A DNA stretch of 52,671 nucleotides from a virus (Duplodnaviria; Caudoviricetes), in the IMG/VR virus record IMGVR_UViG_3300015195_000007, positions 1 through 52,671 of that record; one strand, 5' to 3'. Of this stretch, positions 1-52,671 are shown piece after piece. The notes beneath the pieces were generated by a model. It had not been told where the DNA came from. It worked only from the letters and a program-made list of their open reading frames with translations, and did not search any database. Numbering within the stretch: the stretch's first letter is position 1; every line of letters starts with the position of its first letter. A program made the translations under genes and the position numbers.

Positions 1-144
1 CTCTCCAGACGACAACGCCCGCAAGATCAAAGATGTTCTGTCCGTGATGATGGCTATGGGTCAGATCACTAGGGACGGCGGGCCAGGTCCGAATCCGACC
101 TACGTTATGCACGGAGACCACTTCGACATTTTGGATCACCAAGA

Positions 145-327
145 TTGATCACCCCTACTACCCCTACTAGAATGTGGCGCATTCATTTGGACTTTCTGAA
201 GAGCGATCCCAAACATGAGGTCTGGGAGCAAACGATTTACTACCGCAGTACAACTGCCACGGAAGCACTAAGAATCATTCAGACACTCTACCCGACCGCC
301 ACGGCAGAAGCTAAAGAGGTGAAATGA
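145..327 (+). CDS. hypothetical protein
   Basis: 60-aa ORF translationally coupled to its neighbours. Confidence 0.5.
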   Translation: MITPTTPTRMWRIHLDFLKSDPKHEVWEQTIYYRSTTATEALRIIQTLYPTATAEAKEVK

Positions 328-453
328 CAATCAATAAAGTTCGACAACGAGCTTGGGTCTTGCATAGGATGAATGGTCATCCTCCGAACTACGACGGTGT
401 TTGCTGGGGACCAACGCTCGATGAGATCGAACAAGCAAAGAGGGAGATAGAGA

Positions 454-603
454 ATGACAGGTCGAATCAAACTGATCGACAAGATGTGTCCGAAGTGCGG
501 AACGACGATGGCTATTCGGACGGATGACAAGAAGCAAAAGCCCTTCTGTGGGACGTGCCTGCTACTATACTCTAACCACTCGACCAAGGAGGCCCCAAAA
601 TGA
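454..603 (+). CDS. small zinc-ribbon protein (CPKC...CGTC)
   Basis: Hand-translated 49 aa, MTGRIKLIDKMCPKCGTTMAIRTDDKKQKPFCGTC...; stop overlaps next ATG (ATGA). Confidence 0.55.
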   Translation: MTGRIKLIDKMCPKCGTTMAIRTDDKKQKPFCGTCLLLYSNHSTKEAPK

Positions 604-770
604 TGTGTCCGAACTGTGCCAGTGAGAAGATGATGAAGACGACCGTGAAGAGCAAGGATCTTGGCGGGAAGCAAATGGCAGTCTGTCCCGACTGCAAGAT
701 GGCCGCTCCGATGCCGAAGGACGGCCACCTACCTCTCAAAGAAGACATGACGCCCATGACCGACAAGTGA
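600..770 (+). CDS. small zinc-ribbon protein (CPNC...CPDC)
   Basis: Hand-translated 56 aa, MMCPNCASEK...VCPDCKM...; AAGGAGG RBS upstream. Confidence 0.6.
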   Translation: MMCPNCASEKMMKTTVKSKDLGGKQMAVCPDCKMAAPMPKDGHLPLKEDMTPMTDK

Positions 771-931
771 CGACGCTACGAGAACTTGAAGCAGACCTGC
801 TGCGGCTGTTCGCACTAGCCAGTCAAGTCTCTCGTGATTGTCGAGAACTCTCTCTGAGAGTCGGTGAGTTGATCGTCGAAGATGAGCGTAAAACTAATCA
901 CCACTTGCTTGAAGATGACCCTGGGGTGTAG
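767..931 (+). CDS. hypothetical protein
   Basis: 54-aa helical ORF with GTG start overlapping the previous stop. Confidence 0.45.
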   Translation: MTTLRELEADLLRLFALASQVSRDCRELSLRVGELIVEDERKTNHHLLEDDPGV

Positions 932-934
932 ACT
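905..934 (+). promoter_or_regulatory. sigma70/HrdB-like promoter TTGCTT-N18-TAGACT
   Basis: Matches the actinobacterial housekeeping consensus (TTGNNN / TANNNT) upstream of ORF 971; same motif recurs at 6509. Confidence 0.55.
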
Positions 935-970
935 GTCTATTAGCATAACAGATAGGAGAGTAAAACACAG

Positions 971-1174
971 ATGCCAGAGTACCTTAGTGCCGTTCCTGCT
1001 TATGGCAGGGATTACAGAAACAAGGCCGCTGTTCTGGCTGCCTGGGAGGCCGGTAACGACTTCCTTGTCCAGGACTTCCGCAAGGAAGGCTACATCAACA
1101 AGGAAGATAAGCCAGCGGGCGTGACTCTCAACGTTCGCTACGACAAGCTGCGGAAGGTCTGCGTGATCAAGTAA
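971..1174 (+). CDS. conserved small phage protein (PAYGRDY motif)
   Basis: AGGAG RBS; lies directly after the putative promoter. Confidence 0.65.
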   Translation: MPEYLSAVPAYGRDYRNKAAVLAAWEAGNDFLVQDFRKEGYINKEDKPAGVTLNVRYDKLRKVCVIK

Positions 1175-2238
1175 TGGCAGCCACTAGAGAAGATAATATG
1201 CGGAAGATTCGTGCTCTGCTAGATAAAGCCGCTAGCACAACCTTCGATGCAGAGCGAGACGCTTTACTCAGTAAAGCGGACGAGATGATGACGAAGTGGG
1301 TGATCGAGAGCTGGGAACTCGAGCTCGCTAAACCAGCCAGCACACGTGAGAAGCCCATTCTGCGAGAGTACGAATACGGGCAGTCCACGGATCGTAACTT
1401 GGACGACCGGCTGCACGAGATCTTCTACGACCTGGCGAAGCATTGTCGGGTCAAGCTCGGGAGTCTGGGGTGGCGGAGGGCGAAGCTGGTGGGTTACGAG
1501 TCGGACATCGACTACCTGGACCTGCTCTTCACCAATATCAGGCTGCACTTTCAGCTTAACCTGATTCCTCACGCCGACCCCAATCTGACTTATCTCGAGA
1601 ACCTTGCCATTTTGAAGGAAGCCGGTTTCAAGTGGCAGCGCATCTACGAGATGCTGGTCCCGGTCTTCCCTGATCACTTTTCTCAGGCCAAGGTCCCGGA
1701 ACATGACCCATACCCCAGCGACATCGTTGTCGGAACCCAACGGTACCGTAAGCTGATCTTTCGACCTATCGGGGTGCGCTTCACCAAGGAGTACACTGAG
1801 TTTTGCAAGTCCGAGGGGCGGGATCGGATCTACAGCAATCCAGAGACGTATCGTCGGAACTTTATGGAGGGTTACGTCTGGAGAATTCGCTCCAGAATTC
1901 GTGACATGGACGAAGCCACAACAGCCGGTCAGGCTCTCGTCCTGCGGGGTCGTGAGGAAGACCTGCTCGAGGAGCTCTACAAGCTCTTCCCCAACCAGCG
2001 GCCCAAGGCACCTCATCCGGCTGACTGCGAGTGTGACGTCTGCCATCACATGCGGTGCCGGGATGCGAAGTGCAAGCGACCATTCTGCGTGCAAATGCGT
2101 AAGCCTGTCAGATACCGGGCGCCTGCTGAGAAGAAGGTTGACTTCTCGGCCTACAGTCGAGGTCGTGATGCTGCTAACAAGGCTGACCTGATCGGCCCTC
2201 GTAACAACCTCCCCGGTCAGAAAGGAATCGGAGGATAA
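1174..2238 (+). CDS. DUF2786-like domain protein with C-terminal Cys/His cluster
   Basis: N-terminal KIRALLDKA...E...A.SKADEMM.K pattern; HPADCECDVCHHMRC...C...C insert. Confidence 0.75.
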   Translation: MAATREDNMRKIRALLDKAASTTFDAERDALLSKADEMMTKWVIESWELELAKPASTREKPILREYEYGQSTDRNLDDRLHEIFYDLAKHCRVKLGSLGWRRAKLVGYESDIDYLDLLFTNIRLHFQLNLIPHADPNLTYLENLAILKEAGFKWQRIYEMLVPVFPDHFSQAKVPEHDPYPSDIVVGTQRYRKLIFRPIGVRFTKEYTEFCKSEGRDRIYSNPETYRRNFMEGYVWRIRSRIRDMDEATTAGQALVLRGREEDLLEELYKLFPNQRPKAPHPADCECDVCHHMRCRDAKCKRPFCVQMRKPVRYRAPAEKKVDFSAYSRGRDAANKADLIGPRNNLPGQKGIGG

Positions 2239-2323
2239 TGAGACGAAAGCGGAGGAAGTTGTGGCGAAAGCCTTTGTGGCGACGAGTTCTTTCTCGCCTT
2301 AGTAGAGTCGGAGGGGGAAAGTA

Positions 2324-2611
2324 ATGAAGACGATCTACAAGTATCTGCTGACCAACCACATTAGGGGCGGCAACAATGGCAAGGTCAGTATGCCTAGAGA
2401 AGCAAAGGTACTGAGCGTGCAGATGGTTCGTGGAGAGGCGGTGATTTACGCCCTGGTCGATCATCGCCTCCCGACAGTCCAGCGCACGTTCCAGGTCTAC
2501 GGTACGGGTCATCCCATGCCTGAGAATCCTGGTCGCTATCTGGGAACGTTTCAGTTCCTTAAGGGAGAGCTGGTGTTTCACGTTTTTGACCCCAGTCAGG
2601 AGAAAGAATGA
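2324..2611 (+). CDS. conserved phage hypothetical protein (KTIYKY...GTGH...HVF family)
   Basis: Recognisable widespread phage motif pattern; RBS GGAGG. Confidence 0.65.
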   Translation: MKTIYKYLLTNHIRGGNNGKVSMPREAKVLSVQMVRGEAVIYALVDHRLPTVQRTFQVYGTGHPMPENPGRYLGTFQFLKGELVFHVFDPSQEKE

Positions 2612-2711
2612 TAGCAAGTGCTTTCGCTGATAACATAGGGATTGCCTTTCTTGGAGTCCTGATCGGCGTAGCAATAGTTCTCCTAGCACAGTACAGAAGA
2701 TAGGAGGAAGA

Positions 2712-2930
2712 ATGAGCATGTTTCCAGGACCAGGAGCGCAGATCTATCGAAACGAAGCGGGGGAAGTGCTTGGCTGGGACTACCCATCTCAACCGGGAGA
2801 AGATTACGATCCGGACAACTATCTCTCGGACGAGCCGGACGATCCGACTTGCGAAGAATGCGGAGAAGAGTTTGACGACAATCCCAACAAGAAGATCTGC
2901 AAAACTTGCGAAGATAGTGACGCCTGCTAA
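2712..2930 (+). CDS. acidic protein with C-terminal CxxC...CxxC zinc ribbon
   Basis: AGGAGG RBS; CEEC/CKTC. Confidence 0.6.
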   Translation: MSMFPGPGAQIYRNEAGEVLGWDYPSQPGEDYDPDNYLSDEPDDPTCEECGEEFDDNPNKKICKTCEDSDAC

Positions 2931-2954
2931 GCTGGCCCTGTTGCACGACTAGGC

Positions 2955-3010
2955 AAGGAGCGAAGGAGCGAAGGAGCGAAGGAGCGAAGGAGCGAAGGAG
3001 CGAAGGAGCG
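2955..3010 (+). repeat. perfect tandem repeat (AAGGAGCG)x7
   Basis: Seven exact 8-bp units ending 2 nt before the ATG at 3013. Confidence 0.95.
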
Positions 3011-3012
3011 AT

Positions 3013-3444
3013 ATGATAATAGGCTTCACAGGAACGAAAAACGGCATGACCCCGCAGCAACGGGCAAGCTTTCTTAATATGCTCGATGTCATAGATGAGT
3101 TTCATCACGGAGACTGCATCGGGGCTGATGAGGAGGCTTCTATCTTAGCGGCTGGAATCAATATCGAAAAAATCGTTACGCATCCCCCAGAGAACCCAAA
3201 GGCCAGGGCGTACTTTCCTCTCCGGAAATACCATTTCGATACTTGTCTGGAACCAAAGCCCTACTTAGTGCGCAACCACGCCATTGTGGACGCCTGCGAA
3301 CTGCTCCTGGCGGCGCCTAGCGGGCGCACAATGGTACTGCGTAGCGGGACATGGGCCACGGTACGGTATGCGATCAAGGTCGGTAAGCCCTACACCATTC
3401 TGTATCCCGACGGAACAGTTAGACACGAATATAAGGAGCCCTGA
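3013..3444 (+). CDS. SLOG-superfamily (YspA/DprA-like) nucleotide-binding protein
   Basis: IGFTGT, HGDCIGAD, RNHAIVD, SGTWATVRYA...GKP motifs. Confidence 0.75.
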   Translation: MIIGFTGTKNGMTPQQRASFLNMLDVIDEFHHGDCIGADEEASILAAGINIEKIVTHPPENPKARAYFPLRKYHFDTCLEPKPYLVRNHAIVDACELLLAAPSGRTMVLRSGTWATVRYAIKVGKPYTILYPDGTVRHEYKEP

Positions 3445-3745
3445 TGTCAGCGCCAGTGTTGATTTACTCTGGGGCAGTTCTGCTAATGCCGTTCGCCGCA
3501 TACTTGGGTGTCAAGATCGGAGAAGGGCTAATGGATTGGTGGGACAGACGATGCGGTCGAGAACCGAGACTCTAACAAGGAGGCAGAGGCATAATGGAAC
3601 TATTAGGTCAGGGTGCCTGGTGTAAACAATGCCAGACCTTTTATACAGATTCAGATCCGGACGACCCGTCTGAGTGCGAGCATGTTCGTCCTGACAGAGT
3701 GGACGCTGATGTCGTTCTTCACGATCCCGCAGAAGAGGACATCTG

Positions 3746-3991
3746 ATGACACGACCACAAGTAGAGCTACCAGATCTTGTGAACGGCAAGCCATACCGGA
3801 TCACCCATCAGTCTCCGACGCAGCGATACCCTCGCTACAGCATTCTTCGTTACCTTGGGCAGAGTATAGAAGATACCTTCTGGGACGCTCGTCCGGCAGC
3901 CGGTACGCAGACCTTCCCCAAAGCTTGGATCAAGGAGATCAACCCTTTAGTCGAAGGGAGGGAGAAGCCGTGTATGAACAAAAGGGCGTGA
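3746..3991 (+). CDS. hypothetical protein
   Basis: 81-aa ORF with GAGG RBS; stop overlaps the start of the methyltransferase. Confidence 0.55.
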   Translation: MTRPQVELPDLVNGKPYRITHQSPTQRYPRYSILRYLGQSIEDTFWDARPAAGTQTFPKAWIKEINPLVEGREKPCMNKRA

Positions 3992-4794
3992 TGGGTGATT
4001 TGAGTAAGGCTCGAGGAGAATACTTGTATCTTCTCCGCAAGTGCCTGACTCGCGGTATTTTCGAGGACGGTAGCTTCGCTGTGTGTCCGCCCGAGGGTGG
4101 CGCTGTGATCAGCAAGGCGCAGCATGACCCGTTCAAGCGAGAGCGTGGTAGAGATTGGCCCCAGCACGCCGAGACAATGATAGGAGAGCGGCGCCTAGCA
4201 GATCTTCAGGACAATCTGCTAACAGTGATGAAGCATGAGATTCCGGGGGACTACGTCGAGTGCGGCATCTGGCGAGGCGGCACCGTTATCTTGGCTGCCA
4301 AGCTGTTCGAACTATACAATCAAGAAGAGAGGATAGCCTGGGGCTTTGACAGTTTCGAAGGACTACCCAAAGGCGGTCGCTATACTCAGGATCTTAAAGA
4401 CAAGCACCACACCTGGAACGACGTGTTCTCCGTAGGAATCGAAGAGGTCAAGAACAACTTTGAGAGATATCACGTTCAGCCTTGGCATTGGGCTCTGGTG
4501 AAGGGTTGGTTCGCTGACACTTGTCCGACCTGGGCGAAGGTACAGGGTGACGAGAGACAGATCTCCGTATTGCGGATTGACGGAGACATGTACGAGGGAA
4601 CTTACGACTCTCTTAGCAACCTGTACGATAAAGTAGCGCCTGGTGGGTTCATCATCGTGGATGACTATGGTGACGTGACGGCGTGCCGAGAAGCTGTTCA
4701 GGACTACTTGCTGTCTATCAAGGCAAAACGCTCAGTAACTCTAGCGATGCACGAGATCGACCACACTGCCGTTAGATGGAGGAAACCCCAATGA
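3991..4794 (+). CDS. TylF/MycF/NovP-family sugar O-methyltransferase
   Basis: TMIG..RL, PGDYVECGIWRGG, FDSFEGLP, VKGWFADT, LRIDGDMYE, GGFIIVDDY motifs; real start probably 3988/3991, not 3613. Confidence 0.9.
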   Translation: MGDLSKARGEYLYLLRKCLTRGIFEDGSFAVCPPEGGAVISKAQHDPFKRERGRDWPQHAETMIGERRLADLQDNLLTVMKHEIPGDYVECGIWRGGTVILAAKLFELYNQEERIAWGFDSFEGLPKGGRYTQDLKDKHHTWNDVFSVGIEEVKNNFERYHVQPWHWALVKGWFADTCPTWAKVQGDERQISVLRIDGDMYEGTYDSLSNLYDKVAPGGFIIVDDYGDVTACREAVQDYLLSIKAKRSVTLAMHEIDHTAVRWRKPQ

Positions 4795-4928
4795 CGATTT
4801 GGGTTCATGAGAAGTGCGGGACCAAGGTTCGCCAGCCAGCAGACCTCGGTCGTAGCTGGTGCCCGACGTGCGAAGACTACGCTATTTCAAAAGAAAGGGA
4901 CGAAGATGACGATAGTGCCGACGCCTGA
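4791..4928 (+). CDS. small zinc-ribbon protein (HEKC...CPTC)
   Basis: Hand-translated 45 aa; ATGA overlap with the methyltransferase stop. Confidence 0.5.
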   Translation: MTIWVHEKCGTKVRQPADLGRSWCPTCEDYAISKERDEDDDSADA

Positions 4929-5160
4929 GAATCAGCCCGAGGGCGTACAGGAGACGACCACAGTCTGGGCGTGTGGTCAAGGGGTATCTGCAGATGGACG
5001 AAAGCTTGTGGCGATTCGAATCGTCACCTCGCTCGGCCCGCTCACATATCTTCTGGCTGCAGAGGCTGCAGAAAACTTCTTCAAGCAAGGACTGGAGATT
5101 GCTCGCATGACGAAGCTGGGCATGATGGTTCCAGGGACAGGACTGCCTAGTGGCAACTGA
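4906..5160 (+). CDS. hypothetical protein
   Basis: ORF track entry 4807..5160; internal ATG at 4906 has an RBS. Confidence 0.5.
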   Translation: MTIVPTPENQPEGVQETTTVWACGQGVSADGRKLVAIRIVTSLGPLTYLLAAEAAENFFKQGLEIARMTKLGMMVPGTGLPSGN

Positions 5161-5377
5161 TGTAGAACAACTGATGACAACATGGGACGAAGCCATCAAG
5201 GCTGAGTTCGGAAAGTTCACTACGATCAAAGTCGCCTCTCTTCCTGAGACTGGCGATCGAATCGTCATTGTCCCAGAAGGCAGTACCAGTCGAGACGACT
5301 GGCATGTCGCTTACGTTTCGCAGAACAGACTTATCCTCGACGATTACTGTCCAGAAGCGTTCGATGGAACTCTCTAA
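5150..5377 (+). CDS. hypothetical protein
   Basis: 75-aa ORF in an overlapping gene chain. Confidence 0.5.
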   Translation: MATDVEQLMTTWDEAIKAEFGKFTTIKVASLPETGDRIVIVPEGSTSRDDWHVAYVSQNRLILDDYCPEAFDGTL

Positions 5378-5630
5378 CCCTCGCTTCAAGGCACGTTACG
5401 TCGTGGTCGATGCGGATACAGAAGTTCCTCTTCGCCCCAGTCACTTCAGCAATCTTGTTGCTGCCTTTGGATGGGGAGACAGAGCGACACAAGACAGAGA
5501 AGACAAGGATTTCAAGGTAATAGATTACATGACCGGAGAAGTAATCAAGAGGAGCGTAGCGATAGATGAGAGCGAGAAAAATGCTATCAAAAGAAGTCAG
5601 GCGATAAATGACCTCAAGACAGGCAGTTGA
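5364..5630 (+). CDS. hypothetical protein
   Basis: Internal ATG start MELSNPRF; gene chain. Confidence 0.45.
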   Translation: MELSNPRFKARYVVVDADTEVPLRPSHFSNLVAAFGWGDRATQDREDKDFKVIDYMTGEVIKRSVAIDESEKNAIKRSQAINDLKTGS

Positions 5631-5751
5631 AAAGGCCGAAGCCTGCATGAGCTTTGCAGAACAGACAGAGGATTTAGACGTGAAGGTCGCAATGTCCAAG
5701 ATGGCGAAGGCGTACTGCGTAATCGCAGAGATACGGAAATGGAATGGCTAG

Positions 5752-5973
5752 ATGCCCACATTCCGGAGATCTACTAACAAGGCTAACGTATCTTACAATA
5801 AGCCGTGGGCCGGAATCGTCCACTGGAAGAATCTTCGGTATTATCTGGGGCAATACTATTCTCCAGAAGAGGCCGAGCTAGGTGAGATCAGGTTCAAGTT
5901 GGGGATGCTGGAGGATCGTCAGAAGGAGCTTATAGAGATCATAGCGAGAAGGAAGATAAAGAAGCATGGCTAG
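5752..5973 (+). CDS. AP2-like DNA-binding domain protein
   Basis: W.G.V......YLGQYYSPEEA pattern of phage AP2 domains. Confidence 0.5.
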   Translation: MPTFRRSTNKANVSYNKPWAGIVHWKNLRYYLGQYYSPEEAELGEIRFKLGMLEDRQKELIEIIARRKIKKHG

Positions 5974-6316
5974 ATGTGAATGCGGGAAGGGTCTGCTCAA
6001 GGCAGATAGAGACAGGGGTAGGTGCCTGCGGTGCGGTAGGCATCTGACTCAGGCCATTCTAGGGGTCAAGATCAACTACAAGGACAAGGCGTTGCTCTGC
6101 AGATCAAAAGCAGACGGCCACACTGATCCCAAACTACATCTGATACGGGCTGGTTCGTGTGGCGGACTACAGCGTGAGCAAGGTCATCGCTTGTGTCAGG
6201 GGGTCTACAAAAGAAAGGACAAAGGGATCGTTATAGTATGCTGTTGCGAATGTCACGGCGGTCCTGGCAATACGCAGGATACTATTCCAAACTTCGCTGA
6301 AGGAAAGAGAAGGTGA
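5966..6316 (+). CDS. Cys-rich hypothetical protein
   Basis: CEC, CLRC, CCCECH clusters. Confidence 0.5.
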   Translation: MARCECGKGLLKADRDRGRCLRCGRHLTQAILGVKINYKDKALLCRSKADGHTDPKLHLIRAGSCGGLQREQGHRLCQGVYKRKDKGIVIVCCCECHGGPGNTQDTIPNFAEGKRR

Positions 6317-6495
6317 AAATGGAATTCATGCTGAAGATGAATCTCACTGAAGGGGTAGTGTTGCGAGATATAGTTCGAGATAAGCTGAAGAGTCTAGACG
6401 ATGAGATCATCAAGACGGACACCAAAGACCCAAACCGACTCGAACTACAGCGGGTATTTGGTGTTCTGGAGTCCTTCAGTCGTAGGCTCAACTAG
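6313..6495 (+). CDS. hypothetical protein
   Basis: 60-aa ORF, GTGA overlap. Confidence 0.45.
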   Translation: MKMEFMLKMNLTEGVVLRDIVRDKLKSLDDEIIKTDTKDPNRLELQRVFGVLESFSRRLN

Positions 6496-6508
6496 GGAGA
6501 CAAATGTC

Positions 6509-6537
6509 TTGCATGAGCTGGACTTGTCTGGTAGACT
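6509..6537 (+). promoter_or_regulatory. promoter TTGCAT-N17-TAGACT
   Basis: Intergenic, 33 nt upstream of ORF 6571; near-identical to the motif at 905-934. Confidence 0.6.
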
Positions 6538-6570
6538 CGTGTCAGCAACCAACCCAGCACAGGAGGATAG

Positions 6571-7287
6571 ATGGCAGCGAGAACAAAAGTGAAGCCAGCG
6601 GAAGAGGTCGAGGCCGAAGCTGATTCTAGCGAGGACGACGAAGAGCTGGCAGCGCAGGTCGTCGAGATGAAGGACGAGCAAGGCCTCAAGTGGGCCGAGA
6701 TCGCCGAGCAGCTCGAGATCGGCCAGGGCAAGGCGACGGTGCTGTACTTCAAGGCAACTCTCGATCCCAAGGACAAGGTGTCCTGGAAGAACGAGGAAGA
6801 TCTCGCCGAGAAGATCGTCGCTCTTCGGGACGAGGACAGCATCAGTTGGGGCATCATCGCCATCCGGGTAGGCGTGCCTGAGACCAAGGTCAGGAAGATG
6901 TACACTGACACCACCGGAGTTGACAATAAGGGACTCCGGATCGGCAAGGGTGGCAGGCACCCCAAGGGAGAAGAGAACGGGAACGGCAGCACAGCTACGA
7001 CCCCTCGAAGCGCCAAGCAGAAAGCTTCTGATGGCGAGGCGTCGGGTGCTGCCGAGACCGTGGCACTTCCCAATCCACGGGAAACGCCCTACAGCGACTG
7101 GACGCTTGCGCAGTTGAAGACTCGCTTCAACGGCAAGAAGGTCACCTACCAGAACTCCGCTGGAAAGATCGAGCGGTGCCAGGTCAAGACGGTGCGCAAG
7201 ATCGTGGATGGCGAGATGACTTTCGCCGACATCGACGACAAGGCCCGCACCATCGTGACCACGAGCATCAAATCTGTCTCCCGGTAG
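6571..7287 (+). CDS. DNA-binding protein with two tandem HTH-like repeats
   Basis: GLKWAEIAEQLEIGQGKA and ISWGIIAIRVGVPETKVRKMY; AGGAGG RBS; strongly GC3-biased codons suggest high expression. Confidence 0.65.
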   Translation: MAARTKVKPAEEVEAEADSSEDDEELAAQVVEMKDEQGLKWAEIAEQLEIGQGKATVLYFKATLDPKDKVSWKNEEDLAEKIVALRDEDSISWGIIAIRVGVPETKVRKMYTDTTGVDNKGLRIGKGGRHPKGEENGNGSTATTPRSAKQKASDGEASGAAETVALPNPRETPYSDWTLAQLKTRFNGKKVTYQNSAGKIERCQVKTVRKIVDGEMTFADIDDKARTIVTTSIKSVSR

Positions 7288-7294
7288 AGGGGTT

Positions 7295-7347
7295 GGGCGG
7301 TACACTAAGCGAGTCCCTACGCTTATACTCGCTTAACGGTACCGCCC
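7295..7347 (+). terminator. long imperfect stem-loop after the HTH gene
   Basis: GGGCGGTAC/GTACCGCCC plus TAAGCGAGT/ACTCGCTTA arms. Confidence 0.6.
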
Positions 7348-7370
7348 TTCCCGTCCACCGGGAGAAAGGG

Positions 7371-7598
7371 ATGCAAAGAAAGAAGTTCCGATATGTAGGT
7401 AATCTTAGACGACACGGTCGCCTAACGATCCACATGGTTCCGGGGTGTGGAGCTAAGATTCGTCACGCTATTCCGGCAGATTCAGAAGATATGCTCAGAG
7501 ATGGAGAGGTAGAAGACTATTCAATCATAGGAGGAAAACTGGTGATCGTAGTGTGTAAGACGTGTCTGGTGATGTTCGACAAGAGACACGATGAGTGA
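7371..7598 (+). CDS. hypothetical protein (H...C...CxxC)
   Basis: ATG at 7371 with RBS. Confidence 0.45.
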   Translation: MQRKKFRYVGNLRRHGRLTIHMVPGCGAKIRHAIPADSEDMLRDGEVEDYSIIGGKLVIVVCKTCLVMFDKRHDE

Positions 7599-8202
7599 GC
7601 CTCGTAGCAGGGACGCTACTTGCTTTCATTGTCAGAAGAAGATAAGGTGGAAAGCTCAGACTCTTAGCCAGCAGCAAAAGGAAGAGAACGCTGTCGTCGA
7701 AGAGTTCAACAAAGGCAAGATGTCCTACGATCGAAAGCCTACTCCGCATCGACCTTACTTCACTCCTCGCTGGACGCATGTCCCAGAGTCTGATGGCGAG
7801 GACAAGGCGTACTGCGAGCTGGAGAATCCAGAAGTAGAGAAGCCTCTTTGGAGAAAACCTAGGGCTCAGCCAAATGAGTTCTGCAATGCTCGGAACTACG
7901 GGGATGGTACTGACTGCAATCTCACCGCTAGGCCAAAGGAAGAGTGGAGTATCTACACAACAGTTCCGAAGTGTGGAAGGCATCTCAAAGAAGATATCGA
8001 GCAGTACACTCAGAAGCAAGCTGCTGAAGAGAAGGTCGAACTTGAGGCTTGGGCCAGACAGCATGTCGAGCAGTTAGGCAAAACACTGAAGGAGACGTAT
8101 GGTGTAAACTGGACGTACGAAAGACGGTTTAGCGAGTACACTGGGAAGATAGTAGTTGATCCAGCGGAGATACTGGAGATACTAGAGAAGAGGAGACAGT
8201 GA
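7591..8202 (+). CDS. hypothetical Cys/His-containing protein
   Basis: 203-aa ORF coupled to the helicase start. Confidence 0.6.
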   Translation: MSEPRSRDATCFHCQKKIRWKAQTLSQQQKEENAVVEEFNKGKMSYDRKPTPHRPYFTPRWTHVPESDGEDKAYCELENPEVEKPLWRKPRAQPNEFCNARNYGDGTDCNLTARPKEEWSIYTTVPKCGRHLKEDIEQYTQKQAAEEKVELEAWARQHVEQLGKTLKETYGVNWTYERRFSEYTGKIVVDPAEILEILEKRRQ

Positions 8203-10085
8203 TTGTAACAGCGGAGCTCGATAGTATCTCGCAAGAGAACGAGTTCATGAAAAAGAAAATCCGTGTTTTCTTTCCGTACAATCCGGACTACAACGTCAGG
8301 ATTAAACGCATAGCCGGGGCTAAGTTCACCGGACCTAGCAAACCGCAGGGACCGAGCTGGACCGTTCCGCTTGACGTGGATGCTTGTCACATGCTGAGAA
8401 AAGAGTTCGGAGAAGACCTTCGGATTGAGAGGGGTCTCTCTCAGTGGTACGTCAAGGAGACGAAAGAAACACGAGTTCTGACAACCCTTGCTGCGGCTAC
8501 ATCTGCCGAACTGACCACGCTTCCGATCGTTCTGCCAGAGCTTTTTGACTTCGTCAAGACCCGCCCGTACCAACTGGCTGATATCGCATTTATGGCTCAG
8601 AACCCTAGCCCCAGCAACTTTAATCAGCCAGGACTGGGGAAAACCGTCGAAGTAATCGGTGCTGTCTTTGAAGCCAAGATGGATGAGGGACCGCAGTTGG
8701 TAATGGCTCCAGTATCTAGTCTTGATGTCGTCTGGCAGTATGAGCTAGAACGTTGGCAGCCATACCCTGTACTCGTTGCTACGCAGGATCCTCGTCAACG
8801 TATTCAGTTGCTCGAAGAGGCTGAGGCGATGTATGAAGAGGGACAGGCATTCTGGCTTGTAGTCAATCCAGCGATGGTGCGCTACAAGATTCTCAGGCCG
8901 ACCAAGCGCAATGGGCTCGAGCATCCCATAGCAGTTCCCAACTATCCCGAGCTGTTTGCTATTCAGTGGAAGCACAAGATTGTGGATGAGTTCCATAAGT
9001 GTGGACTCGGCAACACAGCGACACAGACACATCAGGCGATGGTCGATCTTAAGGCTGAGAAAGCCATTGCCATCTCCGGGACTCCAATCGGTGGTAAGGC
9101 GATCAAGCTGTACGGAGTGCTACACTTCGAGAATCCGACTGAGTTCAGCAGCAAGTGGAGATTCGCTGATCAGTGGCTTACGGTGACTGATCGAATGGGG
9201 CGAGACGGTACGCAGTACGGCAAAGCGATTGAAAACATACGACCGGAACGAGAAGAGGCTTTTGCCCAGATGTTGGCCCGCTATGCTATTCGGCGCACAA
9301 AGGCGGAGGTAGCACCGGAGCTACCGCCCAAACAGTTCGTGAACGTTTGGGCGAACTTAACAGATCTGCCAGAGCAGTTTCGTCAATACAAGGAGTTCGA
9401 GAAGCTTGCCGCTGTCAAGATTGCTGACGAGGAGATCTCGGCTACGAGTATCTTGGCTGAGTATACACGTCTGAAGCAGTTCGCAGATGCGGTGCAGGAC
9501 GTGACCCGACGCACTATCAATCATATTGGGCAAGATCCAGAAGATGTGATGGTTCTCAAACCCGTTTTAGGACAATCTGTTAAGCTGCCTCACGTCGAGC
9601 GGTTGCTTAACGAACTTGGCATTGATCCAGAGGAGCCAGCCGGAGACGAGCAGGTCGTCATTTGCAGTCAGTTCAGCAGTGTCGTAGATATGGTGACCAA
9701 CTATCTTCTTCAGAAGAAGTATCCGGCAGCCAGATTCACAGGCGCCACGAAGCCAGAGCAGCGAGCGGAGCTCGTCCGAGCCTTCCAGAACCCGAATGAC
9801 CCGCTGAGGGTACTTGTCATGACGACCACAGCGGGTGGTGTCAGCATCACGCTTGACAACGCTAATACGATGATTGTAATCGATGAGACATGGGTTCCGG
9901 ACGACCAAGAGCAGGTAGCAGACAGATTGCATCGTGCGTCTCGTATTCATCAGGTCACTGTGTATACGATTCGAACAAGGGGAACGATAGAAGAATACGT
10001 CATGGAGACCAATGTGGATAAGCAGCATATCAACGATCTTGTGCTTGACGTCAGGCGTAGGTTGCTAGATGAGGTGGCGGTGTAG
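8199..10085 (+). CDS. SNF2-family helicase/ATPase with N-terminal HARP-like domain
   Basis: PGLGKT, DEFH, SGTP, SQF, AGGVSITL, QVADRLHR, GTIEE; N-terminal FPYNP..IKRI.GA.F....WTVP. Confidence 0.9.
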   Translation: MIVTAELDSISQENEFMKKKIRVFFPYNPDYNVRIKRIAGAKFTGPSKPQGPSWTVPLDVDACHMLRKEFGEDLRIERGLSQWYVKETKETRVLTTLAAATSAELTTLPIVLPELFDFVKTRPYQLADIAFMAQNPSPSNFNQPGLGKTVEVIGAVFEAKMDEGPQLVMAPVSSLDVVWQYELERWQPYPVLVATQDPRQRIQLLEEAEAMYEEGQAFWLVVNPAMVRYKILRPTKRNGLEHPIAVPNYPELFAIQWKHKIVDEFHKCGLGNTATQTHQAMVDLKAEKAIAISGTPIGGKAIKLYGVLHFENPTEFSSKWRFADQWLTVTDRMGRDGTQYGKAIENIRPEREEAFAQMLARYAIRRTKAEVAPELPPKQFVNVWANLTDLPEQFRQYKEFEKLAAVKIADEEISATSILAEYTRLKQFADAVQDVTRRTINHIGQDPEDVMVLKPVLGQSVKLPHVERLLNELGIDPEEPAGDEQVVICSQFSSVVDMVTNYLLQKKYPAARFTGATKPEQRAELVRAFQNPNDPLRVLVMTTTAGGVSITLDNANTMIVIDETWVPDDQEQVADRLHRASRIHQVTVYTIRTRGTIEEYVMETNVDKQHINDLVLDVRRRLLDEVAV

Positions 10086-10097
10086 TACCATGTCCCG

Positions 10098-10147
10098 GTC
10101 GGGTGGTGCCCTGTCTCTGTGTGAGAACTAGGACCGTACCACCCGAC
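10098..10147 (+). terminator. intergenic stem-loop
   Basis: GTCGGGTGGTGC/GTACCACCCGAC arms (one G-U pair). Confidence 0.55.
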
Positions 10148-10171
10148 ATTAGCCCCCGATGAGAGGCGAGA

Positions 10172-11182
10172 ATGAAGAAAGAGATATTACTTAGGACGAG
10201 CGAGAGAACAAAGTTTAAGGAATGTCGCCAGGCTTGGTTCTGGGCGTACGAGGATAGACTCGTCAAGATTGGACCACCGACTACAGCCCTGAGATTTGGC
10301 GACCTTGTCCACCGTGCGTTGGCTGCGTATTACGTCCCGGGCAAGCGTAGGGGGCCACACCCGGCCCGTACCTATGCCACCCTGTACGACAACCAGCTAC
10401 AAACGGGTATGCCTGAAATGAAAATAAGGAAGGACGAAGACTTTGGGTCTCCATCCTATTTGGACCCTCTTTTGTTTGGTGTTGATATACTTGAGCACTA
10501 TATCGATACTTACGGCAAAGATGCTCGATACAAAATCATCAAACCTGAGCAAGCTTTTCAGTTGGATATCCATCATCCTCGGAATGGACGCTATCTCTTC
10601 ACTTATGTCTCTCAGATGGATGCTGTGGTACAGGATCTTAATACCGGGAAGCTTGGCCTATTTGAGCATAAAACTTCTGCTAGCACTTCTCCCTTCGGAG
10701 CGCCGCTCACACTAGACGAGCAGGCGAACTCGTACTGGACGTTCGGTACGATGTGGCTCCATGCTACAGGGCAGTTGAAGCCGGATCAGGACTTGGACTT
10801 CATGCTCTACAACTTCATTCGCAAAGCGATGCGAGATACTCGCCCTAAGAACTCTGAGGGTCTGCATCTCAACAAGGACGGTAGTGTCAGCAAGAAGCAG
10901 CCAGCGCCGTTCTTTCGGCGGGAGACCGTCATGCGTGGACAGCCAGAACGGGAGGTCGTGTTCCGCAGGACACTGAACGAGTTTCGAGAGATGCAAATGG
11001 TCCGAGAGGGCAAGCTGGCCGTCTATAAGAATCCAGGAAAGCACTGCGGATTCTGTCCATTTCGGGACCCTTGCGAAGTTCACGAAGTAGGGTCAGACTA
11101 TCAGGCGATTCTTGACAATATGTATACTCAGTGGAATCCTTATGCAGAGCATGAAGATAGGGTCGAGGATGACTTGGCGTAG
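10172..11182 (+). CDS. Cas4/RecB-like PD-(D/E)XK exonuclease with 4Fe-4S cysteines
   Basis: S....F..C, G..VH, MDAVV..EHKT, Q...Y, HCGFCPFRDPC. Confidence 0.85.
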   Translation: MKKEILLRTSERTKFKECRQAWFWAYEDRLVKIGPPTTALRFGDLVHRALAAYYVPGKRRGPHPARTYATLYDNQLQTGMPEMKIRKDEDFGSPSYLDPLLFGVDILEHYIDTYGKDARYKIIKPEQAFQLDIHHPRNGRYLFTYVSQMDAVVQDLNTGKLGLFEHKTSASTSPFGAPLTLDEQANSYWTFGTMWLHATGQLKPDQDLDFMLYNFIRKAMRDTRPKNSEGLHLNKDGSVSKKQPAPFFRRETVMRGQPEREVVFRRTLNEFREMQMVREGKLAVYKNPGKHCGFCPFRDPCEVHEVGSDYQAILDNMYTQWNPYAEHEDRVEDDLA

Positions 11183-11579
11183 TTATCGGCGAAAGTTCTA
11201 TGAGGCTAATCCGACCGGGCCTTGGATCTGTTATTATTGTGGTGTCGCCGTCAATGATTTCTCCAAGGTCGTCGTTCATCACAAAGATGAGAGTTGGAGA
11301 AATGAAGACCTTGAGAATCTAGTGTCGATTCATAAGGGGTGCCATACTAAGGTTCATCCAAGGAAATGGTCTGAGACTAGTAGGCGTGAGGTCGGAAATA
11401 GAGCTCGAGGAAGAGTTCTAACCGAGAGGCAAAAGAAAAAAATAAGTGATTCTCATAAGAATAGAAAACCAGTATCTGCAGAGACGAAGAGGAAAATGGT
11501 GGCAGCCCAGACTGCTCGTAGAAAGCGTGAAGCTGCTGGTATAATGATCAAAGGTCGGGCAAATGGAAAGCACGTGTGA
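11169..11579 (+). CDS. HNH homing endonuclease with NUMOD3-like basic C-terminus
   Basis: CYYC...VVHHKDE....EDLENLVSIHKGCHTKVH; SETSR, TERQKKKISDSHK, SAETKRKM repeats. Confidence 0.85.
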   Translation: MTWRSYRRKFYEANPTGPWICYYCGVAVNDFSKVVVHHKDESWRNEDLENLVSIHKGCHTKVHPRKWSETSRREVGNRARGRVLTERQKKKISDSHKNRKPVSAETKRKMVAAQTARRKREAAGIMIKGRANGKHV

Positions 11580-11652
11580 CAATATGTTCACTACCTGGGA
11601 CCCATACGCAGAACATGAAGAAAGAGAGGAGCTAGACAGTGGGGGCAGTTAG
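11578..11652 (+). pseudogene. orphaned duplicate 3' end of the Cas4-like gene
   Basis: Translates DNMFTTWDPYAEHEEREELDSGGS*, versus the Cas4-like C-terminus DNMYTQWNPYAEHEDRVEDDLA*. Confidence 0.85.
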
Positions 11653-11994
11653 GATTCGTCGTCGCATGAGGGGGCGTCAAGATCCACGCCCGAGAGGCAA
11701 GAAGTGGTCAGAGAATGAATGGAGAGATCATTCGTCTCGTACTTCTCGTCGTAGCGGTACCAAGCGATGACAAAAGCTAAGCCTCAGCCCTACGAGCTTT
11801 GGAAAAAGGCGAACAAGGAGTTCCCAGATGACGATGTCAAAAGGGTAGATCGATATCGGGAGCTAATGAGCGAGGCAGAGTACATTGTGCCCGTCCCTAA
11901 GCCCGTTCGAAAGCGAGTCGTTAAGAAGAAAGCAGCAGAATGAAGACCCATACGCAGTTTCGTCCGGAGGATCATCACTTCGTCAACGGGAGGT

Positions 11995-12255
11995 GTGAAT
12001 GTGGTGCCACCTATAAAGAAGCGAGTCCGAAGAAAGCTGACCGACGAAGAGATAGCAGCCGCACTGCTCAACAAGATCAAGCCACACGAGGATCATCCGT
12101 GGCACAGGGTAGGTAGATGCGTGTATTGCGGACCCTGTGGTGTACGATTGTTCCAGGGGACGCTACCTGCGTCTCATGCGGTATACATTCCGCCGACAAA
12201 ATCAAGAAAGTCCACGGCGAGCGATCAAATGAGAGCTCTGTGGGGAAAGGAATAA
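11995..12255 (+). CDS. hypothetical protein (H..H...C..C..C)
   Basis: GGAGG RBS; 86 aa. Confidence 0.5.
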   Translation: MNVVPPIKKRVRRKLTDEEIAAALLNKIKPHEDHPWHRVGRCVYCGPCGVRLFQGTLPASHAVYIPPTKSRKSTASDQMRALWGKE

Positions 12256-12257
12256 CC

Positions 12258-12482
12258 ATGAAAAGCATAGTTGCATTCCTCAGGGGAGAACCTGTTCTGG
12301 TCGGAGCTGTCGTTGTCGCTATCACGGCCGAGGGCGTTGCTCTTGGCATTGGTCAGGGAGAAATGGGTATTATCGCTGCCGGACTGGCCCTGGTGTCTGG
12401 ATTCATTTCTCGAGGTCAGGTTATTCCAACGCAGAATGCAGTGAAGTTCAGCACGGCCGACATACCCCCTAAGGCTCCATGA
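12258..12482 (+). CDS. small two-TM membrane protein, holin-like
   Basis: EPVLVGAVVVAI...GIIAAGLALVSGFISRGQVIP; the EPV...R.QV.P pattern resembles actinophage holins. Confidence 0.55.
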   Translation: MKSIVAFLRGEPVLVGAVVVAITAEGVALGIGQGEMGIIAAGLALVSGFISRGQVIPTQNAVKFSTADIPPKAP

Positions 12483-12551
12483 ACGAAATACTCGGCTTCG
12501 CTGTTATCTTCGCTGCTTTCTATCTAGGGATGCACTACGAAAGAGGGAAGC

Positions 12552-13385
12552 ATGGCAAGACCTAAAGCGATAACACCCGTCAAGCAAGAGGAATACTTCG
12601 TTAATATCTGTCTTCATGGTGAGCCTGGAGTCGGAAAGTCTGTCCTAGCTGCCAGCACACCGAAGACACTTCTCTTGCTGAACGATGCAGACGAGAGTAG
12701 TGCTGCGGCTGAGCTAGGCAGCACTGCTCACAAGTGGGTCATCAATACCATCGAGGATATGGAGCAAGCCTATGAATACGTGAGACACGAAGGGTACAAG
12801 GAATACGAATGGGTGTGGATTGACAACCTGACTCTGCTGCAAGAGCAGTTCATGGATCAGGTGATGGAGCAGCTTGTCGCTGATAAACCGCACCGCAATC
12901 GTTGGGTTCCTGATATGCACGAGTATCTTGTTGTGCAGAATCAGGTCGGAACGTATATCCGATACTTCCGAGCTATACCTATTCACTTCGGATGGACAGC
13001 TCACTGTATGCGGACAGAAGATGAGGACGGACACGTTCTGTATACACCTATGATTCAGGGTGGGCAGGGCGCTTTGAGTCAGAAGTTGTGCGGATATATG
13101 AATGTAGTCGGTCATCTGTCGGCTATTCGTAATAAGGAAGGAGATACTGAGAGGAAACTGACGGTAACAAAGAGAGGAAAGTTCTATGCAAAATCTCGCT
13201 GGAGTGGATTACAGGGCACACTCACAAATACAGATATGCCTGCCGTAATGAAGCGGATTCAAAGTAAGTTCCCTAACCTGGGCAACCCGCCGCCAGTTGG
13301 TGTGAGGCGGGCGGCACCGGCTAGGGTAACTCCAGCTACCAACCCCAAGACGACAATAACTCACAACAGAAGGAGAGTAAGTTAG
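12552..13385 (+). CDS. Sak4-like / AAA_24 ATPase (phage recombination)
   Basis: GEPGVGKS Walker A, WIDNLT, TAH, AKSR; next to the SSB-like gene. Confidence 0.8.
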   Translation: MARPKAITPVKQEEYFVNICLHGEPGVGKSVLAASTPKTLLLLNDADESSAAAELGSTAHKWVINTIEDMEQAYEYVRHEGYKEYEWVWIDNLTLLQEQFMDQVMEQLVADKPHRNRWVPDMHEYLVVQNQVGTYIRYFRAIPIHFGWTAHCMRTEDEDGHVLYTPMIQGGQGALSQKLCGYMNVVGHLSAIRNKEGDTERKLTVTKRGKFYAKSRWSGLQGTLTNTDMPAVMKRIQSKFPNLGNPPPVGVRRAAPARVTPATNPKTTITHNRRRVS

Positions 13386-14210
13386 ATGGGAATCGTGAAG
13401 TTCGACGTCTCTGGTTCAGATCCGGACCGGGCAACTCAGAGTTTTGAGCCTCCGAAGCCGGGAGTATACAGGGCTAAGGTGGCTGAGCTCAACAGCGGCT
13501 TCGCCAAGAGCAGGGAGACCGGAAAGCCGGATCCTAAGCGTCCCCGGCTGGAGGTCGTCTATCATCTTCTCGACGACCCCTATAAGAATGCTCCGCTGTG
13601 GGACTACCTCAGCTTCTCCGAAGAGGCCCAGTGGAAGATGGATCAGTTCCTTCAGGCCGTTGGAATCGCCAGCAAGAAGAAGCGCAAGGGCAGCTTCGAC
13701 TCAGATAGTCTCATCGGCAAGATCGTCAAGGTGCGAGTCCGAGGCGGCAAGAACCTCAGCGATGAGTATCGGGCTGAGGTCGGCGGCGTCATGGCTGCGC
13801 CAGACGAGGACGAGGACTACGGTGATTCCGGTGAAGGCGACGAGGGCGAAGGTGATATCGATGGTGATAAGGGTGAGGGTGAAGATGAAGTCCCTGCGGA
13901 TGAGCCTGAGGAAGATCCTTACGAATCCATGACCGCCGTCCAGCTACGGACAGAGCTCAAGGCTCGTGAGCTTGACCCCAAGGGAACTTCCTCAGCTATG
14001 AGGGAGCGTCTGCGGGAGAACGATGCCGAGCAGGCTGAGCCTCCGGATGACGAGGCGCAGGCCGAGGACGAAGCACCGGATGACGGCTACGACGACCTCA
14101 CGCTGGACGAGCTCAAGCAGGAGGTTCAGGACAGGGAGCTCACCGTCAAGCCGATTACCAAGGTTAAGCTGATCGCTGCGCTGCGGGAGAATGACTTGGA
14201 ACCGTTCTAG
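13386..14210 (+). CDS. DUF669-like ssDNA-binding protein with acidic linker and two SAP/HeH-like motifs
   Basis: FEPPKPGVY.A.V, LIGKIVKVRV; acidic tract; YESMTAVQLRTELKAREL and YDDLTLDELKQEVQDREL; C-terminal EPF. Confidence 0.7.
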   Translation: MGIVKFDVSGSDPDRATQSFEPPKPGVYRAKVAELNSGFAKSRETGKPDPKRPRLEVVYHLLDDPYKNAPLWDYLSFSEEAQWKMDQFLQAVGIASKKKRKGSFDSDSLIGKIVKVRVRGGKNLSDEYRAEVGGVMAAPDEDEDYGDSGEGDEGEGDIDGDKGEGEDEVPADEPEEDPYESMTAVQLRTELKARELDPKGTSSAMRERLRENDAEQAEPPDDEAQAEDEAPDDGYDDLTLDELKQEVQDRELTVKPITKVKLIAALRENDLEPF

Positions 14211-14230
14211 CGGTATCGTTTGTTTGAAGA

Positions 14231-14292
14231 GTACCGGGCCGGGATATGCCCAACAGGGCGTCCCGGCCCTGTGCTGTTACAATGGCCGGTAC
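14231..14292 (+). terminator. GC-rich stem-loop after the SSB-like gene
   Basis: GGGCCGGGA (14236-44)/TCCCGGCCC (14261-69) with inner stem; outer GTACCGG/CCGGTAC alternative. Confidence 0.55.
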
Positions 14293-14313
14293 CCAGCATA
14301 GGACGGAAAGATC

Positions 14314-14604
14314 ATGAGCGTGGCAGAACAACAGCTAGACCCTGAGGAGTTCTATCGAACTAACGATATGGCTCAAACGACGTACTTGAAGCTACGGGGG
14401 CACGCCGTACAACTCATCACCTGGGAGAGCGGTAGCTGCTACTGGATCTTCCGGATCACTGACGCACTGCTGGACGACCTTGAACACTTTTCTTCTGGCC
14501 GTGCCAGAGTGGAGCCCAGAGAATACAACAAGGTCTTTACGATAGTGAAGCATGAGTTCTACGACAGCAAGAACAAGGAAAATCTTCGTAGATTGCCTGG
14601 TTAA
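14314..14604 (+). CDS. DUF5659-like small phage protein
   Basis: Y.T.D.....YL...G, F.F, VEPREY pattern; upstream of primase. Confidence 0.55.
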   Translation: MSVAEQQLDPEEFYRTNDMAQTTYLKLRGHAVQLITWESGSCYWIFRITDALLDDLEHFSSGRARVEPREYNKVFTIVKHEFYDSKNKENLRRLPG

Positions 14605-14636
14605 CGTTCAGCCAGCGGTATGGAAGAAGGAAGTTA

Positions 14637-17435
14637 ATGCCATGGAAAACAAAACCCCAGGAGATTCTCGCCCCATTTTTAGAAGGTGGTGGCCCGGACA
14701 TCAAGGGCGAGTGGAATATGCACTGCATAGTTCACGCCGACGAGAAACGCAGTGCAAGCATCAACTTCGATCTCGACAAGTGGTACTGCCATGCCTGTCT
14801 TCAGGGTGGTACAGTCTCTGAACTGTTACGCATTCTTGACCAAAAGGACCCAGATTTTGTCCCGACAGCCGCTACTAACGGCAATGGTACAGCGCCGGGG
14901 ACTACTGTCCTGGCGCCTGTTGCCCTGCCTAGCGGCGGTACCGTAGCAGGGTGGCACGCCGCCCTAGTAGCCAACAGTCAAGCTCTCGGTGAGTTTCGGC
15001 AAGCCAGAGGGTTGAGCTTAGAAACCATCATCCATAACAAGATAGGAATGAGGCATCAATATGGAAGATTCATCTACACCCTACCCATCTATGGCGATCA
15101 AGAAGTCCTTCAAAATGTTCGGTTTTACGATCTCCGCCCTGGGTCGGAAAGACGGAAAATCTGGGGGATTCCTGGACATAACACTCCGCTTCTCTTTCCC
15201 ATTGAGCAGCTCTCTCAGGATAAGCTCGTCATCTGCGAAGGAGAGTGGGACGCACTCATAGCCATACAGAACGGCATACCTGCGATAACTCGTACAGGTG
15301 CCGCCAAGGTCTGGAAGAAAGAGTGGAATCAACTCTTCGTAGATAAGACGATCTACATCTGTCATGATATGGATCGTGATGGACAGATTGCTAATCGTAG
15401 AGTCATGCGTGAGTTACGCAAGGTAGCGTCGTCCATAGGCATCGTGAAGTTACCCTTCAGAGTCGAACTTAAACATGGGCGAGATATCACCGATTACTTC
15501 CATGTAGAAGGGCATGAGCCCGAAGAGTTTCTAGATCTAATCCGAGCTGTTAAGGTAGCCGAAGAGTCAGAGTATCTTGAAGTGGAGCTGGCCGACACTA
15601 ACAGCATACAGAAACACGGATCCAAGACGCTGAGCACAGTGGTCAACTTTCAAAGCGCACAGAAACCGCCCTACTCTGCGCCACGAATGGTGGAGATGAG
15701 ATGCGGCCAGGATGCCGGGAAGATCTGCTCTACCTGCCCGATGAACAGCCACAGCGGCAGCATGGACTTGAACTTTAAGGCGGACGATGCTACCCTGCTA
15801 GAGATGACACATGTAGATAAGATGAAGGTTGTAACGAATCTTCGTCAGGTGATAGGAATCCCGAAGTGCGCTTTGATAGATATAGATGTCAAAGAGTTCT
15901 GGGATCTCAGTCTCGTCACTGTGCGCAGCAGTGTAGATCATGCTCATGTAGATACGACCAGGCTTGAAACGAAACAGGTAACGATGGTGGGGTCGTACAT
16001 CGATAGCCCGAACACTGTGTTTCAGATGGTAGGTAATCTGTATCCGCATCCAAAGACGCAGGCAACTACGTTTCAGGTCAGTCGTACAATCCCTGCTCAG
16101 ACAAGTATCGACAGCTTTGTTCTAACACCAGAGATCAAACAAGGCTTGGAGATATTTCAAGGCAACGCTCATCCACTAGAGAAAGCGTACGACATTGCCG
16201 AAGATCTCAGTAGACATATCACGCATATTTACGGACGCTCAGATATGCACGTCCTTATGGACTTGGTATATCACAGCGTACTATCCTTTTCGTTCGCCGG
16301 AACTTTGGAGCCTCGGGGCTGGCTTGACGCCCTCATTATCGGTGACACAAGGACAGGAAAATCTGAGGCTGCCAGTTCTCTCGTTATGCACTATCAGGCT
16401 GGGGAGATGGTTAACTGTGAAGGAGCAACCTTCGCAGGGATTCTGGGTGGAGTGCAGCAGGTCGTCGGAAATACCTGGGAGATTTCTTGGGGGGTCATTC
16501 CACAAAACGACAGGCGTATGGTCACGCTTGATGAGGCGAGTAGTCTTTCTACAGACCAGTTCGCCCAGCTTTCCGGGGTACGTTCAAGTGGTGAGGCGCA
16601 AATCACCAAAATAAGAAGCGATAAGGTCCAGGCCCGCACTCGTCTTCTCTGGCTGGCTAACCCCCGACCACAGAAGTACACAAGTAAGAAGATGGAAGAC
16701 TTCACTTATGGGGTCGATGCAGTTCGTCCGCTCATTGAGAACTCTGAGGACATCGCTCGATTTGACATTGCCATGGCAGTACGCAGCGATGAGGTAGACA
16801 CGTCTGAGATTAACAAGATACATAGCGTGTCTGACCCGAAGTACTCGGCGGCGTTGTGTCAGGCTCTGGTATTGTGGGCGTGGAGTCGGAGGGCTGACCA
16901 GATCGTGTGGACCAAGGGTGCTGTAGCAGCTACCTACCGGGCAGCGATGAAGCTTGGAGAGATATATATCGAGGATCCTCCACTGATTCAGTCTGCCAAC
17001 GTGCGAATGAAGATTGCTCGACTGGCTACTGCTCTGGCTGCTCGAACCTTTAGCACAGATGATAGTTGTGAGAAGGTTTTGGTCAAGGCTCAGCATGTCG
17101 CTGGGGCAGTTCAGTTCATCGATAACTTGTACGGGAATAGTAGCTTTGGATACAAGATCCTCAGTGTACTGCATCGTAAGAGAGTGTCGATTGCTGCTCA
17201 ATCAATCGACGAGGCCAAGGAGTTTATTCATCGTACACAAGGACTTGCAGATCTTTTATTCGAGAGTGGAAACTCGTTTCGTGGCAATGATATTCAGGAG
17301 ACCCTGGGGGTTTCTCGCGATGTTGCAGACGGTATTGTGAAACAGTTAGCAGAGTATAGAATGATAAAGCGTGGTGGTCCGCAAAACATCATTCAGCCAT
17401 TGTTACGAGACATCGTGAGGGAGCTGATAGAATGA
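14637..17435 (+). CDS. primase-helicase fusion: CHC2 zinc finger + TOPRIM + MCM-family AAA+ helicase + winged helix
   Basis: CIVH...CHAC; ICEGEWD, HDMDRDG, RDITDY; C..C..C zinc site; IIGDTRTGKS, LDEAS, LANP, IARFD, C-terminal wHTH. Confidence 0.85.
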   Translation: MPWKTKPQEILAPFLEGGGPDIKGEWNMHCIVHADEKRSASINFDLDKWYCHACLQGGTVSELLRILDQKDPDFVPTAATNGNGTAPGTTVLAPVALPSGGTVAGWHAALVANSQALGEFRQARGLSLETIIHNKIGMRHQYGRFIYTLPIYGDQEVLQNVRFYDLRPGSERRKIWGIPGHNTPLLFPIEQLSQDKLVICEGEWDALIAIQNGIPAITRTGAAKVWKKEWNQLFVDKTIYICHDMDRDGQIANRRVMRELRKVASSIGIVKLPFRVELKHGRDITDYFHVEGHEPEEFLDLIRAVKVAEESEYLEVELADTNSIQKHGSKTLSTVVNFQSAQKPPYSAPRMVEMRCGQDAGKICSTCPMNSHSGSMDLNFKADDATLLEMTHVDKMKVVTNLRQVIGIPKCALIDIDVKEFWDLSLVTVRSSVDHAHVDTTRLETKQVTMVGSYIDSPNTVFQMVGNLYPHPKTQATTFQVSRTIPAQTSIDSFVLTPEIKQGLEIFQGNAHPLEKAYDIAEDLSRHITHIYGRSDMHVLMDLVYHSVLSFSFAGTLEPRGWLDALIIGDTRTGKSEAASSLVMHYQAGEMVNCEGATFAGILGGVQQVVGNTWEISWGVIPQNDRRMVTLDEASSLSTDQFAQLSGVRSSGEAQITKIRSDKVQARTRLLWLANPRPQKYTSKKMEDFTYGVDAVRPLIENSEDIARFDIAMAVRSDEVDTSEINKIHSVSDPKYSAALCQALVLWAWSRRADQIVWTKGAVAATYRAAMKLGEIYIEDPPLIQSANVRMKIARLATALAARTFSTDDSCEKVLVKAQHVAGAVQFIDNLYGNSSFGYKILSVLHRKRVSIAAQSIDEAKEFIHRTQGLADLLFESGNSFRGNDIQETLGVSRDVADGIVKQLAEYRMIKRGGPQNIIQPLLRDIVRELIE

Positions 17436-17674
17436 GCAATGCTCGAAGAGAAATAGGGGATTGTGCTTTCCCGAGTTGTGATTGTCCTGGAGAAGAGCCA
17501 ATCTGTCTAGACTACGAGCAAACAGCAGACGAGGCGATCTACCGACGCATTCTTGCTGGCGAAGAGGTGTGTCCTATTCATTGCTTCCCTTTGCCGTGCA
17601 AGGAGATCTGCATCGTACACCAAGAGCATGAGCCATGTTCTATCTGTCGCTCTTACATCGCAGCCGGACTTTAG
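17432..17674 (+). CDS. Cys/His-rich hypothetical protein
   Basis: Repeated CxxH/PCxxC motifs. Confidence 0.5.
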   Translation: MSNARREIGDCAFPSCDCPGEEPICLDYEQTADEAIYRRILAGEEVCPIHCFPLPCKEICIVHQEHEPCSICRSYIAAGL

Positions 17675-17679
17675 AGGAG

Positions 17680-18483
17680 GTGAACGATATCAAAGTAATC
17701 GTTCTGGGTTGCGGTCCTGCCGGGATGTTAACGGCGGCAGCCGTCAGGTCTGTGGGTTACCAGCCTGTCATACTCAGTTTGAGGAAGCCGAGCCCTATCG
17801 GGGGTGCTCAGTATTTGCACCGTTCGATTCCAGGAGTAACTCGTGAGGAGCCTGATGGAGACATAGAGTTTATCAAGCAAGGCACTGGTCGAGGGTATGC
17901 AATGAAGGTCTATGATCGTTCCAATGCGTCTACCTCTTGGGACGAGTTTGAAGAAGGTCCGCATCCTTGTTGGAATCTTCGGCAGGCTTACAATCATTTG
18001 TGGGAGATGCTGGGGTGGCGCATTGTAGATATGAAGATTACCCCCATTATTCTCGCTAGGATCTTGGATAGCGGAGAGTATGCGGCAGTGATGTCAACGC
18101 TGCCACTGAGGGATTTTTGTATGAATCCCAAACACAAGTTCACAATGAAGGAGGTATTTATCAGTCTCGACGCTGATGATTTGATTCCGATTGATCAACG
18201 ACCTCGCTGGGCTCCGCCTCAAGAGAAGAATATGATTGTGTGGAACGGAGAGCCGGAGACTTTCTGGTACAGGCAATCAAGCATCTATGGATTCCCAGGT
18301 ACAGAGTGGCCGGGGCACCCGCATGACAGAAAGGTAATACGAATCACCAAGCCGTTGTGGACGAACTGTACCTGCTGGCCTGGACTGATCAAACTTGGAC
18401 GCTACGGGAGATGGAAGAAAGGGGAACTCGTGCATCACGCATACGAGGGAGCTATCGACGCACTGGTGGGCAGCCATGTATAG
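17680..18483 (+). CDS. FAD-dependent oxidoreductase
   Basis: VIVLGCGPAG dinucleotide-binding motif, GAQYLH, STLP, LGRYGRW; GTG start after GAGGAG. Confidence 0.75.
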   Translation: MNDIKVIVLGCGPAGMLTAAAVRSVGYQPVILSLRKPSPIGGAQYLHRSIPGVTREEPDGDIEFIKQGTGRGYAMKVYDRSNASTSWDEFEEGPHPCWNLRQAYNHLWEMLGWRIVDMKITPIILARILDSGEYAAVMSTLPLRDFCMNPKHKFTMKEVFISLDADDLIPIDQRPRWAPPQEKNMIVWNGEPETFWYRQSSIYGFPGTEWPGHPHDRKVIRITKPLWTNCTCWPGLIKLGRYGRWKKGELVHHAYEGAIDALVGSHV

Positions 18484-18850
18484 AAGGCTACGAATCACCA
18501 ACGAAACAGGTCTCAGCAACGATACGAGGATCATCGATCAAGACTCAGGAGCAGATCTATCAACCAGAGTAACGTCAGTTGAGATTACGGCTAAGGTCGA
18601 TGAGATAGCAAGTGCTAAGATTACCTACATCACTCCACAGATAGATATCGTAGCTTGGGCTCATACGCCAGAGGAAGAGAAGCCTTTATTAGGATTGGCA
18701 ACTACTAGACAACTCCTGGAAGAAGTAGCGGTTCGAATGGAGGTTTCGCAGAACAGCAACAGGGGGCGTGAGCTAGGGACTTTGTGTAGGCTTGCTATGG
18801 ACAAGCTAAGTGGCGGAGTTCTTGATTATAGGACGGTGAATAGTGACTGA
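18476..18850 (+). CDS. hypothetical protein
   Basis: Internal ATG overlapping the previous gene; 124 aa. Confidence 0.55.
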   Translation: MYRRLRITNETGLSNDTRIIDQDSGADLSTRVTSVEITAKVDEIASAKITYITPQIDIVAWAHTPEEEKPLLGLATTRQLLEEVAVRMEVSQNSNRGRELGTLCRLAMDKLSGGVLDYRTVNSD

Positions 18851-19259
18851 TACTTCTGTGGACTGCGGTAACTGTATCGCAGCCTGCTGTCGGGCTGGCT
18901 CAGGAATCGTGATGACTGAGCTTGAGCATGAGCAGCATCGTCGTTTCATGGAAACTAAGATAGTGCTCAAACCAAAGAACTACGAGCAGGCGGCTCCTAT
19001 CAAGATGGAAGTTCTCGACAAGAACGGAAAGCGTAGTCCTCGAGAGGCCGTTATCTCGGTGCGTAAGCATTATGGCTGGTACGTTCTCCGGTCTGATTGC
19101 GGACATCTAGAGAACTACAACTGTGGCGACTACGACCATAGGCCGCAGGCGTGCAAAGAATACGAGATGGGCGGAGAAGCTTGCCTCAATGCGAGAGCGA
19201 TGGCTGGGCTAGACGGTCACGAGCGTCAGATACCGATGGGAGCGGGCGATGTTGTGTAG
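18843..19259 (+). CDS. YkgJ/CxxCxxCC-family metal-cluster protein
   Basis: CGNCIAACCR...CGHL...CGDYDHRPQACKEY. Confidence 0.8.
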   Translation: MTDTSVDCGNCIAACCRAGSGIVMTELEHEQHRRFMETKIVLKPKNYEQAAPIKMEVLDKNGKRSPREAVISVRKHYGWYVLRSDCGHLENYNCGDYDHRPQACKEYEMGGEACLNARAMAGLDGHERQIPMGAGDVV

Positions 19260-19893
19260 TCACTGCGGGGACAAGGTACTTCCGGTCGTAGTGTTCGACC
19301 TAGACGGGACTCTGGCTGAGTATCACAAGGCGTTCACTTCTTTCTGTGGAAGATACTTTGATCGAGACATGAGGTCTGATTGGGATGGCTCAGGTAACTT
19401 CGAGGACTACCTTGGGCTGACCAGACCGGAGTACCGTGAAGCCAAGCTGGCTTATCGTCAAGGCGGCAACAAGCGATGGCTGGCTCACTACGAGGATCCG
19501 TGGACACTATTCAAGACGATACAAGAGCAGTTCACCTGTGAGATCTGGATCGCCACGACGAGACCGTGGCAGCGACTTGACAATATCGACCCAGACACAA
19601 CGGAGTGGATTCGTCGTCGTCACCTCAACGTTCATGGGTTGCTGTATGGAGAAGACAAGTACGAGAGACTTGTCGGAGTAGTTGATCCACGCAGGATTGT
19701 GGCCTGCGTAGAGGATCTTATCTCTCAGTTTCTTATGGCGGAGCGCCTTAAGCTTCCGGTCTTCCAGGTCGAGAGGCCGCATAACCGGGCGCCTGGCTTG
19801 AGGGGTTTTCCACGAGGTAACATGGCAGCGGCAATGTACTGGATACTCGCTGGACTTGAGCGATGGACTAAGGAGAATAATAATGGAGATTAG
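19249..19893 (+). CDS. HAD-superfamily 5'(3')-deoxyribonucleotidase-like phosphatase
   Basis: FDLDGTL, ATTRP, K, VEDL motifs I-IV. Confidence 0.75.
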   Translation: MLCSHCGDKVLPVVVFDLDGTLAEYHKAFTSFCGRYFDRDMRSDWDGSGNFEDYLGLTRPEYREAKLAYRQGGNKRWLAHYEDPWTLFKTIQEQFTCEIWIATTRPWQRLDNIDPDTTEWIRRRHLNVHGLLYGEDKYERLVGVVDPRRIVACVEDLISQFLMAERLKLPVFQVERPHNRAPGLRGFPRGNMAAAMYWILAGLERWTKENNNGD

Positions 19894-20170
19894 GACCGAA
19901 CAGGTAGCACGATTCCTGGACCAGCATCGAACCGATGCTACCGAAACAAACATCGAGCAGATGATGATGCTTCTGCGAGCTTTTGCCATTTTTGAAGGAC
20001 GCAACGAGAAGTACGGAGATCTGTGGAAGGAGTTCTCTCCAGAAGCCAATCTCGTTCACATCAAGTCCAAGCTGATGCGCTTGGAGCGGCTAAGCGGTGC
20101 CGAGGCGATGGACGATGGCTTGGACTTGATCAACTACACGGTCTTCTATCTCCGTAGATTCAATGTTTGA
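19883..20170 (+). CDS. DUF1599 / nucleotide-modification-associated all-alpha NTP pyrophosphatase-like protein
   Basis: RNEKYGDLW...IKSKLMR...DDGLDLINY. Confidence 0.65.
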   Translation: MEIRTEQVARFLDQHRTDATETNIEQMMMLLRAFAIFEGRNEKYGDLWKEFSPEANLVHIKSKLMRLERLSGAEAMDDGLDLINYTVFYLRRFNV

Positions 20171-20606
20171 CAACTTCGAGCTAGACATGGCGATTCGAGA
20201 GCAAGAATGCAAAGAGCACTTGCCCAGAAGATTCCTCAAGGAAGTCGCCGATCCGTTTTTCGGGGGAGGTCTTCCTTCGGCTGTTATGGCTGTACTAACG
20301 GTCAGAATCAAAATGTTGGGTCCGCTGTCTTGCATTGTAGATACGCTGGAGCATCATTTGTTCTGGGTGCAAACTAGACAGCGACACTGGATTACTCTTC
20401 AGTTCTGTAGTGCAATGCTCATGTCGGCGGCACTCGGAGTACAGCCAACCTGGAAGACAGCTTTGGAAGATGCAAATCCAGCACAAGACGCCATGACTCT
20501 TGTAGACATCTACTGGCCTGACAGCGTTAATACAGAAACTCCGATGGATGCAATGGCTTCTACTTTAGCCCTGAGAATGTGCGTAAACGAACTGAGGAAA
20601 ACGTGA
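20163..20606 (+). CDS. hypothetical protein
   Basis: 147-aa ORF in the gene chain. Confidence 0.5.
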   Translation: MFDNFELDMAIREQECKEHLPRRFLKEVADPFFGGGLPSAVMAVLTVRIKMLGPLSCIVDTLEHHLFWVQTRQRHWITLQFCSAMLMSAALGVQPTWKTALEDANPAQDAMTLVDIYWPDSVNTETPMDAMASTLALRMCVNELRKT

Positions 20607-20607
20607 G

Positions 20608-20778
20608 ATGATGTATCAAGGAGAACGCAATCCTGACGACATTCTTGGTATTGGGAAAAAGGTAGGAAGGAGATGTCTTTCTCCTCATCCCGAGAACAAG
20701 GAGGAATGCAAGAGGCTACCGCACTCAGAAGAGACGAAACATTGGGCGATCTACGCAGGAAGAGGAATCAGATGGTAA
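20608..20778 (+). CDS. small hypothetical protein (C..C..H..H)
   Basis: Hand-translated 56 aa filling the gap before dnaE. Confidence 0.4.
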   Translation: MMYQGERNPDDILGIGKKVGRRCLSPHPENKEECKRLPHSEETKHWAIYAGRGIRW

Positions 20779-23700
20779 GTGTTATGGAGTGTTGTGACTC
20801 GTAGATATGTGAGCCTTCACCAACACTCTACATTCTCGTACCAAGATGGGTATGGACTGCCTAGTGTTCATGTGACCAGAGCTGCCGAGCTTGATATGTC
20901 TGCGTTGGCCATGACCGATCACGGCAATGTCAGTTCTCATACTCAACTCGAGATAGCTGCCACCAAGCAAGGCGTCAAACCCATTTTTGGCTGTGAGTTG
21001 TATTGTGGGAATGGAAAGACACAACGAAAGAATCACCTCACCGTACTAGCGGAGGATCAGAGTGGATATAAAAATCTCTTGCGAGTCGTCACGGCAGGGT
21101 GGTCCAACTTCTACTACGAGCCCACGGTGGACGGTGATCTTCTCAGCCAATATAAGAAAGGACTGGTTGTTCTCAGCGGTTGTACGGGGTCGCTTCTCGT
21201 TACTTCGCTGGTCGGGGGCAAAAATGTCGCAACCGAAGATGCAAGTTTCCATCGGGGACTTGGTGTGGCTCAACGGTTCCACCGGGCACTCGGCGATGCT
21301 TTTTATTTGGAAGTGCAGACTTTCCCTGAGCTGGAAATCACAAGAACAGTCAATCCGCTCCTCGAGAGAATATCTCGAGAGCTACATATCCCACTCGTAG
21401 CAACGGGAGACGTTCACTATACTCTTCCGTCAGAGAGTGAGATGCAACAGATTCTTCACAACGTAAGGGGTGGTAACCGTCAAACTCTCGAAGAACAAGC
21501 CCAAGCATGGGGATATGATGTCCCTCTCTCACCCTGCGCAAATGATCTTACTGTTTATCGTCGCCTGCGAGGGACTGGCCTTAGTCATCTGGCTGCTCGT
21601 CAGGCAATAACGAACTCAGCTGAGATCGCTGAGCGGTGTACTGTCGTTCTTCCGAAGCTGGAGAAGTTACGTTTCCCATTACCGGAGGGATTCCGTGATA
21701 CAAAAGAGCTATGGCGAAGCTGGATCAAACAGGGTTGGTCGTACCGACGGTGCGGCAGCCTTGCCCCAAATGAGCGTGAAAGATATCGCAAGCAGCTTCT
21801 TTACGAGATGGACATCGTCGAGAAGAAAGACTTCATCGACTACTTCCTCCTCGTCAGCGATATCGTCAAGTTTGCCAAGGACTCGGGAATTCCGGTTGGC
21901 CCGGCTCGGGGTAGTGCGGCTGCATCTATCGTCTGCTGGCTCCTACGAATCACAGAAGTCAATCCTATGGTTTTCCCGAGTCTCGTATTCGAAAGGTTCA
22001 TCGACCTTACTAGGACCGACCTGCCCGACATTGACCTTGACTTCGACTCAGAGCGGCGTTACGAGATCGAGGACTATGCAGTGGCAAAGTATGGGCGCGA
22101 ATGTGTCGGCAAAATCGGTACGTTTACTTACTACAAATCCAAGAACAGTTTGGACGACGTCGCTCGTGTGTTCAGGATTCCCAGGTATAAAGTGGAGATT
22201 ATCAAGGATCTCCTTATTGAGCGCTCTAGCGGAGATCTGCGTGCCAGCGCAACGATTGAAGATACCGCTGAGCAGTTCGAGCAGGCGAAGGAAGTATTCG
22301 ATGAGTTCCCTGATCTACGCAAGGCTATGCTCTTGGAGGGCAACATCAAGGCGATGGGTATACACGCTGCCGGGTTGGTGGTCGCTCCTGGACCGATCAC
22401 TGACGTGTGTGCCGTCTATAGCAGATTGGATTCTAAAAAGGTACGACAAGAAGCTATCAGCCTAGACAAGTATGACGCCGAGCGTCAGGGAATCTTGAAG
22501 ATAGATATCCTTGGGCTCAGCACAATGACAATGATCGCTGAAGCCTTGCGAATGCTTGGCATGAAACTGGAGGAACTGTATGCCATTCCCCTTGAAGATC
22601 CAAAAATCATCAAAGCCTTTCAGGATAACGATATTGTCGGGATCTTCCAGTTTGACGGTAGAGCTATGCGTTCCGTCAATGCTGAGCTACGCCCTGACAA
22701 CTTCAAAGAGATATGCGACATCAACGCTCTTGCTAGACCGGGACCTCTCCACAGTAATGCTACAGGCGATTACATTGAGATCAAACGAGGTCGTAAGGAA
22801 CCGGAAATGCTCCATCCGCTTTACGACGCGATCGCTAAAGACACCTACTACCAGATCGTTTACCAAGAACAGATTCTCCGAGTTGTCCGTGAAGTTGGAG
22901 GATTTGACTGGACGGCAGCGGCGTACATTCGAAAGATCATCTCGAAGAAGCTGGGAGAACAAGAGTTCAACCGGCAATGGGAAGCTTTTTGGCAAGGAGC
23001 GAAGGCTAACGGTCTTGACGAGACAGTCGCCAAGCGAATATGGGATACGTGTATTACGGCGGGTGTATACGCATTCAACGCTGCCCATTCAGTAAGTTAT
23101 GGAATGCTGGCGGTATGGTGCATGTGGATCAAGGTGTATCATCCACAGGTGTTCTATGTAGCGTGTCTCCAGAAATACAGCCAAGACAGGCAACTAGAGT
23201 TCCTACGGGACGCCATGCGCCACGGCATCGAGGCATTGCCACCGGAACCGTTTCAGAGTTTTGGGTCGTGGTTCGCCAATGGAGAGAAGATTCAAGCTGG
23301 ATTGGTGCAAGTGTCTGGCATTGGCGAGAAGACGGCAGCGGCTATGCTGGCCTATAGGCAGGCACACCCGGACGTGGTTTTACAGAAAGGATGGCAAGCA
23401 TATAGCAATGTGAAAGGAATAGGACCCAAAACGATAGCGAAAGTAGAGGAGTTCTGTGCTCAAGAAGATCCGTTTGAGATACATCGCTTGCATAGACTGC
23501 TTGACGCTGCTCGTGGATACGTCCGAACGAGGAGAGACCTTCCTAACCCGACGCATTCCAGTCTTCAAGTTCCTTATAGTCGAGGCTCTGATGTCGAAGT
23601 GGTTTGGATCGGTATACTCACCAGTCGCAACTTGCGAGATCTGTTTGAAGCCCATTACTCCAGAACAGGAGTGGTACTTGACCCTGCTGACGTTAAAGAT

Positions 23701-23916
23701 CCGGAACTACGTGAATGGGTCATCGCCTATGGAGAAGACGAAGACGAAGCTATCGTTGTTACTTGGAACAGATGGATCTACCAAAAGTGGAAAAGACTCA
23801 TCTGGGACATCTCCTTGGGTGAAGACGTCGTTCTGGTCCGAGGGGTCAAAAGAGGCTTCCAATCTAGACGAGCCATTTACGTGAAAGAGAGCTGGATACT
23901 ATCACCTTCGACATAG
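20779..23916 (+). CDS. dnaE: DNA polymerase III alpha subunit (phage DnaE)
   Basis: PHP motifs HQHS..S..DG, TDHG, GCE, TGDVHY; GPARGSAA; PDIDLDF; KIDILGL; YAFNAAHS. Confidence 0.95.
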   Translation: MLWSVVTRRYVSLHQHSTFSYQDGYGLPSVHVTRAAELDMSALAMTDHGNVSSHTQLEIAATKQGVKPIFGCELYCGNGKTQRKNHLTVLAEDQSGYKNLLRVVTAGWSNFYYEPTVDGDLLSQYKKGLVVLSGCTGSLLVTSLVGGKNVATEDASFHRGLGVAQRFHRALGDAFYLEVQTFPELEITRTVNPLLERISRELHIPLVATGDVHYTLPSESEMQQILHNVRGGNRQTLEEQAQAWGYDVPLSPCANDLTVYRRLRGTGLSHLAARQAITNSAEIAERCTVVLPKLEKLRFPLPEGFRDTKELWRSWIKQGWSYRRCGSLAPNERERYRKQLLYEMDIVEKKDFIDYFLLVSDIVKFAKDSGIPVGPARGSAAASIVCWLLRITEVNPMVFPSLVFERFIDLTRTDLPDIDLDFDSERRYEIEDYAVAKYGRECVGKIGTFTYYKSKNSLDDVARVFRIPRYKVEIIKDLLIERSSGDLRASATIEDTAEQFEQAKEVFDEFPDLRKAMLLEGNIKAMGIHAAGLVVAPGPITDVCAVYSRLDSKKVRQEAISLDKYDAERQGILKIDILGLSTMTMIAEALRMLGMKLEELYAIPLEDPKIIKAFQDNDIVGIFQFDGRAMRSVNAELRPDNFKEICDINALARPGPLHSNATGDYIEIKRGRKEPEMLHPLYDAIAKDTYYQIVYQEQILRVVREVGGFDWTAAAYIRKIISKKLGEQEFNRQWEAFWQGAKANGLDETVAKRIWDTCITAGVYAFNAAHSVSYGMLAVWCMWIKVYHPQVFYVACLQKYSQDRQLEFLRDAMRHGIEALPPEPFQSFGSWFANGEKIQAGLVQVSGIGEKTAAAMLAYRQAHPDVVLQKGWQAYSNVKGIGPKTIAKVEEFCAQEDPFEIHRLHRLLDAARGYVRTRRDLPNPTHSSLQVPYSRGSDVEVVWIGILTSRNLRDLFEAHYSRTGVVLDPADVKDPELREWVIAYGEDEDEAIVVTWNRWIYQKWKRLIWDISLGEDVVLVRGVKRGFQSRRAIYVKESWILSPST

Positions 23917-23980
23917 GGTCCATTATTATCATCATCGCAGCCATCCTGCTAGCCATAGAATACGAGAAAAGGAGAATGTA

Positions 23981-24862
23981 ATGGGAGATCTAGAGAAGTT
24001 TGCGGATGCCTCAATGTTTCATGCGGCCCCAATGAAGGAAGGGGTCAGCGAGGGACCACAGGTTTTTCTTCTGTGGATGACACCAGACCCGCTCGGAGCT
24101 ATTGCGGCTGCCTGCAGAATGTATGAGGGAAAGCCAACCTACAGCCTGGCGAGTATTACTGATCAAGAGCGGTGGTACTACGCTGAGCAAGTCCAGAAGA
24201 CGCATCTCCAGGCGCCGCTTGAGTTCGTTAAGTTCCATTTTTTCATCGAGGGTATTGACCGAGCGATGACGCATCAGATCGTTCGGCAGCGCACAGCGGT
24301 CTTCGCCCAAGAATCCCTGAGATTCGCCGTCAAAGAAAACATGGCGCAAGAGGCAATCGTACCACCTAGCATCCTGACCGCCAGCCAGGACATTAAGGAT
24401 CATTATGACACACTTCTTGTGCAGATTCAAGAAAAGTACAACTACCTCATAGCCAACGGCATCCCGGCGGAAGATGCTCGTGCGATACTGCCGCATTGCG
24501 TGAGCACTCGGCTGCACTACTGCACTGACCTCCGCAACCTGAAGGAGCACAGCGGAAATCGCCTGTGTACTCAGGCTCAGTTCGCATGGCGAGCACTGTT
24601 CAGCAAAATCGTCGGTAGTATCAAGGGATACAACAAGGGCGGTGGTGATCTGGTTAGCCTCAATCTGTTCAAGCCAGCGTGCTACCAGCAGGGGAAGTGC
24701 CCCTTCACCGCTGATTTTGACCGGGGGTGTACTATACGGGAGAGGGTGCAACTCTTCTCCAAGAGGGGAATACCTAGCCAAGCTTGGGGGATAGGGGCGC
24801 CTGACATTTCGTCCATTTTGCCCCAGGAGTGGATGTATGACCCTCAAGCCGGATGGCTCTGA
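23981..24862 (+). CDS. thyX: flavin-dependent thymidylate synthase-like protein (divergent)
   Basis: RxR-X7-S motif RQRTAVFAQES, EDARAILP, R.C..AQ. Confidence 0.8.
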   Translation: MGDLEKFADASMFHAAPMKEGVSEGPQVFLLWMTPDPLGAIAAACRMYEGKPTYSLASITDQERWYYAEQVQKTHLQAPLEFVKFHFFIEGIDRAMTHQIVRQRTAVFAQESLRFAVKENMAQEAIVPPSILTASQDIKDHYDTLLVQIQEKYNYLIANGIPAEDARAILPHCVSTRLHYCTDLRNLKEHSGNRLCTQAQFAWRALFSKIVGSIKGYNKGGGDLVSLNLFKPACYQQGKCPFTADFDRGCTIRERVQLFSKRGIPSQAWGIGAPDISSILPQEWMYDPQAGWL

Positions 24863-25124
24863 CTTTGACCATACCGATGCTCCCTCAGGATTCCTAACCG
24901 GACCAATGAACTATCATGACAGCGAAGAGATACCTGTGAGATTCGCTAGGCTACGAGTCTGGCTAGGTGTCCCGTCCACCAAACACCGCCACCGCATCTC
25001 TTGGCTGAGTGATGCCGGGGGTGACGCTCATCAGCATATTTGGGGTGATCAGGCTCATGTTCACACTCAGAATCTTGACTCTGAGTATGGTCGTTACTCC
25101 AACAGACCATTTAGACCTCGTTGA
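24837..25124 (+). CDS. His-rich hypothetical protein
   Basis: AGGAG RBS; 95 aa. Confidence 0.4.
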   Translation: MTLKPDGSDFDHTDAPSGFLTGPMNYHDSEEIPVRFARLRVWLGVPSTKHRHRISWLSDAGGDAHQHIWGDQAHVHTQNLDSEYGRYSNRPFRPR

Positions 25125-25258
25125 CAAAGAAAGGAAGACATGACAGATATACCCACAGTAAATCCTACTCCACCTATCGAGGATCCAGACAACACTCACG
25201 GAGAGTCAGAAGACAAAGACGGCACGCCTGGTGCTGTTCCTGATGGAGGAGAGAAAGC

Positions 25259-25465
25259 ATGACACCACGTCATCCAGGAACAGAGCACATGCTCAAGTTC
25301 TTCGAGTTTGATCATCTCCCGGAGAAGCTTCAGGACATCTCTCGTCCCTGCGCCATTTTGGCGGACGAGATGGTCGAGGCATTGTCTGACGGACCAGAAC
25401 TGACAGTTGGTCTTCGTAAGCTGCTAGAGGCCAAGGATTGCTTCGTCAGGGCGGCGCTGCCATGA
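25259..25465 (+). CDS. small helical-hairpin phage protein (possibly Acb2/Tad1-like)
   Basis: FFEFDHLPEKLQ..S.P...GPELTVGLRKLLEAKDCFVRAA. Confidence 0.6.
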   Translation: MTPRHPGTEHMLKFFEFDHLPEKLQDISRPCAILADEMVEALSDGPELTVGLRKLLEAKDCFVRAALP

Positions 25466-26271
25466 CGCTCACACGAGTTTGGATTCCATCCCCCAACTAC
25501 TCGGCTAGTCGCAGTCAAAACAGATTGCTGGTGCTCCACACCGCAGAAGGAGCCACAACCTTCCAGGGTCTCGGAAACTACTTCGCTAGTCCAGGCGCTC
25601 AGGTATCGAGTCACGTTGGTATTGACGACACTACCGGTCAGATCGGGGAGTACGTTAAGCCCGACCGCAAGACCTGGACGGCGTTTGCTGGGAATGACTG
25701 GGGCGAGCACGCTGAGCTATGCGGGTTCGCAGCCTGGACTAGAGCTCAATGGCTTTCCCATCCGATCATGCTCGCCAACACCGCGCAGTGGCTGAAGGAG
25801 GAAGCTGCACACTACAGCATTCCTCTTGTCAAGGTCGGTGCAGCCGAGATCGTGGATGGCAAGTGGGGTGTCTGTGGCCACTTCGATCTTACTCAGGCTG
25901 GTGCTGGTGGCAACCACTGGGACCCAGGACCGAACTTCCCCTGGGACGTCGTGCTGATGGTGGCTGATGTGCCTACTTCTCCGGGACCGGCGCCAGCGTC
26001 TCCGCCGCCTTCCCAGAGGCCACCTGTAACACCTTCGGCGCCAGCTTGGCCGGGACGCTATCTGAAAATAGCTACCCCCATGATGAGCGGGAAAGACATC
26101 CTCGCCTGGCAAAAGCAGATGAAAGCTAGGGGTTGGACTATCACTTCAGACGGCTGGTACGGCTCAGGATCTGCCGGCATTTGCCGTCAGTTCCAAGCGG
26201 AGAAACATCTCGGCGTGGACGGTATCGTCGGTCCGGCGACCTGGAGCGCAGCCTGGACAGCTCCTCGGTAA
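25462..26271 (+). CDS. endolysin: N-acetylmuramoyl-L-alanine amidase + peptidoglycan-binding domain
   Basis: SPNYS, VLHTAEG, SSH, E.CG, GH, HWDPG; Pro-rich linker; DG.YG...FQ...L.VDGIVGPATW. Confidence 0.9.
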   Translation: MTLTRVWIPSPNYSASRSQNRLLVLHTAEGATTFQGLGNYFASPGAQVSSHVGIDDTTGQIGEYVKPDRKTWTAFAGNDWGEHAELCGFAAWTRAQWLSHPIMLANTAQWLKEEAAHYSIPLVKVGAAEIVDGKWGVCGHFDLTQAGAGGNHWDPGPNFPWDVVLMVADVPTSPGPAPASPPPSQRPPVTPSAPAWPGRYLKIATPMMSGKDILAWQKQMKARGWTITSDGWYGSGSAGICRQFQAEKHLGVDGIVGPATWSAAWTAPR

Positions 26272-26297
26272 TCTAACGAGGTAGTCCGGGGTATTCG

Positions 26298-26345
26298 CCG
26301 CCCTGCTGGTCGGACTGGTTGGCCGATTGGCAGGGCGGTTTGTCG
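26298..26345 (+). terminator. stem-loop with short U-tract ending the + arm
   Basis: CCGCCCTGC/GCAGGGCGG followed by TTTGT. Confidence 0.55.
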
Positions 26346-26413
26346 TGCTAAGGGTGGCAAAAAGATCCTGTTTGCGCCCGGCAGGAGGCGGTTTTAAGCC
26401 TATCAAATGGCTT

Positions 26414-26443
26414 TGGGGTACCCAAGGGCCACCCGGTACCCCA
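26414..26443. terminator. inverted repeat in the convergence gap
   Basis: TGGGGTACC/GGTACCCCA. Confidence 0.45.
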
Positions 26444-26531
26444 CGGCCGTCCTGGGGCTTCGGATAATCTCAGTACCGGGACCGCAGGGCCAAAATAAGG
26501 ATGATAAAGAGAACAACAAGGACGAAGGTGC

Positions 26532-26762
26532 CTACGCCGATGAACATGGTCTTCCTTTCGGATGAGTACGTCTCATTCGTTTCTTGATCTCGGGAAGGTG
26601 TAGATTCTTTCGCTCTTCCTCGAAGTATTTGTCATACTCCGCACGATGAGCGTTGACGAGACGTTGCTTAGCCCGTCCCACAGCCCGAGAAGAGACCCTG
26701 GCCTGATCAATGCTGTCAAGAGACCTTTTCTCAGTCCAGGCACCATCATAGCTGGCAGACAT
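26532..26762 (-). CDS. basic hypothetical protein
   Basis: AAGGAGG RBS before ATG at 26762. Confidence 0.5.
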   Translation of the reverse strand: MSASYDGAWTEKRSLDSIDQARVSSRAVGRAKQRLVNAHRAEYDKYFEEERKNLHLPEIKKRMRRTHPKGRPCSSA

Positions 26763-26770
26763 GACCCTCC

Positions 26771-27538
26771 TTATTTGACGCAGGCTTCTCCGACCAGAGC
26801 AACTGAGCATGAAACTGCGGGCGGGGTGGTAGTAGAGCTTTTGTTATGAGAGATGAGATAGAAGCTACTGGCAGCAACTATCAGGGTGATGAAGAATCCG
26901 ACGATACCTAGCACTACGATCACTACTAAACCGATCATCCACTGACTAGTTCCCTTTGTTTCGGTCTGAAGTTCTTTCTTTCCTGCCTGCTCATGCTGCA
27001 AACGCAGCAGCTCATTGAGAATGGTTTGCTGAGGAGTAACCTCGGTCTGTGCTACTCGCTCTCCGGCCTGCTGATACTGCACTCGACGAAGGTCTGCTAT
27101 ATCTACCTTGATCGGATCAACAACAGCCTGGAGGGTGTCCGCAGTTTGGATTCTGGCAGCCTCAAGAGTTACCCGAACCGCATCGGCAGCACTGGTAACC
27201 TGGCCAGCTAGAGTATTCGCTCGTTGTTCAGCCTCTGCCCTAGCCCGCTCGACGTTTCCGGTATCTACCAGCCGGATGGCATCCAAGCGTCCTGTTTCTG
27301 CTTCTCGTAGTTCTTTATAATGACCGGCCCGCATGTCCGCGATCTTTTCTGTGTAGTACGTCTGTATCTCGCGCAGATCATCTAGGCGGGCGACTGCGTC
27401 TGTGACCTTATCAAGAACATTCTTGGTGGGATCCACTACGGGGGTTCCTCTAGCATCTACTCCGGGACCAGCGGAAGAAGCTCCTGGTTCAGGAGCTTTG
27501 AAGTGATCTCCTTTTGTGGGCATTTGGATCCTTCCCAT
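26771..27538 (-). CDS. coiled-coil protein with C-terminal TM helix (possible lysis accessory)
   Basis: Long helical region then WMIGLVVIVVLGIVGFFITLIVAA. Confidence 0.65.
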   Translation of the reverse strand: MGRIQMPTKGDHFKAPEPGASSAGPGVDARGTPVVDPTKNVLDKVTDAVARLDDLREIQTYYTEKIADMRAGHYKELREAETGRLDAIRLVDTGNVERARAEAEQRANTLAGQVTSAADAVRVTLEAARIQTADTLQAVVDPIKVDIADLRRVQYQQAGERVAQTEVTPQQTILNELLRLQHEQAGKKELQTETKGTSQWMIGLVVIVVLGIVGFFITLIVAASSFYLISHNKSSTTTPPAVSCSVALVGEACVK

Positions 27539-27620
27539 CAGAACCTTTCTAGACCCCCATGATCTGTTTGATCAGTGTAACTACCCAGTGTAGCGGCGTA
27601 GCCACCTAGTGTAGCGGAGC

Positions 27621-28313
27621 CTACCCCGGTAGGAGTTTCGCCCTACAATAGTTGAAAGCTGGTCCGATAACGAGATTCTGATTGGCACCACTATCTTGCC
27701 ACACTATTACTTGAAAATAATCACCAACGGCACAATCGAATGCTATTGCGGAGACCTGTATGCTAGGGGCGAATGGAGCACCCGTTACATAAGATGCGAA
27801 TCCTCCCCTGGCAATCTCTACACTATTTTTCCATAACAGGATAAAAAAACTTGTTCCCGATACAGGCGTAGATATGCTCCAGGTAACGCCAGCGGTAAAA
27901 AGATAATCACCAGCGACCCGAACTATGATTACTCCAGAGGCATCACTACGATCCATATTGCATGGATTTACAACGGGAGTATCAAATGCAATCCCGTTCC
28001 AGGCGCTAGGACTGATCACCTGAGCATTTGCTCGATAAGTGAATACCTTTGGAGACACTACTGTAGAAAGTGCTCCAAGAACATATCCGTCACCACCGAA
28101 CCAGACTACCTCAACGACATCTCCGGCGATTGGGTAGTAACTTTCTTGATAACGCAAGCCTAAAGTTTCATTGGGACTTCCCTGTAACTTTACGCCGCAG
28201 TATGGGAAGGGATAGTTAGGGGGATTAGCAGTCTGAGCTCCAGTGCTGACAACACCACGAATCACTTCGAGATCAGGGCGATGAGGGCTTGAGATGATAT
28301 CTTCAAGAGCCAT
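27621..28313 (-). CDS. minor tail protein with C1q/TNF-like C-terminal domain
   Basis: SYYP..GDVVEV..G...VLG N-terminus; W..I.FD, AGDY...AGV, GDYFQVIVWQDSG. Confidence 0.7.
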   Translation of the reverse strand: MALEDIISSPHRPDLEVIRGVVSTGAQTANPPNYPFPYCGVKLQGSPNETLGLRYQESYYPIAGDVVEVVWFGGDGYVLGALSTVVSPKVFTYRANAQVISPSAWNGIAFDTPVVNPCNMDRSDASGVIIVRVAGDYLFTAGVTWSISTPVSGTSFFILLWKNSVEIARGGFASYVTGAPFAPSIQVSAIAFDCAVGDYFQVIVWQDSGANQNLVIGPAFNYCRAKLLPG

Positions 28314-29473
28314 TAGCTTAGTGATCTCTTTCTACAAGTGATGGGCATCTTCTGAGACCCACTAGCGATCAGGGGTATTGTCATCTTATCTATAAACATC
28401 TTGACGTTGCTCAGCCCAGACGCAGCCCTGGTGACCTGGATGATATCTTCTGTCTCGTGAGCGTAGTTTGGAACTATGTTCAAATCGTTAATCTCACTGA
28501 GACCTTTTCCCTTCCTGATTAGCCCTGCGGCCATATCTGTAGCTTGTGCGGTGTAGGCCACTAGATCACTCTGGGTAAAGTTCATGACTTGACCGTATGG
28601 TCCAAGATAGTAGGTGGGGCTTAGAGGATCGTCGTCCCACACAACTGCTCTGGCTGGAGTCAGGCCATAGGTACTAGCTCCGGTGACCGTTTGACCACTG
28701 TAGATGTCTTGATTATCTTGTGATCGACCCATATCTAAGAAGATAGCGTTAACGCCTTCTTGATAAACCCAGGACAATATGTTCGTAGGGTCATTGATGT
28801 CAGGTATCGGCTTGATCACACACCAGCCATCTGCTGCGAAGAAAATCTCGTATCCAATCGAATCCAACATTGCTTGCGCTTCTGTCCACGGATCAGCTTG
28901 TTCATCCAAGACCCTATATGCGGTGACGTGTGTCGTGGGGAAACTGTTCCGTATCTTGATATTAGGCATTCTATTCTGCAACAACGTGATGACAGCATCG
29001 GTCATGTTGATGTTGGGCAACACGATATAAGGCAATCCTGTTATCTTATTTCTACTAACTTGTCTTCCTCGGTCTGAGCCACCTATCTCAATAACGACAC
29101 CGCCAGCCGGACTGTCAACTACATGACTGGTCTGTATGCCGAAGTATCCCTGATCAAATAACTCTGGCTTACCATTGACCATCATTCCGCTGCGGACATA
29201 TAGCTCAGCACCGCTGGTCACACTGAGAAGGCTTGCTCCTGAATCTGGTCTCCAGTATCCTGTAGGATCTACTATTTTCAAGCTGCTCAACGTTCTCCGA
29301 AAACTAGCAGTAGCATCTACTGAGACACTTCCATCGATGACTGAGAACGGATGTGGATTATTTAGATCATCGCTACTAGCCTTGACAATGCCACCCTGAA
29401 GAATCTGCACAACGCTGACCACTTGAAATCCTGTAGTCATCTGTGCTCGATAAGTATCACTCACGTTCCTCAT
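28313..29473 (-). CDS. minor tail / baseplate hub protein (DUF5047-like)
   Basis: DGSVSVD....RR, G.F.I, DR, DP.SPTYY.GPYG; position after the distal tail gene. Confidence 0.75.
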   Translation of the reverse strand: MRNVSDTYRAQMTTGFQVVSVVQILQGGIVKASSDDLNNPHPFSVIDGSVSVDATASFRRTLSSLKIVDPTGYWRPDSGASLLSVTSGAELYVRSGMMVNGKPELFDQGYFGIQTSHVVDSPAGGVVIEIGGSDRGRQVSRNKITGLPYIVLPNINMTDAVITLLQNRMPNIKIRNSFPTTHVTAYRVLDEQADPWTEAQAMLDSIGYEIFFAADGWCVIKPIPDINDPTNILSWVYQEGVNAIFLDMGRSQDNQDIYSGQTVTGASTYGLTPARAVVWDDDPLSPTYYLGPYGQVMNFTQSDLVAYTAQATDMAAGLIRKGKGLSEINDLNIVPNYAHETEDIIQVTRAASGLSNVKMFIDKMTIPLIASGSQKMPITCRKRSLS

Positions 29474-31257
29474 GGAGCGGATACTTCTCTGATGGTATAG
29501 CCAACTTCGTGCAGGTGCCTAACTGGAGCGGTACTGCCTGCATCTGGAGAGCTCATGATTGTCGTGTAAGTTCCGGTATCACCGAACTTCACATACCATC
29601 TACGGCCGAAAGACCAGTCTTCGAGAAGTAACGCTCTGCCACTACCGACCAAAACCCATAGAGAGTTATAGTCAGTCAGAGTACGAGTGCGTATCTTGAT
29701 GGAGCCTTCGATTCCCTTCTGACCATCGCTTGTCCAGATTCCGGTATAGCGTCCCATCCCATCGAAGTTACCCTGCGGTTCTCTGCGACTGAATGTGAAG
29801 GGAGGGATTACTTCTATGGCCAGGTTCATGGCTGGGATCGTTGGGTCTTTCAGACGCCACTTTGATGCAACTAGAAGAGCGGTTGGCACGATTGTAGTCC
29901 AGCTACTGCTAGTCGTCTGTCCTGGTCCAATGATATGAGTAGCCCTAGCTCGGTATAGCACTGGCACCAGTGGAATCGTTTCGTAATCATAGTACAAAGA
30001 CTCTAGATTGACTACTGGTGCCATCACAGTTCCAACAGCCTTGATCGTGCTTGGATTTGCCATCATGTTGACGCCGGTTACGACCTTGACCGGATTTGTC
30101 TTCCCCACGCCTGCTACAATGGATGGTGCTGGACTAGTGATTAATACCGGTCCGCCTGTCACACTGATGAAGCTACCATTACGAACGTAAGCCCATGTGA
30201 CGCCACCGTCGTCACTTCGCTGTAGCTCGAAGTAATCAGAGCTCACAGCACCGCCGCTAGCCTTGAACTTCACTACATAGCAAGCATTGATGGGATCAGG
30301 AATGGCAGAGTTTGTTCCGGTTGTTCCCGGAGAAGGATAGTTCGTGCTGAAGCTAGAATACGCCCAAGACCCCCAGTTTCCATAACTGTTCACACTGCCC
30401 GTACGAACATAGGCACGATAGTTACTAAGATTGAAAAGAGCAGAACCAGTGAAAACACTTTGAGCTGCACTGAAAACAGTACCGCTGTCCCAGGCTGGAA
30501 CACTGGTGTCTGGACTGAATGATGGATCTAAATAGGTTGTATCACTAAATATCTTTACTTGATATCTTTCAAACGCATCGCCCTCCGGATCAATCGCTGT
30601 CCATGTTATCTGAGGGGTAGCAGTAACGGCCGTGCCGTTAGGTCCAGTGACGGTAGTAACCGGCGGAGCATTGTAAACAATATCTAGATATGCCTCATAT
30701 AGTTCATTATTCGTTATTGTCGTGAGCCAGGTACTCGTGTATGTTGAGAAATCTGCTATCATCTCTAGAGAAAAAGGAGAGGTGGTGGTAGGACTAGTGG
30801 GAAAACTTGCAAGAGATGCGTATTCAAATGAAGTACAAGGAGCTGCTGTCATGTTGCTGGTTCCCGCTCCACCGATAGCAGGTTGAGGACCACCAATATC
30901 TGTGTATGGAGCATAATACGTATTAAGATCATCTGGATCCAAGAGCAAAGCTTGAATCATTCCGCTACTCCAGCTCGGATTCGCAGGAGTCCACCATGTT
31001 CCTGATCCAAGAAACTTATGCCGAACTCTCATTGTGACACTTAAAATAATCGATCCGATTGGAATAGGAACTGGATTCCAAAACCATCGAACTTCAGAGG
31101 TATAGGCAGCAGTTCTATCTACGCAAAGCTGAATATAGGCTCCCGCACCGGCAGATCCATTAAGAATATCACCAACAGTAGCGCCTCCGACGAGAGTACC
31201 GTACTGAGCAATGTAACCGCCAGAAGCGGGACGAACTGTTATAGTCTGATTTGCCAT
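29470..31257 (-). CDS. minor tail protein (distal-tail-like, with FnIII-like segments)
   Basis: Immediately follows tape measure; P.ITW..DPEGD, YYDYE.P....YRAR. Confidence 0.7.
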   Translation of the reverse strand: MANQTITVRPASGGYIAQYGTLVGGATVGDILNGSAGAGAYIQLCVDRTAAYTSEVRWFWNPVPIPIGSIILSVTMRVRHKFLGSGTWWTPANPSWSSGMIQALLLDPDDLNTYYAPYTDIGGPQPAIGGAGTSNMTAAPCTSFEYASLASFPTSPTTTSPFSLEMIADFSTYTSTWLTTITNNELYEAYLDIVYNAPPVTTVTGPNGTAVTATPQITWTAIDPEGDAFERYQVKIFSDTTYLDPSFSPDTSVPAWDSGTVFSAAQSVFTGSALFNLSNYRAYVRTGSVNSYGNWGSWAYSSFSTNYPSPGTTGTNSAIPDPINACYVVKFKASGGAVSSDYFELQRSDDGGVTWAYVRNGSFISVTGGPVLITSPAPSIVAGVGKTNPVKVVTGVNMMANPSTIKAVGTVMAPVVNLESLYYDYETIPLVPVLYRARATHIIGPGQTTSSSWTTIVPTALLVASKWRLKDPTIPAMNLAIEVIPPFTFSRREPQGNFDGMGRYTGIWTSDGQKGIEGSIKIRTRTLTDYNSLWVLVGSGRALLLEDWSFGRRWYVKFGDTGTYTTIMSSPDAGSTAPVRHLHEVGYTIREVSAP

Positions 31258-31258
31258 G

Positions 31259-34200
31259 TTATCGTCCGTTCTTCGCTAGTACCTTACGCTCCACACCAGC
31301 CAAGGCTACCGTAACACCCCTGGTCACATGTTCAGCGATAATCTCACTGGCCTTGTCAAGATCTACATTGCTAGCGATACGAGCATCTACTGTCACCGGG
31401 ACCATGTAAGTGACCCTAGTTGGCCCGTCAGCCTGACCTACCGGCTCCCAATGCCGAGTGTTATTCACTGCCATAGTGGTGCTCTTCGGGGGTAGCCATC
31501 CTCCTCGGTCAAACGATACACCGCCCTGACCGTACCAGCCAGCAGACTGCTCATGTGCGAGAGCAGCGTTGGGAGTTCCGTAGCGAGAGGCGATGTAACC
31601 CAGCATCCATGCGATCTGCGTGCCAGGATCACTACCTCCAGCCTTCTGTCCGGCGAAGGGATACTTCGTCGGGGGCAGCGCCTGAGCGATGCCGTAGGCG
31701 GATGACGTGGGGTTCTGGGCAAACTGGTTGAAGCCAGCTTCTCTCATCTCGACAGCGTACAGAGCGGGCCACATTCCACCCCATCCTCTGGCTGCTGCCA
31801 TCTGCTGCATTAGTCTTTGATTATCTCCCAATCCTCCAGATCCCGGAGACTGGGGTGCCCCGACGTCTATGCCACTACTGACGGCAGAGGCAGAGGCGGT
31901 AGCAGTCGCCTGCTGATCAGTGATTCTTTTTGCGGCTACGTCATACAGAGCCTTGCTAGTTTTGATTGTTGGTATGATATTGACCATCTTATTCCCGGCA
32001 GCCATGAAATCTGAGAGAGTCAGCGGAGCTGTGATCCCTCCATCTGCGAAATGATGAACCCCAAAAATCTCAGCTACCCTTGCCAGAAGATCTAAACTAC
32101 CTTTTCTTTTATTTGGAGATAATGGGATATAAGCCTCTCCTCCCGTCTCTGGCTCGCCAAATACACGAAGCCTATGGGTGATTTGGGGAGAATGATCTTC
32201 ATACAATCCTCCTTGAGCATGAGACAATGGTCCCATCGTGGCGCCGTTCGGAAGAATATAATGCCAGTTCCCCGGAGCCACTTCCGTCCATTTCCCCGAC
32301 ACCGTATTCTGGAGCTTCAATCCATAACTATCAAGAATCTTTGAAGCTTTATCAACACCTATGCCTAGCTCATCAGCTAAGGCGGCAGCTCCTTCTTGTG
32401 TATAGGTTCGTATTTGACCAGGAAGATTACTAAAGTTACTTTGAACGATAGCCATGAATGTCTTCGTTCCTAATGCCGCATTGGTCATGAGATCATTGGC
32501 GAATCTTTGCCCAGACACTCCAGAATCTGTTGCCATCTTGTCTACCGCACCAGCGCCGTCCTTTCCCATTTTGATCATTTGATTAGCTACTCCGGGACCA
32601 TATCTTTCTGCTATTGTTTGGATATTCTTCCAGTAGTTTTCTTGATCTGTTATTTGAGTTTCCATCTTCTTCGATAGTTCGTCTAGACCTGTCTTCATCA
32701 TATCCAACCCACTATCAAATGTCGCTGCCGCTGCCGCCGTAGCTGGACCGGCAAGAGTCTTGTTTAGACTATCAGTAGCCGTACCTACCCCAAGGATTGC
32801 TTCCTTCAGGGCGAGCTCTGCAGCCGCTATCACATTAGGCTGGTCAGCTATCTGAACTCGAAGATCTGACAATGCTTGAACCGCAGTGGTAGTGGCATCA
32901 GTATTCGCAGCAACAGTATGAGTGGCGTCGGCCACATTCATCGTGGCCTCGGCTATGTTTCTTTGATTCTGTGGGGTCTTAGATGTAAGATCATTATATT
33001 TAGTCTGAGCATCAATCACGGCGTAGCCAGAGGTACGCACAGCATCCTGAGCCGTGACTAGATCACGAGTAGCCTGTGCGATCTCAACAGGTAGGGCGTG
33101 GTCCTGAGCTAGCTTCAGCTTGTCCTGTGCGACGACCACAGCCGCCACGGCGTCAGCCTGGCCGTTAAGAGTTCCGGTAAGTGCGATTTGAGCTTCGTCG
33201 ATGGTACGGGCTGGTGGCTTCTGAAGCTCTGTAAGAATCTTGGTGGCGTCAGCCAAAGCGTAGACCGACCGAGTCGTAGTTTCGTAACTAAGAGTGATTG
33301 CCCACTGTGCCGCTCTGACGTCTATAGAGAAGTTTTTCTGCTGAGCCACCAGCAGGGCGGCTCTGGCTGTCGTAACAGCCATGATAGCCTTTTGGATGGC
33401 GTACTGTCCCGTGAGAATAACGTCTGGGGTAGCCTTGGCTTGAGCCGTAGTGTTTGCGTTCGCCGCCGTAGCAGCCGCTTGATGAGCAGCAGTGATAGAT
33501 GCAAGTGCATCGGTTGGAGTAGCGTGCCACGCAGAAGCTAGAGTGGTTTGAAGCTCCTTTTGCGAATAGTTCATCGCATCGGTAGCGTCTTGGAGAAAGA
33601 TCTCAGCATCCCCTAAGCTGATAGCTGCACCCGCAGCGTTACCGTAGGTATTCTGAATAGCATTCAGGGCATCTTGTTGTTCTTTGGTTGCTCCGGCAGT
33701 GAGTTTTGTATCTAGTCCTAGGTTGGTTAGGGCTCCGGAGTATTGGGGGAAAATAGATAAAAGTTTTTGATATGTTTTCGTTTGTGCATCTAAGCCCTTA
33801 AATCCAAATCGAGCTTGCATATCAGCATCTTGGGAGAACTTCAATAGGGCATCGCCCGCCGCCTTGACATTTCCACCCGTCACCAAGGCGGCTAGAGCAG
33901 TATCAATAGCTTGCGCTTGTGTTTTCCATTTCCCACCTACTGCCTGAAGCTCAGCGCCGCCACCAAACTTCTGGGCTAATCCTTTGATTCCAGTGGCACT
34001 AATGAAAGAAGATTGATTTATTATGTTGCTAGAGGTTTTTGCTCCAGTAGCAAAATCCATTAGACTACTAGATAGCTCTTTCACCTTTGTATTCGTATGA
34101 GACCAGGCATCATTGATCTGAGCAAGGATCTGGAAAACTGCGATAGCAGTTCCAGCAATCGTCATTGCCTGTCCAAATCTGACTAGATTGGCACTAGCGG

Positions 34201-35791
34201 CTCCACTAGCTTTGTCTAGAATTCCCATGCTTGTAGCGGCACTCTTGAGCCCACCATTGAATCCTGTTATATCCAAAGTTTTCATTGCTAGTTTCATTAT
34301 TGCCCACATAGCCTGGGCACCCTTGATAACACCGCCAAGAACAAGGAGAGCGGCTGATAACCCGGCAACAGTTCCGATAACAGTCTTCACCCAGTCTGGA
34401 GTATCTTTAAGCATTCCCAAGAATCCACCAAGGAAAACGGTAATGAACCCCAGGATGGGAAGGAAGTGACGACCGATCTCAATGCCAACGCCGATCGTAG
34501 CGTTTTTGAAAACTCCTAGCTTCGTATTAACTGATTTTAACTGCTCGTTATAAGCGATGGTAGCAGCGCCCGCTCCATCTGTAGAATGATTCACACCATC
34601 TATTACGCTGGCTAGCTTTTCATTGCTAGTTCCAGTGATGGCAAGAACGCCATTCAAAGCACGAACATTGGGGAACAAATGACTCAGGGCAGTAGCATTA
34701 CCATTCACGGCAGCACTTACAGCCTTGACCGTACCTATGAATCCTATTTGACTTACGGCGGCTCCTACGGTTTCAAATCCCATTAAACGAACTACCTTAG
34801 ACAGATCATTACTTGGCTTGATTACAGCCTTGAAGGTAGCAGCTAGATACGTCGCACTCTCGGCGGCGCTTCCGGTGGCGTTCGCCATAATGGCATAGGA
34901 GGAGATTGTCTCTTTGAGAGATACGCCTGAGTTTCTGGCCAAGGCAATGAAAGATGTTAGCTGACCAGAAAGTTCCTGATAGTTGAACTGCCCCATTTTG
35001 ACGCCAGCCATCAGAACATTGGTCACCATAGCTGCATCACTAGCTGCTAATCCGTAAGCATTCAAAACAGTTACAAGAACACTTGCTGAGGTAGCTTCGT
35101 CACTAAGACCAGCGGCTGCACCTAGAGCTGCCTGTTTGGTGATAGTGATCACATCAGTGAGATTAGTAAATCCAGCACTCGCGATCTTATAAGCTCCCGC
35201 AGCTACGTCTTTGGCTGAGACCGGAAAGTTCTCTGAGATATGAAGCAGCGCAACGCTTAGTTTGTTGTATTGAGGCTCTGAATATCCTAAGAGGCTATTA
35301 ACATCTCTCATCCCTACTTCAAAATCTGCGGCAGCTTTGGTCGCCTTGTATAAGCCACCACCGATTGCTAGACCGAGTCCGATCGCTGCTTTATCAATAA
35401 ATCCTACTCCAAGAACCCCTCCCATCATAGCTCTTGTCATGGTGGTAGCGGCGACCTTGGCAGTATTGATTCCTGCTGTCATCGCTGCTTCTCCAAATGT
35501 TACTGCTATCTTTTGAACTTCTCTTGTTATTATTTTTCCGCCCCAAGCTGCCGCCGTTGCCATCTTGGCGAATGCAAACTCTACTGCCACCTGAAGCTTC
35601 TGAACGGCAGATTTAGGAGCTAACATCGCTAGTGCAGCTCCCGCAGCTATAACGGCGAAGGTAATCAAAACATCCTTCGCCATTTTACCTACAGATGAGA
35701 AGTTCCCCAGTGCCTTGCTCATCTGGTTCATGGGGTTCAAGAACTGATCGCTCTTGGCGACGAAGTTTACAGATACTTGCTGATCAGCCAT
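31259..35791 (-). CDS. tape measure protein with C-terminal lytic-transglycosylase-like domain
   Basis: 1510-aa Ala-rich helical protein; EPETGGEAYIP; REAGFN..AQNPTSSAYGIAQ...YI..RYG. Confidence 0.92.
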   Translation of the reverse strand: MADQQVSVNFVAKSDQFLNPMNQMSKALGNFSSVGKMAKDVLITFAVIAAGAALAMLAPKSAVQKLQVAVEFAFAKMATAAAWGGKIITREVQKIAVTFGEAAMTAGINTAKVAATTMTRAMMGGVLGVGFIDKAAIGLGLAIGGGLYKATKAAADFEVGMRDVNSLLGYSEPQYNKLSVALLHISENFPVSAKDVAAGAYKIASAGFTNLTDVITITKQAALGAAAGLSDEATSASVLVTVLNAYGLAASDAAMVTNVLMAGVKMGQFNYQELSGQLTSFIALARNSGVSLKETISSYAIMANATGSAAESATYLAATFKAVIKPSNDLSKVVRLMGFETVGAAVSQIGFIGTVKAVSAAVNGNATALSHLFPNVRALNGVLAITGTSNEKLASVIDGVNHSTDGAGAATIAYNEQLKSVNTKLGVFKNATIGVGIEIGRHFLPILGFITVFLGGFLGMLKDTPDWVKTVIGTVAGLSAALLVLGGVIKGAQAMWAIMKLAMKTLDITGFNGGLKSAATSMGILDKASGAASANLVRFGQAMTIAGTAIAVFQILAQINDAWSHTNTKVKELSSSLMDFATGAKTSSNIINQSSFISATGIKGLAQKFGGGAELQAVGGKWKTQAQAIDTALAALVTGGNVKAAGDALLKFSQDADMQARFGFKGLDAQTKTYQKLLSIFPQYSGALTNLGLDTKLTAGATKEQQDALNAIQNTYGNAAGAAISLGDAEIFLQDATDAMNYSQKELQTTLASAWHATPTDALASITAAHQAAATAANANTTAQAKATPDVILTGQYAIQKAIMAVTTARAALLVAQQKNFSIDVRAAQWAITLSYETTTRSVYALADATKILTELQKPPARTIDEAQIALTGTLNGQADAVAAVVVAQDKLKLAQDHALPVEIAQATRDLVTAQDAVRTSGYAVIDAQTKYNDLTSKTPQNQRNIAEATMNVADATHTVAANTDATTTAVQALSDLRVQIADQPNVIAAAELALKEAILGVGTATDSLNKTLAGPATAAAAATFDSGLDMMKTGLDELSKKMETQITDQENYWKNIQTIAERYGPGVANQMIKMGKDGAGAVDKMATDSGVSGQRFANDLMTNAALGTKTFMAIVQSNFSNLPGQIRTYTQEGAAALADELGIGVDKASKILDSYGLKLQNTVSGKWTEVAPGNWHYILPNGATMGPLSHAQGGLYEDHSPQITHRLRVFGEPETGGEAYIPLSPNKRKGSLDLLARVAEIFGVHHFADGGITAPLTLSDFMAAGNKMVNIIPTIKTSKALYDVAAKRITDQQATATASASAVSSGIDVGAPQSPGSGGLGDNQRLMQQMAAARGWGGMWPALYAVEMREAGFNQFAQNPTSSAYGIAQALPPTKYPFAGQKAGGSDPGTQIAWMLGYIASRYGTPNAALAHEQSAGWYGQGGVSFDRGGWLPPKSTTMAVNNTRHWEPVGQADGPTRVTYMVPVTVDARIASNVDLDKASEIIAEHVTRGVTVALAGVERKVLAKNGR

Positions 35792-36122
35792 CTGGATTCT
35801 CCACTAGGCTCATGTAAACCCCGGTCATGTCTTCACCTGTCTTCTCGGCTGCCTTTTTCTCTTCCTCCAAGATTTGACAGCCCACACAGGCATTCACCCG
35901 AACGACATATGGATCTGGGAAAACATATCTTCCATTAGCGTCGAGCCAATCTGCAGGTACCGTACCGCAGTGAGGACATTTCTGACCTTCTGCCAGAGCC
36001 CACTGAAGAGCCTTGTCCTGATCTTCATCAGCCCAGCTAAGGAACTCAGAGTGCGGGATACCTTTCGGCACACAATATCCCAGCTCTAGCGCAAACCTCC
36101 AGTCCTGCCTGAGCCTTTTGGG
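35784..36122 (-). CDS. tail assembly chaperone, C-terminal part reached by -1 frameshift
   Basis: -1 frame open from the slippery site: PKRLRQDWRFALELGYCVPKGIPHSEF...CPHC...CVGC. Confidence 0.8.
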   Translation of the reverse strand, partial: PKRLRQDWRFALELGYCVPKGIPHSEFLSWADEDQDKALQWALAEGQKCPHCGTVPADWLDANGRYVFPDPYVVRVNACVGCQILEEEKKAAEKTGEDMTGVYMSLVENPDG

Positions 36123-36661
36123 ATATCAAGGATCCGATGCGTGCTGTTAGCTTCCATCGCACACATGAAAAGAGACATGGTCTCACTAGCTGACCAGTCT
36201 TCTCCTTCCCAAATGTCTTTGATATCTGCTTCGTCAAGGATCGGACTCACAAGACTAGCAGCCAGAAGAGCCGGAGGAAAAGAGTCAGGATTCCAGTTGA
36301 ATTCTCCGTCTCCTTGTTTCTTTGCTTGGGCAACTTGTTCTGGAGTCGGCTGATGATCCATCAGAAGAGTTTCGTATGCTCTCCGACCAATAGATCGGAA
36401 TACGAAGGTTTGGCTCTCTTCGTCTATGGCATCCTTGGCCTCGTTGAATTCAAGCTGGGCGTCTTGCATCTCTGTAATAGCTTGCTCTCTTTCTTCCTTC
36501 GGACGTTGCCTCTTGAGATCTGCCATTTGTTTGGCAGAATCAAGTCTATCCTTGGCTTCGGCAAAACGATCAGCTACTTCAGAATCGTAAGCTATCGTGA
36601 TCCGTTTGATGTTGGGCTGCTTCTTGCCCCGCTTGTAGTCCTGGGGGATAGGTCGGGTCAT
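36086..36661 (-). CDS. tail assembly chaperone
   Basis: F.FRSIGR..YE.L...H.P, N.DSFPPAL.AAS; ATG at 36661 overlaps the tail-tube stop. Confidence 0.8.
   Translation of the reverse strand: MTRPIPQDYKRGKKQPNIKRITIAYDSEVADRFAEAKDRLDSAKQMADLKRQRPKEEREQAITEMQDAQLEFNEAKDAIDEESQTFVFRSIGRRAYETLLMDHQPTPEQVAQAKKQGDGEFNWNPDSFPPALLAASLVSPILDEADIKDIWEGEDWSASETMSLFMCAMEANSTHRILDIPKGSGRTGGLR
36116..36122 (-). promoter_or_regulatory. programmed -1 ribosomal frameshift heptamer C CCA AAA
   Basis: XXXYYYZ site in frame near the end of the chaperone ORF, upstream of tape measure. Confidence 0.8.
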
Positions 36662-37152
36662 GCGACAAGCACAGCGGCTACGATCGGCGCTGCCGTGGGG
36701 GCCAGCTTCACGAGGTACTTGCTGGCTGCCGCCCCGCTGGCGTATTGCCTGGCGTTGCTGGACACCTGGACGGGCCACACATCGACCACATCTCCGATAG
36801 TTGGAATTCCACCAGTTACGCCTCCTTGGAATCCAGTGGCGCAGATGATTACCCATCCGATCGTTCCCTTGACGAACTTCGCCTTGATCGGGTTGACGGT
36901 CTTGTCCTCGTAGAAGGTGAGCATACAGTCAGCAATCGCATCTTCACCGGGGATTTTGGTGATGAGCACCTGAGACATGTCCGGAACGTCGATCGGGGTG
37001 TTGTCGAAGCTGAACCCCTGAATGTCGCTGAGCTGGCTAGTGACATCCAAGCCACCCGCACCGTTGAGCTCGCTGCACTTCGGCGCCGCCGGAGTTGAGT
37101 TGGTTGTGGTGAACAGGACGTCAGTAGCGCCCATCTGCATGAAGCGTGCCAC
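36658..37152 (-). CDS. major tail tube protein, copy 2
   Basis: GFSFDNTPIDVPDM...KIPGED...LTFYED...GTIG...DVWPVQV. Confidence 0.85.
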   Translation of the reverse strand: MARFMQMGATDVLFTTTNSTPAAPKCSELNGAGGLDVTSQLSDIQGFSFDNTPIDVPDMSQVLITKIPGEDAIADCMLTFYEDKTVNPIKAKFVKGTIGWVIICATGFQGGVTGGIPTIGDVVDVWPVQVSSNARQYASGAAASKYLVKLAPTAAPIVAAVLVA

Positions 37153-37169
37153 GGTAAGATTCCTTCCGG

Positions 37170-37649
37170 TTAGGTGAGAGCCCGGTCTACGACCGGAGCC
37201 TGCCGAGGGGCGAACTTGACGATGTACTTCGACGCTGCTGCTCCGCTGGCGTATTGCCGAGCACTAGAAGATACCTGAACCGGCCACACGTCACACTTAT
37301 CAGCGATGGCTGGAATGGCACCGGCGATTCCGTACCCGAAGATGACAACGAATCCGATCGTTCCCTTGACCAGCGCCGTTTTGGCCGGGTTGGAGACCTT
37401 GTCCTCGTAGAACGTCAACATGCAGTCAGCGATGGCGTCCTCACCAGGGATCTTCGTGATCAGTGGGTTGGACATGTCCGGAACGTCGATCGGGGTGTTG
37501 TCGAAGCTGAACCCCTGAAGGTCACTCAGTTGAGGAGTAAGTTCGACACCTGCGTTAACCTCTGTCGCAAGCACCGCAGCCAGAGTACTGCTGGCGATGG
37601 TGAGCACCCACCAGCACTTCGTGGTGCCCATTTGCATGAATCGTGTCAT
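37170..37649 (-). CDS. major tail tube protein, copy 1
   Basis: Same motifs as copy 2; lies after the tail terminator. Confidence 0.85.
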   Translation of the reverse strand: MTRFMQMGTTKCWWVLTIASSTLAAVLATEVNAGVELTPQLSDLQGFSFDNTPIDVPDMSNPLITKIPGEDAIADCMLTFYEDKVSNPAKTALVKGTIGFVVIFGYGIAGAIPAIADKCDVWPVQVSSSARQYASGAAASKYIVKFAPRQAPVVDRALT

Positions 37650-37816
37650 ACTGACTCTCCTTCAACTGGCGGAGGCGTCCACTCTCGGATTGTCCAGCCC
37701 TTCTCGGACCAGACCTCATCGAATGAACTCTTGTGGACGAGCGGTGGTTCCTGCTCCGTACCCTGAGTGTGAGGCAGGTCCGGGTGACTGATGTATACCC
37801 AATCTTGCTCTGCCAT
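37646..37816 (-). CDS. small virion-module protein
   Basis: Hand-translated 56 aa, MAEQDWVYISHPDLP...; overlaps both neighbours' start/stop. Confidence 0.6.
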   Translation of the reverse strand: MAEQDWVYISHPDLPHTQGTEQEPPLVHKSSFDEVWSEKGWTIREWTPPPVEGESV

Positions 37817-38226
37817 TACATACCTGCTTTCACTCGATAAACGTCCTGGATTTGCCAGAGGTCTTCCCCGCCAGGAAGTATAGCGCCAAGCCGTAAGCTG
37901 GCCCTATCTTGAACGAATCCGCCAGTAACAGGAATGGGATATTTATAGCCGCCTGGCCCTCGAGAGATCATGATATCTCTAACTCGTTCAGCCATCCACG
38001 TTACCTGCCTGGCGTCACGGCCGAGGCTGGTAATCTGATAGTTCCACCATCTGTCTTCCTCTGGGCTGTTCCAGGTTCCTTCGCCAGGAGGACCGCCTTG
38101 CGGATACAGAATAGCATATGGCATCGTTAGATCTATCGGAGACGTAGCCAGACCTATTGATCTTCCGCTGGCTGTAGCCAGTATTCCCTGAACAGCTATA
38201 TCAAGATCACTTTTTAGCAGCATCAT
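37816..38226 (-). CDS. tail terminator protein
   Basis: PYAILY, YQITS.G...Q....AERVR; synteny. Confidence 0.7.
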   Translation of the reverse strand: MMLLKSDLDIAVQGILATASGRSIGLATSPIDLTMPYAILYPQGGPPGEGTWNSPEEDRWWNYQITSLGRDARQVTWMAERVRDIMISRGPGGYKYPIPVTGGFVQDRASLRLGAILPGGEDLWQIQDVYRVKAGM

Positions 38227-38653
38227 TCCACCACACAGGAACAGCATTTTGAAGAGCCTGGAGATATTCTGGCTCCGTTACGTCTACGGCTGGTTGCCAA
38301 TGCGGGAATGGAGGCTGGTCGTATATTCGTCCAAGACTATCTGCCCCTACAAATCCGTACTCTAGCCGAGCGGCATACGGAGAGTTCGTACTAACCGTGG
38401 CATCTCCGTACCCTAATCCAGTTCCGAAGGAACTCTGAGACCCTTCTTCTACATGAATACTATTGACATATTCTCCGGTAACTATCTCTGGTCCAGGAGC
38501 TCCGCTTGCATTGTGAACAACTCGATCCTTAAGAACATCGGCGTATTGTCTTGTTATTTCTTTGATGCCCTTTGCCATGTTTACCTTGAACTGATCGAAC
38601 TGTTTCCGAGTTAGCTCTACTTGACTAATATCTATGCTAAACATGTCTCCCAT
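38207..38653 (-). CDS. HK97 gp10-like tail completion protein
   Basis: P..VTGEY.NSI, YA.RLEYG, P.PH..PA. Confidence 0.75.
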   Translation of the reverse strand: MGDMFSIDISQVELTRKQFDQFKVNMAKGIKEITRQYADVLKDRVVHNASGAPGPEIVTGEYVNSIHVEEGSQSSFGTGLGYGDATVSTNSPYAARLEYGFVGADSLGRIYDQPPFPHWQPAVDVTEPEYLQALQNAVPVWWNDAAKK

Positions 38654-39069
38654 TAGGTTGGGACCTTAGTGAACTTGTGAAGGAGAAATCTACGAGAGAC
38701 GCTATAGGTGCTGGTCTCTGCATCTTCACGAACAGTGAACATTTGCTTTACAAGATTGGGATTGTTGCTACTGACGACAGTAACTAGATCCTTTGGAAGA
38801 ATCTCTCCCAAGAATCGCAGCGGCAAAGTCAGCCAGACACTAACGTCGATGCTAAGCGCACCGCCTTCTGAGCTTGATCTGGCTGTGGGTCTGGTGGTCT
38901 TCAGAGAGGCGATACTACATGGGCCTTGATATATCTTGATGCGTGCAGCCGACGTATAGGTTCCAAGTACAGGGTCGAAAACATCTGCCTCGGCATCTCG
39001 ATCAATGAGACAAGTATCTATTAGGATCTTGTCCATGATCGCCAGGATGGGGGAAACATCAAGAAGCAT
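38653..39069 (-). CDS. head-to-tail stopper (DUF6093-like)
   Basis: DTC.I.R, IYQGPC.I, D.VTV.SS..P.L. Confidence 0.7.
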   Translation of the reverse strand: MLLDVSPILAIMDKILIDTCLIDRDAEADVFDPVLGTYTSAARIKIYQGPCSIASLKTTRPTARSSSEGGALSIDVSVWLTLPLRFLGEILPKDLVTVVSSNNPNLVKQMFTVREDAETSTYSVSRRFLLHKFTKVPT

Positions 39070-39301
39070 CTAGCTTCTCCGCTACTACTTGAAGAACCAG
39101 TTCACTGATGGTATATCCGCCGCCCCAGGTCAGTCTTGCTAGAGCCTCTTCCTCGATTGCCTTGGCGTTTAGGGTTCGGACAAGGTCTCCAGTTTTGACA
39201 TCTCTAGTGACCCCTGTCAGCTCAATATAAACGATAGCACTATCGCTCTGCTCCGTACCGTTAAGGAAGACCCTGGCAACCATGCCACCAGGGTAGCGCA
39301 T
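39059..39301 (-). CDS. hypothetical protein
   Basis: 80-aa ORF in the structural operon. Confidence 0.5.
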   Translation of the reverse strand: MRYPGGMVARVFLNGTEQSDSAIVYIELTGVTRDVKTGDLVRTLNAKAIEEEALARLTWGGGYTISELVLQVVAEKLDAS

Positions 39302-39314
39302 AGCGCCGTAGGAG

Positions 39315-39581
39315 CTATTTCTTCCCTCGCCTACCGACGGGAGCCAGCTCTTCCCATATCTCTAATGCGAACTTGGCTGTTGGGCGTAGTTCCCACTGAA
39401 TGCCGTGGTCACCACGAAATGGAACTCGATGGTCAGCACCGTTGACGCCAATCTCATCTGGTATACCGTCGGGAAACGCAGAGCATGTTCCCACCTTTAG
39501 AGGCGGCTGGAGGGTCTCCATGTTCCATTGTCCAACAACGAAATGAATACAACTATCGCATATGATCGGGCCTCTTAGCAT
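39315..39581 (-). CDS. small Cys/His protein (CxxCxH...CxAFPDGIP...DH...GDxGI)
   Basis: Directly downstream of the MuF-peptidase gene. Confidence 0.65.
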   Translation of the reverse strand: MLRGPIICDSCIHFVVGQWNMETLQPPLKVGTCSAFPDGIPDEIGVNGADHRVPFRGDHGIQWELRPTAKFALEIWEELAPVGRRGKK

Positions 39582-39582
39582 A

Positions 39583-42500
39583 TCATCCCCATGCCTTATC
39601 TAGCCAACTGGACATAATGCCAGTGTATACGTTTTGGGTAGTTCCTGGGGCAACCGCCTGTAGGAAAAGCTCTGCCGTGAACTCAACATAGTTATTCACG
39701 GCTGCGTACTTGCTGATGAGACCTTGAAGCTTATCTTCATTTCCTATACGCCAAGCATCAAAGATAGCTATTCTTTCTGCCATTGTTTTCTCTCCGAAGT
39801 GTTCTAGTTCCTTAGCTGAAGCAGATGCAATGCCTGGAGCCCTGGCGCTTAGAAGAGAAAGTATGAGTCTATTCTGATCTTCTTCACGAGCCAAGAGAAC
39901 AGCATGATGACCTAGTTCATGAACGAAGGTGTTAATCGGAGCTTCAGTTCCCCTTACGGTGTATCCGGTCTCAACAAATCTTTTCCTTATTTCGTCATGA
40001 AGACTTGGATTTAGAACGATCACCTTATTGACGGCTATGACGCCATTTCCCTCGATCGGCTTCAGAGTTCCTTCTGTGCCAGCAACGAAAGGTCCTCTAG
40101 GCTCTGAATAAGGATTAAACCATTCTGCCAAGTTGGTTCGCGGATTGCTAACTGGTCGATCAAAGTCTAGTTTAACTGGAGGAAGATTAGGTAGTCTCTC
40201 GTAGATCGACTGAAATCTACTATTCACTGTCGTGACGAGGGAGTCACGCTTAGCAATGAAGCTGCGGTCTACTATTGTTCTGGGGAGATTTCTCGAACTC
40301 GCCATCGGATTTTTTACAATGGTCAACCCCGACTTGTTGATCTTTTTCTGCGTTGTCTTTCGATCTTTGATCACCTGTGTCTCGTTTTTTCTCATCTTAA
40401 CAAGAACACTTTTCGCAGGAGGGGGCGGCTGACCTTTCTTAGCCCAATACTTCTCCCGGTTCCTAGCGTTTCTCTCCATGCGAGCAGCTTCCTGCTTTTT
40501 GGCTGCCTCTTGCTGGATTTTAAGATTGATCTTCTGCCAACTCTTTGCTTTTCCGGATAGAACTTGAGCGTTCATGTCTGAGATGCGCTTCTTGCTAAAC
40601 TCTTTCTGTCTAGCCGCCTCTTCTCTTCTTATCCGTAGTTCCTCTTGTTTGGCTAGTCTTTCTGCTTCTGTGCGAGCCTCTGCAAACTTCGTTTGCGATT
40701 TGTATTTGGGAGTAAACTCTCTTTTAGCCTTCTCAGCAGCAGCCGCTATGTCCTTCGGAGACTCACGAATCACGGCCTTAGTTGAGAAGATTTGAGTCTT
40801 GAACTTGGTCTGGGGAAAGATACTCCCCTTGTTTTCTAAACTTATCTGCCCCAGACGCCACATTACCTTAGCGGTGTCTTGTTCAACTTGATTCTCGAAC
40901 TTCAAGCGCAAGGTACTAAGGAAGTCGAAGAATGTTCCGTTGTACATCTGTATTCTGGCTGTGATATCGGTCATGCGAAACATGGCTTGTCCCAGATGCC
41001 AGCCAGTGAGAGGGTCTATATCATCCTTGCTATTGTTGATCAGTCTTTGTATATCTTCCCATCTAATATCTTTGATACTGCTGAGAGAGTCTAGACCAAG
41101 TCTGCGTAGATCCCAACGCATGTTGGCCCCCAGATCAAGTCCTAAATGATTAATAGCATTGGTGACTTGCACATTGTCGAATGTATCAGGAAGTAGGTTT
41201 CTAAGAATACCCTTTGGAGTAACAAAGTTCAAGTGTGTACTGAGACTGAGAACTCTTCCCGCTGGAGCAATCACTCTTCCGGTCTTATCAGTGGCTAATA
41301 CATCAGTGGTAGCTCTGTTCAGCGTGGTTTGTATATGGATGGGTCCTGGCAAGTTCAGCCGTAGAGACGGAGTGATGGATTGTAAGACTCCGCCCTTGAT
41401 GCTGTCCATGTGAAGACCAGCTCTGATCAGAGCATTGGGGCTGATAGCAAGGTTAGAACGCTCGCCGGTTAGAGTCTTCGTGACGTTGCCAGTGATGATC
41501 TTGAGGCCCTTCAGGTCAAGACGAATACCGGGATTTTTCCCCATTGCACTGATATCTCTAGTGATCCCTGGAAGGCTTACTCTGAGATACTTATCGCGAC
41601 TAAACTGACCGGCGCCGATATCTGACCAAGAGTCGAAGAATGCTTGACGGATACCTTCATTTGAGGTATTGGAGAAGAAGTCTCCAACAAGGTTCAGACT
41701 TGGTCTAACACTACGATCCATCATGCTAGCAAAACGATTCATATCTTGCCCGAGAGGGACCGGTTCTACTGATCCGCCAGTACCGGTCAAGATATATTGA
41801 ACGTGTTGCGGCACGCTGGCGATGTCTCCGCTTGCGAACTTATCGCTATAGCTCAAGACATCTTGTGCTATCTGCGCCTCTGTAAAGATCTTAGGTTTTC
41901 CTGTGGCGATATCTATAATCTCTGGGAACTGTACTTGCTTGAATCTTCCCAAGAAACTTTGTGCCGCTGGCTCTACTGCATTATGAATCACATCTCGACC
42001 AACGATGTCTAGACTCTGCTGCTTGACGAACGTTAGAAGAGTTTGTTCTGCTGTAGCCACAAGGCTGGCCTTGACAGCACTGACCACAGCATGTTCTATG
42101 ATTGCTCCAGCAGAATCAATAAGTCTGCCTAACGTATCTCTCCCATATTTTTTTTCTGGATTTTTCGGACCTGTATAGATCTCGAAAGTTCTTACGCAAT
42201 GCGGATGAGCGATAATAAACTCCTCCGCTGTTTCTGCATCTACGATCATGCCATTGGCTTGCTGAGGATCGTTGTGTTCTACAAGTCCACATCCGTCACC
42301 GTCACTAATGATGAACTTTGTTGCGCCGTTGTCTACTGCTGATTGAATGTAAGACTCGTTGTACAGCCGAGAAGATAAAGCATGAGTGGTCGCACTGGCC
42401 CAATCGCCATAACTGCGCCTAGTGCCGTCTGCGTACACAACAGCTTTCGCACCATGTCGATCCAGAATGCCAGCGGCTTGTCGATTACTGCCGGCGGTCC

Positions 42501-43182
42501 TTAACTGAACTAAAGTTTCTTTGCTTGTTCGTTGAGTTCCGACAAGACCCCGCTGCAAGTTGCCGATTGCGTCTTTCTGCACCTTAGCGAGTCTGTCTTG
42601 ATGAACTTGATTGATTACTAGCTTGCCGCCCTGTGCCCCGGCCATCATCGCCATTTTTTGATAGCTGGGCAGCCCGTTTTTAATGAATTCAGCAGCAGAA
42701 ACGTAGTTAGTCTTTAATAACTCTGTTATCGCCTTATGAGCGGCGTAAGCGTCCGATCCTAGTTTGCTGGGATCACCTATTCCATAGGAAACCGCCTTAG
42801 AGGCCATTCTGTTCAGAATGCCATTGATGTCGGCCTGCGTAGAGCCGAACTTTCTGAGAATGTCTCCAAGCGGTCCCTGGGCCATTGCACCAGTGAGCTC
42901 TTTTTGTACGTCTATCTGGTCTCGCTGAAACTTAAAGAGAAATGGCTTTTTCGCCTCTACAGCCTGAATCTGTGTTTGGGTTTTTTGTAGAATGCCTGTG
43001 AGACTGCGTTTCGCAGCTACATCCGCACCTTTGAGCCCTATTCCGGATGAACGTGCTCGGCGCTGCTCGGAATATCCGGTGTATCCCATCTCTTTCGCAA
43101 CCCAATCACGATAATCGTAATAGTTGCGAAAACCCCGAGACTGAGCGAGTGCATCTCTCTTGTCCTGGCGATCTGAGGCCAC
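39583..43182 (-). CDS. MuF-like minor capsid protein with C-terminal zincin metallopeptidase domain
   Basis: DG.GCG...H.....ANG.I......AHPHCVR (MuF-like); HELGH...YAA.N..EF.AE at the C-terminus; 1199 aa. Confidence 0.7.
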   Translation of the reverse strand: MASDRQDKRDALAQSRGFRNYYDYRDWVAKEMGYTGYSEQRRARSSGIGLKGADVAAKRSLTGILQKTQTQIQAVEAKKPFLFKFQRDQIDVQKELTGAMAQGPLGDILRKFGSTQADINGILNRMASKAVSYGIGDPSKLGSDAYAAHKAITELLKTNYVSAAEFIKNGLPSYQKMAMMAGAQGGKLVINQVHQDRLAKVQKDAIGNLQRGLVGTQRTSKETLVQLRTAGSNRQAAGILDRHGAKAVVYADGTRRSYGDWASATTHALSSRLYNESYIQSAVDNGATKFIISDGDGCGLVEHNDPQQANGMIVDAETAEEFIIAHPHCVRTFEIYTGPKNPEKKYGRDTLGRLIDSAGAIIEHAVVSAVKASLVATAEQTLLTFVKQQSLDIVGRDVIHNAVEPAAQSFLGRFKQVQFPEIIDIATGKPKIFTEAQIAQDVLSYSDKFASGDIASVPQHVQYILTGTGGSVEPVPLGQDMNRFASMMDRSVRPSLNLVGDFFSNTSNEGIRQAFFDSWSDIGAGQFSRDKYLRVSLPGITRDISAMGKNPGIRLDLKGLKIITGNVTKTLTGERSNLAISPNALIRAGLHMDSIKGGVLQSITPSLRLNLPGPIHIQTTLNRATTDVLATDKTGRVIAPAGRVLSLSTHLNFVTPKGILRNLLPDTFDNVQVTNAINHLGLDLGANMRWDLRRLGLDSLSSIKDIRWEDIQRLINNSKDDIDPLTGWHLGQAMFRMTDITARIQMYNGTFFDFLSTLRLKFENQVEQDTAKVMWRLGQISLENKGSIFPQTKFKTQIFSTKAVIRESPKDIAAAAEKAKREFTPKYKSQTKFAEARTEAERLAKQEELRIRREEAARQKEFSKKRISDMNAQVLSGKAKSWQKINLKIQQEAAKKQEAARMERNARNREKYWAKKGQPPPPAKSVLVKMRKNETQVIKDRKTTQKKINKSGLTIVKNPMASSRNLPRTIVDRSFIAKRDSLVTTVNSRFQSIYERLPNLPPVKLDFDRPVSNPRTNLAEWFNPYSEPRGPFVAGTEGTLKPIEGNGVIAVNKVIVLNPSLHDEIRKRFVETGYTVRGTEAPINTFVHELGHHAVLLAREEDQNRLILSLLSARAPGIASASAKELEHFGEKTMAERIAIFDAWRIGNEDKLQGLISKYAAVNNYVEFTAELFLQAVAPGTTQNVYTGIMSSWLDKAWG

Positions 43183-43184
43183 GA

Positions 43185-43619
43185 CTAGCGCCTAGTGTGT
43201 CGCTTGCTCCTGGCGATCTTCACGATCTGCACTGTTCCTGGAACAACGTGCTCGGTGGATCTCGATCCGCCTCTAGCAATGAAACTACGGAGAAGTTCAC
43301 GTAGACCATTGATATTGGCGTCGGTGCTCATGGTCGTACCATCGTTCAATCCGATACTGGCGGGTTGTTCGAGTAAGATTGACAACTTGTTGCGCAGAGT
43401 TTCCTCGATGACCTTGTCGATGTCTTGGAACCGGTCGAATCGTCCAGCGATCTCGTCGTCTGACGGTCCTGGCCCTACCCACGCTCGAATAGTCTCCCAG
43501 TCACTATCCTGGAGCATTGCCAGCGGAGTGAACTCAGATGGTTCATCTTCGTTGAAATCTCCCTGAACGTCATAGTCGTCGAACGCAGAGTATCCACTTC
43601 CGTCATCCACCCCGGACAT
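43185..43619 (-). CDS. head-to-tail adaptor-like protein
   Basis: Synteny after capsid; ATG at 43619. Confidence 0.5.
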   Translation of the reverse strand: MSGVDDGSGYSAFDDYDVQGDFNEDEPSEFTPLAMLQDSDWETIRAWVGPGPSDDEIAGRFDRFQDIDKVIEETLRNKLSILLEQPASIGLNDGTTMSTDANINGLRELLRSFIARGGSRSTEHVVPGTVQIVKIARSKRHTRR

Positions 43620-43878
43620 TGTCGTCTTCTTCCAGTTGGGCGATGAGCGCACGCTTTGTCTTGGCTGGATCCAGCTCTCTACCCATCACGATCTCTCGGA
43701 GCACCTGCGTCGGAAGAGTTTTGTAGTCGATCTGTTGAGTGCCCTCTTCCTCTAGGCATCCTTCTCTGTTACTGATCTCCGCAGCGATCTTGGCCGGAAC
43801 AACATCTCCTGGTTCGAACTTGTGATTTTCCCCCTCAACGAAAACATGGAAATGTGTCTTGGCTAGTAGCTGTGGCAT
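43603..43878 (-). CDS. small head-associated protein with SAP/HeH-like C-terminus
   Basis: F.PGDVVP...A..I.N; YKTL....LREI..GREL....TKRALIAQLEEDD; AAGGGAG RBS. Confidence 0.6.
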   Translation of the reverse strand: MPQLLAKTHFHVFVEGENHKFEPGDVVPAKIAAEISNREGCLEEEGTQQIDYKTLPTQVLREIVMGRELDPAKTKRALIAQLEEDDNVRGG

Positions 43879-43909
43879 GATACTCCCTTTTATACTCGAA
43901 TCGGTTGGT

Positions 43910-43969
43910 TGATGGGGGCGGATCTGTCTTCCTACTGGATTCCTCGGACGAGACTCCCCGCCCCCATCA
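43910..43969 (-). terminator. stem-loop downstream of major capsid gene
   Basis: 12-bp arms TGATGGGGGCGG/CCGCCCCCATCA. Confidence 0.6.
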
Positions 43970-43982
43970 TCGGTTGTCACTG

Positions 43983-45026
43983 CTAAGCGACGACTGCGTC
44001 CAGCACCAGATTAGCGTTCGGCATGACTGGCATGGCAAGTGCCGAGCCAAGCGTGAACGTCTGAACCGGATGCTCTGTACGAGTAATGACAGCCACAACG
44101 CCTGGCATGGCTGCCCGGTCGATCATGTTGCGTTCAGCCAGAAGAAGCGCCTCGGGCGTCACACCATAGAAGGTGTGTCCGAATGCCTGATCTGTGTTTG
44201 GCATCATGTAGACCTTGTTCTGCTTCAGGACTCTGGTACGAGTGCCGTTCACACGAACCTGCGTGTCGTACAGTTCCACCTGAGGCAGACCTTCAGATGC
44301 GAAGATATCTGCGATGGTGGCTGCGTTAACTCGGGCTGGCGTGATACCACCCGCTGCGGCGTACCCACGGATCTCAGCATTGAGAGCCAGATTGGCCACT
44401 CGGGTCCTACTCATCAGGAGCAGGTTTGGCTCAATTCCGTTCTGAATGACGTAGGCGTCCACCCAGGCCAAGAGATCGGTGAGCGGCTTCCCGAGAACAG
44501 TGTCAGTCCAAAGGTTTGCCGCAGTGACGCTCATGGCTCCAACCCTGTTGAAGTTGGCCTCCATGACCATACCGTTCTCGTTCAGGGTGAACTTCCCATC
44601 ATCGATGGTGTCCCCACGAGCGAGCTCGATACGGGCTTGGACAGCCCTGATCATGCGCTCGCTGTCATCGTAGATCGCCTGGATGACCGGATCATTCGTT
44701 CCACGAAGCAGCGTCTGGGTGCGGAGGTACTCTTCCTCACCGAGAGGGATCTGTCGGGAGACAGGTCCCAAGCTGCCACGAAGGTACTGGATGCCAGGAC
44801 GACCGGTCATGGTCGCTGGCGTATCCCACGCCCTGTACTCGGCCACGTCAACGTCGTTCAGCGTGCCCTTGCGGATGCGGAAGTCCAGGTCTTCGATGAA
44901 CCGATTCGGCAAGAATCGATCCAGCGTCAACTGCGCTTCAGGTCGCAACACTTCAATGTCGTAGGCCCGGACGTAGTCGATCAGAAGCTGGGGAACCACA
45001 AGATCGAAAACCATGTTTCCGGCCAT
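43983..45026 (-). CDS. major capsid protein (lambda gpE-like family)
   Basis: L..FLP, AEYRAWD, RIELARGD...GK, P..DL..W, A.PV.P; follows scaffold and decoration genes. Confidence 0.9.
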   Translation of the reverse strand: MAGNMVFDLVVPQLLIDYVRAYDIEVLRPEAQLTLDRFLPNRFIEDLDFRIRKGTLNDVDVAEYRAWDTPATMTGRPGIQYLRGSLGPVSRQIPLGEEEYLRTQTLLRGTNDPVIQAIYDDSERMIRAVQARIELARGDTIDDGKFTLNENGMVMEANFNRVGAMSVTAANLWTDTVLGKPLTDLLAWVDAYVIQNGIEPNLLLMSRTRVANLALNAEIRGYAAAGGITPARVNAATIADIFASEGLPQVELYDTQVRVNGTRTRVLKQNKVYMMPNTDQAFGHTFYGVTPEALLLAERNMIDRAAMPGVVAVITRTEHPVQTFTLGSALAMPVMPNANLVLDAVVA

Positions 45027-45030
45027 GTTG

Positions 45031-45486
45031 TCACTCCCACCGAATCATGGGCAGCGCAGCCTGGAAGGCAGGCGTAACGATACCCTTGAGGGAGCCGCCG
45101 AAGGTGCCGGCTACTGGCAGGAAGCCAGTCTTCACGATGCCAGGACCCCAGAAAAGGGCTGTGGCTTGAGAACCGACGTTGGTATAGTCGAATCCGACCT
45201 CGTCCGGGTGTCCGATCGCAATGGTGCTGAACAGCAGCCCCACATTCACGAGCAACTGACGACCGTCAACAGCAGCCGCTTCCCACGGACCCCAGAGACC
45301 AGTTGCGGTGACCTTACCCAAGGCCATTCCGCTGATCAGGGTTCCATTGATGATGTGGGCTGCGGTGAACAGAGACGGGGCCAGAGTAATCGTACGCATG
45401 ACGCTGACCCCCATTCGAGAGCCGAGCCACCGCCGATCCTCATTCCCGAGGAACTGTTCAGTGTATACCTGAATGTCTACCGCCAT
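45031..45486 (-). CDS. capsid decoration protein
   Basis: SGM.LGKVTATGL.GP...A.DGRQ...GLL; between scaffold and capsid. Confidence 0.75.
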   Translation of the reverse strand: MAVDIQVYTEQFLGNEDRRWLGSRMGVSVMRTITLAPSLFTAAHIINGTLISGMALGKVTATGLWGPWEAAAVDGRQLLVNVGLLFSTIAIGHPDEVGFDYTNVGSQATALFWGPGIVKTGFLPVAGTFGGSLKGIVTPAFQAALPMIRWE

Positions 45487-45495
45487 GCGGTATCC

Positions 45496-46149
45496 TCACT
45501 TTCGGTTCTTCGCAAGAGCGGCACCGTGCCGCTGCTCTAACATCGCTTTCGCCTGTCCCTGTATATCCCCGGGTTTGGGAGGTCGTGGACCAGGACCAGG
45601 ATCTCCCGGCTTGGGAGGTCCACTTCCTGGTTCCGGCGATGCCGGTCCGAAAAGCATAGGCAACCGAGCTTTCAGTGCCTCAACAGCCGTCTTGATCACG
45701 CCGTCGTCAGCCTTTGAAGGGTCGTCGATGGTCACAAGCTTGGCCACGTCGTCCAGGGTACCATCCTGGACGCCTGCACGCACCAACGCCCTCTCAATCT
45801 TCGCCATCATCCGCTCATGAGTGGCGCTAGTCTTCTCCTTCGCAGCCTCCTCTCGGTCTTTGGCTGCCCTCTCGGCATCCTTCTGTTGCTGAGTCTTGGT
45901 CGCCTCGTCAGCGTCCCGTTGACGCTTCAAGATCTCTTGAGCTTGTTCCATCGTCTCGACGCCAAGACTCTTCAGGAGTTCGTTGGTAGCAGCAGTGCGC
46001 CCCTCTGCCTTTTCTCTTGTTGCGATCCTGGTGATATCTTCTTGCGTAAAGGTCTTCCCTGGTTCTGGTGGCGTTGGAGCTGGTGCCGGAGCGGGAGGTG
46101 TCGGTGCCGGGGCCGGTCCTGGCGCTGGCGCTGGCGGTATTACGGTCAT
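45496..46149 (-). CDS. scaffolding protein
   Basis: KTFTQED, coiled coil, AV..L...P.LF; Pro-Ala N-terminus. Confidence 0.8.
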   Translation of the reverse strand: MTVIPPAPAPGPAPAPTPPAPAPAPTPPEPGKTFTQEDITRIATREKAEGRTAATNELLKSLGVETMEQAQEILKRQRDADEATKTQQQKDAERAAKDREEAAKEKTSATHERMMAKIERALVRAGVQDGTLDDVAKLVTIDDPSKADDGVIKTAVEALKARLPMLFGPASPEPGSGPPKPGDPGPGPRPPKPGDIQGQAKAMLEQRHGAALAKNRK

Positions 46150-46200
46150 AATCTCTCCATTCCTGGTATTCCGGTTTATCCCGGTGAGCTAAGGGTACAC

Positions 46201-47922
46201 CTAGCGAGCGGGAGGCGCAGGCTTAGGCACTGGCGGGGACTGCGGCACCGTGGGCGGTAGCCCTGGCGGCTGCGTTGGCCCTGGCACTGGTCCCGGTGGC
46301 ACTGGTGCCGGTGCTGGCGGTGCATTCCGTATCGTTGGTGGTAGTCCTGACATTCCAAGACGCTTACGAACTTCTTCAACGTCTCCGGTAACTGTCAGCA
46401 TCTTGTCTGCGGCATCGAAGTCGTTGGCTTGAATGTCCTGAATCTCTTCTGCCGCATCATCAATCGGGAACCCAGCGTACATCAGAATCCTGATCGCCGT
46501 CTCTGGGCTGATCGCCTTGGCTGCCAGCAGGTTAGTGACCAGCACCTGCGCTTCTGTCTTATCGGCTGGCAAGAAACTACCGAACCGAATGCTCGCTGGG
46601 AAAATCTCCGCCAGGTCTGCATTCTGTAAAAAGTATCTTGCCACGAACTTCATCAGTAGAGAATACTTGTAGTGCCGAATGAGACGCATCTCGTTGATCA
46701 TGGCTGTGTGCGGGGCGAAGCTCAGTGTTAGGCTGATCCCTGAAGGAACTTCGTTGGGCTTTATTCTCCCGAGTAGTGCCTCAGGCACATGGCTATTGAC
46801 TGCGAGCCGAGACAGCAGGTCGTTTTTGTATGTAGTAAGGGCATCAAGTGAGTGTGACGTATCGATGACCGTCGCCGTTCCGTCTCCAGTTTCCCAAACG
46901 GTGCCGGGACCGTAAGAACGAATGTTGCCATCTTCGTCCTTGGGTGCAGAAGCACCACTGAGAGCAATCGGAGGTGTGCCAGTGGTCGCACTAGCAGCCT
47001 GAAGATCAGTATCCGTAGCCACGAGATCATCAAATATCTGAAGAACTTCTGCGAGCGCACTTTTCCCAAAGTGTTCTTCCCCACTATCGCTAACGAAACA
47101 GGGAATGTGAACAACTGGAATAAAGTCGATTTCCAGGTCTTCGTGGTCATGGTCGTAGATCGCCTTTGTTGGCTCGAGGGTTTCTATCTGTCCACTGGCA
47201 TTTTCTAGGAACCAAGTTGCATCTGTGTAGAGCACCGTCTTCGTGCTCGGCTTGAGGTTCCATGGATACATCCGTGGCGAATCGAGATCTACTAGCTCCC
47301 AAGTCTTGCGTCTTACCTTCTTAATGATGCCGTTGACCGCATAGTTGTTCTTCTCTTCGTATTCCCATGCGATATGAACCTTGTCTGGGAACTCTTCTTC
47401 GCTGTGCTCTTCAAGAACAGGGAAATAGAATCCTGGATTGTAGACTCGCAGTCTGGGTCGTTCCTTGTCTGCGTCCCAACCAAGAACGTACACGCCGTCA
47501 CCCAGCTTTACAGAGTGACGTTCGCACTCTACTATCTTCAGTGAGATCCCCTCGTCATCCATCCATTGGCTGAGAACGTCGTGTTGCTCCATGGCAGTCT
47601 CGTCTGGTTCTTCACCTTCAGCCATTGGAATGCTGAGGGTTTGCTTGTCTCCGATCAGACTGGCAAGAATCTGATTGACGATGGTGCTAGGGTCACCGTA
47701 TTCTCGCCGAGAGTAGCTCTGCTCATCAATCGGATGTCGCAGCCATAGATGAGCTACGTTGCGGCAGTACGATTCGAGAATGGTGTATGCCTGGAGACGT
47801 CGATAATGATCTCCAACCCAGCCAGGAATAAGCTGAGCGGCAGGTCCAGTCCGATAGCCGAAGACCTCTTTGTAATCTAGATAGCTCCAGCTATCTAGGA
47901 ATATTCTCAGGGGATGCCTCAT
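46201..47922 (-). CDS. portal protein
   Basis: Follows TerL; LGDGVY.L.WD, FIPVVHIP, FG.S, SG..L.L. Confidence 0.85.
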   Translation of the reverse strand: MRHPLRIFLDSWSYLDYKEVFGYRTGPAAQLIPGWVGDHYRRLQAYTILESYCRNVAHLWLRHPIDEQSYSRREYGDPSTIVNQILASLIGDKQTLSIPMAEGEEPDETAMEQHDVLSQWMDDEGISLKIVECERHSVKLGDGVYVLGWDADKERPRLRVYNPGFYFPVLEEHSEEEFPDKVHIAWEYEEKNNYAVNGIIKKVRRKTWELVDLDSPRMYPWNLKPSTKTVLYTDATWFLENASGQIETLEPTKAIYDHDHEDLEIDFIPVVHIPCFVSDSGEEHFGKSALAEVLQIFDDLVATDTDLQAASATTGTPPIALSGASAPKDEDGNIRSYGPGTVWETGDGTATVIDTSHSLDALTTYKNDLLSRLAVNSHVPEALLGRIKPNEVPSGISLTLSFAPHTAMINEMRLIRHYKYSLLMKFVARYFLQNADLAEIFPASIRFGSFLPADKTEAQVLVTNLLAAKAISPETAIRILMYAGFPIDDAAEEIQDIQANDFDAADKMLTVTGDVEEVRKRLGMSGLPPTIRNAPPAPAPVPPGPVPGPTQPPGLPPTVPQSPPVPKPAPPAR

Positions 47923-47924
47923 TA

Positions 47925-49325
47925 CTATCTACGACCTTTCAGTCGGGTGTCTCCGGTTCTCGATTGTTTGGTCTGCGTGGCACCGATCATTAAGTAGGTG
48001 CCACCCCATACTAGGGCATCCATCCGGTCTGGTGACACTTCTGCGCCATCTGCCGGAGGAAGCCATTCCCAACTGTCCGGCGGGTCTTCTTCGTTCCAGG
48101 TCGTCATTTCTTCTTCGAGGCGAGGAAATACCCCTACATGATGGTAGCGCCCCTGCTCATACAGGTTGACGATTGGTTCGGCACGACGTTGTTTCCCTCG
48201 GCTGGCGTGAACCTCCACGATGCGAACATTCGGATCAATATTACGCACTGTGTTCTTGACCATATCTCCGCCATTGTTGGTCTCGACTATCATCAGCTCT
48301 GCATCCCAGTCGTAATAAGCCTCTACCGCAGCCTTGCCCCACTCATTCGGGGTGCCTTGCTTGCTGCGATCGTCTCGCAAGAAGGCATGAGACAGCTTGG
48401 CGAATGGGTCATGAGCGGTAGGCAGCCATTTCCGCAGTTTGCTGGACACGATGATTCCACACTCTGCACCTAGCGCCTTAGCTGGAGGATCAACGCTTAC
48501 AATCGTTTGGTCGTACTTTCTGGGCTGCCTCACGGAGTCTAGGCGATATGGATCGATCATGCCTGTTGTCCAGCTTGCACCCTCAACGTCTTCGATAACT
48601 TCGGCGTATAGCTCCTGACGACCGAGCCGAGTGCCGCCGTAATCAGCGAACAGCATGTTGCTGATATGTTGCGGAAGATGGGGATTGCTCTTGGTCGTGG
48701 CTTTCGTCATAACAACTAGGCCCATGTCATCTGTTACTCTACCCGTTCTGGCAGCAGCGATCAAATCTTTGATGATCTTCTTATTCTTAGGCGTAGTAGA
48801 TACGATAGCGTGAGGACGAGGACCAAGACGAAGACCGTAACGCATGTGTTTCCAGCATTCATCCAGATATCTCCAGGCAGCAGCTTCTTCTCCCCAAACG
48901 AGACAACGATTACCACCAGAACGAAGCCTCTCAACATCTTCAGGAGTATGAGCTCCAAAGATTTTCGCTTCGACACCATTCCTCCACTTCACCATTGCCC
49001 CGCCGACAGTCTGTGTGACCTTGACGGTACTGTCGAACTTGCGGAGTCCAGACGGTCCGTTCACGCATGACGTGACGCCGTCTCCCAAGGTTGGGGCTAT
49101 GATAGCAGGCCAGTGACCGCCAGGAACGCTAGGGATACATGGCGGTCCATTGATATGATCATGGAAATATTGCGCACTAGCCTCGGTCTTACCAGAACCT
49201 CGACCAGCCAGCAATAGCCAGATGAACCAGTTGCCCGCTGGTGGGATTTGATGAGGAAGCGGATGCCAACGCTCTCCTGGTGGATCAAGGATGTCGGCTG
49301 TCAGCTCGAGGATAGACTTCGTCAT
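47925..49325 (-). CDS. terL: terminase large subunit
   Basis: LAGRGSGKT, WGEEAA, STTP, RQEL.AE, VDP, ETNNGGD, SPDRMDALVW; start 49325 overlaps the upstream stop. Confidence 0.92.
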   Translation of the reverse strand: MTKSILELTADILDPPGERWHPLPHQIPPAGNWFIWLLLAGRGSGKTEASAQYFHDHINGPPCIPSVPGGHWPAIIAPTLGDGVTSCVNGPSGLRKFDSTVKVTQTVGGAMVKWRNGVEAKIFGAHTPEDVERLRSGGNRCLVWGEEAAAWRYLDECWKHMRYGLRLGPRPHAIVSTTPKNKKIIKDLIAAARTGRVTDDMGLVVMTKATTKSNPHLPQHISNMLFADYGGTRLGRQELYAEVIEDVEGASWTTGMIDPYRLDSVRQPRKYDQTIVSVDPPAKALGAECGIIVSSKLRKWLPTAHDPFAKLSHAFLRDDRSKQGTPNEWGKAAVEAYYDWDAELMIVETNNGGDMVKNTVRNIDPNVRIVEVHASRGKQRRAEPIVNLYEQGRYHHVGVFPRLEEEMTTWNEEDPPDSWEWLPPADGAEVSPDRMDALVWGGTYLMIGATQTKQSRTGDTRLKGRR

Positions 49326-49651
49326 ATAAATGGAGTCGGATTCTTCTTGAGCCGCAACACCTTGTATGTCTTTCGTAGAAGGTTTGGCCCAAGATCTACT
49401 ATCATTAGCCGGTACGACCCCTCTTGGGCTGGGCTCTGCCACTTGTATTCCCAAGCCCCGGTGCTACCGTCTAGATTGACGAATCCAGCGTTGTAGATCA
49501 ACGCTTGATTCAACAGAAGACTCGTGTTCGTCGGATCAGAAATGCTCAGAGTCACAGAGGTCACGTCTGGAGCGATCAGAATGGTCGTGCCATTCAGGTC
49601 TGTAACTACAGTTCTGATCCAAACTATCTCTCCAGCGTAAATATCGTTCAT
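49322..49651 (-). CDS. small beta-rich (Ig-like) structural protein
   Basis: V.L.I.DP, TG.W.Y.W.SP...G.Y. Confidence 0.55.
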   Translation of the reverse strand: MNDIYAGEIVWIRTVVTDLNGTTILIAPDVTSVTLSISDPTNTSLLLNQALIYNAGFVNLDGSTGAWEYKWQSPAQEGSYRLMIVDLGPNLLRKTYKVLRLKKNPTPFI

Positions 49652-49654
49652 CCG

Positions 49655-52597
49655 TTATCCAATCCGTATAGATTGAGAGGGCTTGGTCACAGTGGTAATG
49701 GTACCAGTCTGGTCTAAAGTCGTAGTGTTCTTGGTGGTACCGGCGGTTGTTCTGTTGTCTGGATCTTCTATGTCTGTTAGTGCTATGATAAAGGTATGCG
49801 GATTTGGCAGACCAACGACGGATGATACTTTGACTGGGAAAGATAAGATTCCATATCCTGCCGACACTTGGGAGATCGACGGTATTGACCCTATCCCATG
49901 AATGATAGCGGTAGTGACCGTAGCACCAAAGCCGACGCTAGCCTGGTCATTCGGAGTAACACCCGCCCCAGAGATAGTTGTGGGGAATGCAATAGTTCCA
50001 ATCCCAGCGATAGTTGTTGGGGCGGGAGTAGATCCTACGCTAGATATTTTTCCTGGAGTGGCTAATGCCCCAGAGCTAGGCGTGGGTGGTTTGACTGTAC
50101 CGATACCTGTGACTGTGATTGGAGTTACAAGAGATCCTGTACTGCTAATCGGTGCATTTGTAGATCCTGCCCCTGCAATCGTGGCTGGAGCAGCCAGCGC
50201 CCCGGAGCTGGGAGTCGGAACCCTAACAGTCCCGACGCCATAAATCGTTACGGGAGCAGCCAGAGCACTCGCTGCTCCTGTTGGGGCGGGAGTAGATCCT
50301 ACGCTAGATATTTTTCCTGGAGTGGCGATAGACCCTGCGCTGAGTGTCGGCACTGAGACTGCGCCCACTGCTGCGATCGTTGCAGGAAATACCGTGACGC
50401 CTGCGCCAGAGGTCGGAGCTGGAACTGAACCAACACCTGTGATTGTTGGTGCGGCTGCCGTAGCGCCAGCTCCTGCGCTCGGAGCTCTTGCGGTTCCTGT
50501 TGTAGCGACAGCTATCGGAAAAGCTTGGTTACTAGAACTACCGGATGGGGCTGGTATTGAGCCAATGCCAGAAATGGTCGTGGGAAGAGCTGTGGCACTG
50601 TTCCCACTGCTAGCTGTTGGCGCAGGGACCGAACCAATATCTGCGATCGTCGTAGGTGTGGCAAGGGATCCGGAACTGCCAGCCTGTATCGGTGTTGATC
50701 CTATGCCAGCGATTGTTACTGGTGAAGCCAGCATTCCGACGCTAGGCGTGGGTGCCCGAACTGTGCCTATCGCTGATATCGTGGTCGGAGCAGTTGTGAC
50801 CCCCGATCCTGCACTAGCGGCTGGAGTCTGGATAGATCCTACTCCCGCAATCGTTGTAGGCGTGGCCAGCATTCCGATACTTGGCGTAGGAGCAGTGATC
50901 GTACCTGTTCCCGAAATCGTAGTTGGAGTGGCAAGAGATCCAGTACTTGTGGCTGAGGCTGGAAGTAAACATGAACCTGAGACTGTTGCGGGAGAGGCTT
51001 GTGTCCCCGAACTACCTGTGGGGGCAGGCAGTGAGCCAATAGCGGAAATAGTTCCGGGAGTAGCTAGAGTCCCGATGGTACCGCTTGGAATCTTAACCGT
51101 ACCTGTCCCGGCGATTGTTACTGGAGCAGCTTGCGCCCCGACGCTAGGGATCGGTGCTGGAAGTGACCCCGCACCCGCTATCGTGGTTGGAGTAGCTAAC
51201 GATCCTGAGGTAGGAGTAGGTGCGGGGAGGGAGCCAATACCTGATATTGTAGTGGGCAGTGAGTTCGCCCCAGAGCCAGAGGACGGATTAGGAAGTGATC
51301 CTACTCCCGCAATCGTTGTAGGCGTGGCCAGCATTCCGATACTTGGCGTAGGAGCAGGAATGGATCCTATACCTGCGATTGTGACAGGTAGTGCAGAGGC
51401 TCCGGCGTTGGGGGTCGGTACTGGGATTGCTCCTACAGCAGAGATCGTGGTCGAGGTGGCAAGAGCTCCCGCACTAGGATTCGGGTTAGGAAGTGATCCT
51501 ACGCCTGAGACTGTTGCGGGGAGTGCAACTGCGCTCGTACCCGCACTTGGGGATGGGGCTGGTATTGAGCCAATGCCTGCGATTGTGGTTGGGGCAGCCT
51601 GATAGCTGATGCTAGGCGTGGGGACTTTGAGAGATCCTGCACCTGCTATCGTTATCGGAGCAGATGACGCTCCGACACTTGGCGACGGTACTGGAGTTGC
51701 TCCTACGGCAGAAACCTGGGTCGGTGTAACTAGCGATCCGGAGCTGCCAGAGGGTGCGGGCAACGATCCTATAGCGGAGATTGTTACTGGCGAAGTTGTT
51801 GATCCGACACTAGGATTCGGGTTAGGAAGTGATCCTACGCCTGAGACTGTGGTTGGAGTAGCTAACGATCCTGAGGTAGGAGTAGGTGCGGGGAGGGAGC
51901 CAGTACCTGCAATCGCACTAGGGGCAGCCGTTGCTGAACTATTATCTGGACCAGGGAGCCCGGTGGCGTTTACCTGGATGGAATCCATCCAGAGCGTAAC
52001 TATTGCTGCTGGTGCGCCGTTAACTCCGAAACGGACAGTGTCCGAGCTTGCCGCCCCGAAGTTCTGGGCGCTGGTGCTAATCGTCTCAGTGGCGGTGACC
52101 GAATCAGTAGGATAGAGCGAAACGCTGCCAGAGCCAGTGGTGGCCGAGAAAGTGAATGTGAACTCGATCCGGTTCCACGCATTGAGTGTGACAGTGTTTG
52201 TGGACGTGACGGCGGTCGCATTAAGCGTGTCTACGATCGCCAGCTTGCCCGCGGAGGTAAGCCGGATTCTGGCGGTGTTGGTGGCACCCGACAGGAAGCT
52301 GACCAAGGAGAGGTTGGCGGTCGGGTTGGCTGTGACGTAAAAATACAGACGCCCATAGACCGTTGTCTGCGTGCTAATCGACGCCAGCCATTGCAGGTAG
52401 GCGTTAGCACCGCTGGAGGTGACTATTTTGTAGGAAAGACTGCCATGAGCAGCATGGGCGTTGTCGGCTGTAAGAGTACTAGTGCCGCCGATGTTGACAG
52501 TATCGAAGGCAGCGCCAGACGTACCGCCAGAGTTGGCTGTGGTTACAGTAGTGCCACTGGTACCGCCCTCGGCGTTATTGGCTACAGGCAGAGCCAT
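49655..52597 (-). CDS. large fibre-like protein: N-terminal beta-sandwich + about 30 Pro/Thr/Ser/Ala/Gly-rich 22-aa repeats
   Basis: Repeat unit like SLATPTTVSGVGSLPNPNPSVG; N-terminal LamG-like WNRIEF...WMDSI. Confidence 0.75.
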   Translation of the reverse strand: MALPVANNAEGGTSGTTVTTANSGGTSGAAFDTVNIGGTSTLTADNAHAAHGSLSYKIVTSSGANAYLQWLASISTQTTVYGRLYFYVTANPTANLSLVSFLSGATNTARIRLTSAGKLAIVDTLNATAVTSTNTVTLNAWNRIEFTFTFSATTGSGSVSLYPTDSVTATETISTSAQNFGAASSDTVRFGVNGAPAAIVTLWMDSIQVNATGLPGPDNSSATAAPSAIAGTGSLPAPTPTSGSLATPTTVSGVGSLPNPNPSVGSTTSPVTISAIGSLPAPSGSSGSLVTPTQVSAVGATPVPSPSVGASSAPITIAGAGSLKVPTPSISYQAAPTTIAGIGSIPAPSPSAGTSAVALPATVSGVGSLPNPNPSAGALATSTTISAVGAIPVPTPNAGASALPVTIAGIGSIPAPTPSIGMLATPTTIAGVGSLPNPSSGSGANSLPTTISGIGSLPAPTPTSGSLATPTTIAGAGSLPAPIPSVGAQAAPVTIAGTGTVKIPSGTIGTLATPGTISAIGSLPAPTGSSGTQASPATVSGSCLLPASATSTGSLATPTTISGTGTITAPTPSIGMLATPTTIAGVGSIQTPAASAGSGVTTAPTTISAIGTVRAPTPSVGMLASPVTIAGIGSTPIQAGSSGSLATPTTIADIGSVPAPTASSGNSATALPTTISGIGSIPAPSGSSSNQAFPIAVATTGTARAPSAGAGATAAAPTITGVGSVPAPTSGAGVTVFPATIAAVGAVSVPTLSAGSIATPGKISSVGSTPAPTGAASALAAPVTIYGVGTVRVPTPSSGALAAPATIAGAGSTNAPISSTGSLVTPITVTGIGTVKPPTPSSGALATPGKISSVGSTPAPTTIAGIGTIAFPTTISGAGVTPNDQASVGFGATVTTAIIHGIGSIPSISQVSAGYGILSFPVKVSSVVGLPNPHTFIIALTDIEDPDNRTTAGTTKNTTTLDQTGTITTVTKPSQSIRIG
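49840..51950 (-). repeat. degenerate ~66-bp coding repeat array
   Basis: Exact duplicates, e.g. 50835-50895 = 51297-51357 (61 bp) and 51183-51236 = 51849-51902 (54 bp). Confidence 0.8.
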
Positions 52598-52671
52598 CGG
52601 GGGTTACGGAACGGGCCAGGTATAAATGAACGTCCAGCCAGCCGGAGGATTGATTATCATCTCTAACTTTT

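Follow-up and report, generated by a model that had tools for sequence, protein, structure and literature searches.

The question raised by this locus is whether a single phage gene joins a bacterial primase to an MCM helicase, and how such a protein might work at a replication fork with the DnaE encoded downstream of it. The window analyzed here is the whole 52,671-nucleotide stretch, a contig from an uncultivated phage that is ~87% complete. An earlier note on this DNA had read one 932-aa ORF as a CHC2 zinc finger and TOPRIM followed by an MCM, a reading that is borne out by Pfam, by a family profile and by the predicted fold.

A DnaG-type primase fused to an MCM

The fusion gene lies at positions 14637..17435 on the plus strand, as do all features given below, and its ORF and translation predict a 932-aa protein with an ATG start. 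All of the motifs quoted earlier were found in the translation: C30-x2-H33-x17-C51-x2-C54, EGEWD (201-205), DMD (244-246), IGDTRTGKS (568-576), LDE (631-633), LANP (673-676) and ARFD (707-710), a set well beyond chance coincidence. The protein matched Pfam Toprim_2 at residues 198-273 (26.9 bits versus a gathering cut-off of 22.1) and Pfam MCM at residues 514-724 (32.8 bits versus 23.3, E 4.9e-08). With a 48-sequence family profile, all 31 PDB matches at E<=0.01 were either DnaG or T7 gp4 primases (9) or MCMs (22), and a phmmer search of the protein against the PDB gave MCM2 as all eight matches with E below 0.01. The AlphaFold model of the full-length protein (mean pLDDT 88.4) retrieved MCM chains throughout among the matches listed by Foldseek (best E 4.1e-22) and MCMs in 50/50 of those listed by VIA. 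The best VIA match was SsoMCM 6mii_E (Z 29.4, rmsd 6.1, 463 residues aligned, model 312-846 versus chain 103-607), and sequence identity to the MCM chains in structural alignment was ~13-16%. Residues conserved in 48/48 aligned homologues were C30, H33, C51, E203, D205, D244, D246 and D283 in the primase half, and C356, C364, C367, C411, G569, D570, K575, D632, E633, K658, N675, R708, R790 and K792 in the MCM half. We conclude that this ORF encodes a DnaG-type primase fused to a genuine MCM.

The primase half opens with a CHC2 zinc ribbon of the DnaG type (14712..14843, residues 26-69). Pfam Zn_ribbon_DnaG scored 13 bits on the window protein, under the cut-off of 24.9, and above the cut-off in four relatives (29.1 to 43.5 bits); the fourth zinc ligand, C54, was kept in just 34 of the 48 aligned homologues. 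A low-confidence linker (residues 76-92, pLDDT <50 in the model) leads to the primase catalytic (RNA polymerase) domain, which has the TOPRIM fold (14934..15551, residues ~100-305). This domain gave an NCBIfam dnaG domain match at residues 193-304 (E 6.6e-09), and the dnaG equivalog model scored 35.1 bits versus its cut-off of 283.6. The family profile matched the DnaG of Aquifex (2au3, E 2.5e-12) and of E. coli (1dd9), the T7 gp4 primase (1nui, E 1.3e-05), further T7 gp4 structures (6n7i, 1q57) and the DnaG of further bacteria. Some database sources name relatives of the protein 'ribonuclease M5'.

The MCM half begins with an N-terminal domain made of an OB fold and a four-cysteine zinc module (15552..16127, residues 306-497). 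Folded alone (pLDDT 91.5), this domain placed MCM N-domains at ranks 1-14 of a wide VIA search (Z 9.4-11.4), with generic OB folds behind (Z<=9.1); MthMCM 1ltl aligned at Z 11.4 over 143 residues with an rmsd of 4.0, and Foldseek returned MCM chains throughout among the matches listed (E ~1e-05). The zinc site described earlier as MCM-like belongs to a domain that matches MCM N-terminal domains first. Subdomain A of MCM is absent, since whole-model alignments begin near SsoMCM residue 100, and the primase-MCM junction falls at its expected site, where a helical subdomain would stand.

The AAA+ core follows (16128..16841, residues 498-735), and AAA-only structures aligned to it at Z 26.6-27.3 with an rmsd of ~3. 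Using residue-by-residue alignment to human MCM2, the secondary structure of the model and invariant columns, we assigned Walker A (569-576), Walker B (D632/E633), sensor 1 (N675), the arginine finger (R708), the helix-2-insert hairpin (604-618) and the pre-sensor-1 hairpin (653-665, with K658). In the alpha-helical lid (16842..17186), through which the structural alignment with MCM chains extends to about residue 846, R790 is by its position a candidate sensor 2. The C-terminal domain (17187..17432, residues 851-932) is a putative winged helix, as had been suggested; the model predicts helices at 870-877, 883-890 and 894-906, then strands at 910-913 and 916-919, which fits the helix-helix-helix-strand-strand pattern across 870-919.

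The closest characterized relative is BcMCM (BC1863) of the Bacillus cereus prophage phBC6A51, likewise a single-chain primase-helicase within a phage replication module. Residues 306-910 of the fusion aligned to BcMCM 374-994 with 28% identity over ~600 residues (E 2e-67), covering the OB/zinc region, AAA+ core, lid and C-terminal region, the last as far as BcMCM residue 994. K575, D632 and R708 align with BcMCM K653, D711 and R782, where K653A reportedly leaves neither ATPase nor helicase activity, and ATPase is lowered by D711A and by R782A (PMC3273815). BcMCM is described as monomeric in solution, as forming hexamers with nucleotide and DNA, and as unwinding 3'->5' (PMC3273815, PMC2715239), so that the opposite-polarity helicase proposed in the earlier note gains indirect support by homology. 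The first study reports that primase activity was not detected (PMC2715239), whereas a later one reports that it was (PMC3273815). The two proteins differ at the N-terminus, where BcMCM carries an archaeo-eukaryotic primase-polymerase (PF01896, 66.4 bits) that shows no resemblance to the zinc-ribbon/TOPRIM N-terminus of the fusion, and in their polymerases, BcMCM adjoining Pol I and the fusion pairing with DnaE. The BcMCM papers call the typical MCM N-domain missing, whereas the homologous region of the fusion is predicted to fold as one.

Gene neighborhood and distribution

The DnaE-type Pol III alpha (20779..23916, GTG start, 1045 aa) has the Pfam PHP, DNA_pol3_alpha, finger and HhH domains and scored 619.6 bits on TIGR00594 versus a cut-off of 434. 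It had been called complete, but neither an OB nor a tau-binding C-terminus was detected; the match to bacterial DnaE models ends at profile position 849 of 1146, and the phage protein has its own conserved C-terminal region (863-1045). We found no dnaN or clamp gene in the contig; its missing part may encode a clamp, or a loader. A DnaE homologue stood downstream on the same strand in 53/53 close related loci whose downstream flank is 7 kb or longer. The pairing is not obligatory, however, as six more distant relatives adjoin Pol I, the polymerase used by more distant relatives from Firmicutes phages.

Upstream, a conserved module begins with a SNF2-family helicase (8199..10085; Pfam SNF2-rel_dom, Helicase_C), kept in 52/53 related loci whose upstream flank reaches 7 kb or more. 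It continues with a Cas4/RecB-like PD-(D/E)XK exonuclease (10172..11182; phrog_1218, E 1.3e-66; PF12705), kept in 57/59 loci with at least 5 kb, and a Sak4-like/AAA_24 single-strand annealing ATPase (12552..13385; phrog_124, E 1.8e-41; PF13479), kept in 72/74 with at least 2.5 kb. A DUF669 and SAP-domain protein (13386..14210; PF05037, PF02037), detected in 39/78 loci that offer 1.5 kb or more of upstream sequence, is possibly a ssDNA-binding partner. The replication and nucleotide block ends with a ThyX thymidylate synthase (23981..24862; PF02511, E 8.1e-31), also found in Kate and Wollypog. The fusion is in conserved synteny with the recombination module (SNF2, Cas4, Sak4) and DnaE.

The DnaG-type primase-MCM fusion is common in phages: we counted 284 IMG/VR loci and 53 phage records labelled "DNA primase/helicase". 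The zinc-ribbon/TOPRIM N-terminus was kept in 129/129 full-length proteins among the best 150 cluster representatives, and another branch of the family carries an AEP primase in place of the DnaG-type one.

A proposed mechanism and its alternatives

We consider it probable that the fusion is the replicative primase-helicase of the phage, a 3'->5' hexamer moving N-tier first, with lagging-strand priming and extension by DnaE. The zinc ribbon, linker and TOPRIM would stand in for subdomain A of an otherwise complete MCM. By analogy with BcMCM and cellular MCMs, the ring would encircle the leading-strand template, and six tethered primase domains would lie on the N-tier face near the zinc modules and the exit of the excluded lagging-strand template. 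There they would lay RNA primers on the lagging strand, plus the first leading-strand primers at the origin, which the C-terminal winged helix may recognize. Such a position would match that of Pol alpha-primase on CMG; DnaB-bound DnaG and the T7 gp4 primase act instead on the ring-encircled strand. The phage DnaE would extend the primers, and its lack of a detectable tau-binding/OB C-terminus, together with the lack of a clamp gene in the contig, suggests that it borrows the beta clamp of the host or does without. The predicted polarity, hexamer formation and priming are carried over from BcMCM, a relative with just 28% identity. Several observations tell against the proposal. Subdomain A is missing, while MCM hexamers are said to owe much of their binding energy to the N-domain (PMC2715239); the zinc ribbon falls under the Pfam cut-off and C54 is variable; a DnaG-MCM contact has been put to the test only in Sulfolobus, where it is described as weak and as inhibiting the helicase (PMC4227792); and the Sak4/Cas4/SNF2 neighbors would be at home as well in recombination-dependent replication, where less priming of the lagging strand is needed.

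The TOPRIM module might instead be no working primase, being nuclease-type or degenerate, or serving only DNA binding or loading, so that the protein would be an MCM-type initiator-helicase supplied with primers by host DnaG or by Sak4/Cas4/SNF2 recombination intermediates. The ribonuclease M5 labels, the low dnaG equivalog score, the sub-threshold zinc ribbon of the window protein, the BcMCM study without primase activity (PMC2715239) and the tight linkage of the recombination module all point this way. We nevertheless judge it unlikely: primases, and not nucleases, are built from a CHC2 ribbon spaced exactly as in DnaG, then a flexible linker and then TOPRIM; the profile matches bacterial DnaG and the T7 gp4 primase; the acidic metal ligands are conserved throughout the 48 homologues; and no full-length relative examined has lost the primase N-terminus. 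That constancy also bears on a primase confined to initiation, which would make the first primers at an origin recognized by the winged helix and leave the lagging strand of the moving fork to the host primosome. A fusion at the N-tier suits origin melting and first priming as well, and nothing in the analysis shows repeated priming. Host DnaG is recruited via DnaB, however, and no dnaB-like gene was present among the genes annotated here, and the AEP replacement in another branch suggests that a helicase-borne primase is always required; we regard confinement to initiation as very improbable.

An ATPase half of another class, whether SF3/D5/P4-alpha-like, DUF3987 or other AAA+, is scarcely credible. 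P4 gp-alpha and other phage proteins are superficially alike in having a DnaG-type primase, an SF3 helicase and a C-terminal winged helix (PMC4889955). The structural matches to the fusion were all MCM among those listed, OB/zinc N-domain included, a domain not reported for SF3 helicases in the relevant passages of PMC4889955, and the protein has the helix-2 insert and pre-sensor-1 hairpin specific to MCMs. Neither Pfam (E<=1) nor the PDB (E<=0.01) gave a match to SF3, D5, VirE, DUF927 or DUF3987. An SF3/D5 identity, which the earlier note had named as the outcome to check for, was rejected, no profile or fold match bettering MCM; sequence, profile and fold all favored MCM.

Comparison with known replication systems

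The preferred reading, a replicative primase-helicase built on an MCM, shares with archaeal MCM (SsoMCM, MthMCM) and eukaryotic Mcm2-7 a common fold that runs from OB/zinc N-domain to AAA+ lid, together with the Walker A/B, sensor 1, arginine finger, helix-2 insert and pre-sensor-1 hairpin. It would also resemble CMG in carrying its primase at the N-tier, as CMG does Pol alpha-primase. Unlike either, the fusion has a primase in place of subdomain A; that primase is covalently attached and belongs to the bacterial TOPRIM class, not to the AEPs, and the protein is paired with a C-family polymerase in a bacterial host. T7 gp4, like bacterial DnaG with DnaB, has the same primase module (zinc ribbon, flexible linker, TOPRIM), in gp4 also N-terminally fused to a hexameric helicase, but the helicase there is an SF4 RecA-fold motor. 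The T7 gp4 helicase moves 5'->3' on the lagging-strand template, so the expected fork geometry is reversed in the fusion.

P4 gp-alpha offers an earlier example of a TOPRIM primase joined to a helicase of non-DnaB type. A DnaG-type primase forms its N-terminus, an AAA+ helicase follows, and a winged helix at the C-terminus binds the origin, but the helicase is SF3 (D5 group) rather than MCM/SF6, and the account in PMC4889955 describes no OB/zinc N-tier. Bacterial mobile elements also carry MCM-related helicases, among them the DUF3987-type SF6 helicases of phages (e.g. Mycobacterium phage Corndog) and SCCmec Cch/Cch2, where Cch2 has 3'->5' polarity. For DUF3987 proteins a winged helix at the C-terminus is reported, as is a primase, AEP or DnaG, fused to them or encoded alongside (PMC4889955); these helicases are described as distant from MCM, whereas the fusion matches PF00493 itself above the cut-off. 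A TOPRIM-type primase is also paired with MCM in Sulfolobus, where the contact is non-covalent and is described as inhibiting the helicase, and archaeal DnaG is reported to serve mainly the exosome (PMC4227792).

The domain classes of the unusual fork are as the earlier note claimed, but the fork is less unprecedented than it implied, because BcMCM, P4 gp-alpha and the DUF3987/SF6 proteins already place a primase on a 3'->5' AAA+ helicase (PMC4889955). The fusion is a variant of a previously studied phage primase-MCM protein and not a wholly new machine; as judged by sequence, it is the MCM body of BcMCM with the class of primase exchanged.

The MCM helicase half of the fusion

The ORF at 14637-17435 (+ strand) encodes a 932-residue protein, to which residue numbers refer, and all of the motifs quoted in the earlier note are present in it. 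That note had read its C-terminal half as an MCM-like AAA+ helicase, and Pfam, a profile search of the PDB and an AlphaFold model with fold searches all gave MCM. The MCM P-loop domain (PF00493) matched residues 514-724 with 32.8 bits against a Pfam cut-off of 23.3 (E 4.9e-08), and residues 310-911 matched phrog_18685, which PHROGs labels 'unknown function'. A single-sequence search of PDB chains returned eight matches with E<0.01, all of them MCM2. Walker A (GDTRTGKS on GDPGTAKS), Walker B (LDEASS on IDEFDK), sensor 1 (LANP on AANP) and the arginine finger (ARFD on SRFD) all lined up with their counterparts in human MCM2, as did the segments of the helix-2 insert and the pre-sensor-1 hairpin. 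K575, D632, E633, N675 and R708 were invariant in 48/48 homologues. We built a profile from 48 homologues and searched it against the PDB at E<=0.01, recovering 31 sequences: 9 DnaG/T7 gp4 primases, matched by the N-terminal part, and 22 archaeal/eukaryotic MCMs, matched by the C-terminal part, with nothing besides these two groups at that threshold.

The AlphaFold model made on the 48-homologue alignment had a mean pLDDT of 88.4, with low confidence only at residues 1-4 and in the linker 76-92. It placed hairpins at 604-618 (between Walker A and Walker B) and 653-665 (between Walker B and sensor 1), the positions expected of an MCM, and K658 of the pre-sensor-1 hairpin was conserved in 48/48 sequences. 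With the whole model as query, the Foldseek matches listed were all MCM chains (best E 4.1e-22), as were all 50 listed rows of VIA. The best VIA row was SsoMCM (6mii_E; Z 29.4, rmsd 6.1, 463 residues aligned), with model residues 312-846 on chain residues 103-607; structures holding only the AAA domain aligned from about residue 495 (Z 26.6-27.3). The outcome that the earlier note had set against its own reading, a C-terminal half scoring as SF3/D5 or another non-MCM AAA+, did not appear in these searches. SF3/D5, VirE, DUF927 and DUF3987 were absent from Pfam at E<=1, from NCBIfam at E<=0.01 and from the PDB profile search at E<=0.01, and we rejected an ATPase of any of these types for that reason. 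All positive evidence on the helicase class favours MCM over the SF3/D5/P4-alpha type.

The papers on BcMCM (BC1863 of the Bacillus cereus prophage phBC6A51), in their available portions, describe the typical MCM N-terminal domain as missing (PMC2715239, PMC3273815), and we therefore folded residues 306-500 separately. The isolated domain reached a pLDDT of 91.5. When it was searched without Foldseek against 48,161 PDB representatives (VIA wide), ranks 1-14 were all MCM N-terminal domains (Z 9.4-11.4, 131-158 residues aligned), among them CMG Mcm7, MthMCM 1ltl (Z 11.4, 143 aligned, rmsd 4.0), MCM8/9 and SsoMCM-N. Below these came generic OB folds, among them RPA, the anticodon domains of Asp/Asn-tRNA synthetases and PriB, with Z<=9.1 and mostly 84-130 residues aligned. 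The Foldseek matches listed for the isolated domain were only MCM chains, with E about 1e-05, and C356, C364, C367 and C411 of the zinc module were invariant in 48/48 sequences. MCM N-domains thus lead the other OB folds by about 2 Z units, which makes the case for an OB/zinc N-domain of the MCM type good, though not overwhelming. Subdomain A, the helical N-terminal MCM subdomain, had no counterpart in the structural alignments, which begin at about residue 100 of SsoMCM; its place, upstream of residue 306, is occupied by the primase. The missing subdomain A is an architectural difference and not one in the helicase core.

The primase half and the DnaE partner

The claim of a TOPRIM primase fused to an MCM helicase proved real and its domain reading correct, each half matching its own families. 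Toprim_2 matched residues 198-273 (26.9 bits against a Pfam cut-off of 22.1), and E203, D205, D244, D246 and D283 were invariant in 48/48 sequences. The N-terminal 300 residues matched primase families in PHROGs, and the modules follow the order zinc ribbon, disordered linker (pLDDT <50) and TOPRIM-fold catalytic domain. The ribbon has exactly the DnaG-like spacing C-x2-H-x17-C-x2-C, with the fourth zinc ligand, C54, conserved in 34/48; it scored 13 bits in the window protein, below the Pfam cut-off of 24.9, and 29.1-43.5 bits in four relatives. The best primase match of the profile in the PDB was Aquifex DnaG (2au3), which it matched across the zinc domain (E 2.5e-12), followed by DnaG of E. 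coli and other bacteria and T7 gp4. The cellular dnaG equivalog TIGR01391 scored 35.1 bits, far below its cut-off of 283.6, and the Pfam search of the window protein gave no DnaB-binding domain. For these two reasons the primase is, as judged from its sequence, a DnaG-type module of the kind found in T7 gp4 and not a dnaG orthologue.

Downstream of the fusion, the ORF at 20779-23916 (+) encodes DnaE, with Pfam matches to PHP (E 1.6e-32), the Pol III alpha core (6.8e-67) and the finger domain (1.4e-40), and with an HhH motif also present. The protein passed the TIGR00594 superfamily cut-off (619.6 vs 434.35 bits) and scored 632 against the cut-off of 1002 of the equivalog PRK05673. The match to the bacterial DnaE profile ended at position 849 of 1146, and profile matching detected no OB fold or tau-binding C-terminus in the window DnaE. 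The C-terminal region, residues 863-1045 (the last ~180), is conserved among relatives. Directly after the HhH, at 896-900, lies an [E/D]-D-P-F-G motif (D897 in 56/56 sequences, P898 in 53/56, F899 in 52/56), at what we take to be the place of the internal clamp-binding motif of E. coli DnaE. Reading QEDPF at 895-899 as a classical clamp-binding motif was rejected, since the leading Q895 occurs in only 6/56 sequences and the motif is not the canonical QL[SD]LF; we kept it as a candidate only. The sliding-clamp profile TIGR00663 (dnaN) had no match at E<=1 in the contig; as this is estimated to be about 87% complete, a clamp gene may lie in the missing part. This result, together with the end of the DnaE match at 849/1146, makes coupling of DnaE to a clamp loader via tau seem unlikely. 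The window DnaE is a single intact ORF; in Microbacterium phage Kate (19562-22913 of its locus) and Arthrobacter phage Wollypog (12448-16324) DnaE is annotated as two ORFs, with an HNH endonuclease gene between them in Wollypog.

The window is one entire IMG/VR viral record of 52,671 bases, classed as linear and estimated at about 87% complete; it comes from a tailed phage whose tape-measure gene is long. Replication, recombination and nucleotide-metabolism genes occupy the + strand up to about 26.3 kb, and tail, head, portal and terminase genes the - strand beyond it. GC skew changes sign at about 24-27 kb, with a cumulative maximum near 24-26 kb; the flip coincides with the meeting of the two blocks, which fits convergent transcription of two arms. 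The early region encodes a 393-aa protein (3613-4794, +) with a TylF (macrocin O-methyltransferase) domain (E 8.9e-73). At 11112-11579 (+) an ORF for an HNH endonuclease that carries a NUMOD3 motif overlaps the Cas4-like nuclease gene at its 3' end; a free-standing homing endonuclease has probably inserted here into the replication module. The structural arm holds two very large ORFs, 49655-52597 (-, 980 aa) and 39583-43182 (-, 1199 aa). Neither contained a Pfam family; the former had no PHROG match, and the sole one of the latter was weak and local, to phrog_37388 (function unknown). No tRNA genes were found in the contig.

Distribution of the fusion and exchange of its partners

Searching phage records with the MCM half alone returned 53 records (Microbacterium 36, Bacillus 10, Arthrobacter 2, unclassified 2, Paenibacillus 2 and Weizmannia 1). 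An initial search had given 98 phage records, which overstates the size of the family; 42 Streptomyces and other records, we infer, match the primase part only. Identity of the fusion protein to its closest cultured relatives was only 31-37%. Against 1.84 billion cluster representatives, the MCM half had 1,951 matches at E<=0.001, 1,675 at E<=1e-10 and 1,133 at E<=1e-30. Among the best 150 of the 1,951, all 129 proteins of at least 840 aa carried a DnaG-type N-terminus, and an AEP (archaeo-eukaryotic primase) domain was found in 0/150. The DnaG-type N-terminus was lacking in 18 of the 21 shorter proteins in this set, whose matches start at their first residues, suggesting truncation at contig ends. 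Two cluster representatives, P0253 (1341 aa) and P0259 (1349 aa), are some 400 residues longer than the rest and were matched by the MCM half in two separate stretches; an intein, or some other insertion within the helicase, could account for the extra length.

In IMG/VR, 284 stretches encode relatives, and we compared the best 80. Wherever at least 7 kb of sequence followed the fusion gene, DnaE lay downstream on the same strand (53/53 loci), as it did in 10/27 loci with a shorter flank. Upstream, among loci with enough flank, we found SNF2 in 52/53, a Cas4-like gene in 57/59, a Sak4-like gene in 72/74 and DUF669 in 39/78. The 80 loci are the closest relatives, so that these neighbour counts describe the window's clade only. 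A Pol I query from Bacillus phage BSTP12 matched 0/80 of them.

We surveyed primase and polymerase in nine proteins, the window's and eight from cultured or annotated phages. The N-terminus was of the DnaG type in seven (the window, Kate, Wollypog, BSTP12, Youna2, API480, in which only the zinc ribbon was detected, and MW202657) and of the AEP type in two (BcMCM and vB_BboS-125). DnaE accompanied the fusion in three of the nine (the window, Kate and Wollypog), and Pol I adjoined it in the other six (BSTP12, phBC6A51, vB_BboS-125, Youna2, API480 and MW202657). The pairing with DnaE put forward in the earlier note thus holds for every close locus with enough flank, but not for the six relatives with Pol I, and we rejected DnaE as an obligatory partner. 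In the Bacillus and Weizmannia relatives (loci L002, 15006-18655, and L086, 10136-13299), genes for queuosine/7-deazaguanine precursors (QueC, 6-carboxytetrahydropterin synthase, GTP cyclohydrolase I and a radical SAM protein) stand between primase-MCM and Pol I, which suggests modified DNA. In place of these genes the window has an oxidoreductase-like gene and genes for a CxxCxxCC protein, an NT5C-like nucleotidase and ThyX.

A maximum-likelihood tree of 23 MCM halves joined the window, Kate, Wollypog and 13 IMG/VR proteins in one clade (support 98/99) and the two AEP proteins in another (100/100). One IMG/VR locus (L071) fell outside the window's clade and had no DnaE match in its 5.2 kb downstream. 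The backbone of the tree lacks resolution, its API480 branch is very long and its root was set at the midpoint only; what we claim is accordingly that primase and polymerase swaps, as the sequences indicate, occurred on the MCM body, and not their direction or number.

A proposed replisome and its known counterparts

Our model of the fusion starts from what was computed: its domain make-up, the conservation of its catalytic residues, its homology to BcMCM and its conserved gene context. The protein would form a hexamer and move 3'->5' on the leading-strand template, with the N-tier, the N-terminal ring, in front as in CMG. A primase attached at the place of the helical subdomain A would be expected to act at the front of this ring, making primers on the excluded lagging strand; the primases of the DnaB-DnaG and T7 gp4 systems act on the strand encircled by the ring. 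The linker between zinc ribbon and catalytic domain, flexible by its low pLDDT, may allow action in trans between neighbouring subunits, as occurs in gp4. DnaE would then extend the primers and may use a host clamp in doing so.

We offer a broader reading tentatively, giving it slightly less than an even chance: that these phages have a minimal, fully chimeric replisome in which one homohexameric MCM body takes an exchangeable primase (TOPRIM or AEP) and polymerase (DnaE or Pol I), with the TOPRIM primase on the N-tier beside the zinc modules, in a eukaryote-like position, priming the excluded lagging strand. If so, the fusion would be a convergent, covalent equivalent of the docking of Pol alpha-primase on CMG, primase chemistry and helicase polarity would not be mechanistically coupled, and, against the published description, a true MCM N-domain would have been retained in the BcMCM clade.

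In archaea and eukaryotes replication is driven by MCM helicases, whose coupling to priming has been seen only recently, in large replisomes of many subunits. By comparison, a homohexameric MCM from one gene, fused at its N-tier to a bacterial primase of a well-understood type and served by a DnaE of one subunit, would be very small. It could be used to study how primers are made on the strand that a 3'->5' ring helicase excludes, and relatives with the other primase class would test whether primase class matters to MCM. The idea is testable because culturable relatives exist, namely Microbacterium Krampusvirus phages, Arthrobacter phage Wollypog and Bacillus BSTP/BSP phages. GenBank lists the fusion proteins by generic names; the labels 'DNA primase/helicase' and 'DNA primase small subunit', and the 'unknown function' of PHROG 18685, could become 'DnaG-type primase / MCM helicase'.

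The nearest characterized counterpart is BcMCM. We recovered the 'MCM domain family protein' of phBC6A51 (BC1863, 1028 aa) among the phage records by the MCM half, and took it as the published BcMCM because its length, prophage origin and mutated residues fit. By BLASTP its residues 374-994 align with 306-910 of the window protein (28% identity, 638 columns, E 2e-67), whereas the two N-termini are unrelated, without significant similarity; that of BcMCM is an AEP (PF01896, 66.4 bits), a domain also found by Pfam in vB_BboS-125 and absent from the window protein. BcMCM K653, D711 and R782 align with K575, D632 and R708. The BcMCM gene lies at 7849-10935 of the phBC6A51 locus, and residues ~374-570 of its product align with 306-497, the region that folds as an MCM OB/zinc N-domain in the window protein; cysteines occur in the aligned zinc region of BcMCM too. 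The accessible portions of the BcMCM papers report 3'->5' unwinding, ssDNA-stimulated ATPase and hexamers with nucleotide and DNA (PMC2715239, PMC3273815); K653A kills activity, and D711A and R782A lower the ATPase (PMC3273815). Primase activity, none in the available text of PMC2715239, appears together with polymerase activity in that of the later PMC3273815. Hexameric 3'->5' helicase activity is thus known for the homologue BcMCM only and is predicted for the window protein.

Other known systems share parts of this arrangement. Within the excerpts available, bacterial MCM-family helicases are described only in phages and as highly divergent (PMC5862659), and a DnaG-MCM interaction is reported as weak in Sulfolobus (PMC4227792). 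No explicit account of a TOPRIM primase joined to a PF00493-type MCM that keeps its N-domain turned up in the literature found; the supplementary domain tables of PMC4889955 might list some. From what is available of that global survey, phage SF6 (DUF3987) helicases are fused to or adjoin AEP or DnaG primases, with no preference for primase type, and in P4 gp-alpha a DnaG-type primase is combined with an SF3 helicase (PMC4889955). The primase-MCM fusion is already published for the AEP form, BcMCM, and the family is large and in databases; the DnaG-type primase-MCM is a refinement and not a new class.
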